DNA from: Anaerolineaceae bacterium UBA6105
GTDB lineage: Bacteria; Chloroflexota; Anaerolineae; Anaerolineales; Anaerolineaceae
Length of the DNA: 64,000 nt
NCBI GenBank assembly: GCA_002423495.1
Contig: DIWN01000058.1
Location: 4,080 to 68,079, forward strand
Direction: 5' to 3'
In this document: positions 1-64,000 of the stretch, piece by piece
Position numbering within the stretch: position 1 is the first letter of the stretch
Layout: the number at the start of each line of letters is the position of its first letter
Notes under the pieces: generated by a model
Told to the model about the DNA's origin: nothing
Database searches by the model: none
The model's input: the letters and a program-made list of their open reading frames with translations, nothing else
Position numbers and translations under genes: made by a program

Positions 1-1
1 G

Positions 2-688
2 TCTTCAGTTTCGGTGCTGATCACCGGACCAACCGGCACAGGCAAGGAAGTGTTGGCACAATATATTCACCAGAACGGACCGCGTTCGGGCAAACCATTC
101 ATCGATATCAACTGCCCTGCTATTCAACCAACTATGTTTGAATCCGAGTTGTTCGGGCATGAAGCAGGTTCCTTTACCGGCGCGACCAGCAAACGCAACG
201 GTTTGATGGAAATCGCCGATGGCGGTATTCTCTTCCTCGATGAGATCTCCTCAATGCCGGTCGACCTCCAGGCAAAATTCTTACGTGCGCTTGAAGAACG
301 CGCTTTCAGGCGGGTTGGCGGATCGAACCTGATTCGCGTTGACGTTCAGGTGATCGCCGCTTCAAACCGCGACCTGAAGGAAATGATCGCAAAGCATGAG
401 TTCAGGGAAGACCTCTATTATCGTCTTAAGGTTGTCGACCTGGATTTGCCCTCATTGGCAGAACGCCGCCAGGATATCCCCGATCTGGTGGGTTATATGA
501 TCCGGAAGTTCAACAAACGCCTGGGCAATAACGTTCTGGATGTTTCGCCTGCCGCAATGCAAGCGCTGATCAACTATGATTGGCCGGGAAATATTCGGGA
601 ATTAAGCAATGCCATTCAACACGCGGTTCTTTTCTGCGACGAGGCCACAATTGACCTTAACCATTTGCCAAAAGACATCACCAAATAA
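2..688 (+). CDS. sigma-54-dependent enhancer-binding protein (NtrC-family AAA+ domain); 5' end cut by window edge; no C-terminal HTH
   Basis: Walker A GPTGTGKE, GAFTGA-loop variant GSFTGA, Walker B ILFLDEI, NIRELSN sensor-II region. The stop comes about 20 aa after the AAA+ lid. Confidence 0.85.
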   Translation, partial: SSVSVLITGPTGTGKEVLAQYIHQNGPRSGKPFIDINCPAIQPTMFESELFGHEAGSFTGATSKRNGLMEIADGGILFLDEISSMPVDLQAKFLRALEERAFRRVGGSNLIRVDVQVIAASNRDLKEMIAKHEFREDLYYRLKVVDLDLPSLAERRQDIPDLVGYMIRKFNKRLGNNVLDVSPAAMQALINYDWPGNIRELSNAIQHAVLFCDEATIDLNHLPKDITK

Positions 689-716
689 GCATTTTTGAAG
701 CTCAGGCTGGCAAGCT

Positions 717-732
717 TGGCATAGTAGTTGCA
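717..732 (+). promoter_or_regulatory. sigma-54 (-24/-12) promoter candidate
   Basis: TGGCAT-N5-TTGCA against consensus TGGCAC-N5-TTGCW. It begins 28 nt after the activator stop and ends 38 nt before ATG 771. Confidence 0.6.
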
Positions 733-734
733 AC

Positions 735-768
735 ATAACCTCCGATAAGTATTTTCATCGGAGGTTAT
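735..768 (+). promoter_or_regulatory. perfect 12-bp inverted repeat whose 3' arm contains the Shine-Dalgarno of ORF 771
   Basis: ATAACCTCCGAT-N10-ATCGGAGGTTAT; GGAGG at 760-764, ATG at 771. Confidence 0.55.
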
Positions 769-770
769 TT

Positions 771-1103
771 ATGTTAATTAATGGAGATCAGGTCCTTTTA
801 ATTGTTTCGATAGTGCTTTTTGCACTGGGCTTTCTTTGTTTGATTTTGAGCATAGTCATCCTGGTCAAGCAGTCACTCGGTCGGGGTATTCAAAGTATCG
901 CAGAATCGACAACGATATTGGCTGAGAAAGGGATCACCGAAGGAGTATCGGGGCTGGTTGGAAACGCCTCTTTGCTCATCAGCTCCCTCAACGACCTCGC
1001 CAAATCCAACACTGGCATTGGCATATTCTTTGTCTTCCTGAGCCTGGTCCTGTTTGCCGGCGCTTATTATATGCTTAAACCATTCATTGGAGCCATGCCC
1101 TAA
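771..1103 (+). CDS. small membrane protein, two predicted TM helices, unknown function
   Basis: Hydrophobic runs VLLIVSIVLFALGFLCLILSIVILV and IGIFFVFLSLVLFAGAYYML; GGAGG upstream. Confidence 0.6.
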   Translation: MLINGDQVLLIVSIVLFALGFLCLILSIVILVKQSLGRGIQSIAESTTILAEKGITEGVSGLVGNASLLISSLNDLAKSNTGIGIFFVFLSLVLFAGAYYMLKPFIGAMP

Positions 1104-1123
1104 TTTTCCTTGAAGGAGTGACA

Positions 1124-4100
1124 ATGTCGATTGAGAGATTGCTAGATCAGATCCGGGTCCGTTTTGATTCGCAGACTGCCCGCGCGGTGGTCAGCGCTTT
1201 TCGCGCAGAATCACTCGCGTGGCATTATCTTGATACTACACCCGACCTAGAACAATGGCTGGACTTTGCTTCCGATGACCTCTCCCGCTGGCAGCCTGGC
1301 GTCCTTGCGCTTTTCTCTCTCGACCACTGCCTGCCCGAACAGGATCTGACCGATCTAGAAACCAAGCTCCCTGCCGAACTGAATGAACGGGTTGCGAATG
1401 TTTTCGAAATGACCCGCCTGACCGGTCTCGAACCGACCAGCCTGGCAGATGCCGCCCTGCTTGCGCTACACCTGCGCGAATTCCGCCGCGATGAAGGCTC
1501 ATGGAAAGGACTTTCCGAAAATTTGCTCTCGGGCAAGTGCCGGCTGCCGGTTTGGAAGACGGCTTTCGCGATCCTTCCCCAACTTGTGCCTGATTTTGAT
1601 GCCGCCATGGACAGCCTGGTAACAGAACTTTCCCCTCAGTATGCAGAGACACTTGGCAGCCTGATCGTTCACCAGGTGATAATCAATCCAACCGACGAAA
1701 ATATCCGCTATCAAACCTATCGCCGCAGACTTCAAAAAGCTCCCATCGACCTGCAAATTTCCTCCCTGCGCGCTATGCGCTCGGTTGAAGACGAATCGCT
1801 GATCAAACTCCTTGCGAACAGCTTTTTGGCCCAGGTTCAGTCAGCTAACGGAGATTTCAATAAAAATGCTGGTCAATCAACTGTCGAATCTTTCCGGCAG
1901 CAGGCTGTTCTCAGCCAGATTGCCGGGCAGCCCGCGCAAGCCTCCCGCGCGATTGACCATGCCTTCAATGCACTGAACCGTCAACAAGCCGAAATACTGC
2001 GTAATCTCGCTTTTGAACTCGAGACCTCCAGCCCCGAAGAAGCCCGCAAGACCTGGGAAGAAATTCTTCGGCTGCAGCCAGACAACACGACTTACAAAAA
2101 AGAATACGCGGAATTCCTGATCGCGAATGATGATCCTGATTATGGCTACGAAATTCTGCAGGAGATCCCGGATGATGCCACCAGGGCGCTTTACGCCCTG
2201 CGCTATCCAGTCACCAGCGCGACTGACCCCGAAGGCACGCATTCGCTGGATAAAGCCCTCGAAAAGACAACGCTCCAAACCAGCAACTCGCGCTTTTCCT
2301 CCGAGTCCGACAATCTCAAGGCTGCCCGCTACGCCTTTGAAAACAAGAAGTATCAAACTGCCAGCAATTTCATCCGCAAAGCGCTGGCTGAAAATCCCAA
2401 CAATCTGGAAGCCATCAAGCTTTCCGGTCTGATTGACCGCCACTTGGCAAACATCGACGATGCGATTGAATCCAGCGCGCTGCTGGCGGTTTTTGAGCCG
2501 CAAAATCAAACCAACAAAAAAGATCTGGCCTCGCTTTACCTCCAATCGCAGCAGCCGGAAAATGCCCTCAAGATCTACCAGGATCTTATCCATGCTTCAA
2601 GTGAACCTTCACGCACTGACCTGCTCAACTTCGCTGAAATTTCCATCAAAGCTTCCCAAGCTGAAAAAGCCATTCCAATCGCGCAGGCTTTCCTGAAAAA
2701 GGACGCGTTTGACGGCGAAGCTTTGGTTTTGCTCTGCAATGCCCTGATCGTCACAGGCAAACACGATGAAGCCGTTGCTGTGCTCGAAAAAGCTTCTGCT
2801 GTTGCCCCGGAAAAGCCTGCCAGCTGGCTCTCGCTGGCACGAATCTGGACCAGCCTGGGTCAGGAAGAAAAAGCCATGCAAGCCCTGCGCAAGGCCAAAG
2901 CGGCCTTGCCGGATGACCCCGCAATTCTAAGCGCTCTCGGATCGCTATATCTTGCGAATGATCAGCCAACTGAAGCCATCAGCGTTCTCAGGCAGGCTTT
3001 TCAACTTGATCCATCCAGCTCTTCTGTTAGAAAGTCACTGGCGCAAGCCTATCTGACCCACGGCTACATTGACGAAGCCTGGACGACCATCGCACCGCTT
3101 GAGGACGATTACACTTCCGATCCGGAGTTGGCATACGTCCTGGGGCAAACACTGGCTGCCATGGGAGACCTGAATGGCGCCCGACCTGTACTGCGTTTTG
3201 CCTGGCAGTCAAACCGCTCAGACAATGCCTTAAAATCCTACGCGGAACTTTTAATCAAAAGCTACAGCGAGGGCGTAAAACCTGGAACTCAGGAAGTAAA
3301 AGAGATGTCCCAGTTACTTTCCATCATGGAAGAACGCCAACAGGAACGGGATGGGCTCTTTGACATGCGCCTGCTGCAGGCTGATCTAAAAGCAAGCCTC
3401 GGCATGCACGACGCTGCCTACCAGGACTACCTCCAGCTCCTTGACTTCCCGGAGGCAAGGTCTCCACGTTCGTATCATCACCTCCAGTTCCAAACCGGTA
3501 AAACAGCGCTTGCACTGGGGCTGACGGATATCAGCCTGGCATCGCTGCAGGAAGCGGTTCTGATCGACCCTGACGACCTGCCCTCCCGACATACCCTCGC
3601 GAAAGCCTATATGGAAGCCAATCTGGAAGACGAGGGCTTTGCAACTGCCCGCTCCGCCATGCAGATCGCTCCAACAGAAATAGAAAATGTGCTTTGGTAC
3701 AGCGACTTCATGGGCGGGCACAACAACGCCCGCGAGGCCATCCAGGTCTTGAAGGACACCATCCACCTCCGTCCGGATGACAAAGCGCTCTACCTGACGC
3801 TTGCGCGCACTTACGTCAATCTGAATCAAATAGAAGAAACCAAAGAAACTCTCAACCAAATGCTCGCATTGGAAGACATCGAGACTGAAGAATATGTCAA
3901 TGTGGCCAATCTCTACCTCCACATGAATCAGCCCGATGAAGCTTCGCTCATCATTAAAAAAGCGATTTCAGATAATCCCTTCCCGGATTTTGCTGAAAGT
4001 TGCGATTTGATTTATTCTGTCCTCAAACTTGGTGACTCCGCAGCGGCTTTACAGTTGATCACTGATCTTGAGCCGGCGCTTCAGGCTAACCTTGCCTACC

Positions 4101-6463
4101 CATTGCTAAAATCCGACGTGCTCGCAGCCAACCAGCAGTTCCTGCCAGCCCTCGCAGTCCTCGAGGACATCCTGACCAAATTGGAATTTGCTCCGGAGAT
4201 GCTTGGGAGTGTGGCTGGGGATGCGGCTGAACAGAACCTTGACTATCCTGCTTACAATCGCGCCGGACTCTACTACCGGGCTGCCCAACTCGAACGAATG
4301 ATTGGCGATCTGCTGGTTTCTCAAAAACATGCGGCTCTGGCCTTGAATGCTGACCCAGGCAACGAGCCTGCATTCCTGCTCCAGCTCGAACTTGCCCTGG
4401 CGGGCAGCGATTCCGAAAGTTTGTCCAACGCGCTCGATTTCCTCAACACCCAGGAAACCCGAACTCACACAGCAACCTCAACAGCTAACATCCTTGCTCT
4501 TGACGCGATGCTGAGAGATGACCTGCCAAAAGCGCGCTTGCTTTGGGAGCACTTCCTTTCTGATAAAACACACTCACCCACTGCCCGGGCGCTTGAAAGC
4601 TTATTTGCCCATCAGAGCGGCAGCGCGGAATCAGCTGCAAATGTATTAACAGAAGCGGTAGAGATGGTCGATGAGCTTGAGATCTACCTGCGGAGCCAAT
4701 CTTTCGATATTGCGAGCCATTTTAATTGGATCTGGCACACGCTTGCTGTGGCTAAAGCTGCGTGGCAGCTATCCATTTGGGATATTGCTGACCGCTTGCT
4801 TGAAGCAGCGCTTTCTGTTGCCAAGATTAACCCCATCGCCAATAAGCTCCTGGCAGAATACCTGACAGACAAAACCAGGCAGACGAACAACGCGCACTTT
4901 TTGCGCCTGCTGAGCCATGCCCCAAAGGCTTTCGATCCGCAGCATTCAGATTTCGACATAATCGAAGAGCAAATCTCGATTGCTGGTCGCGCAATCGCCC
5001 CTTCAGAACTTCTGCCAACCCTGAAGATCAACCAGGCGCTCAAAAATGGGTATTGGTCAGAGGAAAACGATTTGCACAAACTCGTCACAAACGGCAAACA
5101 AGCTGCCCAGGCTCTTTCTGTGCTGGTGGACGATGCATCCATTGCGGACATCCTTGCAGGTTTCAGCAAAAACGCAGACGTCAACTTTCAGCAGGCAATC
5201 CAAAGCCTCCATTCAGACCCTGGCAAATCAGCAGCAATCGCCTTAAAGTTGCTTGAATTCCAGCCTGAAGACCCTGCGCTGCACGTTCTGCATGCCATTG
5301 CCTCCCGCAAAAACCCCCTCCTGGCAGCCGAATCGCTTGAGACTGCCCTCGCGATCTGGCCGGACGAACCGGATTGGCACGCACTGGCAGCGGCGATGTA
5401 CCAGGATGCCGGTCAATATCCCGAAGCAGCCAAACACCTCGAAGAAGCCATCCGGATTGCCCCAAAAGAGGCGCAATACTGGCAAATGCTCGGGGATGTG
5501 AAACTGCTCGAAAAAGATTATCACGCAGCCAAGGACTACTTTGGAAAGGCAACTGATCTCTTCCCTTCCAACCCGGAAGCACTGCACTCACTGGCCATCA
5601 TCAACCAACAGCTGGGCGAGCACCAGATCGCTATTCAGTGCCTTCGCAAAGCCAGCCAGCTCGACCCCGGTAACATTGTCTACGAAGAAGGCATTGCCCA
5701 GTCGCTGCTTGCTAGGCAGGATCTTCCTGAAGCCATTCAGCAGGCTGATGCCATTCTGAAAACGGATCCAAAGAACGAAAACGCCTGGCAAGTAAAGGTC
5801 AAGGCACTGCTCAAGAGCGGCAAACCAGAGGAAGCCCGGCAGGCAATCCATTTTGCCCTGGCGGTCGTCGAAAACCCTGTGCCCTTTGAGCTGCAGAAAA
5901 TTGACCTTGACAATGCCCGTAATCCCCACCAGGCAATGTTGTCATCACAAAAAATTGCTGAAAATTACCCCGAAAACGTGGCTGTTCTCAATAATCTCGC
6001 GCATAAACAAATCCAGATTGGCGAGATCGAGAAAGCGGAGCAGACCTTACAGCGCAGTTTGGTTCTGGACCAGTCCAACCCTGAAACGCTGGTTGCGCTT
6101 GGCAAGGTGGACCGCGTTCGCGGTAATCTGGACCAGGCACTCGCGCATCTCGCCCAGGCGATTGAACTGCAGCCAGGATTAATGGAAGCCTACCTCGAGA
6201 TGGGGCTCACCTACCAGGATCGCCGTGAGGTCAACAATGCCATCCAGACCTACCATAAAGCGATTGCCATGGTCAGCAACGATCCCCGCCCTTACCTGCA
6301 GGCTGCAGCTGCCTACAAGGAAAGCCGAGACTATCGCAATGCTGAATTTATGCTGCGCCAGGCTTCACAGCTTTCTCCATCAGACCAAAACATCCGCCGG
6401 CAGCTTGCCGCGGTGGTAGCACTCAATATTGTCAATAATCTCCAGGAGGCTCCTAAAAGATGA
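1124..6463 (+). CDS. giant tetratricopeptide-repeat (TPR) protein, ~1779 aa, function unknown
   Basis: Uninterrupted 5.3-kb ORF with many 34-aa TPR-pattern units, e.g. PEALHSLAIINQQLGEHQIAIQCLRKASQLDPGN. AAGGAG lies before ATG 1124 (the track start is GTG 1118). Confidence 0.85.
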   Translation: MSIERLLDQIRVRFDSQTARAVVSAFRAESLAWHYLDTTPDLEQWLDFASDDLSRWQPGVLALFSLDHCLPEQDLTDLETKLPAELNERVANVFEMTRLTGLEPTSLADAALLALHLREFRRDEGSWKGLSENLLSGKCRLPVWKTAFAILPQLVPDFDAAMDSLVTELSPQYAETLGSLIVHQVIINPTDENIRYQTYRRRLQKAPIDLQISSLRAMRSVEDESLIKLLANSFLAQVQSANGDFNKNAGQSTVESFRQQAVLSQIAGQPAQASRAIDHAFNALNRQQAEILRNLAFELETSSPEEARKTWEEILRLQPDNTTYKKEYAEFLIANDDPDYGYEILQEIPDDATRALYALRYPVTSATDPEGTHSLDKALEKTTLQTSNSRFSSESDNLKAARYAFENKKYQTASNFIRKALAENPNNLEAIKLSGLIDRHLANIDDAIESSALLAVFEPQNQTNKKDLASLYLQSQQPENALKIYQDLIHASSEPSRTDLLNFAEISIKASQAEKAIPIAQAFLKKDAFDGEALVLLCNALIVTGKHDEAVAVLEKASAVAPEKPASWLSLARIWTSLGQEEKAMQALRKAKAALPDDPAILSALGSLYLANDQPTEAISVLRQAFQLDPSSSSVRKSLAQAYLTHGYIDEAWTTIAPLEDDYTSDPELAYVLGQTLAAMGDLNGARPVLRFAWQSNRSDNALKSYAELLIKSYSEGVKPGTQEVKEMSQLLSIMEERQQERDGLFDMRLLQADLKASLGMHDAAYQDYLQLLDFPEARSPRSYHHLQFQTGKTALALGLTDISLASLQEAVLIDPDDLPSRHTLAKAYMEANLEDEGFATARSAMQIAPTEIENVLWYSDFMGGHNNAREAIQVLKDTIHLRPDDKALYLTLARTYVNLNQIEETKETLNQMLALEDIETEEYVNVANLYLHMNQPDEASLIIKKAISDNPFPDFAESCDLIYSVLKLGDSAAALQLITDLEPALQANLAYPLLKSDVLAANQQFLPALAVLEDILTKLEFAPEMLGSVAGDAAEQNLDYPAYNRAGLYYRAAQLERMIGDLLVSQKHAALALNADPGNEPAFLLQLELALAGSDSESLSNALDFLNTQETRTHTATSTANILALDAMLRDDLPKARLLWEHFLSDKTHSPTARALESLFAHQSGSAESAANVLTEAVEMVDELEIYLRSQSFDIASHFNWIWHTLAVAKAAWQLSIWDIADRLLEAALSVAKINPIANKLLAEYLTDKTRQTNNAHFLRLLSHAPKAFDPQHSDFDIIEEQISIAGRAIAPSELLPTLKINQALKNGYWSEENDLHKLVTNGKQAAQALSVLVDDASIADILAGFSKNADVNFQQAIQSLHSDPGKSAAIALKLLEFQPEDPALHVLHAIASRKNPLLAAESLETALAIWPDEPDWHALAAAMYQDAGQYPEAAKHLEEAIRIAPKEAQYWQMLGDVKLLEKDYHAAKDYFGKATDLFPSNPEALHSLAIINQQLGEHQIAIQCLRKASQLDPGNIVYEEGIAQSLLARQDLPEAIQQADAILKTDPKNENAWQVKVKALLKSGKPEEARQAIHFALAVVENPVPFELQKIDLDNARNPHQAMLSSQKIAENYPENVAVLNNLAHKQIQIGEIEKAEQTLQRSLVLDQSNPETLVALGKVDRVRGNLDQALAHLAQAIELQPGLMEAYLEMGLTYQDRREVNNAIQTYHKAIAMVSNDPRPYLQAAAAYKESRDYRNAEFMLRQASQLSPSDQNIRRQLAAVVALNIVNNLQEAPKR

Positions 6464-9228
6464 GACCTTACAATGCCCGCAAAAGTGACGAGGTGCTGGT
6501 TGTCAGGCGCGGAAAGTTCCTGACTTTGCTTCAGACCGCGCTGAGCAACCGCGAATTCCAGTTTGCCCGCCAGGCTTCTTTGATCTGGCTGGCGAGTTAC
6601 CCAGGTGATCTTCTGATCAACTTTATCTACGCTTCCGTGTTGGCAGAACTTGGCGACACCGAAATGGCGGGTAAAAACCTGGCCAAACTCTTGGCATATG
6701 ACCCCGAGTTCGTGGAAGCTGCCAGCCTGCTGGATCGTCTCACCGGGGAAAGCAATCGCGACACCCACGCCAACCTGTTGTATTTGCAGCGCGGCACCTC
6801 CAGCGCGAAATCTCCGACCGCCTGGCTCGATGGCTTAATCGCTGCCCGCAACGCGTGGGAGAGCGGTGATCTGACCGGCGCGGAAAAGGCCATTCTCGAG
6901 TCCCTGGCGCACAACCCCCGTTCACCTTTACCCGCGGCTTTCCACATGCAGATCATCCACAAAACCAACAATACCACCCTGCTCGAAACCCTCGCGGGCA
7001 TTTACAGCAGCCGCTGGCCGGATTGTGTCCAGATCAAGGTCCTCTCAGCCATTGCCGATATTCAGCAGGGCAACGACACTGCCGGCGTCGAAAAAATGCA
7101 CTGGTGTGCTGCGCATGACGTCAGCGGGCAGGTCATCAACCGCCTGCTGGGACCCAATCACACCTACAAGCCCCTCTGGCCAGAAGATCTCAAGGTCTAT
7201 CTCGATCTGCCCGTACCAGCTACTGTCGCAGCGGATTTGGGATGGAATGTGCTTTCAAACGCGGATTTTGTTGCCTCGGATAGCGCTGGTAAGGAAGCAA
7301 CCCCGCAAACAGCTGAAGAAATCATCAACGACGATCCCACCCTGGCGCTTCACTTGCCAGATTACCTGGTTGACGAATTGGCTGAGTCTGGGGATGTGGA
7401 TTATTCCGAAGTCCCAACCAGCTCCTTCTTCCTCCAGGACATTGCCACACCTCCTCTGCCGGACGGACACACAAATGAGGTTCCTGCCCTTCATTCCCCC
7501 GATTCGCGAAAGTCAGCACCCATTTCCGAGGAATCACAGGCTACTGTCCTCGCGATGACCGAAATTCAAACTGAGTTTGAAAAAGTGGCCCGAAAAATGA
7601 ACAAATCCGAGCTCATCAATACCGATGGGCGTTTTCCCAGTTACGTAATTCTGACTTCCCGCGGAAATCTTGAGAAAAAGTACGGCGCGAACACGGCTGA
7701 TGTCGTGATCGAATCGATGCGCAAATTGAGTCTTAACATCGTCGACCTGCCGGGCTGGAACAGTCTCGTTTACGTACCTGATGACGAAACCAGCGCCCGT
7801 GAACAGGCTCTGGACCCCATTCAAGCCAGTGATGCCTGGAAGATCAAACTTTCTCTCACGGATCTGGATGCCAAACTCGCCTCCCAAGGAGAGATGATTG
7901 GCGCGCTGCTGATCATTGGCGGCAATGACATCGTACCTTTCCACATGCTACCCAACCCAACCGATGATTCGGATGTGAATGTGCCTTCCGACAATCCCTA
8001 TGCCACTCTCGATGAAAATTACTTTATCCAGCAGTGGCCTGTTGGTCGCATCCCGGATGAAGCAGGCAGCGATGCCGGCTATCTGCTCGAGCAACTGCGT
8101 TTCCTGACCAAAGAGTACGAGCTGAAAGTCAAGTCAAAAAAGAGTATTTCAACCAATATTCTCGCAAATCTGCTCCGCAGCCTGGCAGCCCGTTTCCAGA
8201 GTTTTAACGTTCGGTTTCAGAAGCCCGACAACATCGGTTGCACAGCTGAAGTTTGGAAGCCGGCTTCATCTGAAATCTTCGCTGTTATTGACCATGCAGA
8301 CCGCCTGCTGAGTTCTCCGCCAACCAACAATAACAACCTCCTCAACGGGCAGATATCTGACCCCAAATTTGCCTACTTCAATCTGCACGGACTCAAGGAT
8401 TCCCCCGAGTGGTATGGTCAGCGCGACCTTGCCAGGCCTTCAACCGATCCGGAATATCCGGTCGCGATGGAGCCCACCAACTTTAATCCCCAGACTTCTT
8501 CCCCTGAAATTGTGCTGAGTGAGGCCTGTTACGGCGCCAACATCCTCGATAAAAAGGTTAACGAAGCCATTTCGCTCAACTTCCTTGCCAGCGGTACGCG
8601 GGCCTTTGTCGGCTCAACTTGCATCGCCTACGGCTCCGTGAGCAAAAGTCTGGTGGCCGCAGATTTACTCGCCTATCACTTCTGGACCCACGTCAAAGCC
8701 GAAGTTTCCGTTGGCTACGCCCTGATGCGCGCCAAACTTGCCCTGGCAAAGAAGATGACCGAAGATCAGGGCTACCTGGACGGCGAAGACCAGAAAACCA
8801 TTCTTTCCTTCGTGCTCTACGGCGACCCACTGGCTTCCAGCGTGAATATTAAGGAAGTCACAAAACCAGCCATCCGCCCAACCACCACCCCGGAGCTCAA
8901 GACCATCAGCGACTCACGCGAAGAATTGATCGTGGCCGCTAATGAAATGCCGGATGAGATCCTGGAAAAGGTAAGGAAGGTCATCAGCAGTTACCTGCCG
9001 GGTTTGGATGACGCCACTGTCTCGCTCAACCCGCAACTGACCAACTTCAAGCTTGATCCAGCCATGGTCCAGGCACACCGCCAGAAGTTTGATTATGTCA
9101 GCCAAAGCCAGCGCTATGTGGTGACGCTTAAAAAGAGCTACGAATACCGCCAGCACAACCACAACCACTTCGCTCGCGTGACCTTTAACCAAAAAGGCGA
9201 CATGTTGAAATTGAGTATGTCGCGCTAA
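6460..9228 (+). CDS. TPR-like N-terminal region fused to a clan CD cysteine-peptidase-like domain (peptidase C25/gingipain-like)
   Basis: ATGA overlap with the TPR gene. LLIIGGNDIVPF...SDNPYATLDEN...WPVGRIP, then YFNLHGL (His codon 8386-8388) and LSEACYGAN (Cys codon 8527-8529), resemble C25 family signatures recalled from memory. Confidence 0.6.
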   Translation: MRPYNARKSDEVLVVRRGKFLTLLQTALSNREFQFARQASLIWLASYPGDLLINFIYASVLAELGDTEMAGKNLAKLLAYDPEFVEAASLLDRLTGESNRDTHANLLYLQRGTSSAKSPTAWLDGLIAARNAWESGDLTGAEKAILESLAHNPRSPLPAAFHMQIIHKTNNTTLLETLAGIYSSRWPDCVQIKVLSAIADIQQGNDTAGVEKMHWCAAHDVSGQVINRLLGPNHTYKPLWPEDLKVYLDLPVPATVAADLGWNVLSNADFVASDSAGKEATPQTAEEIINDDPTLALHLPDYLVDELAESGDVDYSEVPTSSFFLQDIATPPLPDGHTNEVPALHSPDSRKSAPISEESQATVLAMTEIQTEFEKVARKMNKSELINTDGRFPSYVILTSRGNLEKKYGANTADVVIESMRKLSLNIVDLPGWNSLVYVPDDETSAREQALDPIQASDAWKIKLSLTDLDAKLASQGEMIGALLIIGGNDIVPFHMLPNPTDDSDVNVPSDNPYATLDENYFIQQWPVGRIPDEAGSDAGYLLEQLRFLTKEYELKVKSKKSISTNILANLLRSLAARFQSFNVRFQKPDNIGCTAEVWKPASSEIFAVIDHADRLLSSPPTNNNNLLNGQISDPKFAYFNLHGLKDSPEWYGQRDLARPSTDPEYPVAMEPTNFNPQTSSPEIVLSEACYGANILDKKVNEAISLNFLASGTRAFVGSTCIAYGSVSKSLVAADLLAYHFWTHVKAEVSVGYALMRAKLALAKKMTEDQGYLDGEDQKTILSFVLYGDPLASSVNIKEVTKPAIRPTTTPELKTISDSREELIVAANEMPDEILEKVRKVISSYLPGLDDATVSLNPQLTNFKLDPAMVQAHRQKFDYVSQSQRYVVTLKKSYEYRQHNHNHFARVTFNQKGDMLKLSMSR

Positions 9229-9251
9229 ACCATTTCTTAGAGAATTCTGTT

Positions 9252-9284
9252 CGGCGGAATGCGCTTTTTATGCGCATTCCGCCG
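9252..9284 (+). terminator. 13-bp stem hairpin after the TPR/C25-like operon
   Basis: CGGCGGAATGCGC-TTTTTAT-GCGCATTCCGCCG. There is no clear 3' U-tract. Confidence 0.5.
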
Positions 9285-9407
9285 TTAAGGTTGAGCTTGT
9301 CGGAATTGTCTGCTTCCACGATAAACGACTTCAAAAACTGAGCATTCCGCTTTTCAATTATCTATTTCTCCCTGCAAGTTTACTCGCCAACTAAAATGGA
9401 TTAAATT

Positions 9408-9436
9408 CTGACACAATCAGCAGTTTAAGTTATACT
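9408..9436 (+). promoter_or_regulatory. sigma-70-like promoter candidate upstream of aor
   Basis: CTGACA-N17-TATACT, about 90 nt before ATG 9527. Confidence 0.3.
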
Positions 9437-9526
9437 TATCGCCGTGAACTACCTAAACCACATCTAATTAAACATGTCAAAGATGTTCATCAATTTCTTC
9501 CGACTTGACCACATACAGGAGTAAGC

Positions 9527-11413
9527 ATGCACGGATATAGTGGAAAAATCCTTCATATTGACCTGAAAACGAAGAAAAATTGGGTCGAAACCAAACCAGA
9601 GGAATGGTACAAAATTTACATCGGTGGGGTCTCAATGGCTTCACGGCTCTTATGGGAAAATATCACTCCCGGCTGCGATCCACTCGACGACGGCAACCCC
9701 ATTTGCATTGCAAATGGCATCTTCACCGGCACACCGGTGCCTGTTGGCGGCAAATTTGGTCTGGCTTCCAAATCGCCCCTCACCGGCTTCATCGGCGATA
9801 GTCTTTCCGGCAGCTGGTTCTCTATCGCATTGAAACGCGCTGGCTGGGACGGGCTGGTGTTGCACAACAGTTGCGACAGCTGGACTCAGCTTTTTATTGA
9901 TGACGAGCGCGTGCAGTTCAACGATGCCACTTACCTGCTCGGCAAAGGCACCTACGAAACCGAAGAAGCCATTCGCGCAAAACTCGGCGATGAACAGATC
10001 CGTTCCTGCACCATCGGTCCTTGCGGCGAAAATCTGGTGCGTTTTGCCAACGTCACCAATGATGGCCGCCAGGCTGGTCGTACCGGTCATGGCATGATTT
10101 GGGGGCATAAAAAACTCAAGGCAGTTTCTGTGCGTGGTACTCGCGGCGTAACCGTCTACGATCCCAAAACGCTCAATCAACTTTCTTTTGATATTTCCAA
10201 GAGTGCGCAAGGCAAAGACACTGAAAAATACCGCATTTACGGTACCTCCACCGGTTTACTATCCACTAACAAAATGGGCGTCTTACCTACCCGCAATTTC
10301 CAGGAAGGCGTTTTTGAGGATGCCGAACTAGTCAGCGGTGAATACTTGGATAAGCATCACAAAGTCAAGGTGATTGCTTGTGCCCAGTGCCCCATTGCCT
10401 GTGAGCAAATGTCGTTGGTCAAGACCGGACCCTTTGCTGGCGCGATGACAGGTATTGAATACGAATGTCTCTTTGCCAACAGTTCCAACCTGGGCATCTC
10501 GGATATCCGATCCTCCATCAAGCTCATCACCCTTGCGGACCACGATGGGATGGATGCCATCACCATGGGCGGCACAATCGGATGGGCGATGGAATGCTAC
10601 GAGCGAGGCGTGCTGAAGAAGGAAGACTTTGCCAGCAAAGCTCACCCCGAAGGGCTCGAATTAAACTTCGGCAATGGCGAAGCCGCTGTTGCCCTGGCTG
10701 AAATGATCCGTGATCAGGAAGGGATCGGAAAAATTCTTGCCCAGGGAACCCGCATCGCCAGCAGAACTATTGACGAGGAACGCGGGACAGAGACATTCAA
10801 ATGGGCTATGAACACTAAAGGTCTTGAAGCCGCTGGTTACGACGCACGCGCGCTCAAGACGTTTGCCGTCGGGCTTGCCACTGGCACCCGCGGCGGCTGC
10901 CACAATCGCTCTGCTGCATACGATCCGGACATGAAAGGCGAAACCAACCGTCTGACTGTTGATGAAACCCGCGGTCGGGTTGCAGCAGACTCAGAAGAAT
11001 ATGCTGCCGTTTACGACACTCTGCCCCTGTGCAAGTTCATCCGGCGCTGTTTCACCGGTAAAGCCGACCGGGCTGGTGCATGGCCTGCCATCGCCAAACT
11101 GATCAATGCCACTACTGGCTGGGACTTTGATTACGATGCCGTTGATTTGATCGGTGTGCGCGCTTGCACTATCAAAAAAGCTTTCAACATTCGCGAAGGC
11201 TGGACTGAGAAAGATGATGACTTGCCCTGGCGATGGAAGCACGACCCCTTCACTAAAGGTCCCAGTGCAGGCGTATTTGTGACCGATGAAGAACTTGAAT
11301 ATATGAAAGACCTTTATTACAAGGCCAAAGGCTGGACCGAGGAAGGTATGATCCCCAAAGAACTATTGATCAAACTCGGCATGTCCGACGTGGCTGAAGA
11401 AATCGGAGTCTAA
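9527..11413 (+). CDS. aor: tungsten-type aldehyde:ferredoxin oxidoreductase family protein
   Basis: Full-length AOR-family similarity (KSPLTGF, CAQCPIAC cluster motif, GIEYE, TRGGCH); SD AGGAG upstream. Confidence 0.9.
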   Translation: MHGYSGKILHIDLKTKKNWVETKPEEWYKIYIGGVSMASRLLWENITPGCDPLDDGNPICIANGIFTGTPVPVGGKFGLASKSPLTGFIGDSLSGSWFSIALKRAGWDGLVLHNSCDSWTQLFIDDERVQFNDATYLLGKGTYETEEAIRAKLGDEQIRSCTIGPCGENLVRFANVTNDGRQAGRTGHGMIWGHKKLKAVSVRGTRGVTVYDPKTLNQLSFDISKSAQGKDTEKYRIYGTSTGLLSTNKMGVLPTRNFQEGVFEDAELVSGEYLDKHHKVKVIACAQCPIACEQMSLVKTGPFAGAMTGIEYECLFANSSNLGISDIRSSIKLITLADHDGMDAITMGGTIGWAMECYERGVLKKEDFASKAHPEGLELNFGNGEAAVALAEMIRDQEGIGKILAQGTRIASRTIDEERGTETFKWAMNTKGLEAAGYDARALKTFAVGLATGTRGGCHNRSAAYDPDMKGETNRLTVDETRGRVAADSEEYAAVYDTLPLCKFIRRCFTGKADRAGAWPAIAKLINATTGWDFDYDAVDLIGVRACTIKKAFNIREGWTEKDDDLPWRWKHDPFTKGPSAGVFVTDEELEYMKDLYYKAKGWTEEGMIPKELLIKLGMSDVAEEIGV

Positions 11414-11423
11414 CGAGGAGCTT

Positions 11424-11936
11424 ATGGCAACCAGTACATCAAAATATGCATATATCGATTGCGATCCCAACCTTTGCGTGGGCTGTCAACTGTGTGAATA
11501 CATTTGTGCGTTCACAAAAACTGGAGAATACAACTCTTATCGCAGCCGCATCCGCACTGTTCGCGTTGATGAAGTCCTCATCACCGCCATCGCCTGCCGC
11601 ACCTGCGAAAACGCTCCCTGCGTGATTGTCTGCCCGCGCGATGCCCTGACCCAGGACCCTGTCACCGGCATCATCGACGTCAACGCCAGCAAGTGTGATG
11701 GCTGCGCCTGGTGCATCGAAGCCTGCGACTTCGGCGCCATCTCCATCAACCCGCAAACCACTCTGGCAGAGATCTGCGACCAGTGCAGGGACGAACCAGA
11801 TGGACCTCAGTGTGTAAAGTGGTGCCCCAAAGAAGCGCTCACCCTGACCACACCCGACCAGCGTGCCCAGAAGACTCGCCGCAATCTGATTACCGAATCT
11901 TTAAATATGCCCCAGAAAGCAACGGATCCTAAATGA
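11424..11936 (+). CDS. 4Fe-4S multi-cluster ferredoxin-type subunit (AOR partner; BamC/AorA-like size)
   Basis: Four Cys clusters: CVGCQLCEYIC, CRTCENAPCVIVCP, CDGCAWCIEAC, CDQC...CVKWCP. Confidence 0.8.
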   Translation: MATSTSKYAYIDCDPNLCVGCQLCEYICAFTKTGEYNSYRSRIRTVRVDEVLITAIACRTCENAPCVIVCPRDALTQDPVTGIIDVNASKCDGCAWCIEACDFGAISINPQTTLAEICDQCRDEPDGPQCVKWCPKEALTLTTPDQRAQKTRRNLITESLNMPQKATDPK

Positions 11937-14470
11937 GTGAAGACCCCATCACCAAGAGCCATGCCGCGGACTTCCCTGAGGATGAGCCGCGCATTGGTGT
12001 TTACGTCTGCCATTGCGGCAGTAACATTGCCGGCGTCATTCCCCCGGAAGAAGTCGTGGATTTTGCCGGCAAACTTCCTGGCGTCGTTCGTTCGATCGAT
12101 ACCATGTATGCCTGTGCCGACAGCGGTCAGCGTCTCATCAAAGAAGACATTGCCAAGTACGGCCTGAATCGCGTTGTTGTTGCAGCTTGTTCAGTGCGCA
12201 TGCACGAACCGACTTTCCGAGGTTGCGTGGCTGAAGCTGGTATAAACCCATTCCTGATGGAAATGGCGAACATCCGCGAGCAGTGCACCTGGGCGCATGG
12301 ACACGACCGTGCAGGCGCGCTTGAAAAAGCCAAAGACCTCACCGCAGCGGCAGTTGCAAAAGCCACATTCCTGACCCCGCTGGATATGATCAAAGTGCCC
12401 GTCACCAAACGCGCCTTGGTCATCGGCGGAGGTGTGGCTGGCATCACCGCAGCTCTCGACCTAGCTGAACAGAACATTCCGGTCACCTTAGTAGAAAAAG
12501 AACCAACGATTGGAGGGGTCATGGCGCAACTTAACAAGACCTTTCCAACGATGGACTGCAGTATATGAATTCTTGCACCAAAAATGGTTGACGCGGCGCG
12601 TCAGCCCCTGATCGAAGTAAAGACCTTTACCGAAGTTGAAAAAGTCGAAGGATATGTCGGCAATTTTGTTGTGACCCTTAGGGAAAAAGCCAAGTATGTG
12701 CGTGCTGACCGCTGCAATGGCTGCGGCGCCTGCACCAAGGCTTGCCCAATTGAAATCCCCAACTACTTTGAAATGGACCTTGCTCCGCGCAAGGCCGCGT
12801 ATATCCCCATGAGCCAGGCAGTGCCTCTCATTTACAACATCGACATGGACGCCTGTATCCATTGCTATAAATGTGTGGAAGCCTGCGGAGCCCTCGAAGC
12901 AATTGACTTCAGCATGGAAGACAAACTGGTGGAGCAGGAAATAGGCGCGATCGTGGTTGCCACCGGCTTCGGTCACTTTGACCCAACCCCCATGACCGAA
13001 TATGGTTATGGTCGCTTCCCTAATGTAATTACCGCTATGGAGATGGAAAGGTTGAATAACTCAGCCGGACCTACCAACGGCACCCTGATCCGCCCAAGTG
13101 ATGGAAAAGAACCGAAACGGATTGCTATCATCAATTGCGTCGGTTCACGAGACAAGCGCTTCAACCCAGGCTGCTCAAACTTCTGCTGCATGTACGCGAT
13201 AAAAAACGCGCTGTTGCTCAAGCAAATGCATCCCGATAATGAGATTTCAATCTACTACATCGACATCCGCACTCCCTCCAAGGGTTACGAAGAATTCTAT
13301 GACCGGGCACGCGAATCCGGCATCCACTTTATCCAGGGACGCCCTGCTGAAATCACGGAAAATCCCGATTCACACCAGCTCTTCATTGCCTCGGAAGATA
13401 TTGCGCTCGGAAAGGTAATTGAACGCGAGTATGACATGGTCATGCTCAATCAAGCCGCCATTCCCCAACCCGACCAGAACCACATGAGCTCCGTGCTGAA
13501 CGTGGCTCAGTCCCCCGGCGGTTGGTTCATGGAATATCACCCCAAATTGCGCCCAATGGACAGCCCCACCGACGGTATATTCTTCGCCGGCGCTAACCTG
13601 GGTCCCAAAGATATCCCGGCCAGCGTCGCCCAGGGTTCCGCAGCTGCCTCGCGCGCTTCGCGCATTCTGCACTCCGACAGCTGGCAGATCGAACCTACCG
13701 TAGCTGTGGTCTGGCCGGATCGCTGCGTCAGCGCCGATGGTCAAGCTTGTGGCATTTGTGCCCGCGCCTGCCCCTATGGTGCCATCGATTACACCAAGGG
13801 TCTCGCGGCGGAAGTGATCACGGCCAAGTGCCACGGTTGTGGCGCCTGTGTTGGCGAATGTCCGCATAACGCAATCACCCAACTCCACTACACCGACGCC
13901 CAGGTACTGGCACAAATCCGTACCCTGTTGGCAACTGAACCGGAGAAGAAAATTCTTGCTTTCCGCTGCCAGTGGTGCTCCTATGGCGGCGCAGACCTTG
14001 CCGGTACTTCGCATTTTGAATATAGCGCCAATGAACGTGGATTGCGCGTGATGTGTTCAGCGCGTATGGATGCTGACCTGATCTACGAGGCTTACCGCCT
14101 CGGTGCTGGTGGGATCCTCTATTCGGGATGTCATCCGCAGGACTGCCACTACATCACCGGTCAGATTGTCGGCGCTAAACGTGCAGCGCGGCTTGAAAAA
14201 ATGTTTGAGCGCATGCAAATGAGCCCGGGTCGCTTCCGCGTAGAGTGGATCAGCGCGGCTGAAGGCGATAAATATGCCCGTGTCATCAACGAAATGCAAG
14301 CCGCATTGGATGAAATTCCCGAGGATGTCCTCAAGGCCGAAATCGAACGCCTGCGCCCTGAAATGGCTAAGAAACTTGCCAAGCTGGATGATATTCCTGG
14401 TGTAGCTCAAGCAATGGTACAAGTCGACTTCATCGTCGAAGAAATGATTGGCAAGGAGAAAGTCGCATGA
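11933..14470 (+). CDS. hdrA: HdrA-like FAD/Fe-S flavoprotein with fused C-terminal MvhD-like domain; selenocysteine at in-frame TGA 12566-12568
   Basis: ORFs 11933..12568 and 12584..14470 are in the same frame. Read-through gives FPTMDCSI-U-ILAPKMV, the conserved HdrA motif. GGGVAGITAALDLA is the FAD fold. C-terminal AFRCQWCSYGGADLAG...YSGCHPQDCHY is MvhD-like. Confidence 0.8.
12586..12606 (+). promoter_or_regulatory. candidate bacterial SECIS stem-loop
   Basis: GGUUGACGC-GGC-GCGUCAGCC (one G-U pair), starting 17 nt after the UGA. Confidence 0.5.
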
Positions 14471-15060
14471 GTGGTTTTGCTGACCCCTACGCCCTTTCCG
14501 AACGCGTAAAAGCTATTCCTGGAGGGGACATGCTGATGATGTGCTATTCGTGTGGCACCTGCACCAGCAAATGCATGATCCAGACCAAACTTGAGAGCAG
14601 TTACAACCCGCGGCGCCTGATCCGTGAAGCAGTTTTCAACATGGACGATGCCGCCTTTGCAGACAAAACCACCTGGCTTTGCACCGCCTGTGACCTCTGT
14701 TACCCCGCCTGCCCGCAAAAAATCCACATTTCCGGCGTTATCAACGCAGTCAAGGCGCTGGCAGTCGAAAGTGGAAAAAAGACGCCCTACCAGGTTGCCA
14801 AAGTGGATGAATCCACCTGTGTCGCCTGCGGTTTGTGCGAAAAGATCTGCCCCTACGAAGCGATCAGCCTGGTTGAAAAGCGGGTTCCCTTCCGCGGTAA
14901 CATCACGGTTGCCTCTGTAGACTCGGGTAAATGCATGGCTTGCGGGTTGTGCACTGCTGCCTGTCGTTCGACTTCCATTCGCCTGACTGAGGAATACAAT
15001 GATGTCGAATTGATCAATTCGCTCTGGTCCTGGTTAGAAACAGAAAGGGTATCCTCATGA
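14467..15060 (+). CDS. HdrC-like 2x[4Fe-4S] domain fused to a second 2x[4Fe-4S] ferredoxin domain
   Basis: CYSCGTCTSKC...CTACDLCYPACP, then CVACGLCEKICP...CMACGLCTAACR. ATGA overlap with hdrA. Confidence 0.7.
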   Translation: MSGFADPYALSERVKAIPGGDMLMMCYSCGTCTSKCMIQTKLESSYNPRRLIREAVFNMDDAAFADKTTWLCTACDLCYPACPQKIHISGVINAVKALAVESGKKTPYQVAKVDESTCVACGLCEKICPYEAISLVEKRVPFRGNITVASVDSGKCMACGLCTAACRSTSIRLTEEYNDVELINSLWSWLETERVSS

Positions 15061-15497
15061 GCGAGACCCCTAAATTAGTTCTTTTTCAATGCCAATGGTG
15101 CCTTTTTTCGCCAGATGACCAGCAATGGGTCGACCATCAACTGCCTGAAAACATCCATCTTATAAAAGTTCCCTGCACCGGCCGCATCAATCCGCTTTAT
15201 ATTCTGAATGCAGTTCAGGGTGGCGCGGATGGCGTCATGGTCAGCGGTTGTCTGCCCGAACAGTGCCATTTCAAAACTGGCAACATTGGAGCCCGCCGGC
15301 AGTTGGAAGAGTTTTCCGATTATCTTGATCACATCGGCTATGAACAGAACAGGATACGTTTCCTCTGGCTGGATCTACAGGACAGGGGAATCATCCAGAA
15401 GGAACTGGCTGCCTTTGAGGCGCAAATAAAAGCGCTCGGACCTGCCCACAACCTTGCCACGCGCGTCACCGAACCAGCTGGAGGTGCCAATGCATGA
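15057..15497 (+). CDS. MvhD/FlxD-like protein
   Basis: FQCQWC...VPCTGRINPLYILNAVQGGADGVMVSGCLPEQCHF. ATGA overlap upstream. Confidence 0.8.
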   Translation: MSETPKLVLFQCQWCLFSPDDQQWVDHQLPENIHLIKVPCTGRINPLYILNAVQGGADGVMVSGCLPEQCHFKTGNIGARRQLEEFSDYLDHIGYEQNRIRFLWLDLQDRGIIQKELAAFEAQIKALGPAHNLATRVTEPAGGANA

Positions 15498-16443
15498 TTT
15501 AGACGCCCTCAAAGCTGAAGCCAAACGTCTTCTTGAGGAAGGTGTGGTGGAAATGATCATTGGCTTCAAAGCCGGCGATACTCCCCTCCACCCGCAGCCA
15601 GCGTTCTTCAAAACACCTGAAGAAGTGGATCAGCTTGTATACAACGCGCTTTGCCAGAACAATCTTGCCACCTACCTCACCCGCTTTCCAAAGACCCTGA
15701 AAATCGGCATGTTAGTGCGGGGCTGTGAGAACCGTTCTGTAAATGCCCTCGTTTTCGAAGGGCAGCATCCCAGGGAGGCTCTCTATCTGATCGGTGTTCC
15801 TTGCGAAGGCATCATCGACTGGCGAAAGATTGTCGCGCAAGCCGGTGAAGAGGTGATCAGCGTCACTGAACAGAGCGATAACACCATTTTGGTCGAATCG
15901 AAGTCAGGCTTCTTTACCCTCGAGAAAAACACCCTGCTACACGAAAGCTGCGCACGCTGCATTCATCCGAACCCTGTTTCTGCTGATATCGTCATCGGCG
16001 AACTTCTGCCCGAAGGCGATCCCGCCCTGGCGCGCGAGCAGGTTGCCGCTTTTGCGGAGCTCTCCCTGCCGGAAAGGTATGCCTGGTTTCGCCAGGAAGC
16101 AGAGCGCTGCATCCGTTGTTACGCCTGCCGTGAAGCCTGCCCGATGTGTTATTGCGAAGAGTGTTTTGTGGATCACATCTCCCCGCGTTGGACCGAAAGC
16201 GGCACAACCCCTGCTGGCATGCAAGGCTGGCATATTGTGCGCGCCTTCCATCAAACCGGACGCTGCACCAGTTGCGGCGCTTGCGAACGCGCTTGCCCGA
16301 TGGACATCAAGATGACTTATCTGACTGAGAAACTCAATGAAGATATGCGACAAAAGTACAACTTCGAAGTCGGGATGGACACCACCACTCCACCGCCATT
16401 CTCGACCATCACCCTGGACGATAAGTCCCGCTTTGTGGTTTGA
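15490..16443 (+). CDS. Fe-S subunit, FlxB/FlxC-like
   Basis: CIRCYACREACPMCYC and CTSCGACERACP motifs. Start moved to ATG 15490 (GGAGG upstream, 8-nt overlap) instead of track start 15454. Confidence 0.6.
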   Translation: MHDLDALKAEAKRLLEEGVVEMIIGFKAGDTPLHPQPAFFKTPEEVDQLVYNALCQNNLATYLTRFPKTLKIGMLVRGCENRSVNALVFEGQHPREALYLIGVPCEGIIDWRKIVAQAGEEVISVTEQSDNTILVESKSGFFTLEKNTLLHESCARCIHPNPVSADIVIGELLPEGDPALAREQVAAFAELSLPERYAWFRQEAERCIRCYACREACPMCYCEECFVDHISPRWTESGTTPAGMQGWHIVRAFHQTGRCTSCGACERACPMDIKMTYLTEKLNEDMRQKYNFEVGMDTTTPPPFSTITLDDKSRFVV

Positions 16444-16454
16444 GGAGAGCCAAC

Positions 16455-17474
16455 ATGAACCTTATCCTCAAAAAAGACCAACTCAATCACCTGCTTAATT
16501 CCTGGCGCCAGGATTATGAAGTTTACGCCCCGCAAGCTCTGCAAAATTACACCCATTTTCTGCCGCTGCAGGATGGTTTTGAACTTGCCTTCGATAAAGC
16601 CCACAACACGCGCATTCCGCCAAAAGCCCTCTTTTTACCGACATCGGAGGCACTGCTAAAATTTACAAAATTTGGCGGATACGAACAAGTCCCACTTGAA
16701 ACTGCTCCTCGTATCATCTTTGGCATCCGTCCCTGTGACGCGCATGCTATGACCATGCTCGACACCGTCTTTGAGCAGGAACGCTACACAGACCCTCACT
16801 GGAAAGCCCGCCGCGATGCCACGCTTTTGGTCGGCCTTGGCTGCCACGAACCCTGCCAGACTGGTTTCTGCACCACAGTCGGCTCAGGTCCCTTCAACCA
16901 CGCCGGTCTGGACGCGATCCTGACCGACCTCGGTGAGATTTTCCTGGTTGAAACGCTGACTGAGAAAGGTGAACAACTTTTCACCCAACTTGAAACTGCC
17001 ACTGAGGAGCAAAGCAAACAAGCAAGCGAGGTGCAGCAAGCTGCCGCAGCAAGCATGCCAATTGCCTTTGAAACGGAAGGGTTGAAAGAAAAACTCGATC
17101 AAAACTTCGACAGTCCCTATTGGGAAGAAATTTCGCGCTCCTGTCTTGGCTGCGGGGTGTGCACGTTCCTCTGCCCCACCTGCTTCTGCTTCGACATCGT
17201 CGACGAAGCCCAACGCGGCGAACGCGTGCGCAACTGGGACACCTGCATGTTCCGCACTTACTCGCTCGAAGCGTCCGGGCACAATCCGCGCCCCAGTCGT
17301 GTGGAGCGGACACGGCAGCGCCTGAGTCACAAATACACCCATTGGGTGGATCAAATCAACCAGATCGGCTGCACCGGTTGCGGTCGCTGCGTGCGATACT
17401 GCCCGGTCGGTCTGGATATTCGCGCTATGCTGCGCAAAGCAAGTCAACTTCCAAGTGAGGTAGCCCATGTCTAA
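16455..17474 (+). CDS. Fe-S subunit, sulfhydrogenase-beta/AsrA/FlxB-like
   Basis: CLGCGVCTFLCPTCFCFD and CTGCGRCVRYCPVGLDI. GAGGAG lies before ATG 16455. Confidence 0.65.
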   Translation: MNLILKKDQLNHLLNSWRQDYEVYAPQALQNYTHFLPLQDGFELAFDKAHNTRIPPKALFLPTSEALLKFTKFGGYEQVPLETAPRIIFGIRPCDAHAMTMLDTVFEQERYTDPHWKARRDATLLVGLGCHEPCQTGFCTTVGSGPFNHAGLDAILTDLGEIFLVETLTEKGEQLFTQLETATEEQSKQASEVQQAAAASMPIAFETEGLKEKLDQNFDSPYWEEISRSCLGCGVCTFLCPTCFCFDIVDEAQRGERVRNWDTCMFRTYSLEASGHNPRPSRVERTRQRLSHKYTHWVDQINQIGCTGCGRCVRYCPVGLDIRAMLRKASQLPSEVAHV

Positions 17475-18324
17475 TGAGGCTCACAGTCCTTATCTGCCTA
17501 TTCCCATGCATGTTTTGCATGCCTATTACGAGTCTAATGACCGCTCCCTCAAAACCCTGGAGCTGAGTTTTGACGACCCCCAGGATGCCCGCGAATTCTT
17601 CGCTGCCTACAACCCGGGTCAATTCTGCCTGTTGAGCGTTATTGGCAAGGGAGAATCCGCTCTCGGAATTGCCAGTGCTGCCTGGGAAGGGGACTTCGTG
17701 CGCTTTACCATCCAAAAGATGGGTTCTGTCACAACTGCACTGCATGAACTCAAACCCGGCGATCCGATAGGTATTCGTGGACCGCTTGGCAACGGTTTCC
17801 CGCTGGAAGACTGGAAGGGCAAGAACCTGGTCATCATTGGCGGCGGTTGTGCTTTCTCAACCCTATACGCCCTCACAAAACATCTGCACCATCCCTCCAA
17901 TCGCGGGGATTACGGCAAAATGACTGTCATTTACGGAACACGCACCTCTGGTCTGTGCATGTACAAGCAGGATATTGCCGCCTGGCATCAGCGGGATGAC
18001 ATGGAAGTGCATCAAGCCATTGACGTCCCGGAGCAGGATTGGCTTCACCATGTTGGCTATGTGCCTGATGTGGTCAAAGAGGTCAAACCATCTCCAGTCA
18101 ATAGCGTGGCAGTCGTTTGTGGTCCTCCCATCATGACCAAATACACCCTGCCAGCACTCGTCGAGCTTGGTTTCACCCCCGAAACCATTTTCACCTCGCT
18201 CGAAAAACGCATGAAATGCGGCGTCGGCAAGTGTGGTCGCTGCAATCTTGGTCCAAAATACATCTGCAAAGACGGTCCGGTCTTCAGCCTCGCTGAACTC
18301 AACGACCTGCCGGCAGACCTTTAG
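17467..18324 (+). CDS. FAD/NAD(P)H-binding [2Fe-2S] oxidoreductase, PyrK/AsrB/sulfhydrogenase-gamma/FlxA-like
   Basis: FAD-binding-like VRFTIQ, GGGCAFS nucleotide fold, C-terminal CGVGKCGRCNLGPKYICKDGPVF. Confidence 0.8.
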   Translation: MSNEAHSPYLPIPMHVLHAYYESNDRSLKTLELSFDDPQDAREFFAAYNPGQFCLLSVIGKGESALGIASAAWEGDFVRFTIQKMGSVTTALHELKPGDPIGIRGPLGNGFPLEDWKGKNLVIIGGGCAFSTLYALTKHLHHPSNRGDYGKMTVIYGTRTSGLCMYKQDIAAWHQRDDMEVHQAIDVPEQDWLHHVGYVPDVVKEVKPSPVNSVAVVCGPPIMTKYTLPALVELGFTPETIFTSLEKRMKCGVGKCGRCNLGPKYICKDGPVFSLAELNDLPADL

Positions 18325-18331
18325 GAGAAAA

Positions 18332-19315
18332 ATGAGTCGCGGTATTCCAAAGAAAACCAAAACCGAACACGAAATGACCATCGCGCGCCCAATGGTGACG
18401 CGTAATTACCTGATGCGGTGGGATCTCGACCGCTGTGTTGGCTGCCAAATTGGTCCGATTGTCTGTCCCAAAGAGGCTCTCACGCATGTTGAAGCGGAAC
18501 TGCAGGACGGACGCATCGTCAAACGCGCCTCGGTGGACGTAGACGAGACGAAATGCGTCAATTGCGGCATTTGCGTGGTATCCTGCCCCACCCATGCCAT
18601 TTCACTTACGGTCAATGGCAAACCTGAAATTCCGGTCATCGAGTACGGCGCTTACCCCGAATTCATTACCAAGACTATTTTTCGCAAGGAAAAGTTCGAT
18701 TTTTCGCTTAAAGAATTCCTGATCGACAACTGCCCCACCGGCGTCATCAGCTACGATGAAGTACGCGACACCATGCGGGTTGATTTTGATAACTGCATCC
18801 ACTGTCGCCAGTGTGAAGTTGCCAGTAAGGGTGCATTCGAGGTCCGGCAGGCCTGGGTCGGCTCAGTTGAGCTGCACCGTGAACGCTGCGTGGAAGGCTG
18901 CCTGGCCTGCGCCGATATCTGCCCCACCCGTGCCCTCCATATCGACGATTCCGGCGAGCTGGTTTTAGCGGATTATTACTGCATCAAATGCGGCGCCTGC
19001 ATGGAAGTTTGCCCCATAAAAGCCGAATATGCGGAAGAGCCCTTTGAGTTCGAATCGCAGGGCATGACCCTTCAACGGACATTAAAACGCCTGACGAACG
19101 AGAACGAACTGCCTATCAAAGTGGAACGCTGGCGGGTGAACCACACCGAAGTTTCGAGCGCATCCTGGATCGAGGCACTGCGCAAGGTATCGGATGATAA
19201 AGCCAAGTCCGTTGAGATTGACCGTAAGCGCGCATTGCGCCGGGCTGATCTGATTGACGCGCTGCGTGGTAATTTAACTGCAAAAACGCAACTCAAAAAA
19301 GAAATAGAAAAATAG
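18332..19315 (+). CDS. polyferredoxin-like multi-[4Fe-4S] protein with Cys-free basic C-terminal tail
   Basis: CVGCQIGPIVCP, CVNCGICVVSCP, CIHCRQCEV, CLACADICP, CIKCGACMEVCP. AGGAGA lies before ATG 18332 (track start 18233 overlaps the previous gene). Confidence 0.7.
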   Translation: MSRGIPKKTKTEHEMTIARPMVTRNYLMRWDLDRCVGCQIGPIVCPKEALTHVEAELQDGRIVKRASVDVDETKCVNCGICVVSCPTHAISLTVNGKPEIPVIEYGAYPEFITKTIFRKEKFDFSLKEFLIDNCPTGVISYDEVRDTMRVDFDNCIHCRQCEVASKGAFEVRQAWVGSVELHRERCVEGCLACADICPTRALHIDDSGELVLADYYCIKCGACMEVCPIKAEYAEEPFEFESQGMTLQRTLKRLTNENELPIKVERWRVNHTEVSSASWIEALRKVSDDKAKSVEIDRKRALRRADLIDALRGNLTAKTQLKKEIEK

Positions 19316-19340
19316 GTCTCTTCTCATCTGAGAGGATTTG

Positions 19341-19640
19341 ATGAAAATACCTCAGTTATTGATGTTAATACCCTTTCTCAAAAAGCTAATGGTTGAAACA
19401 TCAGCAGAAGCCTTCCATAAAGCTTGCAAAATCCTGGATCAAAATGGAATTCAGTACCGCATCCAGACGATCCGCCTGCGCGGAATCATTGGCACAGGAT
19501 TGGAATCCAGCAGCTATATGCGCTTCAATGTCAGCCAAAACAAATGGGGTTCACAATCAGCAACTTCTTATGCGATTTACGTTCGTCCCAAAGATTACGA
19601 AAGAGCCCGCCAGTTGACAGGCTCAATCAAAATGGAATAA
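19341..19640 (+). CDS. small hypothetical protein
   Basis: ORF with a GAGAGGA SD-like sequence. No family recognised. The 3' end overlaps the convergent gene by 18 nt. Confidence 0.35.
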   Translation: MKIPQLLMLIPFLKKLMVETSAEAFHKACKILDQNGIQYRIQTIRLRGIIGTGLESSSYMRFNVSQNKWGSQSATSYAIYVRPKDYERARQLTGSIKME

Positions 19641-21008
19641 GTCGTTCTGCTCTGGTGGCATTGCTCCAAAGCCGTGCCTTGCGGTAAAGTCAAAAGACCA
19701 ACCCGTCGGACGGTTGTATTCAGGATTCCGTTCGCCTTGTTTGAAAATCAGAACCCGTGCTTTCGAACGCAACCGCCCAAAGTCGCGTAAGTTCGGTGTA
19801 GCTGTGATGATATTTCTGAACGTGCCAGTATTAATGTAATAGGTCTCAACTCCTTTTTCCACTTTCATTAATTGCACCAAAGGATTGTGCGTGTGACCCG
19901 AGACGATACACCGTATAGGCGAGTTTGGCTTCTGCAAACATTCTTCTTTCGAGATCAATTCGGATTGATCACCTATTTTTGAACGGCGTGAAACCGGAGC
20001 CAACATAGCCTTGACCATCCAAAAAGGCAGCCCTTTTCGCCAGAGTCGTGTCTTCAATACTGCCTTCAAGGTTGCGCCAGATAAATTGGTCATGCCCGCA
20101 AGTGCAATCATCTGCTTGCCAATTTGCGGGGAAAAGGCGAGATCGTCAAGCATTCTAACGAAGACCGGCTCTATCGTCCGCCAAACTTCCTTCATGGAAA
20201 AACCTGGCGTAGAAAACAAAAAGTTGATCAAGGCGTTCGAGGGTCTGACGTTATCAAAATCAATCAATCGCTGGAACATGACAGAAAGATTCTGGTCCTC
20301 CAGGATACCTTCCTCGGTGTAGTATTCTTTAAAGAGAATTGGCAATTTTGCAGCAATTTCCGTGGTAATGATATCCCCGAAACAAGGGCTGTCGTAGTAC
20401 TTCTTGTCGATTAGGGTTGGAATTTCGGGCCACAAGCGCACATCCGCCCCAAAGTTGGCTGCATCATACTCATGGCCGTGGCGGATAAGTATCTTGGTCT
20501 CACCATTTGTACGATGCAGGTACTGATTTTCAAACGGCAGGTCGGATGGCTCCATCCCCAGGAAGCTGCGGGTGCGATTGCGCACCCGTCGGCTGGCATT
20601 TAATAGCCGATCGTGATTTCCGGGGATGAAATGGATTTGCACCGGACGACGCATTTGGACGGTCAGGTTGCGAAAAATTTCCAGGGTGGCAGCCACCCGG
20701 GGCTCAGCTGCAATGGCATCCATAATCTCGTTAATCCGCCCTTCAAGCTCACTGCCCTCGGTGACCTCATCGTTGTGCGCGTAAGGTCGCAGACGATCTT
20801 TAAGCCAAAGTGCTGAACGCGTAATCTCAAAGATATCTCCCGCTAAAACCAGGTCGATATCCTGGATATTGTCATAGCGGATAAACTCGAGAATTTCATT
20901 AAAGAACGCGCGGTAGACCTCAGGCGGAAGATTGTGATTGAATTGGTGCTCCCCAATCGTCAGGGAATTATTGTCCGCAAAGTGCAAATCCGACATTACG
21001 ATGATCAA
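19623..21008 (-). CDS. calcineurin-like metallophosphoesterase with large internal insertion
   Basis: Motifs SDLHF, AGDIFE, GNHD, RHGHEYD, SGHTHNP. Confidence 0.8.
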   Translation of the reverse strand: MIIVMSDLHFADNNSLTIGEHQFNHNLPPEVYRAFFNEILEFIRYDNIQDIDLVLAGDIFEITRSALWLKDRLRPYAHNDEVTEGSELEGRINEIMDAIAAEPRVAATLEIFRNLTVQMRRPVQIHFIPGNHDRLLNASRRVRNRTRSFLGMEPSDLPFENQYLHRTNGETKILIRHGHEYDAANFGADVRLWPEIPTLIDKKYYDSPCFGDIITTEIAAKLPILFKEYYTEEGILEDQNLSVMFQRLIDFDNVRPSNALINFLFSTPGFSMKEVWRTIEPVFVRMLDDLAFSPQIGKQMIALAGMTNLSGATLKAVLKTRLWRKGLPFWMVKAMLAPVSRRSKIGDQSELISKEECLQKPNSPIRCIVSGHTHNPLVQLMKVEKGVETYYINTGTFRNIITATPNLRDFGRLRSKARVLIFKQGERNPEYNRPTGWSFDFTARHGFGAMPPEQNDLFHFD

Positions 21009-21071
21009 AGTTTTTCTCCTGGGAGTATTGTATTACAAGACCCGCCTGATTTTGTTCATAGTAGCATCCAA

Positions 21072-23006
21072 CTACGGAACTTGAAGCCTGAATGCGCCAG
21101 ATTCTCTTGTGCCTATGATTAAAACATTCGTATCCACGGGATCAAATGCCAAAGCATGGACAGTCCATCCAATGCTATGCGCAGTCCAATTCACCCCACA
21201 GTCCCTTGTTACCCAAACCTTCGAATCCTCCCCTACTGCCCAGGTACAGCTTTCTGCTTTCGCAATTGCCATTGTGAGATGATTCAGTGACAAATTTTCC
21301 AACCTCTCAGGTAATCGCGTTAAATTCAAGGACGCGATAATTGCTTTATCTGCAGCAGTTTGCAATGTGCTGTCCGTCACCTGGCTCTCAGGCGCTACTT
21401 GCTCCCACTGATCTCCCCGCATTGCCCACAAGCCTGAGCCGGCAGTGCCCAGCAGAAGTTCGTCCTCGTGCCATGCTACGCCAGTCGGTTGGATCACACT
21501 TCCTGCCTCAGATATAAAAGCCTCATCAAGCAGCAAAACCCGCTCTTTCACCCAGTTTAACCCCGCCTCCAGGTCCTCCGGGTTGGCTTCAGGTAGCTCC
21601 ACAGATTGCCAGTTCTGGCCATCCCAAAGGTCCATCCAACCGCGCCCGATGGCAAAAAGCTGCTTACCAGTGCCTGCCAGCGCCACCACATCCAGGCTGG
21701 TCAAACCCTCGTTCATGGTCTCCCAGGTTTCACCTGAATCTGAAATCCTGAAAACTCCCTGCCCATAAACCGCCCCTGCCAGCACCTCAGCTTCACCAGG
21801 CATTTCTGTAAGACCAGTGATAGCCGTCAATCGCAAATCTGCCATGATACTGTTCCAGTTGGAGCCATAACTGCTCGAGCGGAAAATGCCATTGCTCTCA
21901 GTGGCAGCGTACCACCGCTGTGGGTTACCATCAGCGATCACGAAGTCATACAACCGCTGCCCGGACAGACCACGCGAAACCCAACTTGCCGCAAAATCAT
22001 CCGAACTGTACAAGCCATTGCCGTAAGTGCAGCTGAAGACCCGTTTTTGCTGCCCGCCAAAGGGGTCAAGATAGACTCTGTATACCTCCACGTCCATCGG
22101 CAGCCCTGTACCGCTCCAAGTCCATGAGACTCCGCCATTCCAGGTGCGATAAACCCCATCCCCATGCCAAACGCCGCCATAAACCAGCCCTGCGTAGGCA
22201 GAATCGATCGCAAAAGATCGCGCCGAGAGGTCAGCCACGCCGGCGTTGATCGGGCTGAAAGTCACGCCACCGTCCACGCTCTTGTAAAAACCGTGTTCGT
22301 GCGCCGTCAGATAGATGATATTGGAGTTGTTTGGGTCGATATCCACATCATAAAAATAGTCTGGCTTTGAAAAGCTGTTGCCAGTCAGCAGGATTGTCCA
22401 ATTAACCCCTCCGTCCATACTCCTGGCAAGATAACCAACCAGACTGCCATAAATCCTTGAGGCCACAAAGATCCGCTGCGGATTATTTGCATCAATTTCA
22501 ATATCGTAGATGATGTGGTTGTTGAGCACACCCCCACTGGATGCCTGCCAGCTTTCTCCGCCATTGGTTGACCTGTAAATCCCTCCCTTGTAGGTCCCCG
22601 CAAAAACAATCTCTGAGCTGCTTGGATGCGTCGCCAGCGATTGAATGACCAGGTTCCCCAATCCCACGCTTTTCCGGTACCAGGTTGTGCCCTGGTCAAA
22701 ACTCTTGTAAACACCACTGCCAAAATGCCCGGCATAGACGTTGTCGTTCTGACCCGGATCGATCGCAAAGGAGGTAAAGGTTCCTCCCACCGGCCCAACC
22801 GGCACCGGCGCTGCTGTACTTACGAGTGGAAAGTAATAAGTGTAACTACCCGTTGGGATTGATTGGCTAAAAACAGCACTGGTGCTTAGCGTGATTGCGA
22901 TCAGACTGATCAGAAACGCAAAAAAAATCAGCCCAGATACACTGAATCGCAGAGAATGAGAGCCCTGCAGATGATTTCGCATATTTCCTCGCAGTTTACA
23001 CTGCAA
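21072..23006 (-). CDS. secreted BNR/Asp-box repeat protein (Ycf48/sortilin-VPS10-like beta-propeller)
   Basis: N-terminal hydrophobic signal and repeated SxDxGxTW-type boxes (SFDQGTTW, STNGGESW, SMDGGVNW, SDSGETW, TRDCGVNW). The true start may be Met at 22982. Confidence 0.75.
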   Translation of the reverse strand: MQCKLRGNMRNHLQGSHSLRFSVSGLIFFAFLISLIAITLSTSAVFSQSIPTGSYTYYFPLVSTAAPVPVGPVGGTFTSFAIDPGQNDNVYAGHFGSGVYKSFDQGTTWYRKSVGLGNLVIQSLATHPSSSEIVFAGTYKGGIYRSTNGGESWQASSGGVLNNHIIYDIEIDANNPQRIFVASRIYGSLVGYLARSMDGGVNWTILLTGNSFSKPDYFYDVDIDPNNSNIIYLTAHEHGFYKSVDGGVTFSPINAGVADLSARSFAIDSAYAGLVYGGVWHGDGVYRTWNGGVSWTWSGTGLPMDVEVYRVYLDPFGGQQKRVFSCTYGNGLYSSDDFAASWVSRGLSGQRLYDFVIADGNPQRWYAATESNGIFRSSSYGSNWNSIMADLRLTAITGLTEMPGEAEVLAGAVYGQGVFRISDSGETWETMNEGLTSLDVVALAGTGKQLFAIGRGWMDLWDGQNWQSVELPEANPEDLEAGLNWVKERVLLLDEAFISEAGSVIQPTGVAWHEDELLLGTAGSGLWAMRGDQWEQVAPESQVTDSTLQTAADKAIIASLNLTRLPERLENLSLNHLTMAIAKAESCTWAVGEDSKVWVTRDCGVNWTAHSIGWTVHALAFDPVDTNVLIIGTRESGAFRLQVP

Positions 23007-23034
23007 CTCCCGTGCCCGGGAGACCCTGGCTGTT

Positions 23035-24075
23035 TTAGCTCAACACCTTCCTGAATGCTTCCAGGCTGGCTTCCACAGCCCTGTCAGAAATATCGTTATG
23101 GGTCACCATCCGATACTCCCCGGGGCCAGAATCCATCAACAAAATGCCTTCCTGCTTCATCGCTCCGAGGAATTCACCTACGGAAAGTGGAACACTCTCG
23201 TCCAAGGTGAAAAAGATCATATTAGTTTGGGGTGAATTCTTGGTCAGGTGGACTTTATTATTAGTCCTCAGCCCCTCCGCCAACATAGCCGCGCGTCGAT
23301 GGTCCTCCGCGAGCCTGTCCACCATCTCATCCAGCGCTACAATTCCAGCCGCCGCGATGATACCTGCCTGGCGCATGCCGCCGCCGAGCATTTTCCGCAA
23401 GCGCCGTGCTTTGCTGATAAACGCCGCATCGCCGCACAGAACCGACCCCACCGGGGCGCATAAGCCTTTGCTCAGGCAGAAGGTAATCGAATCAACGGGC
23501 GCCACCAATTTACTGGCGGGCAGTCCCAAAGCCACCACGGCATTAAAAATTCTCGCTCCGTCCAGGTGTAAAAGCAAATTATGTTCACTCGCGAAGGCAG
23601 CTACTTGTTCGGTATATTCCAGGCTGATCGGTACTCCGCCACAAAAATTTTGGGTGTTTTCGATAATCACCAGTTTTGAAACAGGTTCGTGTATGTCATC
23701 CGTATTACGCAATGCGTTCTGTAAATCCTGCAAAGCAAGCGTTCCATCCGCTTGGTTTGGAACCGTATGAATAACAACGCCGCCCACCGCCGAGACACCA
23801 CCAGCTTCATGCAAAAAGGTGTGCCCTTGCGTGCCCATGATCGCCTCTTCACCCCGCGCGCAGTGCGCCAAAACCGCCACCAGGTTGCCCATCGTGCCCG
23901 AGGTCACAAACAAGCCCTGCTCCTTGCCGAGCATATCCGCGGCTTTCTGTTCGAGCGCATTGACGGTTGGATCTTCTCCGTAAACGTCATCCCCCACCTG
24001 TGCGCTTGCCATTGCCTGCCGCATTTTCTCGGTTGGATGGGTGGTAGTGTCAGAGCGAAAATCAAAATATTGCAT
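23035..24075 (-). CDS. ltaE: low-specificity L-threonine aldolase
   Basis: FRSDTTTHPT...GDDVYGEDPTVNALE and SKGL PLP-Lys context typical of the family. Confidence 0.85.
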   Translation of the reverse strand: MQYFDFRSDTTTHPTEKMRQAMASAQVGDDVYGEDPTVNALEQKAADMLGKEQGLFVTSGTMGNLVAVLAHCARGEEAIMGTQGHTFLHEAGGVSAVGGVVIHTVPNQADGTLALQDLQNALRNTDDIHEPVSKLVIIENTQNFCGGVPISLEYTEQVAAFASEHNLLLHLDGARIFNAVVALGLPASKLVAPVDSITFCLSKGLCAPVGSVLCGDAAFISKARRLRKMLGGGMRQAGIIAAAGIVALDEMVDRLAEDHRRAAMLAEGLRTNNKVHLTKNSPQTNMIFFTLDESVPLSVGEFLGAMKQEGILLMDSGPGEYRMVTHNDISDRAVEASLEAFRKVLS

Positions 24076-24078
24076 GGT

Positions 24079-24993
24079 CTACTCCTTTTGTAGTGTAGTT
24101 AAAATTTTTTTGAGGTCTGCTGCCAATGGGGCCGTAAATTCAGTTGGCTCTTCATCGCCTGGCAGTTTGACAGTCAGTTTGTGCGCGTGTAAAAAGAATC
24201 TTGGAAGTTCCAGAGACTTTTTCCGCCGTCCGTAGATCTTATCCCCCGCAACCGGGCAGCCAAGAAAGGCCAAATGCACGCGAATTTGGTGAGTTCTGCC
24301 CGTCAGGGGCTGCACTTCCAAGAGGGTGTGATCCCGATAACTTTCAAGTGTGTAATACTCTGTGATGGCGGATTTGCCTTTATCACCGTAAACCACAGCC
24401 ATGCGCTGGCGAATTTTCTCATCCCGACCGATTGATGCCTCAATCCTTCCTGTGGGAGAAGGCGGTTCACCATCCACCAAAGCCATGTAGGTCTTTTTCG
24501 TCTTTCGCGATTTGAATTGCCGTACCAACCAGCTGTAAGCCGCTTCGTTGCGAGCTAAAATCAGGACTCCGGATGTGTCTTTGTCCAGGCGATGCACGAT
24601 ACCAGGGCGTTCAGCATCACCAACCTGCGCGATCTCTGGCCAACGGTGCAGAATTGCGTTCACCAGGGTATCCTGGGTATTGCCGGCACCGGGATGTACC
24701 ACCATGCCGGCAGGTTTATTGACGACAATCACATTTTCGTCAACATAGATCACATCCACCGCAATGGCTTGATGCAGCAGCTGGGTCTCCTCCTGGACTG
24801 GAATGGAGTAGGAGATCACACTTCCCGGTTCGAGCTTGAAGGAGGCTTTTTGCTGAACCTCCCCGTTTACAAGGACCTCACCTTCCGCAATCAGTTGTTG
24901 GAATTGCCCTCGCGAAACCTCAGGCTCAGACTGGGCAAGGAATTTATCGAGCCGCAAGCCAGAACCCCCTTCGTAGCGAATTTCCTTATGCAT
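24079..24993 (-). CDS. rluD: RluA-family 23S rRNA pseudouridine synthase (RluD-like)
   Basis: S4-like N-terminus (RLDKFL), catalytic HRLDKDTSG. Confidence 0.85.
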   Translation of the reverse strand: MHKEIRYEGGSGLRLDKFLAQSEPEVSRGQFQQLIAEGEVLVNGEVQQKASFKLEPGSVISYSIPVQEETQLLHQAIAVDVIYVDENVIVVNKPAGMVVHPGAGNTQDTLVNAILHRWPEIAQVGDAERPGIVHRLDKDTSGVLILARNEAAYSWLVRQFKSRKTKKTYMALVDGEPPSPTGRIEASIGRDEKIRQRMAVVYGDKGKSAITEYYTLESYRDHTLLEVQPLTGRTHQIRVHLAFLGCPVAGDKIYGRRKKSLELPRFFLHAHKLTVKLPGDEEPTEFTAPLAADLKKILTTLQKE

Positions 24994-25498
24994 CTTGGCC
25001 TGATTTCACTTCCGGATCTATTTCCGATCCATTTTTCTCTTTGATGATCATGTCCAGGAGCATCAGTCCGACGCCGATCGTGACGCAAGAATCAGCCACG
25101 TTGAAAATCGGGAATCTGCCCACCGCAATAAAATCGGTCACGAATCCCAGCGTAAACTGGTCTACCAGGTTTCCAAGCGCCCCACCCAACATCAGGCTCA
25201 AGGACACTTTAACCAACACGTCCTTTATTTCAGCTTTTTGATAAAAAACGATGATGAAGAGTACAATTGCGATCCTAACAATCGTTAGGATCGGACCGGC
25301 ATTCTGCAAAGTACCAAATGCCGCCCCACGATTTTGCCAGTACAAAAACCGGAAAAAATCCCCGATTGCCGGGATGGGTGACCAGGCTTCGCCTAAGGCG
25401 AGGTTCTGCCTAACCAGGGCTTTTGTGAGCTGATCCGCAACGATCACAGCCGCAGCAATCAGGAATAAAAGCCCATTATGCTTTAGGAATTTCTTCAC
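24986..25498 (-). CDS. lspA: lipoprotein signal peptidase II
   Basis: NRGAAFG and FNVADS motifs, four TM segments. Confidence 0.85.
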   Translation of the reverse strand: MKKFLKHNGLLFLIAAAVIVADQLTKALVRQNLALGEAWSPIPAIGDFFRFLYWQNRGAAFGTLQNAGPILTIVRIAIVLFIIVFYQKAEIKDVLVKVSLSLMLGGALGNLVDQFTLGFVTDFIAVGRFPIFNVADSCVTIGVGLMLLDMIIKEKNGSEIDPEVKSGQDA

Positions 25499-28400
25499 GC
25501 GCTCACTCCTTGCACGGTTTGCAGGGCAAAGTGTAATTCTTCTCCATCAAAAGCATCATGCGCCTGGGTCAGTCCATGCGGCAAGTCTTCATCCAGAACT
25601 GCCAGCGCCAAAGTTTCCGCGGCAATGTAGCTTTCATTCTGCTTCACGGCTTCACTTAAGGCCTCGCTGGCCTGGAAGTAAATCTTGATCCGGTCGGCGA
25701 TGTCCAGGCCGAGACTCTTGCGCTGATCCTGCACCCGGCGTACAAATTCCCGAGCCAGGCCTTCATAGAACAGCTCCTGGCTGATGGTGGTAACCAAGGC
25801 CGCCAGGTATGGACCATCCGTCGCGACGGCAAAACCTTCTTTTGCAGCGGCATGCACTTCCACTTCGTCCGGCAGTATCTCGTAGTGCTTGTCATCCACC
25901 TTGATCACCAGGTTCAAGCCGGCCAGCAATCTTTCAGCGCTTTCCTTTGCGGGCAAATCAAGGATAGCCTGCCGTACTTTTGGCAAGAGCCCCTTATACT
26001 TCTGACCCAATTGTTTTGGCAGTGGATTCAAGCTGTATTCAACAGCTTCTTCGCTGCCTCCCAAGGTCCTCACCTGCTTCACATTCAGTTCATCCTCGAG
26101 GATTTCCCTGAACTGATCCACCACTTCCATTTCATCTGCACTGCCAACAGCAAAGGCAACTTCCGAGAGCGGCTGGCGCACCTTGACGTTAGACTTGTTG
26201 CGTGCGGCATGCCCGAGCGAAGCGAGTTTCATCACAACCCCCATCTGGTGGTTGAGGGTTTCATCGATCATGCTTAGGTCAGCCTTTGGCCACTCAGCCA
26301 GATGCACGGAAATTGGCGCCTGGTCATTAGCAGAGCGCACCAGGTTCTGGTAGAGCGTCTCTGCCATGAAGGGCATCGAAGGCGCCAGCAGCTTGCTCAC
26401 GGTCACCAAAGCCCGATAAAGCGTCTCGTAGGCAGCTGCTTTATCAGCGTCCGATTCGCTTTTCCAAAAACGCCTTCGCGAGCGGCGCAAGTACCAGTTG
26501 GAGAGATTGTCCACAAAAGCCTCAATCGGGCGGGTCGCCCCAATCACGTCATAAGTCTCGTAGGCTTTGGTCACATCCCTTACCAACGTCTCTAAAGAAG
26601 AGAGCAGCCACCGGTCCAAATCTGAGAATTGGGGGATCACCGAAGAGTCAGGCGTCCAGTCATCCAGGTTGGCATAGGTCACAAAGAAGGAGTAGGTATT
26701 CCACAACGTCAACATGAAGCTGCGCACCACCTCCCCCACCAATTCCCTGCTGAAACGGCGTTCGTTGCCCGGAGGGCTGGAGGTGTAGAGATACCAGCGC
26801 ATCGCGTCGGCACCATAGCCGTCGATCACTTCCCAGGGGTCAACCACATTGCCCTTGTGTTTAGACATCTTCTGGCTTTCCCCATCCAGGATCAAGCCCA
26901 AGCAGATGACATTCTCGAAACAAAGATTGTCAAACACCAGCGTGCTGATCGCATGCAGGGAGTAGAACCAGCCGCGGGTCTGGTCAACCGCCTCACAGAT
27001 AAAATCAGCTGGAAACTGTTGCTTAAATTCATCCAGATTTTCAAAAGGATAATGCCACTGGGCAACTGGCATCGCGCCCGAGTCAAACCAGACGTCAATC
27101 AGCTCACTCACGCGGGTCATCCTGCCTTCTTTACACTTGGGGCAGTTAAAGTGCACATTGTCCACATAGGGTCGGTGCAGTTCGAGTTCGCTTTGGTCCT
27201 GCCCGGTCAGCTCGCTCAATTCCGCGACGGAACCGACACAGTGCTGATGCCCACAGCTTTCACAAACCCAAACCGGCAGCGGCGTGCCCCAGTAGCGGTC
27301 GCGCCCCAAAGCCCAGTCCACGTTGTTTTCAAGCCAGTTGCCAAAGCGTCCTTCCTTGATGTGCTCGGGCACCCAGTTGATCTCCCGGTTAAGTTCCACC
27401 ATACGTTCCTTGATCTTGCTGGTGCGGATGAACCAGGTGGATCTTGCCATGTATAAAAGCGGGGTGTCGCAGCGCCAGCAGAAGGGGTAAGTATGGGTTA
27501 CTGTTCCCCGATTGAAAAGCAGACCTCTTTGTTTCAAGTCCTCCATAATCAAGGGATCGGCATCTTTTACGAACATGCCAGCCCAAGGCGAAACCGCCGG
27601 TTTGAACTTGCCCTCATCATCGATCGTCAGCAAAACCGGCAGATCGTACACTTTAGATACTGCCATGTCGTCCATGCCAAACGCCGGCGCGATATGCACC
27701 AGCCCGGTACCGTCGCTGGTGGTGACGTAATCGGCGTTGACAACGTAGTGAGCTGGTTTGTCAGGCGGCAGGAAGGAATAGAGCGGAGCGTATTTCTTAC
27801 CCTCAAGCGCTTTGCCTTTCATGCTCTTGAGCACTTCCACCTTTTTGTCTCCGAAGACCAGCGGGACCAATTCCTTTGCCAGAATCAAGCGCTCATTCGC
27901 CTCACCTTCCACTCTGACCATGACGTAGTCCAGGTCAGGATGTGCTGCAACGGCGACATTGCCCGGCAGAGTCCAGGGTGTGGTAGTCCAGACCAGCAAA
28001 TAGGTGTTCGGTTCATCCACCAGAGGTAAACGCACCGTGATGCTCGGGTCAACCGCGTCGGCATAGCCTTGCGCAACTTCATGGTTTGAGAGCGGCGTGC
28101 CGCAGCGCGGGCAATATGGAACCACTTTGTAGCCCTGGTAGAGCAAGTCCTTATCCCAAATCTGGCGCAGCAACCACCAAACAGACTCGATGTAGGGGTT
28201 GGTGTACGTCACGTATGCCCGGCTCAGGTCCACCCAATAGGCGATCCTTTCGGTCAATTGCTCCCATTCCTGGATGCGCGAGAAAGCTGATTCGCGGCAC
28301 AGAGCATTGAATTTTTCGATGCCGTATTCTTCGATCTGGCTTTTCTCAGTAAAACCCAGCTTCTTTTCAACCTCGATTTCAACTGGCAGTCCGTGCGTGT

Positions 28401-28656
28401 CCCAACCACCGCGCCGGTCGACAAAGTAGCCTTGCATCGTGCGGAAGCGTGGGAACATGTCTTTGAAAGCGCGTGCCAAAACGTGATGCACGCCGGGTTT
28501 TCCATTGGCAGTCGGTGGGCCTTCAAACATCACATAAGGTTTGCGATCCTTGCGCTCGTCTGAGGATTTCTTGAAAATCTCGTTCGCCTGCCAAAAACGC
28601 AGGCGCGCCTCTTCCTCCTGCTGGATATTCAATCGCGATGACACTGGTTTGAACAT
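25495..28656 (-). CDS. ileS: isoleucyl-tRNA synthetase
   Basis: Full-length class I aaRS; KMSKHKGN (KMSKS loop), CP1 editing domain, Zn-type CxxC pairs. Confidence 0.95.
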   Translation of the reverse strand: MFKPVSSRLNIQQEEEARLRFWQANEIFKKSSDERKDRKPYVMFEGPPTANGKPGVHHVLARAFKDMFPRFRTMQGYFVDRRGGWDTHGLPVEIEVEKKLGFTEKSQIEEYGIEKFNALCRESAFSRIQEWEQLTERIAYWVDLSRAYVTYTNPYIESVWWLLRQIWDKDLLYQGYKVVPYCPRCGTPLSNHEVAQGYADAVDPSITVRLPLVDEPNTYLLVWTTTPWTLPGNVAVAAHPDLDYVMVRVEGEANERLILAKELVPLVFGDKKVEVLKSMKGKALEGKKYAPLYSFLPPDKPAHYVVNADYVTTSDGTGLVHIAPAFGMDDMAVSKVYDLPVLLTIDDEGKFKPAVSPWAGMFVKDADPLIMEDLKQRGLLFNRGTVTHTYPFCWRCDTPLLYMARSTWFIRTSKIKERMVELNREINWVPEHIKEGRFGNWLENNVDWALGRDRYWGTPLPVWVCESCGHQHCVGSVAELSELTGQDQSELELHRPYVDNVHFNCPKCKEGRMTRVSELIDVWFDSGAMPVAQWHYPFENLDEFKQQFPADFICEAVDQTRGWFYSLHAISTLVFDNLCFENVICLGLILDGESQKMSKHKGNVVDPWEVIDGYGADAMRWYLYTSSPPGNERRFSRELVGEVVRSFMLTLWNTYSFFVTYANLDDWTPDSSVIPQFSDLDRWLLSSLETLVRDVTKAYETYDVIGATRPIEAFVDNLSNWYLRRSRRRFWKSESDADKAAAYETLYRALVTVSKLLAPSMPFMAETLYQNLVRSANDQAPISVHLAEWPKADLSMIDETLNHQMGVVMKLASLGHAARNKSNVKVRQPLSEVAFAVGSADEMEVVDQFREILEDELNVKQVRTLGGSEEAVEYSLNPLPKQLGQKYKGLLPKVRQAILDLPAKESAERLLAGLNLVIKVDDKHYEILPDEVEVHAAAKEGFAVATDGPYLAALVTTISQELFYEGLAREFVRRVQDQRKSLGLDIADRIKIYFQASEALSEAVKQNESYIAAETLALAVLDEDLPHGLTQAHDAFDGEELHFALQTVQGVSA

Positions 28657-28690
28657 AATAGCTCCTCTTGCGGCTGATGTTTACCAGCCT

Positions 28691-28727
28691 GAAAATAAAA
28701 AGGCTCGTCCCACTACAGGGACGAGCC
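28691..28727 (-). terminator. T-box-controlled intrinsic terminator
   Basis: GGCTCGTCCC-TGTAGT-GGGACGAGCC followed by TTTTTATTTT on the minus strand. Confidence 0.8.
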
Positions 28728-28953
28728 GAAACTCGCGGTACCACCCCGCTTCCCAGCCATGCTGAGCGCTTGTTGCATGTTTTTTAATCATGCACCCTCT
28801 GTAACGGAAGGGCTGTCCGGCGCGCTTACTATCGTTGAACGGGTTCAGCTTGCGGCTCTGGAAGGATTTTCGCACAGGAGGTTCTGCCCGGCTTCCACCA
28901 TCCCGGTTCGCTATCAGTCTGCCTGCAGTACTCGTTTCCGTCTATGCCGATCA
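28691..28953 (-). promoter_or_regulatory. T-box riboswitch leader of ileS
   Basis: Minus strand reads AGCGGGGTGGTACCGCGAG (T-box sequence), followed by a terminator. AGTA / GAAAATCC specifier-loop-like elements include AUC (28865-28867). Confidence 0.8.
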
Positions 28954-28960
28954 AAAAATA

Positions 28961-28989
28961 ATTATCTCATAGCACTAAAAGCTTGTCAA
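28961..28989 (-). promoter_or_regulatory. sigma-70 promoter of the ileS leader
   Basis: TTGACA-N17-GATAAT on the minus strand. Confidence 0.6.
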
Positions 28990-28999
28990 ACCTTGCGAT

Positions 29000-29025
29000 A
29001 AAAAAAAGACCTTCTTGCGAAGGTC
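29000..29025 (-). terminator. intrinsic terminator after tRNA-His
   Basis: GACCTTC-GCAA-GAAGGTC followed by T8 on the minus strand. Confidence 0.75.
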
Positions 29026-29028
29026 CTG

Positions 29029-29101
29029 GGTGCCTGGAGGGGGTCGAACCCTCAACATCTTCATCCACAGTGAAGTACTCTGCCATTGAGCTACAGGCAC
29101 C
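29029..29101 (-). tRNA. tRNA-His (anticodon GUG) with encoded G-1:C73, CCA not encoded
   Basis: The manual cloverleaf is G-GTGCCTG-TA-GCTC-AATGGCA-GAGT-A-CTTCA-CTGTGGA-TGAAG-ATGTT-GAGGG-TTCGACC-CCCTC-CAGGCAC-C. Confidence 0.9.
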
Positions 29102-29173
29102 ATGTAGGCGGCAATTCTAACATACCCCTTGCAGTCTCGCAAGCATAATTTTTGATGATATTTCGTATCAGCC

Positions 29174-30436
29174 TTAGGGTCTCTGACGTAAGTGATCGAT
29201 CAACTTTGCGCGTTCAACGCTCACCTGCTCATAGCTGTGCAGATCTTTGACCACCACCGTGTTTGCCTCAATCTCCTCAGGTCCGAGCACCAATGCCCTG
29301 CTCAATCCAAGGCGGTCAGCATACTTGAACTGTTTTCCCAGTTTTTCGGGCTCTGCCTGGATCACTTTGAAACCTGCAGCACGCAGTTGACTTGCCAGGC
29401 GAATTGATTCAGCCAGAGTTTCTTCATTAAACACGGTCACAAACAGGGTTTCGGGATCCACGAGGTCTGCCGGGATCAAGCCATAGGCTTCCAAAACCAG
29501 CATGATCACCACATCCCCCATCGCAAAGCCCACCCCGGGCAAAGGATTTCCGCCGACATCTCCCACCAGGTTGGCGTAATGCCCGCCTCCCAAGATCGCC
29601 CGGAACTCACCATTGACGGCATGTGCTTCAAAAACAGTGCCAGTGTAATAATCCAATCCACGGATGATCTTCGGATCAAACGTTACGTATTCCTGAACGC
29701 CCAGATCTTCAAGCAAAGCAAACAGAGTTCTCATCTGCTCAGAATCCCGCCAGAGCTCCTGGTTTTCGAGTAATTTACGGATGGCCTCAAGCTGCTCAGC
29801 GTTCAGACCTTCTGCCAACACCTTCTCATCCCAAACATCTGCCGGCAATTTGTCAATCCGGTCAATCAGATGCAGCATCGCAGGCTTTTGTTCTGCATTG
29901 ATTCCAATCTTGCTTAGTTGCCCATCCATTAACTGACGATCGTTTACATAGAGCTTGACCTGGTTGGGGTTCAACCCGACATTTTCCAGAAAAGTTGCTG
30001 CCACAGCCAGTAATTCCGCGTCTGCCTGGATGGAATCGCTGCCAATCTGGTCAACATTCCACTGAAAGAACTCACGCGTGCGCCCTTTTTGCGGTCGTTC
30101 ATAGCGCCAAAACGGACCAAATGCCCACCATCTCAAGGGGTAAGTCAACTGGTTTTGTTTGGATGCAACCATGCGTGTCAGCGTGGGTGTGAGTTCAGGG
30201 CGCAAGGTGATCGGGTCACCGCCGCGGTCATTAAAGACAAAGGCCTGTTCCTTTACAAGCTCTTCCCCCGATTTCGCTGCGTAGAGATCAATCGTCTCCA
30301 GGCATGGTCCATCATACATCTGGTAGCCAAATGCTTCCGAAGCTTCAGTTAGCTTCTGAATCAACCACTGGCGTTTTGCCATCTCATCGGGGTAAAAATC
30401 GCGTGTACCCTTGACACTTTTGATCACATTCTTCAT
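29174..30436 (-). CDS. hisS: histidyl-tRNA synthetase
   Basis: N-terminal KGTRDF motif and class II aaRS core; 420 aa. Confidence 0.9.
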   Translation of the reverse strand: MKNVIKSVKGTRDFYPDEMAKRQWLIQKLTEASEAFGYQMYDGPCLETIDLYAAKSGEELVKEQAFVFNDRGGDPITLRPELTPTLTRMVASKQNQLTYPLRWWAFGPFWRYERPQKGRTREFFQWNVDQIGSDSIQADAELLAVAATFLENVGLNPNQVKLYVNDRQLMDGQLSKIGINAEQKPAMLHLIDRIDKLPADVWDEKVLAEGLNAEQLEAIRKLLENQELWRDSEQMRTLFALLEDLGVQEYVTFDPKIIRGLDYYTGTVFEAHAVNGEFRAILGGGHYANLVGDVGGNPLPGVGFAMGDVVIMLVLEAYGLIPADLVDPETLFVTVFNEETLAESIRLASQLRAAGFKVIQAEPEKLGKQFKYADRLGLSRALVLGPEEIEANTVVVKDLHSYEQVSVERAKLIDHLRQRP

Positions 30437-30520
30437 AACAACCTCTTTGTACTTAACTCATTAGTATAACATGTCGGGTTTCGAGTAAAATAAACCAAGT
30501 AACTTTTAAGAGGATGCGAA

Positions 30521-30892
30521 ATGAAATTTTTGGATGTAATTGCTATTTGTGAAGGCACGCTCGTCACACCAGATGTAGACCAAGTTCCAGAAATCAAAGG
30601 CGGCTTTGCTGGCGATCTGATGAGTGATGTGCTTGCTTCGATCCAGTCTGAAGCGGTGCTTATAACTGGTCTCTGCAATCCCCAGGTTGTTCGCACAGCT
30701 TTAATTGCAGATGTCCGCTTGATCATTTTTGCGCGGGGAAAGAAACCTGGCAATGATATCCTCCATCTTGCAAAAGAGGAAAACCTACCTGTTGCTACTT
30801 CGCACCTGGGTCTCTACGAGATTTCAGGCCGGCTCTCCCAAGCCGGATTACCCAGCTGTGAAGTGGAATTGAATCTCTTTCCAAACGACTAG
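30521..30892 (+). CDS. DRTGG domain protein
   Basis: AGDLMSDVL...VLITGL...VVRTA pattern typical of DRTGG domains. Confidence 0.7.
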   Translation: MKFLDVIAICEGTLVTPDVDQVPEIKGGFAGDLMSDVLASIQSEAVLITGLCNPQVVRTALIADVRLIIFARGKKPGNDILHLAKEENLPVATSHLGLYEISGRLSQAGLPSCEVELNLFPND

Positions 30893-30898
30893 GCTTTA

Positions 30899-31849
30899 AT
30901 GAGCGACCAGGCTACTGTCTCCGATAAAAATGCTGGCATGATCACCAGGGTTGAGGAACTTGGCTATGAACTAAAAATCGGCCAGGTGATGACCACAAAG
31001 GTTGTCACACTCTCCCCTGAGACAACCATTCTTGAAGCGCTTGATGTGTTCAAACAACATCGCATCTCGGGCACTCCAGTTACGGTTGAAGGCGAACTTG
31101 TTGGCATCATTTCCACCGAAGACCTGATCCGTGCTCTAAGGGACGGGAGAATCGATCGCAGCGTCTCAACCTACATGACTAAAGATTTGATCACTGTCAA
31201 AGCCACAGACTACATTGTGGAAGCCCTGAAGGTATTTGCAAAAACAAAAGTCGGACGCTTGCCAGTTGTGAATGAGAACAACAAATTGATTGGGCTGATT
31301 ACCAAAGGAGATATTACCAACGGCTTGTTAACCGCCCTTCAACGGGACTATCAGGCTGAGGAAATTATCCGTTATCGCGCTTCACACCTGTTTGAGGACA
31401 TCGAATCCGACCGCACCAGCCTCATCCTGCGGTATCGCATCATCAAAGATGACTTTGTCCACGGTGGTGCAGCTTCCAACAACATCAAAAGAGCCCTCCT
31501 GCGCCTGGGCGCGAACCGACAGATCGCCAGAAAATGTGGAATTGCTGTATATGAATCTGAGATGAACCTGATCATCCACACCAACAACGGCGGCTTCCTT
31601 AGGGTCGAAATAGAGCCACACAAAATTACGATAGAAGCTTATGATGATGGACCCGGCATTGATGACGTCGAAAAAGCCTTAACCCCTGGATATTCCACCG
31701 CCACCGAAGAGATCCGCGACAAAGGCTTTGGGGCAGGTATGGGTTTGGTCAACATTCGCTCCTGTGTCGATGAAATGAGCCTCAAGTCCTCAAAGGAAAG
31801 CGGCACAAATCTATTTATGACCATGTATTTGGACAAACCCGGAAATTGA
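30899..31849 (+). CDS. CBS-pair protein fused to HATPase_c (RsbW/SpoIIAB-like serine kinase fold)
   Basis: Two CBS units (VMTTKVVTLSPE.., YMTKDLITVKAT..), then DDGPGI and GFGAGMGLVNI G-boxes. Confidence 0.75.
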   Translation: MSDQATVSDKNAGMITRVEELGYELKIGQVMTTKVVTLSPETTILEALDVFKQHRISGTPVTVEGELVGIISTEDLIRALRDGRIDRSVSTYMTKDLITVKATDYIVEALKVFAKTKVGRLPVVNENNKLIGLITKGDITNGLLTALQRDYQAEEIIRYRASHLFEDIESDRTSLILRYRIIKDDFVHGGAASNNIKRALLRLGANRQIARKCGIAVYESEMNLIIHTNNGGFLRVEIEPHKITIEAYDDGPGIDDVEKALTPGYSTATEEIRDKGFGAGMGLVNIRSCVDEMSLKSSKESGTNLFMTMYLDKPGN

Positions 31850-31862
31850 GGTCCGACGATCC

Positions 31863-32222
31863 ATGTGCTCACTCCAGACTATTTTAGACACCATCGAACT
31901 TCAAGTTCTGACAGAACCACTCGAGTACTCGCAAATTGAAATCACATCCGGCTACACTTCGGACCTTCTCAGTTGCGTAATGACTGGCGCCCTGGCTGAT
32001 GGTATTTGGGTCACTTTGATTGCCAACATCAACATTGTGGCGGTTGCTTCCTTGTTGGAAATTCCCGCCATCATCATCACAGAAAATGCTCAACCGGATG
32101 CAGCCGCCATTGCCCGCGCAAACCAGGAAGGCATCGTGCTGCTCTCCACGCCCGTTGGAAGTTACCAGATCGTTGGAAGACTCTGGGAACTGGGGATTAA
32201 AGATACTGATCCAAACCAATGA
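31863..32222 (+). CDS. DRTGG domain protein (second copy)
   Basis: TSDLLSCVM...IWVTLIANINIVAVASLLEIPAIIITE pattern. Confidence 0.7.
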   Translation: MCSLQTILDTIELQVLTEPLEYSQIEITSGYTSDLLSCVMTGALADGIWVTLIANINIVAVASLLEIPAIIITENAQPDAAAIARANQEGIVLLSTPVGSYQIVGRLWELGIKDTDPNQ

Positions 32223-32932
32223 AAAGCCTCAAGGCAGAACTCCATATCCACACCGTGCTCTCTCCCTGTGCCACGTTGGAAATGCTGCCACCTTTTATTG
32301 TCGAACGCGCCCTCGAAACCCACACACACCTGATTGCGATAACTGATCATAACGCCAGTGCCAACGTACCCGCCGTTATCAAAGCTGCAGAAGGCAGCGA
32401 GCTGACCGTCCTGCCCGGGATAGAGCTTACCACTGCAGAGGAAATTCACGTTGTATGCCTTTTTGATACGTACTCACAACTGGCAGAGTTCCAAAAAATT
32501 GTCGATCAAAATTTGCCGAATATTCCCAATAATCCTGACTTCTTTGGCATGCAGTTGATCGTGGACTCAGAGGGGAATTATGTCGATACAGAAGAACGCC
32601 TTCTCAGCAACGCCACCTTTCTCTCGATCAACGAAGCTCAACGGCATGTGCAGCGCCTGGGAGGTATCTTCATCCCTGCCCACGTTAATCGGGAGGAGAA
32701 TGGTCTCTTGCCCCGCCTCGGCGGCATTCCTCCTGAACTGAATTTATCGGTCCTCGAGATTTACGGCATTTCCAAAGCTGAAGCTATCCAACGCTATCCC
32801 TGCCTTAAAGATTACCATCTCATCCCCAGTTCCGATGCCCATGATCTTGACGCAATCTCGGGCGTCCTGCGGTTGGAATTGGAGGAAATTTCCGTTGCGG
32901 CATTACTTCAGGCCTTTCAAACCCAATATTGA
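32219..32932 (+). CDS. PHP-domain phosphoesterase
   Basis: ELHIHTVLSPCA and ITDHN metal-binding motifs. ATGA-type overlap upstream. Confidence 0.75.
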   Translation: MKSLKAELHIHTVLSPCATLEMLPPFIVERALETHTHLIAITDHNASANVPAVIKAAEGSELTVLPGIELTTAEEIHVVCLFDTYSQLAEFQKIVDQNLPNIPNNPDFFGMQLIVDSEGNYVDTEERLLSNATFLSINEAQRHVQRLGGIFIPAHVNREENGLLPRLGGIPPELNLSVLEIYGISKAEAIQRYPCLKDYHLIPSSDAHDLDAISGVLRLELEEISVAALLQAFQTQY

Positions 32933-32974
32933 TAAGAAATGAATTGCTATCCTCATTGTATTGAAGTAAAATCA

Positions 32975-32992
32975 TTGTGAAAATTTTTGCAT
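32975..32992 (+). promoter_or_regulatory. Rex-like operator candidate (one perfect half-site)
   Basis: TTGTGAAaattTTTGCAT against TTGTGAAnnnnTTCACAA (11 of 14 specified positions). Confidence 0.3.
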
Positions 32993-33187
32993 TTAGATTA
33001 CTACAGAGACAATCTTGCCAGAGATTTGTTTTTTACTGCCTGGATGATCCTCTGTAGAAGGGAAAAAGATTGATTAATATAATTCAAACCCTGCGAGCAA
33101 CCTTTAACAATCCGGTAAGGTTTTTATCAACTGCTTATAGCAGATAATGTCAACGCACCTAGCGTAAAAAATCCACAAAGGAAGATC

Positions 33188-33679
33188 ATGGAAGAGAACC
33201 CAACCCTAACCAAGCCCACAACTGATGACCTCAAGCAGGAAATTTCATTAATCCTGCAAGGAATAAACAAGGACCGGGAGAATCTGATCCCAATTCTCCA
33301 CAAAATTACCCTACGATTTGGTTACATCTCCAGCCAGGCATTATACGAAGTTAGCGAACAAACAGCCATTCCACTTTCTGAAGTGTTCTCTGTCGCCACC
33401 TTCTACCGCATGCTCCCCACCGAGGAGCGCGGCAGGCATGTGATTCTCTTCTGCGAGAGCCTGCCTTGCCACGTTGTTGGAGGGCGGGAAGTATTGCAAG
33501 CCCTAAAGGCAGAACTCCAGCTTGAACCAGGCCAAACCAACCCGGATAAGAAGTGGACACTTCTGACCACCAGCTGCCTGGGTGTGTGCAATTTTGGTCC
33601 GGTCATCTCAATCGATGGCAACATCCACGGGAATCTAACACCGGAATCCCTTCCAGAAATCCTGAAAAAATACGAGTAG
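33188..33679 (+). CDS. NuoE/HoxE/HydC-like [2Fe-2S] subunit, copy 1
   Basis: CESLPCHV...TSCLGVCNFGPV thioredoxin-like 2Fe-2S motif. Confidence 0.85.
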   Translation: MEENPTLTKPTTDDLKQEISLILQGINKDRENLIPILHKITLRFGYISSQALYEVSEQTAIPLSEVFSVATFYRMLPTEERGRHVILFCESLPCHVVGGREVLQALKAELQLEPGQTNPDKKWTLLTTSCLGVCNFGPVISIDGNIHGNLTPESLPEILKKYE

Positions 33680-33687
33680 GAGCCGCA

Positions 33688-35304
33688 ATGAAAACAGTAC
33701 GTTCAATGGTTTTAGTATCGAACGATATCAAAAGCAAAGCCAACGCCTCGCAAGAAGTCATTGATGCTTTCAACCTGGCAATCAAAAAGCTGGATCTCGC
33801 CGATGAAGTGGCAGTTTCCACCATTCCTGAGGTTGGTACGGTCCGAAGCTTACCTTTGGTGGTGATTTTCCCGGAAGCCACGGTGTATGCTCCAGTGAAA
33901 CCCGAGGATGTTCCTCACCTGGTTGAAGAACATCTCTATAAAGGCCGTGAAGTTCCGGATCTGAAGGTGAAAGACGCTGACACTTTACGAAAAGTTGCCT
34001 GGCTCACCCAGCGGAAAGGAACCCTGCCTGCTGAGAATAAAATCGTTCTAAAAAATGTTGGCCTAATAGATCCTGAAAGCATTGATGAGTTCTTTGCGTA
34101 CGAAGGTGGACAGGCTTTTGCCACAGCCCTCCAGATGACCCCAGAGCTAGTTGTTGAGGTTATCAAAGCCTCTGGTTTGCGTGGTCGCGGAGGGGCTGGC
34201 TTCCCTGCCGGCATCAAATGGGATTCTGTTCGCAGAACGCCCGGCAAAAAGAAGTATGTGATTTGTAACGCCGATGAAAGCGAACCGGGCACCTTCAAGG
34301 ACCGCATCATCATGGAAGGCGATCCATTCACCATCATAGAGGCAATGTTGATTGCAGGCTATGCAGTCGGCGCAGATGAAGGGTACATCTATATCCGCGG
34401 AGAGTACCAACTTGCGCTCGAACGTGTGCAAAAAGCTATCCAACAAGCCCGTGAATACGGCGTGCTGGGAAAAGACATTTTTGGCTCAGGTTTTGACTTC
34501 GATCTTCACATTCATGCTGGTGCAGGTGCTTACATCTGTGGCGAAGAAACTGCCTTGCTCGAGTCTATCGAAGGCGGCCGCGGTGAGCCGCGTGTCAAGC
34601 CCCCATATCCCACCACTTCTGGTCTTTGGGCTATGCCAACACTGATCAACAACGTAGAAACTTTTGCCAATATCCCACCGATCATCCTCAACGGCGCAGA
34701 TTGGTTTAAATCCTTTGGCACACCTTCAAGCCCTGGCACCAAGGTCTACACCATCTTGGGCAATGTCAACAATACAGGATTGATTGAAGTTCCGATGGGG
34801 ATCACTCTACGTGAAGTCATCAACATTTACGGCAAAGGAACCAAGGGCGGGCAGTTTAAATTTGCCCAGACTGGTGGTTCCAGTGGATCGATCATTCCTG
34901 CTGCGCTGCAAGATACCCCAATGGACTTTGACTCTTTCAGAAAAGTTGGCGTAGCTTTGGGCTCTGGCGCGCTATTGATCTGCAATGATTCCAACTGCAT
35001 TGTTGACTCAGTACGTGTTCTAACCCGCTTCTTCCAGGAGGAATGCTGCGGAAAATGCGTTCCATGTCGCGTTGGCACGGATCAAGCCTGGAAGGTCCTG
35101 ACCGACATCTCAGAAGGGCGCGGAAAAATTGAAGATATCGCCCAATTGGAATGGCTCTGCAAAGGCATGGAAGAGTTTTCCAACTGCGGCTTGGGTCAGA
35201 CAGCAGGAACACCGATCAAAAATATGCTCGACCACTTCCGTGCGGAAGTTGAAGCCCATATCAAACTTGGTGTCTGCCCCACTGGCGTTTGCCCCATGAG
35301 CTGA
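33688..35304 (+). CDS. NuoF/HoxF-like FMN/NAD(H) subunit, copy 1, without C-terminal ferredoxin domain
   Basis: GRGGAGFPAGIKW, CNADESEPGTFKDR, ECCGKCVPCRVGT, NCGLGQTA. Start at ATG 33688 (AGGAG upstream) rather than track start 33553. Confidence 0.85.
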   Translation: MKTVRSMVLVSNDIKSKANASQEVIDAFNLAIKKLDLADEVAVSTIPEVGTVRSLPLVVIFPEATVYAPVKPEDVPHLVEEHLYKGREVPDLKVKDADTLRKVAWLTQRKGTLPAENKIVLKNVGLIDPESIDEFFAYEGGQAFATALQMTPELVVEVIKASGLRGRGGAGFPAGIKWDSVRRTPGKKKYVICNADESEPGTFKDRIIMEGDPFTIIEAMLIAGYAVGADEGYIYIRGEYQLALERVQKAIQQAREYGVLGKDIFGSGFDFDLHIHAGAGAYICGEETALLESIEGGRGEPRVKPPYPTTSGLWAMPTLINNVETFANIPPIILNGADWFKSFGTPSSPGTKVYTILGNVNNTGLIEVPMGITLREVINIYGKGTKGGQFKFAQTGGSSGSIIPAALQDTPMDFDSFRKVGVALGSGALLICNDSNCIVDSVRVLTRFFQEECCGKCVPCRVGTDQAWKVLTDISEGRGKIEDIAQLEWLCKGMEEFSNCGLGQTAGTPIKNMLDHFRAEVEAHIKLGVCPTGVCPMS

Positions 35305-35392
35305 AATTGAAAAGCTCTGATTAGAAAGACTCTGCGGGTTGGTCTGCAAGAGGCAAACTGACCTGCTTCATTTTATAAAGTAACTTAGAAGG

Positions 35393-35421
35393 TTGACCAA
35401 ACTACTTGAATTGAGTACACT
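35393..35421 (+). promoter_or_regulatory. sigma-70-like promoter candidate for the hydrogenase operon
   Basis: TTGACC-N17-TACACT. Confidence 0.45.
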
Positions 35422-35423
35422 AC

Positions 35424-35441
35424 GTGTAATATTTTTCACAA
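35424..35441 (+). promoter_or_regulatory. Rex-like operator candidate immediately after the -10
   Basis: GTGTAATatttTTCACAA against TTGTGAAnnnnTTCACAA (11 of 14; the right half is perfect). Confidence 0.4.
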
Positions 35442-35479
35442 AGGTAACAAGCCTTTGAGATATAGGAGCATGTAACAAA

Positions 35480-35992
35480 ATGACATCAACACCCATGCAG
35501 CTGGATCCCCTCGAGAATCCCAAAATGAGAGAAGTTATCGATAATACCATCTCAGAATTCGGAGATCAAAATGGCGCTTTGATGGTAGTTCTCAACCACC
35601 TCCAGGAGAGAGTGGGCTTTATCACCAAACCAATGCAAGCTTACGTTGCCGAAAAACTGGGTGTTCCAGTGAGCAAGGTCCATGGTGTGGTATCTTTTTA
35701 TTCTTTCTTCACCACAGAACCCCGCGGTAAACATGTTGTAAAATTCTGCATAGGTACTGCCTGCTACGTTGGCGGAGCTTCCCAATTGATTGATAAAGCC
35801 AAGCAAGTGCTGGCCATCGAACCCGGTCAAACTACTCCAGACGGGCTGATCACCCTCGAAGTCTGCCGTTGTGTGGGAGCTTGCAGCCAGGCACCTGTTG
35901 TGGTGGTGGACGAAGCCAATCATGGGCGAGTGAAGCCTTCTCAATTCGGTAAGGTTTTGACGGATATCCAAAAAAGCGAGGCGGCAGTTTGA
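35480..35992 (+). CDS. NuoE/HoxE/HydC-like [2Fe-2S] subunit, copy 2
   Basis: FCIGTACYV...EVCRCVGACSQAPV motif. Confidence 0.85.
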   Translation: MTSTPMQLDPLENPKMREVIDNTISEFGDQNGALMVVLNHLQERVGFITKPMQAYVAEKLGVPVSKVHGVVSFYSFFTTEPRGKHVVKFCIGTACYVGGASQLIDKAKQVLAIEPGQTTPDGLITLEVCRCVGACSQAPVVVVDEANHGRVKPSQFGKVLTDIQKSEAAV

Positions 35993-36567
35993 GAGAACTC
36001 TCGCTTCACCTTCTTGACATTGCCGAAAACAGCATCTCTGCTGGGGCAACAAGAATCGTGATTTCCGTGCATGAAGATCTGGTGGCTGACGAGCTGTGGC
36101 TTGCGGTCACCGACAACGGCAAGGGTATGTCCCCTGAGATGGTCGCCAACGTACTGGACCCCTTTTTCACCACCCGAACTACTCGTAAAGTCGGCCTGGG
36201 CATTCCTCTGCTTAAACAAGCAGCTGAAGCATGTAATGGATTCCTAACCGTGGAATCAGAGTTGGGTAAAGGTACAAAACTCACTACTAAGTTCCAACAC
36301 AGCCACATCGACCGCATGCCTTTGGGAAACCTCGAAGACACGATCATCACCCTGCTTTTAGGCACCCCTTCGGTAAACTGGGTTTTCGATTATCAATATA
36401 ATGACCAAAGCTTTGAATTTGACGATACTGAATTTAAGGAAGCTCTGGGCGATCTGCCCTTGAGTGATTTCCGTGTAATTGAATTTTTATCCAACACCAT
36501 CATCCATGGTATTACAAACGCAAAAAACATCACCACCGAAAAAGGAGTCGTGTATGCCAACCATTAA
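35989..36567 (+). CDS. stand-alone HATPase_c (histidine-kinase-like ATPase) protein embedded in the hydrogenase operon
   Basis: N-box HLLDIAENSISAG, G1 DNGKGM, G2 GLGIPL. No HisKA domain. TTG start overlaps the upstream stop. Confidence 0.75.
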   Translation: MRELSLHLLDIAENSISAGATRIVISVHEDLVADELWLAVTDNGKGMSPEMVANVLDPFFTTRTTRKVGLGIPLLKQAAEACNGFLTVESELGKGTKLTTKFQHSHIDRMPLGNLEDTIITLLLGTPSVNWVFDYQYNDQSFEFDDTEFKEALGDLPLSDFRVIEFLSNTIIHGITNAKNITTEKGVVYANH

Positions 36568-36922
36568 ATCTCTCGATGACCTCAAAAGACTGCGTGAGGA
36601 AGCCCAGAAAGTCAAGGAACTACGGGACCAGACAGGCAAAACTCAAATTGTAGTCGGAATGGGAACTATCGGTATCGCCGCTGGTGCCCGTGAAACTTTG
36701 AAGGCAATCCTCAACTATATCGAGGATCATCACCTTCCCGATATCATTTTGCGCCAGACCGGCAACATTGGTCTCGGAGGTCAGGACCCGGTTGTGCAAG
36801 TGATCCTTCCTGGTGCTGAAACTGTAACTTATGGCAAAGTTACTCCTGCTATCGCTGCCAGGATTATGGATGAACATGTCGTCAAGGGAAACATCGTCCA
36901 GGAATTCCGAATAGAAGCCTGA
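36554..36922 (+). CDS. thioredoxin-like [2Fe-2S]-ferredoxin-fold protein (HydD-like position) with no cysteines
   Basis: IVVGMGTIGIAAGA...RQTGNIGLGGQDPVV aligns by eye to the VCxGTCGxAAGA...TGCxGxCxxEP pattern. The 122-aa product has zero Cys. AAGGAG lies before ATG 36554. Confidence 0.65.
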   Translation: MPTIKSLDDLKRLREEAQKVKELRDQTGKTQIVVGMGTIGIAAGARETLKAILNYIEDHHLPDIILRQTGNIGLGGQDPVVQVILPGAETVTYGKVTPAIAARIMDEHVVKGNIVQEFRIEA

Positions 36923-36958
36923 GTTTGGGCTTAATCAATTAGGAAGGTAAGTATAGAT

Positions 36959-38743
36959 ATGGCGTACTATCGTTCAACCGTGCTTGTCTCTATGGATCCT
37001 GCTTGTATTGACAAAGGGGCGTTAGCTGTCAAGGAACAACTGATCAACGAGTTGGCAAACCTTAACCTGTCGGAAGAAGTCCAGGTTATGGATATCCCCA
37101 GAATTGGAGACCCCGAAACTGAAGGTCCTGATATTCTGGTCTACCCTGAAGGTAGCCACTACATCCAATTGACCACAGCAACCGTTGGTCCCATTGTGAT
37201 TGAACACTTCATCAAAGGTCGCGAGCTTCAACAATATAAAGCTCAAATGCGCGATGTCACCGATGAGGAGCTCCGTGAACCCAAAGACAAGGAAATTCGT
37301 GTCATCCTTGAAAACATTGGAAAGATTGATCCTCGAAATATTGAGGATTACATTGCGGTCGATGGCTACCAAGCTCTGGCAAAGGTCCTTGGTGAGATGA
37401 GTCCGGAAGAAGTTATCCAGACTATTCTCGATTCCAAATTGCGTGGTCGCGGTGGCGCTGGTTTTCCAACCGGTTTAAAGTGGAAATTTGCCCGGCAATC
37501 ACCGGATACTCCAAAATACATGGTTTGCAACGCTGACGAAGGCGACCCCGGCGCGTTCATGAACCGTAAGGTTCTGGAAGGCGATCCTCACTCAGTACTC
37601 GAAGGCATGACTATCGGCGCGTACGCCGTAGGCGCCAACCAGGGCTATGTTTACTGCCGTGCTGAATATCCCATCGCCGTCAGCACGCTCAACACAGCCA
37701 TCGAACAAGCCAGGGAATACGGCCTGCTCGGCAAAGATATCCTCGGATCCGGTTTTGATTTTGATATTGAAGTCCGCATGGGTGCAGGCGCGTTTGTTTG
37801 CGGTGAAGAAACCGCATTGCTGGCTTCCATTGAAGGCGCTCGCGGTGAACCTCGCGTTCGCCCTCCCTTCCCTGCCTCAAAAGGCCTGTGGGGCAAACCC
37901 ACCAATATCAACAATGTAGAAACTTATGCTAACGTTCCAAAGATCATCCATCGCGGTCTTGAGTGGTACACCAGCATGGGTTCCGAGAAAAGCAAGGGCA
38001 CAAAAACATTTGCCCTCGCCGGCGATCTCGTCCACACTGGTCTGATTGAAGTACCTTTCGGCACGACGCTGCGCGAGATTATCAACGACATCGGCGGCGG
38101 CATCAAAGATGGAAAAGCCTTCAAGGCCGTCCAAACTGGTGGTCCAATGGGTGGATGTTTGCCCGAAGAGTTCCTTGATCTTCCTGTGGATTACGAAACG
38201 CTCGGTGCTGCTGGCTCCATCATGGGCTCGGGCGGGATGATCGTGATGGACGAAGAAACTTGCATGGTGGACATTGCCCGTTTCTTCATGGAATTCACTC
38301 AGGATGAATCCTGCGGCAAGTGCGTTCCCTGCCGTGTTGGCACGCGCCGTCTACTCGAGATCCTTGAGCGCATTTGCGCTGGCAAGGGCGTCCCCGAAGA
38401 CATCCCTCTGCTCAGGCAGCTTTGCGACGAGATCATCCAGGATAGCCTTTGCGGTCTGGGGCAAGGCGCGCCAAATCCAGTCATATCCACGATGAAACAC
38501 TTCATGGATGAGTACGAGGCGCACATCTACGAGAAGCGCTGCCCCGCAAAGGTCTGCCGAAGCCTGATCACCTTCGAAATTCTGGCAGATAATTGCACCG
38601 GCTGCACCGTTTGCGCGCGCAACTGCCCGGTCAACGCAATTAGTGGTGAGAGAAAACAAACCCACGTAATTGATACAGAGCTTTGTATACGCTGCGGTAT
38701 CTGCAAGCAAGTTTGTAACTTTGATGCGGTTGTCATCAATTAA
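36959..38743 (+). CDS. NuoF/HoxF/HydB-like FMN/NAD(H) subunit, copy 2, with C-terminal 2x[4Fe-4S] ferredoxin domain
   Basis: GRGGAGFPTGLKW, CNADEGDPGAFMNR, ESCGKCVPCRVGT, LCGLGQGAP, then CTGCTVCARNCP and CIRCGICKQVCNF. Confidence 0.9.
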   Translation: MAYYRSTVLVSMDPACIDKGALAVKEQLINELANLNLSEEVQVMDIPRIGDPETEGPDILVYPEGSHYIQLTTATVGPIVIEHFIKGRELQQYKAQMRDVTDEELREPKDKEIRVILENIGKIDPRNIEDYIAVDGYQALAKVLGEMSPEEVIQTILDSKLRGRGGAGFPTGLKWKFARQSPDTPKYMVCNADEGDPGAFMNRKVLEGDPHSVLEGMTIGAYAVGANQGYVYCRAEYPIAVSTLNTAIEQAREYGLLGKDILGSGFDFDIEVRMGAGAFVCGEETALLASIEGARGEPRVRPPFPASKGLWGKPTNINNVETYANVPKIIHRGLEWYTSMGSEKSKGTKTFALAGDLVHTGLIEVPFGTTLREIINDIGGGIKDGKAFKAVQTGGPMGGCLPEEFLDLPVDYETLGAAGSIMGSGGMIVMDEETCMVDIARFFMEFTQDESCGKCVPCRVGTRRLLEILERICAGKGVPEDIPLLRQLCDEIIQDSLCGLGQGAPNPVISTMKHFMDEYEAHIYEKRCPAKVCRSLITFEILADNCTGCTVCARNCPVNAISGERKQTHVIDTELCIRCGICKQVCNFDAVVIN

Positions 38744-38763
38744 GAGAAGCGAGGAGAATATTT

Positions 38764-40692
38764 ATGATTCAACTAACAGTAAACGGTCAAGCCGTTGAAG
38801 TCGAAGCTGGTTCCACGATTCTGGATGCAGTCCGCAAAGCTGGTTTTAACGTTCCTACCCTGTGTTATCACCCCAAGCTGGTTTCCTATGGGTCCTGCCG
38901 CCTCTGCCTGGTGGAAGTCGAAGGCGCCCGCACCCTCCAGCCATCTTGTGTTGTGCCGGCAGCAAATGGCATGATTGTTCATACTGACACAGAAAAGACC
39001 AAATCCTCTCGGAAATTCATTCTTTCAATGATTTTCAGCGAACGCAATCACTTCTGCATGTATTGCCAGGATACCGACGGAGATTGCGACCTCCAGCAAG
39101 CTGCCTATGATGAGAATATGACTCACTGGCCGATCACTCCAGCCTACAAATCCTTCGTAGTGGATGCTTCTCATCCGGATTTCTTCCTGGACAACAACCG
39201 ATGTATCCTTTGCCGCCGTTGCGTGCGCGCGTGCACAGAACTAGTTGGCAACGCTACCCTTGGTTTTGAAGAACGCGGCTCCGGCAGCATCCTGATTGCC
39301 GACAACAACGTGCCCCTTGGCGAAAGCACCTGCATCTCCTGCGGCAACTGTGTGCAATTCTGCCCGACTGGTGCCCTCATTGATCGGCGGAGTGCCTACC
39401 AGGGTCGTGAAACAGACCTGACCCATACCAATTCTGTTTGCCTGGACTGCAGCCTCGGTTGTGAGCGTGTGATCAAGACCCGCGATAACCGCCTGGTGCG
39501 CATCGATGGGAATGAAGAGATTGGTTTCAATGACAGTTTGCTATGCTACGACGGTCGCTACAAGCCGCTGAAAGAAGATCGTGAACGCGTCACCAGCCCC
39601 ATGGTGCGACGGAACGGTCAGCTGGAACCAATCAGCTGGGATGAAGCGCTCACCGCTATCTCCGTGCAGCTGAAAGCCCATGCCAGTAGCGAAATCAGTG
39701 CCCACATTTCTCCGAGGCAGCCTGTTGAAGCTTTGAGCGCTTTCCATGAGTTTTTTACGGAGCACTTTAAAGCCGGGCAGGTCACGCTTCTTGGGCATGA
39801 TCAAACCGCCCTCACCAGTGCGAAACTTGCTGCGGAAATCGGCGCCTTTGAATCCGATCTTTCTATTTTGAAGGACTGCGACACAGTAATCGTCCTCGGC
39901 ACTGATATGGTCAAGGACCACCAGGTTGCCGGATTCTTCCTCAAGCGCCAGGCAATGCAAGACCTCAATATTTTCATTGCCAACAGCACCCGCACCCATA
40001 TCGGCGACTGGTCTTCCAACAAATTGGAATACGTTGGCTCCGATTACGCGGCAGTAGTGGACCTGCTGAAGAGTTTCGCAATGGTTGAGACCACTGATCT
40101 GACCCCACAGCTTGAAAACCTCGGGCTCAAACCCGCGCGTGCCGAACAAGTGCTTGGAAAGCTAAATCAAAGCCAAAAACCAGTCTTTGTGGTTGGTAAG
40201 GAATTTGCCAAAGCAGAGAATCTGCCTGCTTTTCGCAAGCTTGTGGAACTTGCGCGTGAAATCGGCGCGAAAGTTGTTTCCCTCAAGGGCAAAGCCAACA
40301 ATTTTGCCGGAGCTCTGCTTGGTTACGAACTGGATGCCCAGCCGAAATCCACACCTGTCTTCTACCTGGCGCTCGGCGATGGTCATGCGTGTGATCACAC
40401 CCGTGATGCCCTCGCTGGCAGTGAATTCAAGATCGTGCAGTCAAGCTACGTCTCGGAATTCACCGAAATGGGAGATATCGTTCTGCCCTGCACAATCTGG
40501 GCTGAGCAGATCGGACATTACCTGACTTCAGAAGGCAAGCTTGGGCTCAATCAGCAAGCCATACAAGCTACCGATGGCAATCTACCTGTCTTGGATGTCA
40601 TGAAAAGCCTCGCTAATAAATCGGGACTAACTCTCTCCGAAACATGGCGCACCGCTGTTGAAGAAAAAGTTGCTGCAATCGTTTTGTCCTGA
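38764..40692 (+). CDS. NuoG/HydA-like Fe-S subunit (HoxU position) with molybdopterin-oxidoreductase-like C-terminal extension
   Basis: N-terminal 2Fe-2S (CYHPKL..CRLCLVEV..C), HFCMYCQDTDGDC, CILCRRCVRAC, CISCGNCVQFCP, CLDCSLGC. It is 642 aa in total. Confidence 0.85.
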   Translation: MIQLTVNGQAVEVEAGSTILDAVRKAGFNVPTLCYHPKLVSYGSCRLCLVEVEGARTLQPSCVVPAANGMIVHTDTEKTKSSRKFILSMIFSERNHFCMYCQDTDGDCDLQQAAYDENMTHWPITPAYKSFVVDASHPDFFLDNNRCILCRRCVRACTELVGNATLGFEERGSGSILIADNNVPLGESTCISCGNCVQFCPTGALIDRRSAYQGRETDLTHTNSVCLDCSLGCERVIKTRDNRLVRIDGNEEIGFNDSLLCYDGRYKPLKEDRERVTSPMVRRNGQLEPISWDEALTAISVQLKAHASSEISAHISPRQPVEALSAFHEFFTEHFKAGQVTLLGHDQTALTSAKLAAEIGAFESDLSILKDCDTVIVLGTDMVKDHQVAGFFLKRQAMQDLNIFIANSTRTHIGDWSSNKLEYVGSDYAAVVDLLKSFAMVETTDLTPQLENLGLKPARAEQVLGKLNQSQKPVFVVGKEFAKAENLPAFRKLVELAREIGAKVVSLKGKANNFAGALLGYELDAQPKSTPVFYLALGDGHACDHTRDALAGSEFKIVQSSYVSEFTEMGDIVLPCTIWAEQIGHYLTSEGKLGLNQQAIQATDGNLPVLDVMKSLANKSGLTLSETWRTAVEEKVAAIVLS

Positions 40693-40729
40693 CCGATTAA
40701 ACGAATAAATGCAGGTTGAAAGGAAACGT

Positions 40730-41272
40730 ATGACAAAACCAAAAGTTGCATCAGATTGGCTCGCTGGCTGTGCCGGTTGCCACATGTCTTTCCTTGATAT
40801 GGACGAACGTATCATTGAACTGCTCAAACTGGTCGATTTACGCTCTACGCCGATCACCGATCTCAAAGAACCGGATGAGGAAGGTGTGGATGTCGGCATT
40901 CTTGAAGGCGGTATTACAAACACCTACAATGAAGAAGTCGCGATCAAGATGCGCGAACGCTGCAAGATACTGGTTGCACTTGGTGACTGCGCTGTGTTTG
41001 GTGGTGTACCTGCCATGCGCAATTTCCCCGGTGCCGAGGAAGCCCTCAAACGCGCTTACATCGAAACCGAAAGCACCGATGAAAGCGGCATGATCCCCAA
41101 CGATCCGGAACTTTCCACACCTGTGCATGTTCGACCGGTCAGCGATGTCGTCAAAGTTGATGTATTCCTGCCCGGCTGTGCGCCAAGCGCAGACGCGATT
41201 TTTTATGTTTTATCTGAATTAGCCCAGGGCAGAATGCCTAAAGTCGACGGCGAATTCAATAACTGGCATTAG
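40730..41272 (+). CDS. [NiFe]-hydrogenase small subunit (HoxY/HydS-like, NuoB fold)
   Basis: WLAGCAGCHMSFLD, ALGDCAVFGG, LPGCAP. AGGAAA lies before ATG 40730. Confidence 0.85.
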   Translation: MTKPKVASDWLAGCAGCHMSFLDMDERIIELLKLVDLRSTPITDLKEPDEEGVDVGILEGGITNTYNEEVAIKMRERCKILVALGDCAVFGGVPAMRNFPGAEEALKRAYIETESTDESGMIPNDPELSTPVHVRPVSDVVKVDVFLPGCAPSADAIFYVLSELAQGRMPKVDGEFNNWH

Positions 41273-41281
41273 GAGAATTGA

Positions 41282-42706
41282 ATGGGTACACAAAAAATTA
41301 CTATCGAACCAGTCACCCGCATCGAAGGTCACGCCAAAGTGACCGTCCACATGAATGAAGATGGCTCAGTTGAGCACGCTTACTTCCATGTAAACGAATT
41401 CCGGGGCTTCGAAAAATTCTGTGAAGGTCGCCTCGTCACCGAGATGCAGCAGATCACTCCCCGTATCTGCGGCATTTGCCCTGTCAGTCACCACCTTGCT
41501 GCAGCTAAAGCCGGTGATGTCGTCCTGGGCTGCCCGCCACCCCGCCCTGCAAGTTTACTTCGCGAACTCATGCACATGGGTCAGATCATTCAGAGTCACG
41601 GTATGCACTTCTTTGAGCTCGCCGGACCTGATCTGATTCTTGGTTTCGACGCCGATCCCGCCATCCGCAATGTGGTTGGGCTGATCCAGGCTGACCCTGA
41701 CCTTACCGTCAAGGCAGTTCGCCTGCGCAAGTTCGGTCAAGCGATTATTTCTGAGTTGGGTGAACGCTCGATCCACCCTACCTTCGCAATTCCTGGCGGT
41801 GTAAACCGCACTTTGACCGCTGAAGGTCGCGACCGCATCCTGGCTGATCTCGATGCCCAAATTGAGACCACCAAAATTGGTATCAAGATCGTCAAAGACT
41901 GGGCAGAAGCCAACCAAGAAACAGTTGATAAGTTTGCTGTCTTCCCCACCGGTTATCTCGGTCTGATCACCCCTCGCAAAGGCCTCGAGCTTTATGATGG
42001 CAATATCCGCCTTAAGAGCCGCACTGGTGAAGAGTTGGAGATCTTCAGTGCTCAAAATTATCTCGATTACATAGCCGAGCACGTTGAGCCCTGGTCTTAT
42101 CTGAAATTCCCCTATTACAAGAAACTTGGCTACCCGGGTGGTGTCTATCGCGTGGGTCCGCTCGGTCGGCTCAACATGATTGAACAGATCGAAACCCCGA
42201 TGGCGAATGAAGAAATGAAGATCTTCAAAGCCATCAACAATGGCGCGCCGGTTGAGAACACGCTTTATTATCACTACGCCCGCATGATCGAAGCTCTATT
42301 TGCAGCTGAACGGGTACGTGTGCTGCTTGACGATCCGGATATTCTGAGCAATGACATCCTGAACACACGCCAGAATCCAGTTGGGCACGGCGTTGGCGTC
42401 ATCGAAGCCCCACGCGGCACCCTGATCCACGACTACACTGCCAACGAAAACGGCCAGCTTACCAAGGTGAACCTGATCGTCTCAACCGGGCATAACAACT
42501 ATGCCATGAGCAAGGCTGTTGATATGGTTGCCAAGGAATACGTCCACGGTCCTGATGTTAAAGAAGGCATGCTCAACCGGGTCGAACACGCCATTCGCGC
42601 CCACGACCCCTGCCTCTCCTGCTCCACCCATGCAGTTGGGCAAATGCCCCTGGAGATCACGATCTTCGACCACCAGGGCAACCTGACCCAGACCCTGCGG
42701 CGGTAG
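41282..42706 (+). CDS. [NiFe]-hydrogenase large subunit (HoxH/HydL-like)
   Basis: RIEGH, L1 [11 protein letters not shown]2 [10 protein letters not shown], followed by a 23-aa C-terminal extension. Confidence 0.9.
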
Positions 42707-42726
42707 ATCGAACCAAACCAAGTTAT

Positions 42727-42758
42727 ACCTCCCCGCTGAACGGGGAGGTGTTTTTTTT
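42727..42758 (+). terminator. strong intrinsic terminator between the large subunit and the maturation genes
   Basis: ACCTCCCCG-CTGAA-CGGGGAGGT then G and T8. Confidence 0.75.
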
Positions 42759-42770
42759 GCAGAAGGGTAT

Positions 42771-43262
42771 ATGCGACAAAAAACGCTCATAATTGCCTAC
42801 GGAAACCGCGACCGTGAAGATGATGGCGCTGGTTGGCACATCCTCGATAAACTTGCGCAAAGGCTTGGGCTTGAAACACCGCAATTTCCGGGAGACAAGA
42901 TTACAACCCCCGATGGCGAGCTGACCTTGCTCTACCTTTTCCAGCTTTTACCTGAAATGGCGGAGGATATTGCTGATTTTGATGAGCTTGTTTTTATCGA
43001 CGCTCACAATTCCCCCAGTTTACCAAATCTGATCTTTGAGGAAGTATCCCCTGACCGAACACATTCCGCTTTCACTCACCATATGAACCCGGGTGAGCTG
43101 CTTGCCATTGCGCAAGTACTTGAAAAAAGATTACCTGAAGCCTGGATGCTGAGTGTACGTGGTTTTTCATTCCGTTTTGAACCATCCCTTTCCTCCAAGA
43201 TGACTGAGTTGGTCGACCAGGCCTTCTCACACCTCCAATCGCATCTTTTCCGGGCGGTATAA
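42771..43262 (+). CDS. hydrogenase maturation endopeptidase (HoxW/HycI family)
   Basis: LIIAYGNRDREDDGAGWH motif. Confidence 0.8.
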   Translation: MRQKTLIIAYGNRDREDDGAGWHILDKLAQRLGLETPQFPGDKITTPDGELTLLYLFQLLPEMAEDIADFDELVFIDAHNSPSLPNLIFEEVSPDRTHSAFTHHMNPGELLAIAQVLEKRLPEAWMLSVRGFSFRFEPSLSSKMTELVDQAFSHLQSHLFRAV

Positions 43263-43269
43263 TACCTAC

Positions 43270-43623
43270 ATGCACGAATTGGCAATTACCGAAAGCATCC
43301 TGTCTATTGCCGATCAGGCTGCAAAGGAAAACAACGGCACAAAAGTCACGGACATTTACCTGATACTTGGACAACTATCCTCGATCGTCGATGATTCAGT
43401 CCAATTTTATTGGGACCATATCAGCCTCGGAACCGTTTGTGAAGGCGCTGTACTTCACTTTGAACGCCGCCCTGCTATGTTGCGCTGTAAAAGCTGTAAT
43501 CACCAGTATCCATTGGGTGAAATCCTTCAGACTTGCCCAAACTGCCAGAGTCCTGACGTCTTCATTGAAGCTGGCGAAGAAATGCTGGTGCACCATATCG
43601 ACATACTACGAGAGGAACCTTAA
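43270..43623 (+). CDS. hypA: hydrogenase nickel incorporation protein HypA
   Basis: MHELAITESIL N-terminus; CKSC...CPNC zinc site. Confidence 0.9.
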   Translation: MHELAITESILSIADQAAKENNGTKVTDIYLILGQLSSIVDDSVQFYWDHISLGTVCEGAVLHFERRPAMLRCKSCNHQYPLGEILQTCPNCQSPDVFIEAGEEMLVHHIDILREEP

Positions 43624-44282
43624 TGTCACAACGTGTTGAAATTGTAAAAAGGATCATGGATTCCAACGATCGCCTGGCACAAAATAACCAGGCTATCCTG
43701 GACCAAAATCACATCTTTGGAATTAACCTTATGGCTTCTCCTGGAGCTGGAAAAACCAGTTTCATTTTGGAGACCATTAAGCGATTGCCTGCTGAAATTA
43801 AGCTTGGTGTGATCGAAGGTGACACCGCCCCGGTCACGATTGACTCGGATAAAATTGCAGCCGCCGGCATCCCAGCAGTTCAGATCAACACAGGCGGTGA
43901 GTGTCATCTCGATGCAAATATGATCGAAATGGCATTGGATGAGCTCCCCTTAGAAGACCTGAATCTAATCATGGTTGAAAATGTTGGCAACCTCATTTGC
44001 CCCGCCGCTTTCCAGCTCGGCACGCACGCCAACATCCTGATCGCTTCCATTCCCGAAGGGGATGACAAGCCCTACAAGTACCCCAACATCTACCGCGGGC
44101 TGGACGTGTTGATCCTCAACAAGATCGATCTAACCCCCTATATCGACTTTCGCATGGACTACTTCCAGCAGGGTGTCGAGATGCTCAATCCAGGTCTGAA
44201 AACTTTTGCTCTGAGCGCCAAAACGGGTGAAGGTTTTGACGCCTGGATCACGTGGCTAACCGATAAAGTCACCACAAAGTAA
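43623..44282 (+). CDS. hypB: hydrogenase nickel-insertion GTPase HypB
   Basis: GSPGAGKTS-type P-loop (ASPGAGKTS), ENVGNLICPA, NKIDL. Confidence 0.9.
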   Translation: MSQRVEIVKRIMDSNDRLAQNNQAILDQNHIFGINLMASPGAGKTSFILETIKRLPAEIKLGVIEGDTAPVTIDSDKIAAAGIPAVQINTGGECHLDANMIEMALDELPLEDLNLIMVENVGNLICPAAFQLGTHANILIASIPEGDDKPYKYPNIYRGLDVLILNKIDLTPYIDFRMDYFQQGVEMLNPGLKTFALSAKTGEGFDAWITWLTDKVTTK

Positions 44283-44288
44283 GGACCT

Positions 44289-46586
44289 ATGCCAGTCATC
44301 AACAAGCGGATCCACATCACCGGCATCGTGCAGGGTGTGGGCTTCAGACCAACAGTTTACAACCTGGCTAAAAGGTATTCTCTTGCCGGCTGGGTTCTCA
44401 ACAACGCGCATGGCGTGGAGATTGAGCTGCATGGGTCTGAGGTAAATGTGCAGGCTTTCATCAAGGACCTGCAGCAAAACCCGCCGCCGCTTGCGGTGAT
44501 TGACAGCTTCACTGTTGACGACTCTGAAAACCAGGTTTTTGTGGGCTTTCAAATCCGTCACAGTGAGGATGATCCAGCCGACTTTCTGCCCGTTTCACCC
44601 GACTTGAACATTTGCCCGGATTGCCACCGCGAGCTTTTTGACCCATCCAACCGCCGTTATCGCTATCCCTTCATCAACTGCACCAATTGTGGCCCCCGTT
44701 TCTCGATTGTTACTGGCATCCCATACGACCGCCCCAATACCAGCATGGCGGGTTTCGCGCTCTGCCCGGATTGCTCGAAAGAATACCAGGATCCAAGCAA
44801 CCGGCGCTTCCATGCCCAGCCGATTGCCTGCCCGGTTTGCGGTCCGCAGGTCTGGTACGAAGAGCATGGTCAGAAGCTGGCGGAACGTCAAGATGCTATC
44901 CAGGCAGCCCGACAAGCCCTTGCTGAGGGCAAAATTCTGGCTGTAAAAGGCTTGGGTGGCTTTCACCTGGCTTGCGATGCCCAAAACCCGCAAACCCTTG
45001 AAAAATTGCGTTTGCGCAAACGCCGCAGTGGCAAACCCTTTGCTTTGATGGCTTTTGACCTTGAAAAGATAAAGGAGTTTGCCAGCGTCAACCCGGAGGA
45101 GGAAAAACTGCTCACCTCACCCATGGCGCCTGCCGTTTTGCTCGAAACGACTGAAGCCGGTAAAGTATTGGCACGCCTGGTCGCGCCTGATCAAAACCGA
45201 CTGGGCTTCATGCTGCCCTACACGCCACTACATCTTCTGCTGCTGGAACCTGCTGAAGGTTTTCTAAAAGTGCTCGTGATGACCAGCGGGAATCTGAGCG
45301 AAGAACCCATCGCATATTCCAACGCTGAGGCCCAAAGACGCCTTTCAGATCTGGCAGATGGCTTTCTTCTGCATGACCGCCCGATCCACACCCGCATCGA
45401 TGACTCGGTAGTCTCAGTCATTGAAGGCCTTCCTCACATTCAGCGGCGAGCCCGCGGTTATGCGCCTTTACCGCTGCAAATCACCACCAGCACGATTCCA
45501 ACATTGGCTTGCGGCACGGAACTCAAGAACACCTTTTGCCTTGTGCGCGACCGCTACGCTTTCGTCAGCCACCATATTGGAGACCTCGAAAACCAGGAAA
45601 CCCTGACCGCGTTTGAAGATGCCGTCAGGCATTACGAGAATATTTTCCGCATCAAACCGCAGCTCCTGGCTGCCGACATGCACCCCAATTACCTCGCCAG
45701 CCGCTACGCCCATCAACGCTCAGCAGATGAAAACCTGCCCTTGGTTGAGGTGCAGCATCACCATGCCCACATCGTTTCCTGCATGGCAGACAACGGTTTG
45801 AATCAGAAGGAAGCAGTGATTGGCCTGGCATTCGACGGCACGGGTTATGGTACTGATGGCGCTATCTGGGGTGGAGAAGTTCTTATATCGAATTGGGAAA
45901 AATTCGAACGTCCATATCACCTCGAATATGTTTCATTACCAGGCGGTGACGCGGCAGTGCGAAAGCCCGCCCGCATGGCCCTCAGCCTGATCCTCCATGC
46001 CGGCATTAATCCTGAGAGTTACGCTTTCCCCTTCCACCAGTCTCTGGATCAGGATGAGCGCGCAGCAGTCGCAAACCAGGTTCGCACCGGTTTTAATACG
46101 CCAAAAACGAGCAGTCTTGGGCGCCTTTTTGATGGCGTGGCGGCTTTGATCGGTCTCCACCAACAGATCAGTTACGAAGCCCAAAACGCCATCGCGCTTG
46201 AAACTATTGCCGACCCCGAAGAGCAATCCCGCTACGATTTCCCAATCGAAAACGGTCAAATCCTGGTTTCACCTGCGATCCGGACCATTGTTCGGGATAT
46301 CGAACAAAAAACCGCTCCAGCGGTCATTTCTGCCCGCTTTCACAACGGTCTGGCGGATTGTGCCGTGCATGTTTCTGAACAGATCAGAACTCAGACCGGT
46401 TTGCGGCAAGTGGTATTATCCGGTGGAGTGTGGCAAAATAAGATCCTGATCAAGCGAACCATCACCGCGCTCAACGCGTCAGGCTTTGAGATCTTCTGGC
46501 CTCACAAGCTGCCCACCAATGACGGTGGAGTATCATTAGGTCAGGCGCTGGTGGCGCTGGCAGTCAGCGGAAATTTGAAGGAGTAA
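44289..46586 (+). CDS. hypF: carbamoyltransferase HypF
   Basis: Acylphosphatase N-terminus, two CxxC-x18-CxxC zinc fingers, YrdC-like and Kae1-like domains. Confidence 0.9.
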   Translation: MPVINKRIHITGIVQGVGFRPTVYNLAKRYSLAGWVLNNAHGVEIELHGSEVNVQAFIKDLQQNPPPLAVIDSFTVDDSENQVFVGFQIRHSEDDPADFLPVSPDLNICPDCHRELFDPSNRRYRYPFINCTNCGPRFSIVTGIPYDRPNTSMAGFALCPDCSKEYQDPSNRRFHAQPIACPVCGPQVWYEEHGQKLAERQDAIQAARQALAEGKILAVKGLGGFHLACDAQNPQTLEKLRLRKRRSGKPFALMAFDLEKIKEFASVNPEEEKLLTSPMAPAVLLETTEAGKVLARLVAPDQNRLGFMLPYTPLHLLLLEPAEGFLKVLVMTSGNLSEEPIAYSNAEAQRRLSDLADGFLLHDRPIHTRIDDSVVSVIEGLPHIQRRARGYAPLPLQITTSTIPTLACGTELKNTFCLVRDRYAFVSHHIGDLENQETLTAFEDAVRHYENIFRIKPQLLAADMHPNYLASRYAHQRSADENLPLVEVQHHHAHIVSCMADNGLNQKEAVIGLAFDGTGYGTDGAIWGGEVLISNWEKFERPYHLEYVSLPGGDAAVRKPARMALSLILHAGINPESYAFPFHQSLDQDERAAVANQVRTGFNTPKTSSLGRLFDGVAALIGLHQQISYEAQNAIALETIADPEEQSRYDFPIENGQILVSPAIRTIVRDIEQKTAPAVISARFHNGLADCAVHVSEQIRTQTGLRQVVLSGGVWQNKILIKRTITALNASGFEIFWPHKLPTNDGGVSLGQALVALAVSGNLKE

Positions 46587-46588
46587 AT

Positions 46589-46849
46589 ATGTGTCTGGGT
46601 ATTCCTGGTAAAGTCACAAAAATTTATGAACAGGATAGCACTTCTATGGCGTCCGTCGATTTTGACGGGGTGGAACAGGCGATTTGCATTGCCACCACGC
46701 CTGAAGTCGTGCTCGGGCAATACGTTTTGGTGCACGCTGGCTTCGCTTTGAACGTTCTGAGCGACACAGAAGCTGAGGAGACCCTCAAGATACTGCGCGA
46801 TTTGCAGGAATTCAATAACCGCCTGACTGAAGAAGACCAAACCAAATGA
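46589..46849 (+). CDS. hypC: HypC/HupF chaperone
   Basis: [10 protein letters not shown]-terminus. Confidence 0.9.
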
Positions 46850-47940
46850 CCGAATCACCCACAAACCTGCGGGACGCCTCGCTGACCAAAGCCATCATGG
46901 CTGAAATTCGCCGCATCACGACCCAAGCCTGGAACATTATGGAAATTTGCGGAGGGCAGACGCATGCCATCATGCAATACGGGCTCGACCAACTGCTGCC
47001 CCCTGAAATCACCCTGATCCACGGACCAGGCTGTCCGGTTTGCGTTACCTCACTCCAGGCAATCGAACAAGGTCTTCAGATTGCCTGCCAAAATGAAGTA
47101 ATTTTCACCACTTTTGGCGACATGCTACGCGTGCCTGGCAACCAGGCGGATCTTTTCAGCGCCCGTTCCCAGGGAGCAGACGTACGCGTGGTTTACTCGC
47201 CCTTGGATTCCCTCAAAATTGCCAACGCAAACCCCGACAAACAGGTGGTTTTCTTCGCGATTGGTTTTGAAACCACCGCTCCCACCATCGCCAGCACGAT
47301 TCTAACCGCCAGTAAGTCTGGAATCGATAATTTTTCGATCCTCCCGGCAAATGTCTTGGTGCCGCCGGCGATGCACACTATCCTTTCAAACCCGGCCAAC
47401 CGTGTGCAGGGCTTCCTGGCAGCGGGTCACGTCTGCGCGGTGATGGGTTACCATGAATACCTGCCAATCGCTGAGCAGTACCAAATCCCGATCGTTGTAA
47501 CTGGCTTTGAGCCGGTTGATTTGGCTGCGGGCATCTTGATGACCGTCCAACAGCTCGAATCTGGGCAGCACCAGGTGGCCAACGCCTATCCGCGTTTTGT
47601 TACCCGTGAAGGCAACCAGGTTGCCCAACAAATAATCTCACAGGTTTTTGAACCGGTAGACCGCCAATGGCGCGGCATCGGCACCATCCCGCTTTCAGGG
47701 CTTGGTCTGCGACCGGAATACGCCAACTTCAACGCACTCTCCCGCTTTGAGCTGTCCGAGACACCCCTGAACGAATCGCCGCTCTGCATCGCTGGCAAAG
47801 TGTTAAGTGGGGTTGCCAAACCGCTTGATTGCCCGGCTTTTGGCAAAGATTGCACCCCCACCCACCCGCTTGGCGCACCCATGGTTTCTTCCGAGGGGGC
47901 CTGCGCCGCTTACTACCGCTATCACAGGACGCGCGAATGA
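46846..47940 (+). CDS. hypD: HypD Fe-S maturation protein
   Basis: [22 protein letters not shown] motifs. ATGA overlaps on both sides. Confidence 0.9.
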
Positions 47941-49007
47941 CTCAACCAGAGATGCCCATTCTCGAAAGCCCCAACTGTCCGCTCCCCATCGCTGATCGGG
48001 GTCAGATCGTACTCGGTCATGGAAGCGGTGGGTTGATGACTCACGATCTCATTCGCGATGTCTTCCAGAGCCGTCTTTCCAACCTTATCCTCAACAGTGC
48101 TAATGACGCAGCAAAGATCACAGAAGCGCCTCCTGGAAAACACCTGGTAATCTCAACCGATGCGCACATCATTTTCCCCCTCTTTTTTGCGGGAGGAGAT
48201 ATCGGTCGCCTGGCAGTTTGCGGTACGGTGAATGATGTCGCGATGCTCGGCGCGGAACCGCGTTTCCTGACAGCCACCTTCATCCTCGAAGAAGGTTTCG
48301 CGATCAATGAACTTGAAATGGTTATCGATTCCTTTGCCGAAGCCTGCCAGGAAGCCGGCGTGGAGTTGATCGCAGCTGATACCAAGGTCACCGAAAAAGG
48401 GAAGTCCGACAAGCTCTTCATCAGCACCACCGGCTTTGGTTGGGCAGATAGCAATCTCCGGATTGGAGGAGAACAGGCCAAACCGGGCGACGCGGTCATC
48501 ATTTCAGGGCCGGTTGGCAACCACGGCGTCGCGGTGGCTGAGGCACGCGGCAACCTGGGCTTTTCCAGCCAGGTGCGCTCGGATATCGCCCCGCTCAACC
48601 ACATGGTTAAGGCACTTTTGGACGCCGGTTTGGATGTGCACGTGCTGCGTGACCCGACCCGCGGAGGGCTGGCAACCACCCTGGTGGAAATCGCCCGTCA
48701 GAGCGGGGTTAATATCGAATTGGATGAGGAAAAAATCCCTGTCGACAAGCCGGTGCTCAAAACCTGCGAACTATTGGGGCTCGATCCACTATACATGGCC
48801 AATGAAGGCAAGCTGATCCTGATCTTGCCTACAAACCAGGCTGAAGACGCTCTGCGCATCATGCGCAGCACGCTTTATGGCGAGCAAGCCAGGTTGATTG
48901 GGCAGGTACTTGAACCCTCGAAAGGACAGATTTGGCTCAAAACACCCTTTGGGACCACCCGGGTTCTCGAGATGCTCGCCGGCGAGATGCTGCCGCGCAT
49001 TTGTTGA
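47937..49007 (+). CDS. hypE: HypE carbamoyl dehydratase
   Basis: PurM-like fold and C-terminal PRIC. Start at ATG 47937 overlaps the hypD stop (the track start 47829 lies inside hypD). Confidence 0.9.
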
Positions 49008-49021
49008 ATTTGGAAGCACAC

Positions 49022-49948
49022 ATGTTGCCCCTTCGTCCCAAGTTCGCGATCATTTTCTGGCTTCTCATTCTCTTCCTGTCGGCATGCCAGACAAACACAT
49101 CACCCGTAGCCCCCACTTCTGAGCCCACAACCGTCATTCCAGCCACGCCAACCCTGATCCTTCCCACTAAGATCCTTGCCAGCCAGACTCCTTCAGCGAC
49201 CCCCTCACCGACAGCTGTCATGACTGCTTTGGCAGATTTCTCCAACCTTGAGAGTGAGCTGATTGAAGGCGTGGATTGGTTCATTCTAGTCCAGGATGCC
49301 AACAGCGACGAAATCCTTTTTGAACGCAACCCCGACACCTCTTTTCCCCCTGCTTCGTTGATCAAAATCCCGACCGCCATGGCAGTGCTGAGCATCCTTG
49401 AAGACCAGGGTCGTACGCTTGAAGAATTGAAAACCTACGGCATTTCAGATCGCAACTTTGATAGTCTGCTCGAAGCCATGGTCGTTTACAGCGAGGAATC
49501 CGCTGCCGAAGCGCTGGAATACTTTGCCCGGGGAGATAACCAACTGCGGAAAAAACTAGACGCCTGGGGATTGACCAACACCAAGTATGACCCCCGCACC
49601 AGCACCTCCAGCGAACTCCTGGCCTCCCTGGAGTTGTTAAACACAGGAGCGGCACTTAACGAGGAAAACAGCCAGTACTTGCTGAATTTGATGGGTTCCT
49701 ATACCGAGAACGATCAAATCCTGCTGGGAAAGCTACTAGATCAATTGCCGGATTGTGCTTTTCTCAATAAACGGGGAACGATGCTTGGTCCAACCATCGT
49801 TTCGGACATGGGCATCCTGATGTGCGGCGAGCGCGGCTGGTATTTGGTAGTTGCCGGCACGCCCGCAGTTGATTCCCAGGCTACCTTTGAGGACATCCAG
49901 GCCTCCATTGAAGCCTTCGCCGTTGCCTTCGCCAGCCTGGTGAAGTAG
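49022..49948 (+). CDS. lipoprotein, class A beta-lactamase-related serine hydrolase
   Basis: Lipobox LFLSAC after a hydrophobic leader, P/T/S-rich linker, SLIK (SxxK) motif. Confidence 0.55.
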   Translation: MLPLRPKFAIIFWLLILFLSACQTNTSPVAPTSEPTTVIPATPTLILPTKILASQTPSATPSPTAVMTALADFSNLESELIEGVDWFILVQDANSDEILFERNPDTSFPPASLIKIPTAMAVLSILEDQGRTLEELKTYGISDRNFDSLLEAMVVYSEESAAEALEYFARGDNQLRKKLDAWGLTNTKYDPRTSTSSELLASLELLNTGAALNEENSQYLLNLMGSYTENDQILLGKLLDQLPDCAFLNKRGTMLGPTIVSDMGILMCGERGWYLVVAGTPAVDSQATFEDIQASIEAFAVAFASLVK

Positions 49949-50060
49949 CAGTCTGGCTTGAGATGAAATTTCACTCCGGCGCCACCCTTACCTCCAGCTT
50001 GAAACTTGCCCATCCGCAATGTATACTTAGATGAACATTTGACACAACAATGAGGAAACT

Positions 50061-50861
50061 ATGAAAATTGATTTTCAGGAAACCACCGACGACCTTGCCA
50101 AACGCATTGACATTCACAGTCGTTTCGGCTCAAAAGATATTGACGCATGGATGCTGGATGTGCTCAACCTGCAGCCCGGAATCAAAATCCTGGATGTTGG
50201 CTGCGGCTCTGGCAAGCAGTGTTTCTCTTTTTTCCACCATTTGAATGGAAACGCAGAGATCACCGGCACAGACGTATCCGAATCTCTGCTTGCTGACGCC
50301 CGCGAAAAGAACAAGGCTATTGATAACGCCGTGGATTTCAGGCATCTTGACTTCAACCAGGAGTTCGACCTGCCCTCAGATCACTTTGATCTGATCTCTG
50401 CCTGCTTTGCTATTTACTACGCGCAAGACATTCCCTTCACCCTGGGTGAAATGCACCGCGTACTAAAACCAGGCGGACGCCTCTTCACAACCGGTCCCAT
50501 GCCCACCAACAAACAGGTTTTCTACGATATCATCCGCGAAGCCACCGGCAAACCCATCCCCCCCATGCCCGGTAGTTCGCGCTACGAATCTGGTATCTAC
50601 GCTACCATGCAGGATCTCTTCAATAAAACTGAACAGCATATTTTCGAAAACCCGCTGACCTTCGAATCAGTGGAGCCTTTCATGGTTTACACCCGTGCCT
50701 CAATGTCTGAAGATCGCCGTTTATGGAATTCTCTCTTTCAGACCCACGACGAGTTCGAAATTGTCATGAACCAGATTGAAGAGGTCGCTCAAAAACGTCT
50801 TGAGGCTGATGGCAGTCTTGTGATGACTAAAGTCGTTGGCGGCTTCATCGCCACAAAGTAG
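50061..50861 (+). CDS. class I SAM-dependent methyltransferase
   Basis: ILDVGCGSGKQ motif I, LKPGGRL post-II region. Confidence 0.8.
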   Translation: MKIDFQETTDDLAKRIDIHSRFGSKDIDAWMLDVLNLQPGIKILDVGCGSGKQCFSFFHHLNGNAEITGTDVSESLLADAREKNKAIDNAVDFRHLDFNQEFDLPSDHFDLISACFAIYYAQDIPFTLGEMHRVLKPGGRLFTTGPMPTNKQVFYDIIREATGKPIPPMPGSSRYESGIYATMQDLFNKTEQHIFENPLTFESVEPFMVYTRASMSEDRRLWNSLFQTHDEFEIVMNQIEEVAQKRLEADGSLVMTKVVGGFIATK

Positions 50862-50866
50862 GCAAT

Positions 50867-51511
50867 ATGAAAAACATGACCTTTTATGGTGCGTCGCTGC
50901 TGTTTCTGGGAGCTCACCCGGACGACATTGAGCTTGGCTGTGGTGCTTTCATTTCTGACATGGTTGGCAAGGCTGACATCCATTGCATGACATTTTCAGA
51001 TAACCAGAAGAACCCTGATCTAAAACATCTTGTCAGTGAACATTACGACAGCATGCACCAGCTTGGTCTTACAGATGATCAAATCGAGCTTGGGCAGTTT
51101 GAAACCCGCCGTTTTCCAGATTTAAGGCAGGAAATCCTCGAGAAGATGCTGGAACTTCGACGCCAATACCAGCCGGAGATCGTTTTTGTCCACACCTCGC
51201 AGGACATCCACCAGGATCACCAAACCATCACCCAGGAAGCCACGCGCGCTTTCCGCGGCACAACCGTTTTGGGTTTTGACGTTCTTCGCAGCAGTTATGG
51301 CTTCTTCCCGCACTTTCTGGCAGAAGTCTCAGAGCAAGCCGTTGAGAACAAAATTGCGGCACTGAACAAATACAAGACCTATTCCGACCGCTACTATTTT
51401 TCTCCCGACATTATGCGCGCCACCGCCATCCGCCATGGCGCCCTCGCTGAGCGGCCCTTTGCCGAAGGTTTCGATATCATTCGTATTGTTGGCGCATTTG
51501 GAAAAATGTAA
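50867..51511 (+). CDS. PIG-L/LmbE family deacetylase
   Basis: GAHPDDIELGCG and HQDH metal-site motifs. Confidence 0.8.
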   Translation: MKNMTFYGASLLFLGAHPDDIELGCGAFISDMVGKADIHCMTFSDNQKNPDLKHLVSEHYDSMHQLGLTDDQIELGQFETRRFPDLRQEILEKMLELRRQYQPEIVFVHTSQDIHQDHQTITQEATRAFRGTTVLGFDVLRSSYGFFPHFLAEVSEQAVENKIAALNKYKTYSDRYYFSPDIMRATAIRHGALAERPFAEGFDIIRIVGAFGKM

Positions 51512-51526
51512 CAAAAGAAAAAATAC

Positions 51527-51564
51527 AAAAAGAGGTTGATTTTCTCAAATCAACCTCTTTTTTC
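51527..51564. terminator. bidirectional intrinsic terminator between convergent genes
   Basis: AAAAAGAGGTTGATTT-TCTC-AAATCAACCTCTTTTTT. Confidence 0.8.
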
Positions 51565-51604
51565 TTAATTGTAAATCCGATTACACTGCTGCTTTACAAA
51601 ATCA

Positions 51605-51931
51605 CTACAGGTTCGCCACTTTGGCATTGATGTCCGATTTTCTCGAACGCGGTGATTTGTATGGGCGTACATTGGCCGAGTCATACGGAAACCAGAGAAT
51701 CTTATCGGGCACCATCCAACCATCCGTCAGATAGATGCTTTCTTTAAACTGCACAGCCAGGAGTTTGTTTTCGACTTGCACCACAGTGCCCCTCAACCAA
51801 CCCCGGATACGCTGGCCAGCTTTATCAATATGATCGCAATTCACTTCCACACGATCACCAACTTCATACACCCTTTCCTCTTCTGGAGGTCGCATGTAGT
51901 TCCCGCTCTTCATCATAATTAGCTCCTTCAA
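51605..51931 (-). CDS. hypothetical protein coupled to sufD (possible small beta-barrel fold)
   Basis: The ORF starts 3 nt after the sufD stop. No family recognised. Confidence 0.5.
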   Translation of the reverse strand: MKELIMMKSGNYMRPPEEERVYEVGDRVEVNCDHIDKAGQRIRGWLRGTVVQVENKLLAVQFKESIYLTDGWMVPDKILWFPYDSANVRPYKSPRSRKSDINAKVANL

Positions 51932-51934
51932 TTG

Positions 51935-53227
51935 TTAGCTTGCCTCAAACTTCTTTATCAGGCGTTCGCCTAATTTATTTCTTGTCTTTTCGTCAGGAAT
52001 TTGCTCGATTATCTCGGCAAAAAACCCTTCCACAATCAGCCTTTCAGCTTCAACGAGCGGTATTCCCCGGGCTTGCAGGTAAAACAGTTCTGTCGCGTCG
52101 ATGCTGCCAACCGTAGCGCCATGCGAGCAGCTGACATCATCAGCACAAATCTCAAGCCCGGGAATAGACTTGATCTCGGATTGCTCCCCTAAAAGAAGGT
52201 TCTGATTGGATTGATAACCGTCCGACTTTTGTGCAACAGGATCCACGTAGATCATCCCGCGCCAGATTGCTTCGCCATTGCCAATTGCAGCCCCTCTGAA
52301 AAGCAGGTTACTCTTAGTATGCGGTGCGAGGTGATTCTGGACGGTGTCCACGTTGACCTTTTGCCCTTCAGCAGGAAAATAAACACCCCTAACCTCAGCT
52401 TCCGCGCCTTCGCCTTCAAGGTTCACTTCCAAACTTTGCTTAACAAGGGTAGTCGCGCAGGCATCGTAAATCCAATCCAACTTCGCTCCACGTTCAAGCC
52501 TTGCCTGGTTGTAGCACAGGTTGGTAACTTCCTGCTCGAAGATGGAAACATCCGTAAGGTGCAAAAGCGCGTCTTCCTCGAGCACCAGGTCTGTCTTTGC
52601 CAGGTGGAACAAGCTCTCCGTCATTGATTTTGAGTTACTCTGCACATTCAAAACAAGTTTAAGCTCCGCGCCGGGTTCAAGCCAGATGAGTGAACGTAAT
52701 ACGTTCATCCCCGGTTTGATCTCGCCTTGCAAGTTTGCCACGGCAAGCCTCTCCAGCTTTACTCCCCGTGGAACAAACACAAACAGACCTTCCCTTGCCA
52801 ATGCTTCCGCAAGGGCTTGAAACTTGTCTGTTGAAGGGCGATTTAAGCGCTGCAGCAGGCGGGCAATCAGCTCAGGATAGCGCTGCAGTCCATCTTTGAA
52901 AGTGGTGATCACCAGCCCTTGTGGCAAAACAAATTCCTGCTCGGATTCTTCTTTTCCATCCGAAATAAATTTGACTTCCAGGTCAAATTCTGGCTCTGTC
53001 CAGACTTGAGCATCCGCGAGTCCTAATTGCGAGAAGTCCAGCCAGCGCCATTTTTCGAGCTTGATATGAGGCATTGGCAGCTCTGATGCCATCTGCCAGG
53101 CGGGTTCCAGGGCTTCCAACAGCTCGCTTTGAAGACCGACGTTTCCTTGTTCGAATGCAGTTTCCCACTGAGGCGGGTTTTGCTCAATGCCAAAAACGGA
53201 ACGGTAAGTTACTTTAGGATCATGCAT
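51935..53227 (-). CDS. sufD: Fe-S cluster assembly protein SufD
   Basis: SufB/D beta-helix core and C-terminal LFYLQARGI...EGFF. Confidence 0.85.
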   Translation of the reverse strand: MHDPKVTYRSVFGIEQNPPQWETAFEQGNVGLQSELLEALEPAWQMASELPMPHIKLEKWRWLDFSQLGLADAQVWTEPEFDLEVKFISDGKEESEQEFVLPQGLVITTFKDGLQRYPELIARLLQRLNRPSTDKFQALAEALAREGLFVFVPRGVKLERLAVANLQGEIKPGMNVLRSLIWLEPGAELKLVLNVQSNSKSMTESLFHLAKTDLVLEEDALLHLTDVSIFEQEVTNLCYNQARLERGAKLDWIYDACATTLVKQSLEVNLEGEGAEAEVRGVYFPAEGQKVNVDTVQNHLAPHTKSNLLFRGAAIGNGEAIWRGMIYVDPVAQKSDGYQSNQNLLLGEQSEIKSIPGLEICADDVSCSHGATVGSIDATELFYLQARGIPLVEAERLIVEGFFAEIIEQIPDEKTRNKLGERLIKKFEAS

Positions 53228-53231
53228 TTGC

Positions 53232-54647
53232 TTATCCTACCGATCCGACCATCTGCAATTGAACCAAGCGGTTCATCTCGACAGCGTATTCCATGGGCAA
53301 TTCTTTCACCAATGGTTCAATAAAACCCGAAACTACCATGGTCGTGGCTTCTTCATCGCTGAGTCCACGGCTGTTGAGGTAGAAAAGCTGCTCCTCACCG
53401 ATTTTGCTGACCGTCGCTTCGTGACCAATTGTCACATCTTTCGAACCGCTTTCAATCGTCGGATAGGTATCCGAGCGTGAAGTCGGGTCAAGCAGAAGCG
53501 CGTCGCAAACCACGTTTGATTTAATATTCTTGAGCCCCCTGGCTACCTTCACCAGTCCCCGATACGAGGATTGTCCATCGCCTCTCGAAATGGACTTGGA
53601 AGTGATCTTGCTGCTGGTGTTATCCGCAAAGTGGACCATCTTTGCTCCCGCATCCTGAACCTGCCCCGGTCCAGCAAATGCCACTGAGAGCATTTCCCCA
53701 TGGGCGCCTTCACCACGCAGGAAACAGGCTGGATATTTCATGGTCACTTTTGAGCCCAGGTTGGCATCCACCCACTCCATCGTCCCGTTCTCCCAAACCG
53801 AAGCACGCTGCGTTACCAGGTTATAGACATTGGAAGACCAGTTTTGAATGGTGGTATAACGCACCCTGGCATCGCGTTTGACCACGATCTCGATAACACC
53901 GCTATGGAAAGATTCTGTCGTATACAAAGGCGCCGTGCAGCCCTCAACGTAATGGACCTGCGCGCCTTCATCCGCAATGATCAGCGAGCGCTCAAACTGC
54001 CCCATGCTGGCATTATTCAACCGGAAATAGGCCTGCAGTGGTAAATCCACTTTTACCCCTTTAGGCACATAAACGAAGGAACCACCCGACCAAACCGCGC
54101 TGTTGAGTGCCGCGAACTTGTTATCCTGGATCGGTACCACCGTTGAGAAATATTCGCGGAACAATTCCGGATATTGCTTGAGTCCGTTCTCGATGCTGAG
54201 GAAGATCACCCCTTGTTTCTCCAGCGCTTCCTGTATGTGATGGTAGACCATTTCCGAGTCGTACTGCGCGCCAACACCCGCAAGGAATTTCTGTTCAGCT
54301 TCGGGAATACCCAGCTTATCAAAAGTGGTCTTGATCGTTTCGGGCACGTCTTCCCAGGATTTTTGATCAATCTGTTCTGGACGAACGTAATAGTAAATAT
54401 TGTCAAGATTCAAACCACTCAGATCCGGACCCCAGGTGGGCATTGGTCGTTGGATGTAGTGCTTATAGGCCTTCAAGCGAAATTTCAGCATCCACTCAGG
54501 CTCTTCTTTGTAGGCTGAGATCTGACGGACTACATCTTCTGATAAGCCTCTTTGGCTTTTGAAAGAGGATGTTTCCGGGTCATGAAAGCCGTAGTGATAA
54601 TCGCTGCCCAGTTCGTTCAGGAATTCGCTACGAGGTACATCAGCCAT
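53232..54647 (-). CDS. sufB: Fe-S cluster assembly scaffold SufB
   Basis: Full-length SufB similarity; [10 protein letters not shown]...GFIEPL. Start at ATG 54647 overlaps the sufC stop by 8 nt (the track start 54704 lies inside sufC). Confidence 0.9.
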
Positions 54648-55422
54648 TGCCGTTTTCCGACTCCCCGTAGACCTCACGAATCCAGTCATAACCGCTCTCT
54701 TCAAGTTTCAGCGCAAGTGCTGCCTGACCTGTTTCGACGATTCTGCCTTGATACATAATGTGAACGAAGTCTGGCTTCAAGAAATTCAACATGCGCTGAT
54801 AATGGGTTATCACCAATACGCCAAGCTTATCACCCACGAGTGAGTTGACGCCTTCAGAAACGATACGCACAGCGTCGATGTCCAAACCGCTATCCGTCTC
54901 ATCAAGGATTCCGAATTTTGGCTCAAGCATTGCCAGCTGTAGGATCTCAGCGCGCTTTTTCTCCCCTCCAGAAAAGCCCTCATTCAAATAACGCGCAGCA
55001 AAGGAATAATCCATCCCCAAAAAATCCATCTTTGCTTTCATCGCTTTACGAAAAGCCACCAGTGACATGCCTTTTGAATCTGGATCGGCTGCTTTCAGCT
55101 TGGAATTAACGGCTACACGCAAAAAATTAGCCAATGTGACTCCGCTGATGGAAACTGGATATTGAAAAGCTAAAAAGAGACCCCTGTTCGCTCTTTGGTC
55201 AGTCGAAAGACCAAGAATGCTCTCACCATCCAGCAGGATATCTCCGCTCGTGATTTTATAGCGGGGGTGACCCATGATGGCATAGGATAGCGTTGATTTA
55301 CCCGTTCCGTTTGGCCCCATCAGAGCGTGAATTTCGCCTTGTCTCATAGTCAAATTGAAGCCTTTGAGGATCTCATTCCCATTAACTTCAACATGCAGGT
55401 TTTTGATTTGTATGCTCGCCAT
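54640..55422 (-). CDS. sufC: Fe-S cluster assembly ATPase SufC
   Basis: GPNGTGKST Walker A, FSGGEKKR signature, [10 protein letters not shown] Walker B. Confidence 0.9.
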
Positions 55423-55455
55423 TATGTCCTGATTTTCGTTAGAATTTATCGGTCA

Positions 55456-55484
55456 ATTGTAGCACGCAGGCTCTTGAAAGTCAA
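55456..55484 (-). promoter_or_regulatory. sigma-70 promoter candidate for sufCBD
   Basis: TTGACT-N17-TACAAT on the minus strand. The -35 lies inside the palindrome TTGACTTTCAA. Confidence 0.5.
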
Positions 55485-55662
55485 TTTTTTATAATATACC
55501 TTAACTTATTAACATTTCTACTTATACCTTCGACAGACCGCAGCCGGGCCGTGCTGCATGAGATATACTAATTCTTAGTAGCAGAGTTATTTATTTTTTA
55601 CATGTGGCTATCCAATCAAAGCCCATTCTGGGTTAATTAACAATAATTTAAGGAGACAAGAA

Positions 55663-56163
55663 ATGGCAGAAAAAAGTTTATTTGACAAGCTCTTTGGTAA
55701 AAAAGAGTCCAAGGAAGAATTAGAAGAAGCGGCTCGCAAAGCTGCTGAAGCAGCAAAGCGCGAAGCTGAAAAGGTTGCTGAAAAAGCAAAAAGTGAAGCC
55801 AAACTGGCTGCTGAAAAAGCAAAAAGTGAAGCCGAAGTCAAGGCTAAAGAAATCGCTGAAGCCAATAAAAAACGTGTTGAACAAGCCGAGCGTTACAAGG
55901 CTGAAGCTGAAGCTCGCAAAGCCGAGCACGAAGCTCGCCGCGCCGCTGAAGAAGCCGCCCGCGCAGCCGCATTCATTGGTGAACACACCGTTACTGCTGA
56001 TGACACTCTCAGCCATATTGCGCTGAAATTCTACGGAAAAGCCTTACCCCCCTATTACAAACTCATCTACGAAGCCAACAAAGACATCATTGGCGACAAC
56101 ATGAACATAATCGTGCCTGGTCAGGTTCTTAGAATCCCTGCACTGCCCGAAGACCTGAAGTAA
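55663..56163 (+). CDS. LysM-domain protein with K/E/A-rich coiled-coil N-terminus
   Basis: HTVTADDTLSHIALKFYG...VPGQVLRIP is a LysM domain; AAGGAG upstream. Confidence 0.75.
   Translation: MAEKSLFDKLFGKKESKEELEEAARKAAEAAKREAEKVAEKAKSEAKLAAEKAKSEAEVKAKEIAEANKKRVEQAERYKAEAEARKAEHEARRAAEEAARAAAFIGEHTVTADDTLSHIALKFYGKALPPYYKLIYEANKDIIGDNMNIIVPGQVLRIPALPEDLK
55777..55830 (+). repeat. perfect 24-nt direct repeat at 30-nt period inside the LysM gene
   Basis: GCTGAAAAAGCAAAAAGTGAAGCC at 55777-55800 and 55807-55830. Confidence 0.9.
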
Positions 56164-56179
56164 AAAACAGACCGGTCAC

Positions 56180-57187
56180 ATGGCAGAAAATTTTGATCTA
56201 AGCACTGTTTTTAAGGCGGTTACTGAAGCCTTGAAAGAGAATCAGTCCGCCCTTGATGCCGCGGATGAATACAACGGCGATCATGGCACTCACATGGTGG
56301 AAACTTTCAATTTGATCCAACAAGCTGTTGCATCCAAATCTGACAGACCTGCTTCCGACCAACTGGCATTTGCCAGCAAACAGTTGCGTGCATCCACCAC
56401 AAGCGGTTCAGCCAAACTTTATGCCGAAGGGCTCCAAGAAGCTGCTGAGCAATTTAAGGGGAAGGAATTTACCCAAAAATCTGCCGGCACGCTGATTAAT
56501 GCCCTTATGGGCAGCAAGCCTTCAGCGGAAGGTGGTTCTGGTGATTTTCTTTCGACCTTGCTCGGCGGTCTCACCGGAGGCTCACAAAGCACACCCCAAC
56601 CCCAGGCGCAGCAACCTGCTCCTCAGCAACCGGATGATTTGGTAGGTTCTCTGCTTGGGAACATCCCGCAGCAAACCAGCAATCAGCCGCAATCCCAAGC
56701 CGGTGGCGATCTGCTGAGCACATTGCTTGGTGGATTGGGTGGATCTCAAGCCCAGCAACAGCAGCAACCCCCTCAGGAAGCTGATGGCGACCTGCTGAGC
56801 ACCTTGCTTGGTGGATTGGGCGGCTCTCAAACCCAACAACAACCTCAACCAAGCCAGTCAGGTGGCGGTGATCTGCTAAGCACACTTCTCGGTGGGCTCG
56901 GTGGCGGCACTTCTTCCTCGCAGGGCTCTGGCGGGGGTATGGGAGATTTGCTCTCCACCCTTCTTGGCGGTCAAAGTTCCAGTCAAAGTGGCTCCAGTGG
57001 TTTGGATGCCAAAGATCTTCTGAGCGCCGCATTGGCATATTTCTCGGCCAAACAAAGCGGTCAGTCTAACATGCAATCAATTATGCAGGCCATTTCGGCT
57101 GCAAGTCGTTTTGGTGGCAGCGCGGACCGTGCTCAATCTGGCGCGGTAGTGGTCAACACCATTCTTGATATGATCGGGTCCAATTAG
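56180..57187 (+). CDS. repeat protein: DhaL/DAK2-like N-terminal segment followed by (G)DLLSTLLGGLGG + Q/S-rich repeats
   Basis: ALDAADEYNGDHGTHM resembles the DhaL xLDxxxGDGDHGxNM motif. Seven DLLSTLLGG-like units follow. Confidence 0.6.
   Translation: MAENFDLSTVFKAVTEALKENQSALDAADEYNGDHGTHMVETFNLIQQAVASKSDRPASDQLAFASKQLRASTTSGSAKLYAEGLQEAAEQFKGKEFTQKSAGTLINALMGSKPSAEGGSGDFLSTLLGGLTGGSQSTPQPQAQQPAPQQPDDLVGSLLGNIPQQTSNQPQSQAGGDLLSTLLGGLGGSQAQQQQQPPQEADGDLLSTLLGGLGGSQTQQQPQPSQSGGGDLLSTLLGGLGGGTSSSQGSGGGMGDLLSTLLGGQSSSQSGSSGLDAKDLLSAALAYFSAKQSGQSNMQSIMQAISAASRFGGSADRAQSGAVVVNTILDMIGSN
56538..57040 (+). repeat. in-frame coding tandem repeats (DLLSTLLGG units separated by Q/S/G-rich spacers)
   Basis: GDFLSTLLGG, DDLVGSLLGN, GDLLSTLLGG x3, GDLLSTLLGGQ, KDLLSAALAY. 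Confidence 0.8.
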
Positions 57188-57215
57188 CCTCGGCGTTGGA
57201 TCAATCCGGATAAGC

Positions 57216-57241
57216 AAAAAGCCCCTTTTGAGGGGCTTTTT
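57216..57241. terminator. bidirectional intrinsic terminator
   Basis: AAAAAGCCCCT-TTTG-AGGGGCTTTTT between convergent genes. Confidence 0.85.
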
Positions 57242-57259
57242 GTTGACACCTCTTAGCTG

Positions 57260-57754
57260 CTAACCAAGCGGGTACTTATCCGCAATTCGGAGAAGGTCCT
57301 CTTCATTGTGGACGTTGTCCATTAAATCCTGGAGCAGATCGTCGTCTCCCAGCATCTCTGCCAGCTGACTCATGTTGGCAAGATGTTCAGTGGGGTTGAC
57401 GGACGCCAGGGTAAAAAAGAGAGTGGCATATTTATCAGGGTCATTTTCATCAAAAACAACAGATTTTTCGACCTTCATAAATCCAATTTCCGTCTTAAAG
57501 ACGCCCACCGCACCCTGCTGAGCATGCGGCATCGCTACACCAGGAATCAAAACGATGTAAAAACCAAATTCTTCTACATTCTGAATAACTCTTTCCTGAT
57601 ATCGCTCATCGATCGTGCCATCTGCCAATAATGGCTTGCATCCGATTCTAATAGCTTCGCGCCAATCTGGTGCTTCTTCGATGAAAATGCAGTGTTTCTT
57701 TTCCACAAAATCATGCAGTAATGACATATAGATGGTCTCCTTTTTGCCCTTCAT
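57260..57754 (-). CDS. PTS EIIA-2 family protein (ascorbate/mannitol/Ntr type), orphan
   Basis: IPGVAMPHAQ active-site His context. Alternative start at Met 57727 (MSLLHDF). Confidence 0.75.
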   Translation of the reverse strand: MKGKKETIYMSLLHDFVEKKHCIFIEEAPDWREAIRIGCKPLLADGTIDERYQERVIQNVEEFGFYIVLIPGVAMPHAQQGAVGVFKTEIGFMKVEKSVVFDENDPDKYATLFFTLASVNPTEHLANMSQLAEMLGDDDLLQDLMDNVHNEEDLLRIADKYPLG

Positions 57755-57823
57755 TCACTTTTGATAATCTTATCACCACGCTCAATACAATCGAGCCGTT
57801 ATTGCCTTTTTGCAATTTTGTTC

Positions 57824-57854
57824 AAAAAAGCCTCTCGTGCTTGGCAGGAGAGGC
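57824..57854 (-). terminator. intrinsic terminator after the DUF4332 gene
   Basis: GCCTCTC-N11-GAGAGGC followed by T6 on the minus strand. Confidence 0.55.
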
Positions 57855-57901
57855 ATTCTTAATAAACCTTAATAAGGTTTGCAGTAAACTATAACCAGGG
57901 C

Positions 57902-58306
57902 TTAGTGAGTGACAACCCTTGGTAATTCTTTTGCCTGCATCACCCAGTCTGCAACCATCTTGGCGCTTGGTGGACGGCGAACCAGCTTTTTGGCTTTGTT
58001 CACTTCCTGGATCTTGGCATACAAGTTCTCAGGATTGCGGGTGGCAAGTTCCACCACGGTGTCAACGCCGGCTTCCTCGAGCAGGTCAGAATATTCCTGA
58101 CCAACGCCCTTGATCCGATAAAGATCGGCATGGTTAACCCATTCCAGGATCAGTTTGCGATCAACACCAGCTTTTTCAGCCAGTTCTTCGCGACCCTTGG
58201 CACCAGCACCGACTTTCAGCAATTGAGCTACAGTTGTAACTCCAGCTTCGGTCAACTTCTTAGCATATACAGGTCCAATTCCCTCAATATCCTCGATTTT
58301 TGGCAT
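57902..58306 (-). CDS. DUF4332-type tandem helix-hairpin-helix protein
   Basis: IEGIGPVYAKKLTEAGV and IKGVGQEYSDLLEEAGV HhH units. Confidence 0.65.
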   Translation of the reverse strand: MPKIEDIEGIGPVYAKKLTEAGVTTVAQLLKVGAGAKGREELAEKAGVDRKLILEWVNHADLYRIKGVGQEYSDLLEEAGVDTVVELATRNPENLYAKIQEVNKAKKLVRRPPSAKMVADWVMQAKELPRVVTH

Positions 58307-58438
58307 GTTTATCTCCTTAGTTTACTAATTAGAATTTTGAATATTATAGCATAGCTCCTTAGTGATGAAAGTCTTGCTTCGACACTTATTCAATGTAGAT
58401 AAACACAACACGCTTAGTTGCCATATAATATCGGTAAT

Positions 58439-59059
58439 ATGAATAATACAAAAGACAATATTCTAAATCAGGTCCTCCTGCTCCGAAAAGCTACCGTCAC
58501 GCAGCTTTCGGAAAAGCTTGCGATCAGTGAGATTTCCGTTCGCCACCACCTGATTAAGTTGGAAGCAGAGGGCCTCGTTTCCTCCTCGGAAGAACGCCAT
58601 GGCGTTGGCAGACCGCGCTTTATCTATAGCCTGACTGAAAAGGGCTACCAAGTTGCCCCTACCGATTACTTCAGGTTAACCGATCAAGCCCTGATCTCCA
58701 TGAAAAATTTCCTTGGACCTGAAACCTTCCTGGAGCTGCTGATACAATTCGGCTCAGATCTTGCGGAAGCTTATACGCGCTCCATCAGTTCGCAGAACCC
58801 TGAACAAATTCTTGAAGAAGTAGCCAGCAGTCTGACCCGGGATGGCTTTGTGTTTTCGTGGACCACATCAGGAGAAAGATTTGTACTTACCACGCATCAC
58901 TGCCCTGTCCATCACCTTGGACAAAAACACCCCGAAGTTTGTACTATCAACCACGCTCTGTTAGAATCCCTCATCCAACACCCGCTCAACCACGACACCT
59001 GCATTTTGCATGGTGACGCCGCCTGCACATACACTTACGAGGTCCTTGATGGAAAATAA
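58439..59059 (+). CDS. winged-helix (ArsR/DeoR-like) regulator with Cys-rich C-terminus, SufR-like
   Basis: N-terminal wHTH (ATVTQLSEKLAISEISVRHHLIKLEAEGLV). C-terminal Cys residues in HHCPVHH, EVCTIN, DTCILHGDAACTY. Track start TTG 58418 is also possible. Confidence 0.5.
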   Translation: MNNTKDNILNQVLLLRKATVTQLSEKLAISEISVRHHLIKLEAEGLVSSSEERHGVGRPRFIYSLTEKGYQVAPTDYFRLTDQALISMKNFLGPETFLELLIQFGSDLAEAYTRSISSQNPEQILEEVASSLTRDGFVFSWTTSGERFVLTTHHCPVHHLGQKHPEVCTINHALLESLIQHPLNHDTCILHGDAACTYTYEVLDGK

Positions 59060-59393
59060 AGCGAAGTTTACCTGGGAAATCCAAAACACTGATCCGGAAA
59101 AATACAATGATTTGATTGAAGGATTATCAGGAATCACTGATCCTGAGTTGGGCTACTCTGTTATTGAGCTTGGTTTGGTACGGGAAATCAAGCTGACCGA
59201 TCAGGGAGCTTATGTTCGCATGATCCTGACCACACCCTATTGCCCCTACGGTCCAGCGATGCTCGAAGAAACCCGCAATAAAGTTGAAAAGACCCTTGGC
59301 GTTCCAACCAGCATGGAGTTTGGCGTGGAGCCCTGGACACCCGACATGATGGAAGATGACCTGTTCGACCCGGAATGGGGTTTGTTGCCTTAG
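59049..59393 (+). CDS. DUF59/MIP18 (SufT-like) Fe-S assembly protein
   Basis: ITDPELGYSVIELGLVREI...TTPYCP motif. ATG 59049 overlaps the upstream stop. Confidence 0.75.
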   Translation: MENKAKFTWEIQNTDPEKYNDLIEGLSGITDPELGYSVIELGLVREIKLTDQGAYVRMILTTPYCPYGPAMLEETRNKVEKTLGVPTSMEFGVEPWTPDMMEDDLFDPEWGLLP

Positions 59394-59394
59394 A

Positions 59395-59715
59395 TTACTG
59401 CTTCAGCAGGCTAAACAGCTTCATTCCCAATGCCATATCGCCGGATATCTTTATCTTGCCGGTCATGAACGCCATCATGGGGTTCAGACTACCCCTTAGC
59501 AATTTCTCAGCAACTTCCGTACTGGTGTTCACTGTCAACTCAGGTGCTGCCATCGTTCCCTGGCTAACGCTCACCTTGAGATCGCCCAACACCAAACCCC
59601 ACTTGCCGCCACCTTGACCAGTCAGGTTAAATTGTATCCGTCCGCTCAAATCTTTTATTTCCTCAGCATCCACCATGGCTGGTAAAGAATTCATCAACGC
59701 ATGGAAATCGGTCAT
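59395..59715 (-). CDS. SCP2 sterol-carrier-like domain protein
   Basis: AFMTGKIKISGDMALGMKL C-terminal SCP2 signature. Confidence 0.7.
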   Translation of the reverse strand: MTDFHALMNSLPAMVDAEEIKDLSGRIQFNLTGQGGGKWGLVLGDLKVSVSQGTMAAPELTVNTSTEVAEKLLRGSLNPMMAFMTGKIKISGDMALGMKLFSLLKQ

Positions 59716-59854
59716 TTCAACTCCTTTTTTATTAGAACTATATAAAGTTAATCGTTTTTTTTAACCGCGCGCACTTAAGCTGTTGTATAATACTATCAGT
59801 CAAAGCAGGAGAAGTGACTCCTGTAAATTTAGTATAAGCTTTTTAAGGAGAAAA

Positions 59855-60016
59855 ATGGACAAATACGAATGCATCGCCTGTGGTTATATCTACGATCCAG
59901 CTATTGGTGACCCCACCGCCGGGATCGAACCTGGCACATCATTTGAAGACTTGCCCGAAGATTGGGTCTGCCCCGATTGCGGCGTTGGCAAGGATCAATT
60001 CGAGAAAATTAGCTAA
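59855..60016 (+). CDS. rubredoxin
   Basis: [15 protein letters not shown]...[19 protein letters not shown] lies before ATG 59855. Confidence 0.9.
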
Positions 60017-60039
60017 CAACAATCAATCATTCAAATAAA

Positions 60040-60071
60040 ACGGCCTGAACCACAACCTTCAGGTCGTTTTT
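60040..60071 (+). terminator. intrinsic terminator after rubredoxin
   Basis: ACGGCCTGAA-N8-TTCAGGTCGT then TTTT. Confidence 0.7.
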
Positions 60072-60227
60072 ACTTTCCGGATGAGCGGGCGATTCGAGGC
60101 TAAGCAGATCCCCTTTAGCCTGTGGTTCCAGGCAAGATACTGGTAAAATATACCTGCCCTCAGACTACTCACTTAATGCTCGACCTGAGAGGTAAAAAAG
60201 AAAATATCACAAAAAAGGAGCTTGTTA

Positions 60228-61646
60228 ATGTTTCAAGATTTTGGAGAGGCATTGAAATTCATTCAGGAAAACGAGGTGCGAATAATCGACCTCAAATGGG
60301 GCGACCTGTTTGGTCGTTGGCATCATGTTTCGCTATCGACTGAATCTTTTACGCCCCAGATGATGCGGGACGGTATTGGCTTTGATGGCTCTGCCGTTGG
60401 ATTTAAACATGTCACAGGTGGGGATATGATCCTCATTCCTGATCTTTCAACTGGCTTCATGGATCCGTTTTTCAAGCGTCCGACTCTCTCCTTCCTGGCA
60501 GATATCTACGAAGCAGACAGCAAGGCGCGATTTGATTTTGATCCACGCCAGATTGTGGCCAAGGCTGAAGCTTATCTGAAACAGACCGGCGTTGCCGATC
60601 GTTCTGTCTGGGGTCCGGAATACGAATTCTTTATCCTGGATGAAGTCAGCTATGATAACCGCTTGAACGCCAGCTCTTATTCAATCGTCTCATACGAATC
60701 CGATTGGATGGAGAATCCAACCACCAACGGCTACCTGGTTTCCAACCACAAGGGATACCATCAAATTGCGCCGGGTGACCAAAACCAGGATCTGCGCAAC
60801 GAGATTTCGTTGATGATGGAAGATTTCGGCTACAAAGTCAAGTACCACCACCACGAAGCGGGTGGTCCCGGACATGGCGAAATTGAACCCCCTCTGCAGG
60901 ACATTTTCAAATCCACCGATGGATCCATGATGGTCAAGTACCTGGCGAAAAATCTGGCTTACGGCGAGGGAAAAACTATCACCTTCATGCCAAAACCGTT
61001 TTTTGGCGCTGCAGGCAGCGGAATGCACTTCCACCAATTCCTGACAAAAGGTGGTGTAAATGTTTTTTATGACGGCAAAGGTTATGCTAATCTGAGCGAA
61101 ACGGCTTTGTATTACGTGGGCGGCATTCTCGACCACGCCAGGGCACTTTGCGCACTCACCAATCCCTCAACCAATTCCTTCAAGCGCCTTGCTCCAGGCT
61201 TTGAGGCCCCCACCAGCTGTTTCTTTGGTAAGGGCGATCGCAACGCCGCTGTCCGTGCCCCCAAGTATGCCACCGACCCAAGTGAAGTCCGGGTGGAATA
61301 CCGCACACCGGATGGCACCTGCAATCCCTACCTGGCAATCCCCGCCATGCTCCTGGCTGGGCTGGATGGCATTGCCCGAAAAGTGGACCCTCGCGAAGCA
61401 GGCTATGGACCTTTTGATGACGACGTCCTGGCCTGGCCGGAATCGGAACAAAAACGCATCAAGAAAGTCCCCTTCTCGCTTAACGAAGCCCTGGATGCCC
61501 TCGAGCAGGATCACGACTTCCTGACGAACTCCGGCGTATTCTCTGAAGAGTTTATTAATTTCTGGGTGAAAACGCTGCGCAAAGAAGCGATCGACATTCT
61601 GACCCGTCCGATCCCAATCGAAATCGAGCGTTACCTGGATTGCTAA
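60228..61646 (+). CDS. glnA: glutamine synthetase type I (no adenylylation-site Tyr motif seen)
   Basis: GFDGSA, GPEYEFF, HHHEAG..GHGEIE, NPYL. AAAGGAG lies before ATG 60228. Confidence 0.9.
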   Translation: MFQDFGEALKFIQENEVRIIDLKWGDLFGRWHHVSLSTESFTPQMMRDGIGFDGSAVGFKHVTGGDMILIPDLSTGFMDPFFKRPTLSFLADIYEADSKARFDFDPRQIVAKAEAYLKQTGVADRSVWGPEYEFFILDEVSYDNRLNASSYSIVSYESDWMENPTTNGYLVSNHKGYHQIAPGDQNQDLRNEISLMMEDFGYKVKYHHHEAGGPGHGEIEPPLQDIFKSTDGSMMVKYLAKNLAYGEGKTITFMPKPFFGAAGSGMHFHQFLTKGGVNVFYDGKGYANLSETALYYVGGILDHARALCALTNPSTNSFKRLAPGFEAPTSCFFGKGDRNAAVRAPKYATDPSEVRVEYRTPDGTCNPYLAIPAMLLAGLDGIARKVDPREAGYGPFDDDVLAWPESEQKRIKKVPFSLNEALDALEQDHDFLTNSGVFSEEFINFWVKTLRKEAIDILTRPIPIEIERYLDC

Positions 61647-61663
61647 CATATCCAATAGCTGTG

Positions 61664-61694
61664 AAAGCACCTGCCTCTTGGCAGGTGCTTTTTT
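61664..61694 (+). terminator. intrinsic terminator after glnA
   Basis: AAAGCACCTGCC-TCTT-GGCAGGTGCTTT then TTT. Confidence 0.85.
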
Positions 61695-61810
61695 AATTTC
61701 GATCAATTATTGATAATTCCATGGAAATTCGTCTTGAAAAACCTACTATTTTTCAAATTATTGACGTATAATGATGTCACTATACTCGTTCAAGATTGGA
61801 GGAAATTCTT

Positions 61811-62923
61811 ATGGCAAGTGTTACGTACGATCATGTTTGGAAGCGTTTTGGTGACGTAGTCGCCGTGCAAGACTTAAGTCTTGCAATCGAAGATAAAGAG
61901 TTCTTAGTCCTTGTTGGCCCTTCCGGCTGCGGCAAGACGACAGCTCTGCGCTGTCTTGCTGGCTTGGAAGAAATCTCAGAGGGTGAAGTGCTCATTGGCG
62001 ACCAGGTCGTCAACGACATTGCCCCCAAAGATCGTGACATCGCAATGGTTTTCCAAAGCTATGCCCTCTACCCCCACATGTCTGTCTACGACAACATGGC
62101 ATTTGGCTTGAAACTGCGCAAATTTGACAAAGCTGACATCGATCGGCGTGTCAAAGAAGCAGCTCAGATTCTCGGTATCGAAGGCCTGCTCAAGCGCAAG
62201 CCCAAGGAACTCTCTGGCGGTCAGCGTCAGCGTGTGGCTGTTGGGCGTGCTATCGTGCGTGAGCCAAAGGTTTTCCTCTTTGATGAGCCCTTGTCAAACC
62301 TCGACGCAAAACTTCGTGTCCAGACCCGCGCCGAGCTTTCCAAGCTCCACAAGCGCCTTGAGACCACCTTCATCTATGTCACCCATGACCAGACTGAAGC
62401 CATGACCATGGCAACCCGGATTGCCGTCATGAACAAAGGCAAGCTGCAGCAGCTCGATACACCGCAGGTGCTCTATGATCATCCCGCGAATCTCTTCGTT
62501 GCCGGCTTTATTGGCTCCCCTGCCATGAATTTCTTCAATGGCAAGGTCTACATCGAAGAGGGCGTGATGTTCGTGGATATGGGCTCCTTCCGCGTTCGTG
62601 TCCCGGACCATGACATCCCTCGCTACGAGAGTGTTATCGGTAAGGAAATCATCTTCGGCATTCGCCCTGAAGACATTCACAATCCCGAGTTTGCCCCTCC
62701 CAGCATCATTGCTGAGCCTGTGGACGTAACCGTGGATGTGACCGAACTGATGGGTAACGAAATCTTCCTTTACCTGGTCCAAGGCGACCACACTTTCATC
62801 GCCCGGGTTGACCCCCGAACTCATGTTGAGTTTGGTGACAAGATGCAGGTTGTCTTCAACATGGACAACTTCCACATCTTCGATCCCAGCCTCGACCCGG
62901 AAAATCCGCCCGTCGTCTTGTAG
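61811..62923 (+). CDS. sugar-type ABC transporter ATP-binding protein (MalK/UgpC/MsmX-like), no cognate permease in window
   Basis: [29 protein letters not shown]-terminal TOBE-like domain. GGAGG lies before ATG 61811. Confidence 0.85.
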
Positions 62924-62933
62924 ATATCACAAC

Positions 62934-62962
62934 AAAAGACCCCCGGTTTCGGGGGTCTTTTT
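62934..62962. terminator. bidirectional intrinsic terminator
   Basis: AAAAGACCCCCG-GTTT-CGGGGGTCTTTTT between convergent genes. Confidence 0.85.
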
Positions 62963-62964
62963 GC

Positions 62965-63633
62965 TTAAGCAACAGTCTTTGACTTACGCTTGCGTGTCAA
63001 TAACACCAGCATAATCCCAATAACCAGTGCGAAAATCAGCACAAGCGCGAAAGCATCCCGCCAGAACACGAAGGGAAAGAGGCGGATGAGCGTACTGGAT
63101 TCATCAAACAGCCAGGTGCCATCCGCAAAAAAGAGGCGGTGGAAGCGGTCGAAAAGAGTATCGAAACTTACCAGCAAAAAGATCAGCAACGCTCCAATAA
63201 AGCCTAAAGTCACCCAGGCTGCAGCCTGAAATGCCTGCCGCAGCGAGCTCCACTGCGCCATGATCAGGAACCAGCCGAGAATTGCAATACTTAGTCCGAT
63301 GATAATGTACCAGGCGAGCAAGGCTCCCTGCACTACCTCCTTGACGTCCACCATGTGCGAAAGTTCAGATTCGGTAAAAATCTTTTGCCCTTGGAAATTC
63401 TGCAGGTTGCCAAGGTAATCAATCGGCTCGTTGTTGGTCAGATAGCGGATGGAATAGTCGGCCCACTGCTTGCGCTCGTGGGTTTCCATGCCGTAGGGGT
63501 CAAGCGGGAAGCCGGCGCGGGTATATTCGAACTCGGCGAAGGCCGGGCTCATGATCAGCCTCACCCCACCCATCAGAATGATGAACAGGATGAACAATGC
63601 CAGAATAACAACCAGGATCTTATTTATTTTCAT
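62965..63633 (-). CDS. integral membrane protein, TIGR01906/DUF1461-like
   Basis: N-terminal TM, extracytoplasmic region, three C-terminal TMs, FDRFHRLFF..GTWLF motif. Confidence 0.55.
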   Translation of the reverse strand: MKINKILVVILALFILFIILMGGVRLIMSPAFAEFEYTRAGFPLDPYGMETHERKQWADYSIRYLTNNEPIDYLGNLQNFQGQKIFTESELSHMVDVKEVVQGALLAWYIIIGLSIAILGWFLIMAQWSSLRQAFQAAAWVTLGFIGALLIFLLVSFDTLFDRFHRLFFADGTWLFDESSTLIRLFPFVFWRDAFALVLIFALVIGIMLVLLTRKRKSKTVA

Positions 63634-63803
63634 GAGATTTCCTTTTCCTAAATCAGGTTAATTATAGCCGGTCATTGAAAATGAGGTTTAAGAAAATTTT
63701 TTGGACCCATATGGATCAAGACATGAGCGATTCTGTTCTCGCCGGTGTCAGCACCGTGCGAGGTATTTGACCGCCAGGTCTCCAAAAATGTCCTTATCGC
63801 AGC

Positions 63804-63935
63804 CGTAGGTCAGGTTGCGCAGCCTGCCCCGTTTTTTTTGGCGGGGTTCAACCTGACGTCGGAAACCTACCTTTGTCGAGGATGTTATTTGCCAATATAC
63901 GTGATGTCAGGTTCAGAAGAAGAACCTGACCTACG
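63804..63935. repeat. cluster of four GTCAGGTT/AACCTGAC cores forming two hairpins and a 13-nt long-range inverted repeat
   Basis: CGTAGGTCAGGTT (63804-63816) against AACCTGACCTACG (63923-63935). Local stems are 63809-63817/63849-63857 and 63906-63914/63922-63930. Confidence 0.6.
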
Positions 63936-64000
63936 CGATGTCACCGCATGTAACGAATGTAGAGGCGACGCAGTGCAAAGCCTCCCCTTGCGGGATGCGT

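Follow-up and report, generated by a model that had tools for sequence, protein, structure and literature searches.

A predicted sigma-54-dependent operon of Anaerolineae encoding a giant TPR protein and a putative intracellular clan-CD protease

Cysteine peptidases of family C25 are secreted or surface enzymes with a signal peptide and, in Bacteroidota, a prodomain and a T9SS C-terminal domain; clan CD also includes transpeptidases such as the C25-like PorU and GPI8 of family C13. Separase (family C50) combines a very large helical-repeat scaffold with a clan-CD protease and is used as a switch. The FlgS/FlgR pair of Helicobacter consists of a sensor kinase and a REC-AAA+ sigma-54 activator without a DNA-binding domain. 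Anaerolineae, which are filamentous and mostly uncultured, abound in digesters, sediments and wastewater; to our knowledge almost nothing is known about regulation in them. The only Chloroflexi member listed with sigma-54 in a 2011 survey was Herpetosiphon. Another sigma-54 activator without a DNA-binding domain is CtcC of Chlamydia (PMC7482065). In the type III-E CRISPR "Craspase", the TPR-CHAT protein Csx29 fuses TPRs to a caspase-like clan-CD protease that is silent until a signal arrives (PMC9729208, PMC9935389).

We analyzed a 64,000-nt stretch of Anaerolineaceae DNA (the window), in which three co-directional genes follow a -24/-12 promoter at positions 717–732; all features below lie on the forward strand unless stated otherwise. 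They encode a 110-aa protein with two TM segments (771–1103), a soluble TPR giant (1124–6463) and a soluble 922-aa protein (6460–9228), in which a TPR-like N-domain and a disordered linker precede a gingipain-fold cysteine protease domain and a C-terminal alpha/beta domain. This arrangement had been proposed in a first-pass annotation and was confirmed, including the 4-nt ATGA overlap of the two large genes (6460–6463). The ORF list offers two starts for the giant (1118/1124 to 6463). GTG 1118 falls within the Shine-Dalgarno (SD) sequence, and ATG 1124 lies 5 nt 3' of its GGAG, so the giant has the 1779 aa first assigned to it. The three-gene operon described there stands, but the unit is larger and also contains rpoN, a PAS kinase and an activator lacking a DNA-binding domain. 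We favor, with a probability of about 0.55, the reading that the three genes are the output of a self-contained sigma-54 module, which would act as a signal-gated switch for regulated proteolysis inside the cell and may amplify itself.

The promoter (TGGCATAGTAGTTGCA) consists of TGGCAT (717–722), five nucleotides and TTGCA (728–732), an exact fit to TGGCAY-N5-TTGCW with the 10-nt spacing between GG (718–719) and GC (730–731). It is the sole match in 64 kb. One strict match in a window of this size is not significant by itself: 0.40 matches are expected by chance, and 31 of 100 shuffles contained at least one. The promoter is instead supported because it is conserved among related loci. A -24/-12 element was found between the activator stop codon and the small ORF in all 68 loci with enough upstream sequence (the informative loci). 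The strict pattern was present in 60 of these, the remaining eight fit GGYA-N7-TTGCA, and the element was kept across lineages at only 42% protein identity. Other strict matches in the related loci were within long ORFs, with the exception of an intergenic one in locus L005, and were rejected as chance. A second, relaxed match in the window (23002–23016, minus strand) lies in an intergenic gap shortly upstream of the gene for a secreted Sortilin/BNR-like protein. It was not found upstream of the orthologue in locus L093 and is probably due to chance or lineage-specific.

A conserved, covarying hairpin (735–768) separates the promoter from the first gene. Its 5' arm (ATAACCTCCGAT, 735–746) holds an anti-SD and its 3' arm (ATCGGAGGTTAT, 757–768) the SD GGAGG (760–764), followed by a T-rich tail and then ATG 771. 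The folding energy in the window is -16.7 kcal/mol (z -6.4), the mean z over 29 lineages is -4.6, and compensatory pair changes support the structure. An Rfam search over the window returned a tRNA only, with no RNA family at this hairpin. Transcription is predicted to start at about 743, from the canonical 12-nt distance to the -12 C; the 5' arm begins just 4 nt past this C and is mostly upstream of the predicted start. We infer that the hairpin may be a terminator or an SD-sequestering insulator against read-through from the rpoN, kinase and activator genes, a suggestion that depends on the assumed canonical 12 nt. A start site within a terminator/anti-SD hairpin would be a compact route to strict dependence of the operon on one promoter.

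The 3' part of the activator gene is found at 2–688 (a partial ORF). It encodes the AAA+ domain and lid, with a GSFTGA loop motif (GAFTGA in locus L001) and a Sigma54_activat match at E 6e-64 in the Pfam scan. The ORF ends directly after the lid, so that a DNA-binding HTH is absent from the activator. At full length, orthologues measure 390–395 aa and have the composition REC+AAA+, and the kinase is a soluble PAS-HisKA-HATPase protein without a TM segment. Wherever the sequence reaches that far, rpoN is directly upstream (L001–L004, L006, L029, L032, L039, L077, L078, L082, L087–L092). It is itself preceded, at 33–48 nt, by a -24/-12 element in seven of seven lineages; the sigma-54 reading of this element is not exclusive, because in several lineages it overlaps a good sigma-70-type -10. 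A second activator gene was not found in 1.52 Mb of Anaerolineae DNA, a biased and redundant sample. The module resembles CtcB/CtcC and FlgS/FlgR in pairing a kinase with a REC-AAA+ activator that has no DNA-binding domain and would act from solution. In contrast to both, rpoN, kinase and activator are here contiguous with the target operon throughout the whole class, and the target genes are unrelated to those in Chlamydia and Helicobacter.

Conservation of gene order, named as a check on the earlier proposal, extends over the whole module: rpoN, soluble PAS kinase, REC-AAA+ activator without a DNA-binding domain, sigma-54 promoter, 2-TM gene, TPR giant and protease. Kinase, activator, small gene, TPR gene (where present) and protease occurred in that order in 68 of 68 informative loci. 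At least 515 matches were found in GTDB contigs with one genome per species, and 560 clusters at 50% identity were obtained at E ≤ 1e-30. The six-gene module, with the three genes as its output half, is found in roughly 500 or more species genomes of Anaerolineae. Its surroundings are housekeeping genes and not an island, and the module appears to be vertically inherited and part of the core genome in Anaerolineae. Literature searches (sigma-54/RpoN with Anaerolineae, Chloroflexi or Chloroflexota; C25 with Anaerolineae) gave no description of it. The module is thus uncharacterised so far as these searches show, in agreement with the earlier remark that no characterised system has this composition.

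This pattern of inheritance bears on the idea of an anti-phage or abortive-infection system like TPR-CHAT (Craspase) or SAVED-CHAT, in which infection unleashes the protease on host or effector proteins, and makes it very improbable. Defence islands are usually patchy and mobile, whereas the gene order and chromosomal neighbors (rpoN upstream, housekeeping genes around) are the same here in hundreds of species. Control is transcriptional, by a two-component system and sigma-54, and there is no CRISPR effector, cyclic-oligonucleotide sensor or nuclease partner. No defence-system signature was found for the module: PADLOC-DB 2.0 had no match for the small protein or the protease and gave only weak, TPR-driven matches for the giant. 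Among the points that do speak for defence, the giant's TPR region weakly matches the PADLOC candidate PDC-M71B, one distant homologue adjoins a CHAT+TPR gene, and the combination of TPR and clan-CD protease in the 922-aa protein is the architecture of Csx29 (PMC9729208). The second-best structural match of the protease, SAVED-CHAT 8tl0, points the same way, but a scan with the Pfam CHAT HMM (PF12770) gave no match, and the resemblance to CHAT is structural only. If our preferred reading of regulated proteolysis is right, the "TPR plus caspase-fold" logic of separase and Craspase would extend to a vertically inherited, non-defence context. The analogy with separase is one of logic only; scaffold and protease are here separate, translationally coupled polypeptides.

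The N-terminal domain of the 922-aa protein (residues 1–260; 6460–7239) was modeled as helical repeats with pLDDT 84–94 and matches profiles of consensus TPR proteins (E 5e-6), while Pfam TPR matches are sub-threshold only. The catalytic domain covers residues ~390–800 (7627–8859) and the C-terminal alpha/beta domain residues 829–922 (8944–9225). Two motifs in the catalytic domain, AYFNLH643G and IVLSEAC690, each place the candidate residue (His643, codon 8386–8388; Cys690, codon 8527–8529) after a hydrophobic strand, as His-Gly and Ala-Cys and in the His-before-Cys order of clan CD. In the model, both residues are just past strands (637–641 and 684–687). The H, G, A and C of these motifs are 100% conserved in 139 sequences, namely the window protein and 138 cluster representatives only 33–46% identical to it. 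The loop PFHxLPNPTDDSDxxVPSDNPY (residues 493–514, in the catalytic domain) is also invariant, as are H495, D503, D505, D511, R530 and D735.

AF2 models were of moderate quality, with a mean pLDDT of 69 for the full-length protein. Because the full-length Foldseek search was swamped by TPR proteins (SAVED-CHAT ranked first), residues 385–922 were modeled alone, which gave a cleaner ranking at a lower mean pLDDT (60). The best PDB matches of this model were gingipain K chains (4rbm, E 2.5e-7; 6i9a, E 3.3e-6; TM-scores 0.38–0.44), followed by SAVED-CHAT 8tl0 (E 6.5e-4). A structure search had been suggested as a check on the clan-CD claim, and the models do give the C-terminal region a caspase/gingipain-type alpha/beta clan-CD fold. 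Together with the conserved motifs, this makes the 922-aa protein a putative clan-CD cysteine protease with a His/Cys dyad.

The description of this protein as a C25-like peptidase held for the clan-CD fold, with gingipain K nearest, and is softer for the C25 label. In our own hmmscan, PF01364 (C25) had no match at E ≤ 10 in the window protein or its relatives P0076, P0108 and P0120, and Pfam and NCBIfam scans of the same four proteins found no protease family even at this threshold. Precomputed PF01364 matches are unmarked (E ≤ 1e-5) only in other subclades (P0054, P0108, P0116, P0094) and "faint" in P0017, the closest relative looked up. Searches of PDB sequences with phmmer and profiles gave TPR matches for the N-domain only, and no solved protease was linked to the catalytic domain. 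MAG pipelines name the family "hypothetical" or "C25 peptidase".

Like the gingipains and family C25 (Kgp, RgpB), the 922-aa protein has the His-Gly and Ala-Cys motifs after hydrophobic strands, His before Cys, and a large two-lobed alpha/beta catalytic region followed by an extra C-terminal domain; some of its relatives carry the precomputed C25 matches. Unlike them, it lacks a signal peptide, a prodomain and a C-terminal domain for secretion, and it carries the TPR-like N-domain and an approximately 95-residue linker. HMMER detects no similarity between its sequence and those of gingipains, and it comes from a Chloroflexota host. It contains neither a hydrophobic N-terminus nor a TM segment (maximum 19-residue hydropathy 1.53), and the giant has no hydrophobic segment either. 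Both large proteins are read as cytoplasmic because signal peptides and TM segments are absent from them. That the protein is an ordinary C25 peptidase secreted for nutrition, as MAG annotations in proteolytic Anaerolineae are usually read, is therefore scarcely credible, even with gingipain K as the best structural match and with the NCBI name "C25 family cysteine peptidase" on P0070, P0076 and P0108. The TPR-like N-domain also argues against it, as does the tight coupling of the protein to the cytoplasmic giant and to sigma-54 regulators dedicated to this operon. The label "C25 peptidase" invites this wrong reading of the family as a secreted digestive enzyme. On the preferred reading, a gingipain-like clan-CD protease would be placed in the cytoplasm under tight transcriptional gating.

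The giant was correctly described as a TPR protein: TPR families cover residues of about 300–930 and 1390–1779, with TPR_19 at E 8e-64 and many other TPR matches. The TPR signal is weak or absent in residues 930–1390, no known domain was found in residues 1–300, and a PDB sequence search with its first 370 aa and its middle 500 aa gave no matches. The giant's best NCBIfam match is PrsT (TIGR02917, 272 bits), and the activator also matches PrsR (TIGR02915, 253 bits). These matches raise the possibility of a module for the assembly and regulation of envelope or exopolysaccharide, of the PrsK/PrsR/PrsT (PEP-CTERM) type, with the giant as main actor and the protease as accessory. In the Prs trio, too, a histidine kinase and a sigma-54 activator go together with a large TPR protein, and sigma-54 as "controller of the bacterial exterior" is a general theme (PMC3162934). 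We consider an envelope role quite improbable, however. The two scores fall well short of the curated cut-offs of 312 and 503 bits, and for the activator PrsR is outscored by other sigma-54 activator models. The giant is twice as long as its Prs counterpart and has no lipoprotein signal, no exosortase, PEP-CTERM protein or glycosyltransferase was found, neither large protein has an export signal, and the genes downstream of the operon are redox enzymes and not conserved.

In one lineage (L029 and L032), the giant gene is missing from the operon and the protease is kept. The giant thus appears to be dispensable in this lineage and not an obligatory partner. This weighs against another reading, in which the clan-CD domain would not be a degradative or regulatory protease with many targets. 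It would instead serve solely as a maturase or transpeptidase, in the manner of PorU, GPI8 and the legumain ligases, and help build a membrane-associated structure by processing or attaching one operon partner, either the giant or the 2-TM protein. The ATGA translational coupling does suggest stoichiometric co-production with the giant, and a conserved KTISDS motif (8899–8916), in a disordered linker just before the C-terminal domain, could be a self-processing site. Its aspartate, however, is only 75% conserved in distant relatives, and we regard a maturase role as unlikely.

The first gene product was rightly called a 2-TM protein. It has two hydrophobic segments, at residues of about 8–33 and 82–103, and a conserved loop some 45 residues long. 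Orthologues were found by protein search in the same clade only, the Anaerolineae, and no Pfam or NCBIfam family matched. A holin-like reading was dropped in view of the long conserved loop and the uncharged C-terminus. JGI names on relatives, "Na+-transporting decarboxylase gamma subunit" among them, seem to be mis-annotations.

Under the preferred reading of a proteolytic switch, the PAS kinase would sense an intracellular cue and phosphorylate the activator. With no DNA-binding domain of its own, the activator would act from solution and target sigma-54 holoenzyme bound at the two promoters of the module. At the rpoN promoter, activation would amplify the regulators in a positive feedback; at 717–732, it would start transcription from about 743, inside the hairpin 5' arm. 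In read-through transcripts from the regulator genes, the hairpin would sequester the SD and probably terminate transcription, so that only sigma-54-initiated mRNA would be extended and translated. The 2-TM protein may use its conserved loop, on the cytoplasmic side, to tether the soluble TPR proteins to the membrane. Substrates may be selected or gated by TPR surfaces of the giant and the protease N-domain, and the gingipain-fold domain would carry out limited proteolysis of cytoplasmic targets and so change the state of the cell like a switch. Possible biological roles lie in the stress response, dormancy or cell fate of the filamentous hosts. A bolder and doubtful extension is that sigma-54 in Anaerolineae is single-purpose and not global: encoded beside its own cytoplasmic sensor kinase and an activator without a DNA-binding domain, it would serve essentially two promoters, its own, with positive feedback and bistability, and the hairpin-insulated one, and would commit a cell within a multicellular filament to a membrane-tethered, TPR-gated gingipain-fold protease as a caspase-like cell-fate or dormancy switch. 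Should the operon prove to be the only target, this would be an unusually minimal sigma-54 regulon. The module offers a clearly delimited sigma-54 circuit for Anaerolineae, with input and output both testable.

At the end of the operon, the 13-bp hairpin noted earlier is present at 9252–9284, where CGGCGGAATGCGC (9252–9264) and GCGCATTCCGCCG (9272–9284) form 13 perfect pairs around a 7-nt loop; the extended fold reaches -29 kcal/mol. No T-run follows it, and the hairpin is a copy of a REP-like repeated palindrome, GGCGGARYGCGC, and not a classical T-tailed terminator. Close relatives carry 5–9 copies of this palindrome downstream of the protease gene, and in locus L088 the copies flank an IS200/IS605-type Y1 transposase gene. 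In most lineages, strong hairpins follow the protease stop codon and mark the operon end.

The output operon in the window consists of three co-directional open reading frames on the + strand (771..1103, 110 aa; 1118/1124..6463; and 6460..9228, 922 aa). The second of these, which encodes a giant TPR protein, was assigned a start at ATG 1124 and a product of 1779 aa because this codon has a GGAG 5 nt before it and the alternative GTG 1118 falls inside that Shine-Dalgarno sequence. This is the length given in the first-pass annotation, and the ATGA overlap of the two large genes reported there likewise agrees with the ORF coordinates. The 110-aa protein has two hydrophobic segments, and our sequence analysis found no hydrophobic segment and no signal-peptide-like N-terminus in the giant or the protease. 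Several orthologues of this protein (P0283, P0302, P0318, P0332, P0338, and P0340) are labelled 'Na+-transporting methylmalonyl-CoA/oxaloacetate decarboxylase gamma subunit' by JGI. This name is probably a mis-annotation, since the orthologues are invariably positioned in this operon. Upstream, ORF 2..688 encodes the AAA+ and lid portion of a sigma-54 activator (Sigma54_activat, E 6e-64) with a GSFTGA loop; because the ORF ends right after the lid, the window activator lacks an HTH.

Judged by the gene order of its relatives, the operon is only half of a conserved unit. In the related loci L001 and L004 (the latter from Brevefilum), whose proteases are 61% and 42% identical to the window protein, the order is rpoN, a PAS-HisKA-HATPase kinase, a REC-AAA+ activator of about 391 aa with no HTH, the 110-aa gene, the giant, and the protease. 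No TM segments were found in the kinase. When one genome for each GTDB species was scanned, at least 515 loci encoding protease relatives were found, and the best 80 of those were all from Anaerolineae (Anaerolineaceae, Brevefilum, Leptolinea, and Mesolinea). Using tblastn, we found the order kinase, activator, small gene, (giant), and protease kept in all 68 loci whose upstream sequence is long enough to tell, as expected if synteny is conserved, and wherever the sequence reaches, rpoN lies immediately upstream as the first gene of the unit, preceded by housekeeping genes in divergent orientation. The giant is absent from L029 and L032 (both 8308-11617), where the gene for a 961-aa protease comes straight after the small gene in a five-gene variant; it is about 1.5 kb shorter in L039 and about 1.3 kb longer in L016. 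Downstream genes vary by clade, with an aldehyde:ferredoxin oxidoreductase/Hdr-like cluster in the window and several relatives and a cobalt ABC transporter in Brevefilum. The window cluster (9527-19315) encodes aldehyde:ferredoxin oxidoreductase, an NAD-binding subunit, and Fe-S, FAD, and FlpD (MvhD/HdrA-like) proteins, a composition suggestive of an electron-bifurcating redox module. The remaining window genes are housekeeping genes (IleRS, LspA, RluD, HisRS, and tRNA-His), and the tRNA-His gene is directly 3' of the histidyl-tRNA synthetase gene (29028-30436, - strand).

The -24/-12 promoter that the first-pass annotation had placed before the operon is supported by this comparison. An element of this type lies past the activator stop codon and ahead of the small gene in every informative locus (68/68), with the strict pattern in 60 and GGYA-N7-TTGCA in the remaining 8. 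Alignment of 29 distinct leaders left GG, TTGC, and ATG as the sole invariant blocks. The window element, TGGCAT-N5-TTGCA at 717-732, is the sole exact match to TGGCAY-N5-TTGCW in 64 kb, a uniqueness that is not significant alone because 31 of 100 sequence shuffles gave at least one exact match. A relaxed match, GGCACGGGAGTTGCA (window 23002-23016, - strand), falls within the 50-nt gap that precedes a Sortilin/BNR-repeat gene (ATG 22982) whose product is secreted and has an N-terminal hydrophobic anchor. It could be a second sigma-54 promoter; no such element precedes the orthologue in L093 (2946-3000).

A further promoter element precedes rpoN itself. In each of the seven lineages in which the upstream region was examined, a GG-N10-GC element ending in TTGCA lies 33-48 nt before the start codon (L089 2328-2343, L091 2327-2342, L090 2278-2293, L092 2281-2296, L029 3639-3654, L032 3629-3644, and L039 95-110), for example TGGCATGCATCTTGCA in L090 and, in the window organism's close relative L089, TGGTATAATTCTTGCA. 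In several lineages it overlaps a sigma-70-type or extended -10 sequence (TGgTATAAT, or TTTACA-N17-TATACT). This element, which is located upstream of the window, may form a dual promoter that combines basal sigma-A expression with sigma-54 autoactivation. Dedication of sigma-54 to this operon would be consistent with three observations: the operon and rpoN are physically linked, the activator lacks a DNA-binding domain in the manner of the activator CtcC (PMC7482065), and no second activator gene was found in 1.52 Mb of Anaerolineae DNA, which is weak evidence because this sample is biased towards the cluster neighbourhood.

In most of the 29 lineages examined, the stretch from the -12 element to the small gene's ATG can fold into a hairpin (735-768 in the window, -16.7 kcal/mol, z -6.4; mean z over the 29 lineages, -4.6). 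Its 3' arm is the Shine-Dalgarno sequence (GGAGG) and its 5' arm is the anti-Shine-Dalgarno (CCTCC). The pairs flanking this core covary, with the first outer pair changing from A-T to G-C or T-A and the first inner pair from T-A to G-C or A-T, and a T-rich run often lies 3' of the hairpin. In most lineages the 5' arm starts only 2-8 nt past the -12 C. Transcription from sigma-54 promoters canonically starts 12 nt after the -12 C, and the predicted start in the window is at about 743. Transcripts initiated by sigma-54 should therefore miss most of the 5' arm, which lies before this start, and the full hairpin would occur only in read-through transcripts from the regulator genes. We infer that it terminates and/or translationally silences such read-through, and the output operon would therefore be strictly dependent on sigma-54 initiation.

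Among the proteins of the operon, the giant has TPR family matches at residues about 300-930 and 1390-1779; Pfam gave no match for residues 1-300 or about 930-1390, and PDB sequence searches gave none for residues 1-370 or 901-1400. The 922-aa protein had no match in Pfam or NCBIfam scans or against PDB sequences. Its more than 200 close relatives all come from Anaerolineaceae or Chloroflexi MAGs. Precomputed annotation labels them PF01364 (Peptidase_C25), and NCBI gives a few of them the name 'C25 family cysteine peptidase'. In the full-length AF2 model (mean pLDDT 69), residues 1-260 form a helical-repeat N-domain predicted with confidence. A disordered linker (263-356) leads from it to an alpha/beta domain (about 390-800), and a second linker leads on to a small alpha/beta domain at the C-terminus (829-922). 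A Foldseek search with this full model returned SAVED-CHAT (8tl0) as the top match and TPR proteins next. When residues 385-922 were modelled alone, gingipain K was the top match (4rbm, E 2.5e-7; 6i9a, E 3.3e-6, TM 0.38-0.44) and SAVED-CHAT was second, with no further significant match. A clan-CD signature is found in AYFNL-His643-Gly and IVLSE-Ala-Cys690, each preceded by a predicted strand. When the window protein is aligned with 138 cluster representatives (33-46% identity to it), H643, G644, A689, and C690 show 100% conservation, as do H495, D503, D505, D511, R530, and D735. The gingipain K match and the invariant His/Cys motifs uphold the initial proposal of a clan-CD fold in the C-terminal domain, and we conclude that the protein, whose fold is gingipain-like, is a putatively active cysteine peptidase of clan CD and at best a distant, borderline member of family C25. 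One might speculate that the 493-514 loop, with its many invariant aspartates, could confer gingipain-like Arg/Lys specificity.

We read the protease as cytoplasmic because an export signal is absent, and the same absence contradicts its being a secreted digestive C25 peptidase. A role as a dedicated maturase or transpeptidase is less probable than the limited proteolysis proposed below. The linker that connects the catalytic domain to the C-terminal one, predicted to be disordered, contains a KTISDS motif (window 8899-8916, residues 814-819). Close relatives keep this motif almost unchanged, and its Asp is 75% conserved in distant ones; the protein could be processed there, or the motif could act as a pseudo-substrate. 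The combination of TPR repeats and a protease also agrees with the TPR-CHAT architecture (PMC9729208), and a defence system in that style would fit, but the core-genome, vertically inherited context and the lack of PADLOC matches for the small protein and the protease argue against it. A distant 1018-aa protease homologue, P0237 (JGI 3300056388), adjoins a convergent 867-aa CHAT+TPR protein, and this neighbourhood therefore has two different TPR/clan-CD proteases side by side.

The sequence comparisons directly support a conserved order of the genes, the two promoter elements, and an activator without a DNA-binding domain, together with a soluble kinase, giant, and protease, a gingipain-like fold, and an invariant dyad. 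In the mechanism that we propose on this basis, with a probability only a little above one half (about 0.55), a cytoplasmic signal would pass through the PAS kinase to the activator, causing both sigma-54 promoters to fire; the rpoN promoter would provide feedback, and the output promoter would be insulated by the hairpin. The TPR proteins would be tethered by the 2-TM protein, in which the conserved loop probably faces the cytoplasm because K/R residues follow TM1, and TPR surfaces would pick or gate substrates for limited proteolysis. For the rival reading as a PrsK/R/T-like envelope module, sub-threshold NCBIfam matches are the sole hint. We found no published description of the module in the literature, in line with the first-pass statement that no characterised system of this composition is known, and a 2011 survey recorded sigma-54 among Chloroflexi only for Herpetosiphon. 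The types of parts are all known; their combination and regulatory wiring are not.

In most lineages a strong hairpin, differing in sequence from one to the next, lies at the 3' end of the operon, no more than about 60 nt past the stop codon of the protease gene. In the window, the 13-bp hairpin noted from the sequence at the outset is indeed perfect (9252-9284, after the stop at 9228), and no T-run follows it. It represents a single copy of the repeated palindrome GGCGGARYGCGC, of which a degenerate half-copy occurs at 9340-9351. Further copies were found downstream of the same gene in L005 (5 copies, region 11653-12567), L013 (5 copies, 11628-11830), and L088 (9 copies, 12780-13825). Because the palindrome is multiplied in these close relatives, we interpret the window hairpin as a REP-like element in terminator position. 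In L088 an IS200/IS605-type Y1 transposase gene (13247-13762) has copies of the palindrome on both sides, which resembles the organisation of REP/RAYT systems.

Follow-up and report, generated by a model that had tools for sequence, protein, structure and literature searches.

A nine-gene operon of an Anaerolineaceae bacterium encodes a proposed tungsten aldehyde oxidoreductase with an HdrA-type core and Flx-like subunits

The window, the whole stretch of 64,000 nucleotides that was analyzed, carries at positions 9527-19315 of the forward strand nine tightly packed genes of the same direction. By our estimate there is an even chance that their products form one soluble multi-subunit tungsten enzyme, which would oxidize aldehydes, split the electrons at the flavin of HdrA, and deliver them to ferredoxin and NAD(P)+. 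From the genes we infer that the products assemble into a single complex, what its substrate is, which way electrons flow, that they are bifurcated or confurcated, and how AOR and ferredoxin are placed on the donor and the low-potential arm. The subunit arrangement is not described in the literature searched, including the 2026 classification of tungsten oxidoreductases, and no published description or characterized match was found there, in line with an earlier note that knew of no enzyme with this subunit set.

The features are listed in Table 1. The host of the operon belongs to the Anaerolineaceae (Chloroflexota). The nine-gene arrangement is confirmed: gene content and junctions are as the earlier note gave them from the letters, and searches of Pfam, NCBIfam, and the PDB uphold the domain assignments of all nine genes. 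The genes are joined by 4-nt ATGA overlaps at 11933, 14467, and 15057 and by 8-nt overlaps at 15490 and 17467, with remaining gaps of 10, 11, and 7 nt; the polyferredoxin was assigned the ATG at 18332, the mechanical ORF beginning at 18233. The hairpin upstream is likely the terminator of the preceding gene and marks the 5' boundary of the unit; the sole Rfam match near it is a chance hit to the hairpin. The promoter-like site, the best of the region with 10/12 matches, lies in the 298-nt gap 5' of the operon and precedes the start codon of AOR by 90 nt. Promoter- and terminator-like matches inside the operon, which could have split AOR from the Hdr and Flx genes, do not exceed the shuffled expectation.

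Table 1. Features of the operon and its flank (window coordinates).
Feature	Coordinates	Strand	Basis
Hairpin, perfect 12-bp, just 3' of the stop codon of the upstream gene	9253..9283	+	Read from sequence
Sigma-70-like promoter match, CTGACA-17-TATACT	9408..9436	+	Consensus match only
AOR/WorL, catalytic subunit, tungsten-bis-pyranopterin and [4Fe-4S]	9527..11413	+	Pfam AFOR_N, AFOR_C
WorS, 4x[4Fe-4S] polyferredoxin partner of AOR, 170 aa	11424..11936	+	Four Cys motifs, 16 Cys
HdrA (FAD, 6x[4Fe-4S], CxxU motif) fused to MvhD ([2Fe-2S])	11933..14470	+	PDB, NCBIfam
In-frame UGA read as selenocysteine	12566..12568	+	Alignment to M. wolfeii HdrA (Cys197)
SECIS-like hairpin (predicted), 9-bp stem, GGC loop, starting 17 nt after UGA	12586..12606	+	Predicted
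Gene 4, HdrC N-terminal half (2x[4Fe-4S]) plus 2x[4Fe-4S] ferredoxin domain	14467..15060	+	Pfam, NCBIfam, Cys motifs
Exchangeable cassette: Fd half of gene 4, MvhD, Flx-like genes	14735..18330 (approximate)	+	blastn, four A/B sister pairs
Gene 5, free MvhD/FlxD-like [2Fe-2S] adaptor	15057..15497	+	Pfam FlpD 2.2e-32
Gene 6, FdhB/FrhB-like Fe-S protein, FlxC-like	15490..16443	+	Colinear with FdhB of Fdh-Hdr complexes 9t1s, 7bkb, 8rvu
Gene 7, sulfhydrogenase-beta/AsrA-like Fe-S subunit, FlxB-like	16455..17474	+	PDB 9nez_B 2.4e-45; NCBIfam ShyB, HydB, AsrA
Gene 8, sulfhydrogenase-gamma/AsrB/PyrK-like, FlxA-like; FAD, [2Fe-2S], NAD(P)H site	17467..18324	+	PDB 9nez_C 1.9e-54
Gene 9, polyferredoxin, ~4-5 clusters, FwdF/MvhB-like	18332..19315	+	Pfam, NCBIfam, Cys motifs

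The catalytic subunit is, judged from its sequence, of the aldehyde-oxidizing type and not BamB-like. Its PDB matches score 347 bits for 1aor, 313 for WorL of AmWOR1, and 305 for AorB, with BamB at only 165, which places it nearest PfAOR, AmWOR1 WorL, and AorB and outside the BamB-I type reductases. The protein retains the four cluster Cys, the pterin motifs, and Thr243, Glu313, Tyr427, and His448 (PfAOR numbering), the signature residues listed for aldehyde-oxidizing WORs (PMC13328260). WorS finds its best PDB match in AmWOR1 WorS (9mqx_E, 1.5e-23), followed by AorA (3.4e-19), with BamC only at 1.8e-9.

HdrA-MvhD is encoded in one frame that is interrupted only by the TGA at 12566-12568. Residues 17-665 are colinear with the structurally characterized HdrA of M. 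wolfeii (5odc, 787 bits), residues 669-805 match MvhD, and NCBIfam HdrA2 is matched with 1018 bits. The HdrA part is about 60% identical to proven bifurcating HdrA and keeps all domains and flavin-site hallmarks, including the CxxC/U pair and the Lys of the CCMYAxK motif, whose roles are described in the BCRII preprint and PMC13580544. The selenocysteine codon is real: the TGA aligns with Cys codons of relatives and is followed by a conserved hairpin. Across loci the site is TGA in 65 and TGC or TGT in 8/8 of those with HdrBC (type C). The SECIS-like hairpin is predicted in 55/55 distinct Sec-type sequences, about 7 of which carry one or two weakening substitutions in the stem, and in none of the Cys-type ones.

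Gene 4 stands in place of HdrC plus HdrB, and HdrB is absent from the nine-gene operon, as had been noted earlier. The two proteins that follow the free MvhD had both been described as FlxB/C (AsrA/sulfhydrogenase-beta)-like. This holds for gene 7, an AsrA/sulfhydrogenase-beta homologue, but not for gene 6, which is colinear with FdhB/FrhB-type proteins, shares with gene 7 the C-terminal Fe-S domain only, and is probably an MvhD-docking adaptor. Gene 8 has the Pfam domains NAD_binding_1 and DHODB_Fe-S_bind. The polyferredoxin is most similar to FwdF (NCBIfam) and is kept in all three operon types described below.

Co-occurrence was counted in 54 related loci, each with at least 8 kb after AOR. 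The series running from AOR-WorS-HdrA to the polyferredoxin is kept in 54/54 (100%) with differing flanks and no counter-example; lack of such co-occurrence would, by the earlier note, have refuted its reading. The nine-gene order is not chance: dozens of species whose flanking genes differ have it as well. The cassette between HdrA and the polyferredoxin is Flx-like in 37 loci (type A), contains an Mvh-type [NiFe] hydrogenase in 11 (type B), and is HdrBC in 6 (type C), relatives encoding Fd-MvhD-MvhG-MvhA or HdrC-HdrB at this position (Pfam and NCBIfam on loci L066 and L055). Flx and Mvh cassettes are swapped at orthologous, syntenic loci; one breakpoint falls within gene 4 and the other where the polyferredoxin starts. 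The HdrC-side port is thus exchangeable, and the 'no HdrB' point has to be reread because relatives of the same operon carry HdrBC or the Mvh hydrogenase in place of the Flx-like genes. MvhD is fused to HdrC'-Fd in 11/11 type-B loci, which probably puts the variable module on the HdrC branch, the one of high potential in HdrA. Relative to aldehyde and ferredoxin, each of NAD(P)+, H+ (where H2 pressure is low), and a disulfide would be a plausible high-potential acceptor.

In the arrangement that we propose, WorL and the four-cluster wire WorS would be joined to a Sec-containing HdrA bifurcation core with its fused MvhD. The HdrC-side branch would end, where HdrB is normal, in the Fd domain, a second MvhD, and a Flx-like NAD(P)H:Fe-S oxidoreductase made of the FdhB-like protein and the sulfhydrogenase beta/gamma-like subunits; the polyferredoxin would complete the set. 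The reaction would be 2 RCHO + 2 H2O + 2 Fd(ox) + NAD(P)+ -> 2 RCOO- + 2 Fd(red) + NAD(P)H. Electrons would reach the FAD of HdrA from tungsten by way of WorS and the MvhD that is fused to HdrA. One would then go to ferredoxin, crossing the ferredoxin domain inserted in HdrA and next the polyferredoxin. The other would go to NAD(P)+ along a chain of HdrC', Fd domain, free MvhD, and Flx-like subunits, a port that in relatives would terminate in the Mvh [NiFe] hydrogenase (H+/H2) or HdrB (disulfide). Aldehyde oxidation with joint reduction of ferredoxin and NAD+ has been demonstrated experimentally for WOR1 (WorLS-WorABC; PMC13328260, PMC12318220). Also encoded in the window is a [NiFe] hydrogenase of the NuoEFG type, which would consume NADH and reduced ferredoxin, and Anaerolineaceae are fermenters that release H2 (PMC5481317).

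The main rival, unlikely but to be taken seriously, is a reductive enzyme resembling BCR or Fmd, in which bifurcation would drive the reduction of a carboxylic acid to the aldehyde at a potential lower than that of ferredoxin. The soluble donor, reduced ferredoxin or some other, would enter at the HdrA-fused MvhD or the polyferredoxin, and the FAD of HdrA would bifurcate. The low-potential electron would reach tungsten via the polyferredoxin, WorS, or both, and the high-potential one would follow the HdrC' branch to NAD(P)+ or, in relatives, to H+ or a disulfide. In the BCRII preprint, the W-pterin enzyme with its polyferredoxin (BamC-BamB) is mounted on the Fd domain inserted in the HdrA-like BamE and belongs to the low-potential output arm of the core. 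Pterin enzyme and polyferredoxin lie on the same arm in Mvh/Fdh-Hdr-Fmd, where MvhB/FmdF polyferredoxins supply the W/Mo site of Fmd with low-potential electrons that come from HdrA (PMC13580544). Both solved precedents, together with the donor role of Flx and MvhAG-MvhD by homology, count against the path that we propose. The reductive scheme also agrees with the FwdF-like polyferredoxin and the variable module on the HdrC branch, and is thermodynamically feasible by estimate. However, it would cost four reduced ferredoxins per aldehyde in organisms able to shed reductant as H2, and a polyferredoxin as input to MvhD has no known precedent. Moreover, the AOR is of the ordinary aldehyde-oxidizer type, and the characterized multi-subunit relatives WOR1 and AorABC work oxidatively.

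Improbable, by comparison, is a system devoid of bifurcation, either a linear aldehyde:NAD(P)+ oxidoreductase like class III AorABC with HdrA as scaffold or wire, or two co-transcribed enzymes. Aldehydes have an E0' of about -580 mV. With an aldehyde as donor there is no endergonic step at standard conditions, and bifurcation is not thermodynamically required for that reason. The same caveat has been raised for WOR1 in a review (PMC12096430), and a physical complex is, here, predicted from the genes. Yet HdrA keeps all domains, the flavin-site hallmarks, and a costly Sec, all three types retain the polyferredoxin, the linkage survives cassette exchange, and simple NAD-linked AORs require just one small FAD subunit. 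Least probable is the canonical Flx logic, in which NAD(P)H (H2 in type B) would be the mid-potential donor, entering HdrA at its usual site through the free MvhD in the manner of FlxABCD-HdrABC or Mvh-Hdr. The low-potential electron would reach an acid at AOR or ferredoxin, and the high-potential one would pass via HdrC'-Fd to an acceptor whose gene lies elsewhere. Every characterized complex with Flx, FdhB-MvhD, or MvhAG-MvhD uses it as a donor module, and in locus L088 a canonical flxDCBA-hdrCBA cluster adjoins an AOR-WorS pair, but types A and B encode no high-potential acceptor, type C has the acceptor HdrB without a donor module, parsimony assigns the same role to cassettes that interchange at one position, and the HdrC'-Fd-MvhD fusion assigns the module to the HdrC branch.

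The closest functional analogue of the operon is the bifurcating WOR1 (class IV; Acetomicrobium mobile, Eubacterium limosum), which links aldehyde, NAD, and ferredoxin and was overlooked in the earlier note. Both have an AOR-type WorL and a four-cluster WorS, the best or near-best PDB matches, and a flavin-based bifurcation module that couples, or here would couple, aldehyde oxidation to ferredoxin and NAD(P)+. The module of WOR1, however, is of the BfuABC/HydABC type (NuoEFG-like, FMN), whereas the operon lacks WorABC genes and encodes HdrA (FAD, Sec) with MvhD, HdrC', Flx-like subunits, and the polyferredoxin. AorABC (class III, Aromatoleum aromaticum) likewise combines an AOR with a four-cluster polyferredoxin, and passes electrons to a nicotinamide cofactor via a single small FAD subunit, in place of which the operon has seven further proteins, including HdrA.

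BamBCDEFGHI, the class II benzoyl-CoA reductase, is likewise built from an AOR-family W subunit and a polyferredoxin on a core of the HdrA type, and it too has selenocysteine and an MvhD-like adaptor. By contrast, the catalytic subunit of the operon is not BamB-like (165 bits to BamB vs 347 to 1aor) and has the aldehyde signature residues, WorS has four clusters and not the three of BCRII, HdrA is single and canonical and not a fused double HdrA, Sec is located in HdrA and not in the MvhD-like subunit, and BamD (CCG) and BamGHI are missing. FlxABCD-HdrABC of Desulfovibrio and other anaerobes shares an MvhD-like FlxD, two Fe-S proteins, a FAD/NAD(P)H protein of the FlxA type, and HdrA; the operon proteins are 30-41% identical to those of the canonical L088 cluster (gene 6, 30%). 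Unlike that system, the operon lacks HdrB, has HdrC truncated and fused to an Fd domain, provides HdrA with its own MvhD, adds the AOR-WorS pair and the polyferredoxin, and probably holds the Flx module on the HdrC branch instead of the donor site. In Mvh/Fdh-HdrABC-Fmd of methanogens, HdrA is ~60% identical, and MvhD, an FdhB-like adaptor, and an MvhB/FwdF-like polyferredoxin link it to a W/Mo-pterin enzyme; type-B relatives share MvhG and MvhA as well. The operon differs in its bacterial host, in AOR replacing formylmethanofuran dehydrogenase, in the lack of HdrB in types A and B, and in a hydrogenase or Flx module that is fused or adjacent to HdrC' and not a separate donor.

In the Anaerolineae, an abundant fermenting group, a tungsten aldehyde enzyme thus occurs in one operon with a methanogen-type flavin electron-splitting core, whose third port is swapped in close relatives among NAD(P)H, hydrogen, and disulfide modules.

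Nine co-directional ORFs encode, in order, a tungsten AOR-family protein (WorL), WorS, HdrA fused to MvhD, an HdrC'-Fd fusion (the N-terminal half of HdrC joined to a ferredoxin domain), MvhD, an FdhB-like, an FlxB-like and an FlxA-like protein, and a polyferredoxin. The ORF junctions are exactly those claimed in an earlier note on this DNA, with short overlaps or gaps throughout, and a 298-nt gap upstream of the first gene contains the top sigma-70-like match of the region. Promoter- or terminator-like matches that might split the AOR from the Hdr/Flx genes are not commoner inside the cluster than in shuffled sequence. A search of the leader and the rest of the window for a Moco/Wco riboswitch or any other known RNA (Rfam) returned only a tRNA-His; a second match was a chance match to a hairpin.

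Features of the AOR-Hdr/Flx operon and its surroundings
Feature	Position in window	Strand	Remarks
1781-aa TPR-rich protein and 922-aa protein	1118-9228	+	directly upstream of operon
Perfect 12-bp hairpin	9253-9283		directly past the preceding gene
Sigma-70-like match	9408-9436		in upstream gap
Nine-gene operon	9527-19315
HdrA-MvhD frame (gene 3)	11933-14470
In-frame TGA of gene 3	12566-12568		sole interruption of the frame
ATGA overlaps	11933, 14467, 15057
8-nt overlaps	15490, 17467
Genes preceded by gaps of 10, 11 and 7 nt, respectively	11424, 16455, 18332
Exchangeable cassette	~14735-18330
99-aa ORF	19341-19640	+	26 nt past polyferredoxin; no Pfam match
Low-specificity L-threonine aldolase	23035-24075	-	3.7 kb downstream of operon
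Second redox cluster	33188-43262	+	[NiFe] hydrogenase
NuoEFG-like genes	33.2-40.7 kb		part of the hydrogenase cluster, not of the AOR operon

The product of gene 1 carries the AFOR_N (4.7e-65) and AFOR_C (1.9e-108) domains across its full length (Pfam). Among solved structures it scores highest with Pyrococcus furiosus AOR (PfAOR, 347 bits), followed by WorL of Acetomicrobium mobile WOR1 (AmWOR1, 313), AorB of A. aromaticum (305) and the AOR of C. autoethanogenum (288). The alignment with BamB (4z3w) reaches 165 bits and is confined to residues 4-416, the N-terminal two thirds. When aligned to PfAOR (PDB 1aor), residues T240, E313, Y438 and H459 match Thr243, Glu313, Tyr427 and His448, the residues typical of aldehyde-oxidising members of the family (PMC13328260). 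The [4Fe-4S] cysteines (C285, C288, C292 and C502) and the pterin-binding motifs DxxGxD (D338-D343) and DxxxxC (D497-C502) are also kept in this alignment, and signature residues, cluster cysteines and pterin motifs are all invariant in 14 relatives. Gene 1 is thus, by sequence, a WorL of the AOR/WOR family and of the aldehyde-oxidising type, with predicted tungsten content and activity. Membership in the BamB/BCR group was ruled out by the low PDB scores and the presence of the aldehyde signature residues. Gene 2 contains four complete cluster motifs; its closest match is AmWOR1 WorS (1.5e-23) and the next AorA, with BamC far lower.

Residues 17-665 of the gene 3 product align with residues 2-649 of Methanothermobacter wolfeii HdrA (5odc_A, 787 bits), and residues 669-805 match MvhD. 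The domain set is complete and colinear with the solved HdrA, comprising the N-terminal domain, the TrxR-like FAD domain, the inserted ferredoxin and the C-terminal ferredoxin. The segment CCMYAIK aligns with CCMYAMK409 of the M. wolfeii protein, so that the conserved lysine near flavin N5, which we take to be number 409, is kept. The in-frame TGA aligns with Cys197 of the DCSIC motif (DCSI-U versus DCSIC197). Roles for the CxxC(U) pair beside the FAD and for the lysine near flavin N5 have been described (BCRII preprint; PMC13580544). Gene 3 scores 1018 bits with the NCBIfam HdrA2 model, below the curated cut-off of 1100, and is therefore a relative rather than the methanogen equivalog itself. 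Its domains and flavin-site motifs identify an HdrA-type subunit for which bifurcation is predicted.

The codon at the site FPTMDCSI-x-I of HdrA is TGA in 65 loci, including the window, and TGC or TGT in all eight HdrBC-type loci. A 9-bp hairpin, GGUUGACGC-GGC-GCGUCAGCC, starts 17 nt past the UGA of gene 3 and is predicted in every one of the 55 distinct Sec-type sequences, although one or two stem substitutions weaken about seven of them. Base changes in the stem are rare among these sequences, wobble positions included, and the Cys-type genes lack the hairpin. UGA and hairpin together form the expected signature of a bacterial selenocysteine codon with its putative SECIS element. No Sec insertion genes are visible within the 64,000-nt window.

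Of the 144 positions in the NCBIfam HdrC model, gene 4 matches only 2-81, corresponding to the N-terminal two-cluster half, and it continues as a 2x[4Fe-4S] ferredoxin domain. Gene 5 is MvhD (Pfam), and gene 6 aligns colinearly with FdhB from Fdh-MvhD-Hdr complexes. Genes 7 and 8 match the beta (2.4e-45) and gamma (1.9e-54) subunits of P. furiosus sulfhydrogenase I, which makes them a putative Fe-S/FAD/NAD(P)H diaphorase pair. The polyferredoxin encoded by gene 9 most resembles FwdF and VhuB. The lack of HdrB pointed out in the earlier note extends beyond the operon, as domain searches found no CCG-domain protein there or in the rest of the window.

Close homologues of the AOR (75-96% identity) all come from metagenome-assembled genomes of Anaerolineae, many of them from anaerobic digesters, and include Anaerolineaceae, Brevefilum, Pelolinea, Mesolinea and one Thermoflexia. 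A genome scan found relatives in 252 species representatives, the best 80 of which were used for locus comparison by tblastn with the nine window proteins and proteins from two variant loci. WorS, HdrA-MvhD and the polyferredoxin are present in all 54 loci whose sequence extends at least 8 kb past the AOR, so that the predicted co-occurrence of AOR and HdrA holds in each; shorter contigs stop within the cluster, and no counter-examples were found. Because the flanking genes vary among lineages, the conserved unit is the cluster itself. Within the best 80 of 252 and in a protein search with gene 4, only Anaerolineae-type sequences were recovered.

Three types of operon were distinguished by the genes that follow HdrA-MvhD. 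Type A (37 loci, including the window) carries HdrC'-Fd, MvhD and three Flx-like genes. In type B (11 loci), HdrC', Fd and MvhD form one fusion protein, and behind it come a small and a large [NiFe] hydrogenase subunit of the Vhu/Mvh type. Type C (six complete and two partial loci) combines a Cys-type HdrA-MvhD with a complete HdrC and an HdrB that carries two CCG domains. In the AOR tree type C forms a single clade and types A and B are interleaved. Four sister pairs of types A and B have syntenic flanks (blastn), and their DNA similarity spans AOR, WorS, HdrA and ~265 nt of gene 4, then returns exactly at the start of the polyferredoxin. As the similarity breaks only between these points, the intervening cassette has been swapped in place several times. 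No further gene fusions that would fix the place of WorS or the polyferredoxin were found.

The flanks of the operon contain several further genes. The 99-aa ORF past the polyferredoxin is 76-89% identical in the closest relatives and 33-44% in some others, is missing from many type-A and all type-B and type-C loci, and is possibly an accessory tenth gene. The upstream 922-aa protein has no Pfam match in the window and a faint Peptidase_C25 match in a relative; together with the 1781-aa protein it also precedes the operon in two related loci (L001 and L002), with pntAB inserted in between. A link to the pntAB transhydrogenase, upstream in L001, was dropped, since it occurs in only 3 of 62 loci. 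The L-threonine aldolase gene encodes an acetaldehyde-forming enzyme (NCBIfam PRK10534, 343 bits; cut-off 312). In the second redox cluster, a histidine-kinase-ATPase-like ORF accompanies NuoE/HoxE-like genes, a pair of NuoF-like genes and a NuoG/HoxU-like gene; both subunits, small and large, of a Vhu/Mvh-like [NiFe] hydrogenase and a maturation protease are also encoded there. The cluster resembles a [NiFe] hydrogenase of the Bfu/HydABC type linked to NAD(H) and ferredoxin, with a large subunit 42% identical to that of the type-B operons.

The AOR clade stands well apart, as even the nearest representatives from other 50%-identity clusters share at most 44% identity with it. Among the matches in this library no member reaches at least 50% identity to the window AOR, despite hundreds at 75-96% in other collections; the clade's own representative is apparently missing from, or unlisted in, it. 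The closest clade outside Anaerolineae belongs to Dehalococcoidia (loci L085 and L086, 4000-16800; 43-44% identical). There the AOR is preceded by two moeA genes, a mobA-like gene and a 100-aa ORF, and followed by NuoE/NuoF-like genes and, in L085, by a formate-dehydrogenase-like (FdhA) molybdopterin subunit; WorS and Hdr are absent around it. WorS is present in a second AOR clade (P0242; 45-46% identity to the window AOR), where only one of the five loci with enough sequence has an Hdr-Flx neighbour. In L088 (1-21806), a metagenome contig with an AOR of this second clade (46% identical), a branched-chain amino-acid ABC transporter, an IorA/IorB-like 2-oxoacid:ferredoxin oxidoreductase, a PaaK-like ligase and an ACT protein precede AOR and WorS, an indolepyruvate-oxidoreductase/aryl-CoA-ligase setting. 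A canonical flxDCBA-hdrCBA cluster, whose HdrA (1113 aa) has a GltD/Pyr_redox_2-like insertion, lies convergent to AOR-WorS and hints at a looser AOR-Hdr/Flx association elsewhere. The window Flx-like proteins are 30-41% identical to the products of these flxDCBA genes, and the Flx homology of genes 5-8 is confirmed at the sequence level.

In class IV WOR (WorLSABC), WorLS is joined by the NuoG/F/E-like Bfu module WorA/B/C, whereas none of the seven genes downstream of WorLS in the window operon is NuoE-, NuoF- or NuoG-like; with no WorABC in the operon, membership in this class is ruled out. Class II benzoyl-CoA reductase contains the HdrBC-like BamD with CCG domains, a double-HdrA BamE, selenocysteine in BamF, and BamGHI. 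By contrast, the window operon has no CCG domain, a single HdrA that itself carries the selenocysteine codon, and no NuoEFG genes. All components of FlxABCD, namely FlxA (FAD/NAD(P)H/[2Fe-2S]), FlxB and FlxC (Fe-S) and FlxD (MvhD-like), are matched, but both the HdrB with two CCG domains and the full-length HdrC of FlxABCD-HdrABC are missing. The system is a variant of the multi-subunit tungsten oxidoreductases and the modular HdrA complexes, and its most interesting feature is the exchangeable third port.

A 2026 classification of more than 4,000 WORs defines five classes, in which the bifurcating class IV consists of WorLS-WorABC and BamB-I only; neither its text nor its supplements mention Hdr/Flx-linked AORs or Anaerolineae/Chloroflexi (PMC13328260). 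Hdr/Flx-linked AORs are likewise not mentioned in a 2025 review of tungsten enzymes (PMC12096430), and the Brevefilum genome paper gives AOR genes and 'no definitive hydrogenase' and leaves the Hdr linkage unremarked (PMC5481317). The architecture and its proposed novelty hold in the full-text literature searched, which contains no description of the arrangement; a prior mention in subscription-only work on HdrA modules is possible.

In the solved HdrA complexes, the FAD receives electrons via MvhD and the C-terminal ferredoxin domain, the low-potential output leaves via the inserted ferredoxin domain, and the high-potential output passes through HdrC to HdrB (BCRII preprint; PMC13580544). Since the variable part of the operons starts inside HdrC, and the MvhD of type B is fused to HdrC'-Fd, the three cassette ends (HdrB, hydrogenase and Flx module) are most simply read as alternatives on one high-potential branch, whose acceptor would be a disulfide, H+ or NAD(P)+ according to the cassette. 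The constant parts, AOR-WorS, the HdrA-fused MvhD and the polyferredoxin, would take the remaining two connections of HdrA. We favour a model in which AOR-WorS would donate the electrons and the polyferredoxin would pass them on to ferredoxin, because the AOR is of the aldehyde-oxidising type, because the net reaction would equal that measured for WOR1 (PMC13328260), and because MvhB-type polyferredoxins are known HdrA exits (PMC13580544). The oxidative direction would also suit a fermenter with a NuoEFG-linked [NiFe] hydrogenase, encoded in the window, that could draw on NADH together with reduced ferredoxin. With aldehyde in the micromolar and acid in the millimolar range, the couple comes close to the potential of ferredoxin (PMC13328260), and an easier co-acceptor would then sustain ferredoxin reduction.

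A serious alternative is a reductive enzyme, in which reduced ferredoxin would enter and its electrons would be divided between the reduction of acid to aldehyde at the tungsten site and a second acceptor, NAD(P)+, H+ or a disulfide, since both solved precedents that place a pterin enzyme and a polyferredoxin on an HdrA-type core assign the pterin enzyme the part of low-potential acceptor (BCRII preprint; Hdr-Fmd, PMC13580544). Set against the aldehyde-oxidising features of the AOR, this direction is possible but rather unlikely; to the same tentative degree, the operons may represent tungsten oxidoreductases of an HdrA-based class, whose plug-in third port would serve NAD(P)H, H2 or a disulfide and in which bifurcation would drive electrons below the ferredoxin potential to tungsten. 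A non-bifurcating wire, or two unrelated enzymes that are merely co-transcribed, is improbable, being hard to square with the fully conserved Sec-HdrA, the conserved polyferredoxin and a linkage that outlasts cassette exchange. The canonical model with Flx as donor, for all the Flx homology, is slightly less probable still, as it requires an acceptor that the operon does not encode and assigns unlike roles to exchangeable cassettes.

For AOR-family tungsten enzymes, only two modes of attachment to a bifurcation module are on record, through the Bfu-type 'plug' in WOR1 and through a double module in class II benzoyl-CoA reductase; the window operon would supply a third, built on a canonical Sec-HdrA core. 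The cassettes amount to a natural experiment, in which, at orthologous loci of close species, either an NAD(P)H module or a hydrogenase closes the branch that normally ends in HdrB, with HdrBC in a sister clade, and HdrA-complex modularity becomes directly testable. Were the reductive reading true, some of the most abundant digester fermenters would possess a general ATP-independent carboxylic-acid reductase, and the logic of class II benzoyl-CoA reductase and Hdr-Fmd would extend to ordinary acids. The operon would give HdrA a function in bacteria that are neither methanogenic nor sulfate-reducing, and it bears on the NAD(P)H/ferredoxin/H2 balance of Anaerolineaceae, dominant yet poorly understood fermenters of anaerobic digesters.

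Follow-up and report, generated by a model that had tools for sequence, protein, structure and literature searches.

An in-frame UGA, very probably a selenocysteine codon, joins two annotated reading frames into one HdrA-MvhD gene in Anaerolineae

The locus and its read-through product

Two consecutive open reading frames in the same frame, 11933-12568 (211 aa) and 12584-14470 (628 aa), lie on the forward strand of the window, the whole 64-kb stretch of DNA analysed here. The TGA at 12566-12568 is the sole break between them. An earlier reading made from the sequence only had described a frame that stops at this TGA and resumes unchanged at 12584, and its coordinates and translation agree with those obtained here. 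Translation across the break gives KTFPTMDCSI, then the TGA, then ILAPKMVDAARQP, within a product of 845 residues in which HdrA is fused to a C-terminal MvhD domain. The start ATG of this product overlaps the stop of the preceding gene (ATGA). The features of the gene are:

11933..14470, forward strand: single gene, very probably for a selenoprotein, an HdrA-MvhD/FlpD fusion of 845 residues with Sec at 212 (translation, Pfam, PDB)
12557..12559, forward strand: TGC codon of Cys209, CxxU partner of the putative Sec212 in DC-S-I-U and equivalent to HdrA Cys194 (sequence, alignment)
12566..12568, forward strand: UGA of the putative Sec212, aligned to HdrA Cys197/Sec197 (alignment, codon count at this column in 144 homologues)
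12569..12585, forward strand: translated 17-nt spacer from UGA to hairpin, encoding I-L-A-P-K-(M) (third-position-only variation in 22 sequences)
12586..12606, forward strand: hairpin GGUUGACGC-GGC-GCGUCAGCC, very probably a bacterial SECIS element with predicted SelB binding (fold, invariance in 22 sequences)

The HdrA part of the read-through product has the domain architecture of the HdrA family: an N-terminal Fe-S domain, a thioredoxin-reductase-like FAD domain, and inserted and C-terminal ferredoxin domains. The UGA falls inside the FAD domain, with the GxGxxG motif encoded 5′ of it and the remainder of the domain 3′. Pfam recognizes FlpD (5.6e-37) together with Fer4 and FAD domains. Among PDB chains, the HdrA 5odc_A matches residues 17-665 across the UGA (E=1.9e-235), and MvhD chains match residues 669-805. 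A scan of the window for in-frame TGA codons found this one, flanked by 211 and 633 open codons, to be by far the strongest split-ORF candidate, and no other candidate selenoprotein in the window was comparable.

The UGA column in HdrA homologues

Alignment to 5odc_A places the UGA at residue 197 of the structurally solved HdrA, which is Cys197 in M. thermolithotrophicus (PDB 5ODC). HdrA is among the established selenoprotein families (PMC1794560), and the structure of M. maripaludis HdrA contains Sec197 as part of a described Cys-Sec pair (PMC13518236), in keeping with the earlier statement that Methanococcales HdrA carries Sec at this position. The Cys found there in other HdrA proteins has a cluster-ligand or relay role (PMC9012536).

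The sequence-only reading had placed the UGA at a Cys column of a conserved HdrA segment and had proposed an alignment of homologues as a check. That alignment bears it out. Cys occupies the column in four full-length homologues, and indeed in all continuous ones. Of 144 homologous loci, 48 have TGA at this column and 96 a Cys codon (TGY: 53 TGC and 43 TGT); no other codon occurs. The TGA loci comprise 22 Chloroflexota/Anaerolineae-type and 26 deltaproteobacterial-type sequences and thus span two phyla. Among the 22 Chloroflexota-type TGA sequences, the median difference at 4-fold sites is 0.60, and the protein identity of both halves stays at 61-96%.

A conserved hairpin downstream of the UGA

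The hairpin at 12586-12606 begins 17 nt past the UGA, as the earlier reading had noted in calling it SECIS-like, and both its fold and the selection acting on the RNA agree with that description. Two G-C pairs (12586-87 with 12605-06) form the lower stem, above which U12588 faces the variable base 12604. The upper stem has 6 bp (12589-12594 with 12598-12603) and is closed by the apical loop GGC (12595-12597). Folded alone (31 nt), the hairpin reaches -14.3 kcal/mol (z = -3.05), a stability equalled by 1 of 200 shuffles; in an 81-nt context z is only -0.97, because the flanks are unstructured. The apical loop contains G and lies 26 nt after the UGA. The distances accepted by bSECISearch, which goes back to Zhang and Gladyshev in 2005, are reportedly 16-37 nt. 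Rfam gave no match at the hairpin, either for 12500-12700 at E<=10 or for the whole window at the gathering threshold, where only tRNA-His was found; this result reflects the coverage of the library and is not evidence against a SECIS.

The hairpin never varies among the 22 Chloroflexota-type sequences and so shows no covariation in them; the evidence for its structure therefore consists of conservation and thermodynamics. As a covariation test is uninformative where nothing varies, synonymous sites were tested instead, using 74 degenerate, amino-acid-conserved codon columns within ±60 codons in the same 22 sequences. Five of these columns are synonymously invariant, and they are exactly the hairpin codons +7 to +11 (hypergeometric P = 6e-8). 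The invariant 17-nt core GTTGACGCGGCGCGTCA (12587-12603) encodes V-D-A-A-R and is unique in the window. The hairpin is under RNA-level selection beyond the protein code, and it co-occurs with the UGA: it is present in all TGA-type sequences, with a median of -11.7 kcal/mol against -5.1 in Cys-type sequences (Mann-Whitney p = 3e-18, kinship ignored). A gap that changes at third positions only, followed by synonymously frozen hairpin codons, is the signature of a translated gap and then a bacterial SECIS.

The deltaproteobacterial-type hairpin covers the same codons as the Chloroflexota-type one, with a UGA-to-loop distance of 27 rather than 26 nt. Its 7-bp stem, GGAUG(C/U)C, carries a GGUC loop and is shifted in register relative to the stem of the Chloroflexota type with its GGC loop; one of its pairs changes in a compensatory manner from C-G to U-A, with U.G intermediates. 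The E. coli fdhF SECIS (mini-hairpin GGUUGCAGGUCUGCACC, read from the genome) likewise lies within the ORF just 3′ of the UGA, and it shares with the present hairpin a 5′ arm starting with GGUUG and an apical loop starting with GG. The U at the third base is bulged in fdhF; here it is mismatched in most sequences (13 of 21 distinct ones). Relative to the U of the UGA, the hairpin begins at +21 here versus +15 in fdhF, and the upper stem has 6 rather than 4 bp. The Chloroflexota-type loop also lacks the U of the canonical GGUC. This loop U contacts SelB in known complexes. The Chloroflexota SECIS may conceivably be a variant of its own, with a GGC loop and 17 nt of frozen sequence, a tentative view that suggests a SelB with altered RNA specificity.

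Decoding machinery and the genetic code

About 84 kb of this genome (the 64-kb window plus ~20 kb of flanking contig) contains no selA, selB, selC or selD, and 160 related loci contain no selA, selB, selD or tRNA-Sec. ARAGORN found no tRNA-Sec in the window or the 160 loci, Pfam/NCBIfam models found no SelA, SelB or SelD among 36 large ORFs of the window, and tblastn with E. coli SelA, SelB and SelD gave no match at 1e-3 in the window or any of the loci. Public assemblies allowed ~10 kb to be added to the contig on either side, and the added sequence contained no sel genes. For a genome of several Mb such an outcome is expected by chance, and it is uninformative genome-wide. The extended flanks carry cell-shape/division genes on one side and sigma-54 regulator genes on the other. 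Sec-containing formate dehydrogenases have been predicted in single-cell genomes of Anaerolineae and other Chloroflexi (PMC5736913), and tRNA-Sec species have been reported in Chloroflexi (PMC5389517).

Three minus-strand ORFs of SelA/SelB/SelD-like length (19623-24075) proved to encode a metallophosphoesterase, a glycosyl-hydrolase-like protein and a threonine aldolase. An AIRS-family ORF at 47829-49007 is most likely HypE rather than SelD, as judged from its position after HypF and HypD. Global reassignment of UGA was rejected: in the window, 15 of 35 genes end at TGA as an ordinary stop codon, and the code is therefore not reassigned.

One recoded gene or another origin of the UGA

It is very probable that the two ORFs are one gene in which UGA 12566-12568 is recoded as selenocysteine and the hairpin is the SECIS. 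A genuine stop, with the 211-aa N-terminal piece and a 628-aa piece from ATG 12584 assembling as a split HdrA, is very unlikely. Public assemblies do annotate two genes, and natural split and fused HdrA variants exist (PMC9012536). An in-frame ATG also follows 15 nt after the UGA, but it encodes the Met of the PKM motif, a conserved residue shared by all Cys-type homologues, and a search for a Shine-Dalgarno sequence in front of it found none. The 15-nt “intergenic” gap keeps I-L-A-P-K, and in the 22 Chloroflexota-type sequences it changes at third codon positions only (the variable columns of the spacer alignment are 6, 9, 12, 15 and 18). Such a split would cut the FAD-binding domain, remove the Cys at residue 197, which is retained in every continuous homologue, and leave the synonymous-site freeze of the hairpin without explanation. 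Still less credible is a pseudogene or an assembly or sequencing error. One base change would suffice to mutate or miscall TGC or TGT as TGA, yet the same TGA recurs in 48 independent loci, which come from different assemblies and belong to two phyla; this recurrence effectively refutes such an origin. Purifying selection acts on both sides of the TGA, and two independent assemblies yield an identical 628-aa product, each with the 211-aa ORF directly upstream.

Recoding to an amino acid other than Sec is likewise improbable. The UGA would then be read as Cys by selC*, a tRNA-Sec-like opal-suppressor tRNA(Cys), with a SelB paralogue, or as Cys or Trp by near-cognate read-through at a low level. 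A SECIS-like hairpin would suit a selC*/selB* system equally well, so that sequence cannot by itself separate Sec from Cys, and selC* tRNA(Cys) with a UCA anticodon, described together with paired selB* genes, inserted Cys at UGA when tested in E. coli (PMC5389517). The selB*/cysS* genes are, however, reported from deltaproteobacterial subgroups and not shown for Anaerolineae (PMC5389517). In M. maripaludis HdrA the residue at this position is confirmed to be Sec (PMC13518236), and a TGY codon would suffice for Cys, as it does in 96 homologues.

Under the preferred reading, recoding to selenocysteine, the UGA would be decoded by the standard bacterial mechanism. The hairpin, itself part of the coding sequence, would recruit SelB-GTP-Sec-tRNA(Sec) while the UGA occupies the A site, and selenium would be incorporated in a SelB-dependent manner. 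In structurally characterised HdrA, the residue at this position ligates or contacts the N-terminal [4Fe-4S] cluster together with its CxxC/U partner, and it is situated between that cluster and the bifurcating FAD, along the electron path. Sec212 of D-C209-S-I-U212 would have a corresponding redox role.

Methanococcales HdrA resembles the present protein in its four-domain architecture, the DC-S-I-C/U motif, residue 197 and the association with MvhD. It differs in having an archaeal SECIS in the 3′-UTR, whereas the Anaerolineae gene has a bacterial one within the ORF and an MvhD domain fused at the C-terminus. The HdrA-MvhD selenoproteins of deltaproteobacteria and syntrophs (the family of Zhang et al. 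2006) have the same TGA column and the same fusion length. The deltaproteobacterial and Chloroflexota types are 41-45% identical in the C-terminal part.

A conserved operon with a tungsten-type oxidoreductase

HdrA-MvhD is surrounded by genes for further redox proteins:

9527..11413, forward strand: tungsten-type aldehyde:ferredoxin oxidoreductase (AOR proper, not BamB; Pfam AFOR_N, AFOR_C; PDB 1aor; synteny)
11424..11936, forward strand: 170-aa 4Fe-4S dicluster protein, electron-transfer subunit adjoining AOR (Pfam Fer4_11; synteny)
14467..15060, forward strand: 197-aa protein with four CxxCxxCxxxC-type motifs, an HdrC-like half and a 2x[4Fe-4S] ferredoxin half (domains, sequence)
15057..15497, forward strand: stand-alone MvhD, 146 aa, all-Cys form (Pfam FlpD 2.2e-32; sequence)
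15454-16443, forward strand: FdhB/FrhB-like Fe-S protein, start uncertain (PDB FdhB 9t1s_M, 4e-25)
16440-17474, forward strand: sulfhydrogenase beta-like protein (PDB SHI beta 9nez_B, 2.5e-45)
17467-18324, forward strand: sulfhydrogenase gamma-like FAD/NAD(P) subunit (PDB SHI gamma 9nez_C, 1.9e-54)
18233-19315, forward strand: polyferredoxin, start uncertain (Pfam/NCBIfam domains)

The AOR matches PDB 1aor over its full length (1.7e-102) and BamB (4z3w) over the N-terminal 416 residues only (3e-47). The synteny of AOR and its Fe-S subunit with HdrA-MvhD is conserved in Anaerolineae loci; the deltaproteobacterial-type gene is without an AOR neighbour. A Pfam scan restricted to the large ORFs of the window found no CCG domain of the HdrB/BamD type in seven operon proteins. 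A canonical HdrABC heterodisulfide reductase was rejected on the same scan, which places no HdrB with CCG domains next to HdrA. Methanococcales HdrA has Vhu/Mvh hydrogenase neighbours, whereas here the neighbours are AOR and the NAD(P)H module, with no HdrB (CCG-domain) partner in the operon.

Class II benzoyl-CoA reductase (BCRII) offers another comparison. Its BamE/BamF likewise combine an HdrA-type bifurcating flavoprotein with a tungsten enzyme of the AOR family and an Fe-S subunit, and its CxxC relay near the FAD and its selenoprotein parallel the operon described here. The sequence-only reading had named BamE among the proteins with an established Sec at the HdrA column. In a structure preprint of the G. 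metallireducens BCRII, the Sec described is Sec19 of BamF, and the BamE disulfide Cys59-Cys62 is proposed to have an analogous relay role. In the present operon the AOR resembles P. furiosus AOR more than it does BamB, the HdrA contains a single thioredoxin-reductase-like domain instead of two, and there is no BamD-like CCG protein. Its NAD(P)H module is of a sulfhydrogenase beta/gamma-like kind, that of BCRII HydABC-like (BamGHI). Identity of the cluster with BamBCDEFGHI was rejected on three of these grounds: the AOR is not of the BamB type, BamD is missing and the downstream module is not HydABC-like.

A possible, though doubtful, interpretation is that Anaerolineae conserve a hitherto undescribed tungsten-enzyme complex, with the Sec-containing HdrA-MvhD as its bifurcating core. 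This complex may consist of AOR with its Fe-S subunit, HdrA(Sec)-MvhD, the HdrC-like ferredoxin, the second MvhD and the FdhB-like protein, and may further include the sulfhydrogenase beta/gamma-like NAD(P)H module and the polyferredoxin, without HdrB. If class II benzoyl-CoA reductase is taken as the analogue, flavin-based bifurcation or confurcation could link the oxidation of NAD(P)H (or ferredoxin) to the acid/aldehyde couple at the tungsten site, whose potential is very low. In this scheme C209-x-x-U212 would be the pair that passes on the low-potential electron.

Significance and annotation

The enzyme family and the Sec position are already known, and the conserved AOR-linked operon is the more novel aspect; the conservation of this link raises the possibility of a new aldehyde/acid oxidoreductase that bifurcates electrons. 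A Sec codon here would mean that the HdrA selenoprotein family reaches into Anaerolineae, a group abundant in anaerobic digesters and sediments, and would imply a need for selenium in such organisms.

If the UGA is a Sec codon, one protein of 845 residues appears wrongly as two in public gene calls. At least two public assemblies carry it as two fragments, of 211 aa and 628 aa; the sequence-only reading had expected two fragments from standard callers. Metabolic reconstructions of Anaerolineae that work from domains consequently overlook an intact bifurcating HdrA. In the protein database, over 100 clusters of close homologues consist of ~628-aa fragments beginning just after the TGA. The short fragment often goes without annotation, and the long one is labelled “hydrogenase iron-sulfur subunit”.

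An hdrA-mvhD reading frame interrupted by UGA

The UGA at positions 12566-12568 of the window is very probably a SelB- and SECIS-dependent selenocysteine (Sec) codon within a single hdrA-mvhD gene, as judged from comparative sequence evidence. Translated as a whole, 11933-14470 is a frame of 846 codons, open except for one internal stop (...KTFPTMDCSI*ILAPKMVDAARQP...). The elements concerned are:

11933..12568, + strand: ORF of the N-terminal half, 211 aa, in the frame of 12584..14470
12584..14470, + strand: ORF of the C-terminal half, 628 aa, in the frame of 11933..12568
12586-12606: hairpin GGUUGACGC-GGC-GCGUCAGCC, starting 17 nt past the UGA

The TGA is read directly in the sequence, and in a six-frame scan of the window for TGA flanked by open frame it is by far the most conspicuous case (211 + 633 open codons). 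The sequence-only reading had described this stop and the same-frame ORF resuming at 12584, which the ORF listing and translation confirm, and had predicted that standard callers would report two fragments. Two public assemblies indeed call the gene as 211 + 628 aa, and the database matches at >75% identity to the protein, at least 100 in number, are all ~628 aa. Public databases carry HdrA-MvhD almost exclusively as fragments, which is counted here as new.

With Cys placed at the stop, Pfam detects the start of an FAD/NAD(P)-binding Rossmann domain (residues 161-199), ferredoxin-type 4Fe-4S domains (~255-319 and 605-649) and an MvhD/FlpD domain (674-794, 5.6e-37). Matches to solved structures are HdrA of Methanothermococcus thermolithotrophicus for residues 17-665 (5odc_A, E = 1.9e-235) and MvhD chains for residues 669-805, which makes the gene an HdrA-MvhD fusion. 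Within its FAD domain, the GxGxxG motif lies upstream of the UGA and the remainder downstream, so that a real stop would split one domain.

The Cys/Sec column of HdrA

HMMER aligns the UGA with residue 197 of 5odc_A, the second Cys in ...ktfptnDCsiCilapk..., and four of four full-length homologs (57-62% identity) carry Cys there, bearing out the earlier placement of the UGA at a Cys column. A survey of 80 reference-genome and 80 metagenome loci, taking the codon in every motif-containing locus (n=144), found TGA in 48, TGC in 53, TGT in 43 and no other codon. The TGA carriers comprise 22 Chloroflexota/Anaerolineae-type sequences, the window included, at 63-96% protein identity, and 26 of deltaproteobacterial/Thermodesulfobacteriota type.

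HdrA is a long-established selenoprotein family of Deltaproteobacteria, Clostridia and methanogens (PMC1794560). Cys197 of one HdrA protomer is described as the ligand of the N-terminal [4Fe-4S] cluster in the other protomer (PMC9012536). Residue 197 is Sec197 in the M. maripaludis Hdr-Vhu-Fwd complex, whose cryo-EM structure dates from 2026; together with a Cys it sits between cluster A3 and FAD, where the two may form a selenylsulfide relay (PMC13518236). A role analogous to that of HdrA residue 197 is proposed in a preprint on class II benzoyl-CoA reductase (BCRII) for the Cys59-Cys62 disulfide of BamE, which would pass an electron of low potential from the bifurcating FAD on to a [4Fe-4S] cluster; the Sec of Geobacter metallireducens BCRII lies in BamF, according to a structure preprint. 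The enzyme family, Sec position and recoding mechanism are known already; the lineage and operon context are new.

Translation across the gap and a frozen hairpin

Near the UGA, 4-fold degenerate sites of the 22 Chloroflexota-type sequences approach saturation (median pairwise difference 0.60) while the protein on both sides remains 61-96% identical, which indicates purifying selection on both halves. The 15 nt from TGA to ATG vary only at columns 6, 9, 12, 15 and 18, all third codon positions, and I-L-A-P-K is invariant. This is the pattern of translated sequence, unlike that of an intergenic spacer.

The hairpin, which the sequence-only reading had also described, is upheld by its sequence and by folding of the 31-nt element (-14.3 kcal/mol, z = -3.05, 1/200 shuffles equally good); its 81-nt context folds unremarkably (z = -0.97). 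The 17-nt core occurs once in the window. Within 60 codons on either side of the UGA, 74 codon columns are degenerate and amino-acid-conserved, and 69 of these use at least two codons (mean codon diversity 0.50). The five single-codon columns, +7 to +11 (GTT GAC GCG GCG CGT), are exactly the hairpin (hypergeometric P = 6e-8). Eight of the nine pairs never vary, and the third, between U12588 and base 12604, fails to form in 13 of 21 distinct Chloroflexota-type sequences. The conserved structure thus comprises two G-C pairs, a U that faces a variable base, a stem of 6 bp and the loop GGC. Covariation is absent because nothing varies, and the structure is supported by synonymous freeze and thermodynamics. 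This predicted SECIS variant, frozen in sequence and with GGC as its loop, is counted as new.

Deltaproteobacterial-type genes carry another hairpin on the same codons, whose stem has 7 bp and whose loop is GGUC. One of its pairs is compensatory (C-G 17, U-A 5, U.G 4, mismatch 0), and 97% of cells are paired. In columns 21-41, the Chloroflexota-type alignment pairs 21-29 with 33-41 and the deltaproteobacterial-type alignment 24-30 with 35-41; loops (GGC versus GGUC) and registers differ while the codons are the same. The SECIS would either have been remodelled or have arisen twice at one site. The E. coli fdhF mini-hairpin, GGUUGCA-GGUC-UGCACC in the genome sequence, resembles that of the window in starting with GGUUG, in its unpaired third U and in its GG-initial loop. 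The window hairpin begins at a distance from the UGA that is 6 nt greater. The UGA-to-loop distance is 26 nt in the window and 27 nt in deltaproteobacterial-type genes; Zhang and Gladyshev reportedly accepted bacterial SECIS at 16-37 nt in 2005.

Folding of +16 to +48 across the 144 genes gives a median of -11.7 kcal/mol for TGA-type genes, none weaker than -8.6, versus -5.1 kcal/mol for Cys-type genes (Mann-Whitney p = 3e-18, uncorrected for phylogeny). A weak GAUG...CAUC hairpin, imposed by the D-x-x-x-H codons, is present at the SECIS site in many Cys-type genes and could be raw material for a SECIS. Two homologous Cys-type (TGT) loci, L111 (4280-4327) and L121 (5586-5633), retain a deltaproteobacterial-type hairpin, GATGCCGGTCGGCATC in the former and GATGTTGGTCGGCATC in the latter; from their sequence, these look like remnant SECIS elements after recent Sec-to-Cys conversion.

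Alternative readings of the UGA

Of the alternatives, headed by the line ALTERNATIVES, two are excluded: a pseudogene or sequencing error, because the identical TGA recurs in 48 independent loci, and global UGA reassignment, because 15 of 35 confident genes of the window end in TGA. Were the UGA a true stop, HdrA would be split into two proteins, which conflicts with the translated gap, the frozen hairpin and the FAD domain that would be cut. The ribosome-binding site is also missing: no Shine-Dalgarno sequence was found ahead of ATG 12584, whose Met belongs to a PKM motif common to Cys-type homologs as well. Insertion of Cys at the UGA by a tRNA(Cys) that resembles tRNA-Sec and acts with a paralogue of SelB, known from some Deltaproteobacteria (PMC5389517), is very improbable here. 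The Cys column, the 48 TGA loci, the translated gap and the frozen hairpin together support the Sec reading proposed earlier.

Neither ARAGORN nor Rfam finds tRNA-Sec in the window, SelA, SelB and SelD are absent among its 36 large ORFs, and the E. coli proteins have no tblastn match in the window or the 160 loci. A further ~10 kb of contig per side contains no sel genes, and the ~84 kb covered, out of a several-Mb genome, says little either way. Sec-containing formate dehydrogenases are predicted in single-cell genomes of Anaerolineae and other Chloroflexi (PMC5736913), and tRNA-Sec species are reported from Chloroflexi (PMC5389517); both lend indirect support to the Sec reading.

Operon context

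The gene lies within a tightly packed, partly overlapping operon (9527-19315), in order:

9527-11413: AOR-family tungsten enzyme (nearest P. furiosus AOR, 1.7e-102; BamB 3e-47, partial only)
Fe-S protein, 170 aa
HdrA(Sec)-MvhD
HdrC-like/ferredoxin protein, 197 aa
free MvhD
FdhB-like protein
sulfhydrogenase beta- and gamma-like subunits (NAD(P)H module)
polyferredoxin

All Chloroflexota-type loci long enough to show it (homologous loci L003, L004, L006-L009, L015, L081-L083, L085, L086 and L088-L090) preserve the order AOR-FeS-HdrA(Sec)MvhD-Fd-MvhD, which is absent from deltaproteobacterial-type loci. With neither a CCG-domain HdrB nor BamD in the operon, and with an AOR of true type rather than BamB, its gene content and order reject both a benzoyl-CoA reductase cluster and canonical HdrABC. 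A full-text search, judged at title and abstract level, returned no published description of the AOR-HdrA(Sec)-MvhD arrangement. This conserved Anaerolineae operon may encode an undescribed bifurcating tungsten-enzyme complex, and this candidate is the lead most worth following.

Successive operon genes share 4-nt start/stop overlaps (11933, 14467, 15057, 16440 and 17467), the ATG at 11933 overlapping the Fe-S gene stop, which suggests translational coupling of the subunits. Directly upstream of the operon, a 922-aa ORF (6460-9228) follows a 1781-aa TPR-repeat protein; it matches no Pfam family at 1e-5, and public records offer no more than a faint hint of Peptidase_C25. L167 (5033-9565), a public contig extending past the window start, encodes sigma-54, a histidine kinase with a PAS domain and a response regulator dependent on sigma-54, all a few kb upstream of the TPR protein and operon; these could regulate the operon.

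A large NAD-linked (Hox-like) [NiFe] hydrogenase cluster occupies 33553-49007, with two NuoF-like proteins, a NuoG-like protein whose molybdopterin domain is truncated, and the small and large subunits, followed by HypF, HypD and a probable HypE. For the latter, an AIRS-family ORF (47829-49007), the adjoining HypF and HypD make HypE a likelier identity than SelD.
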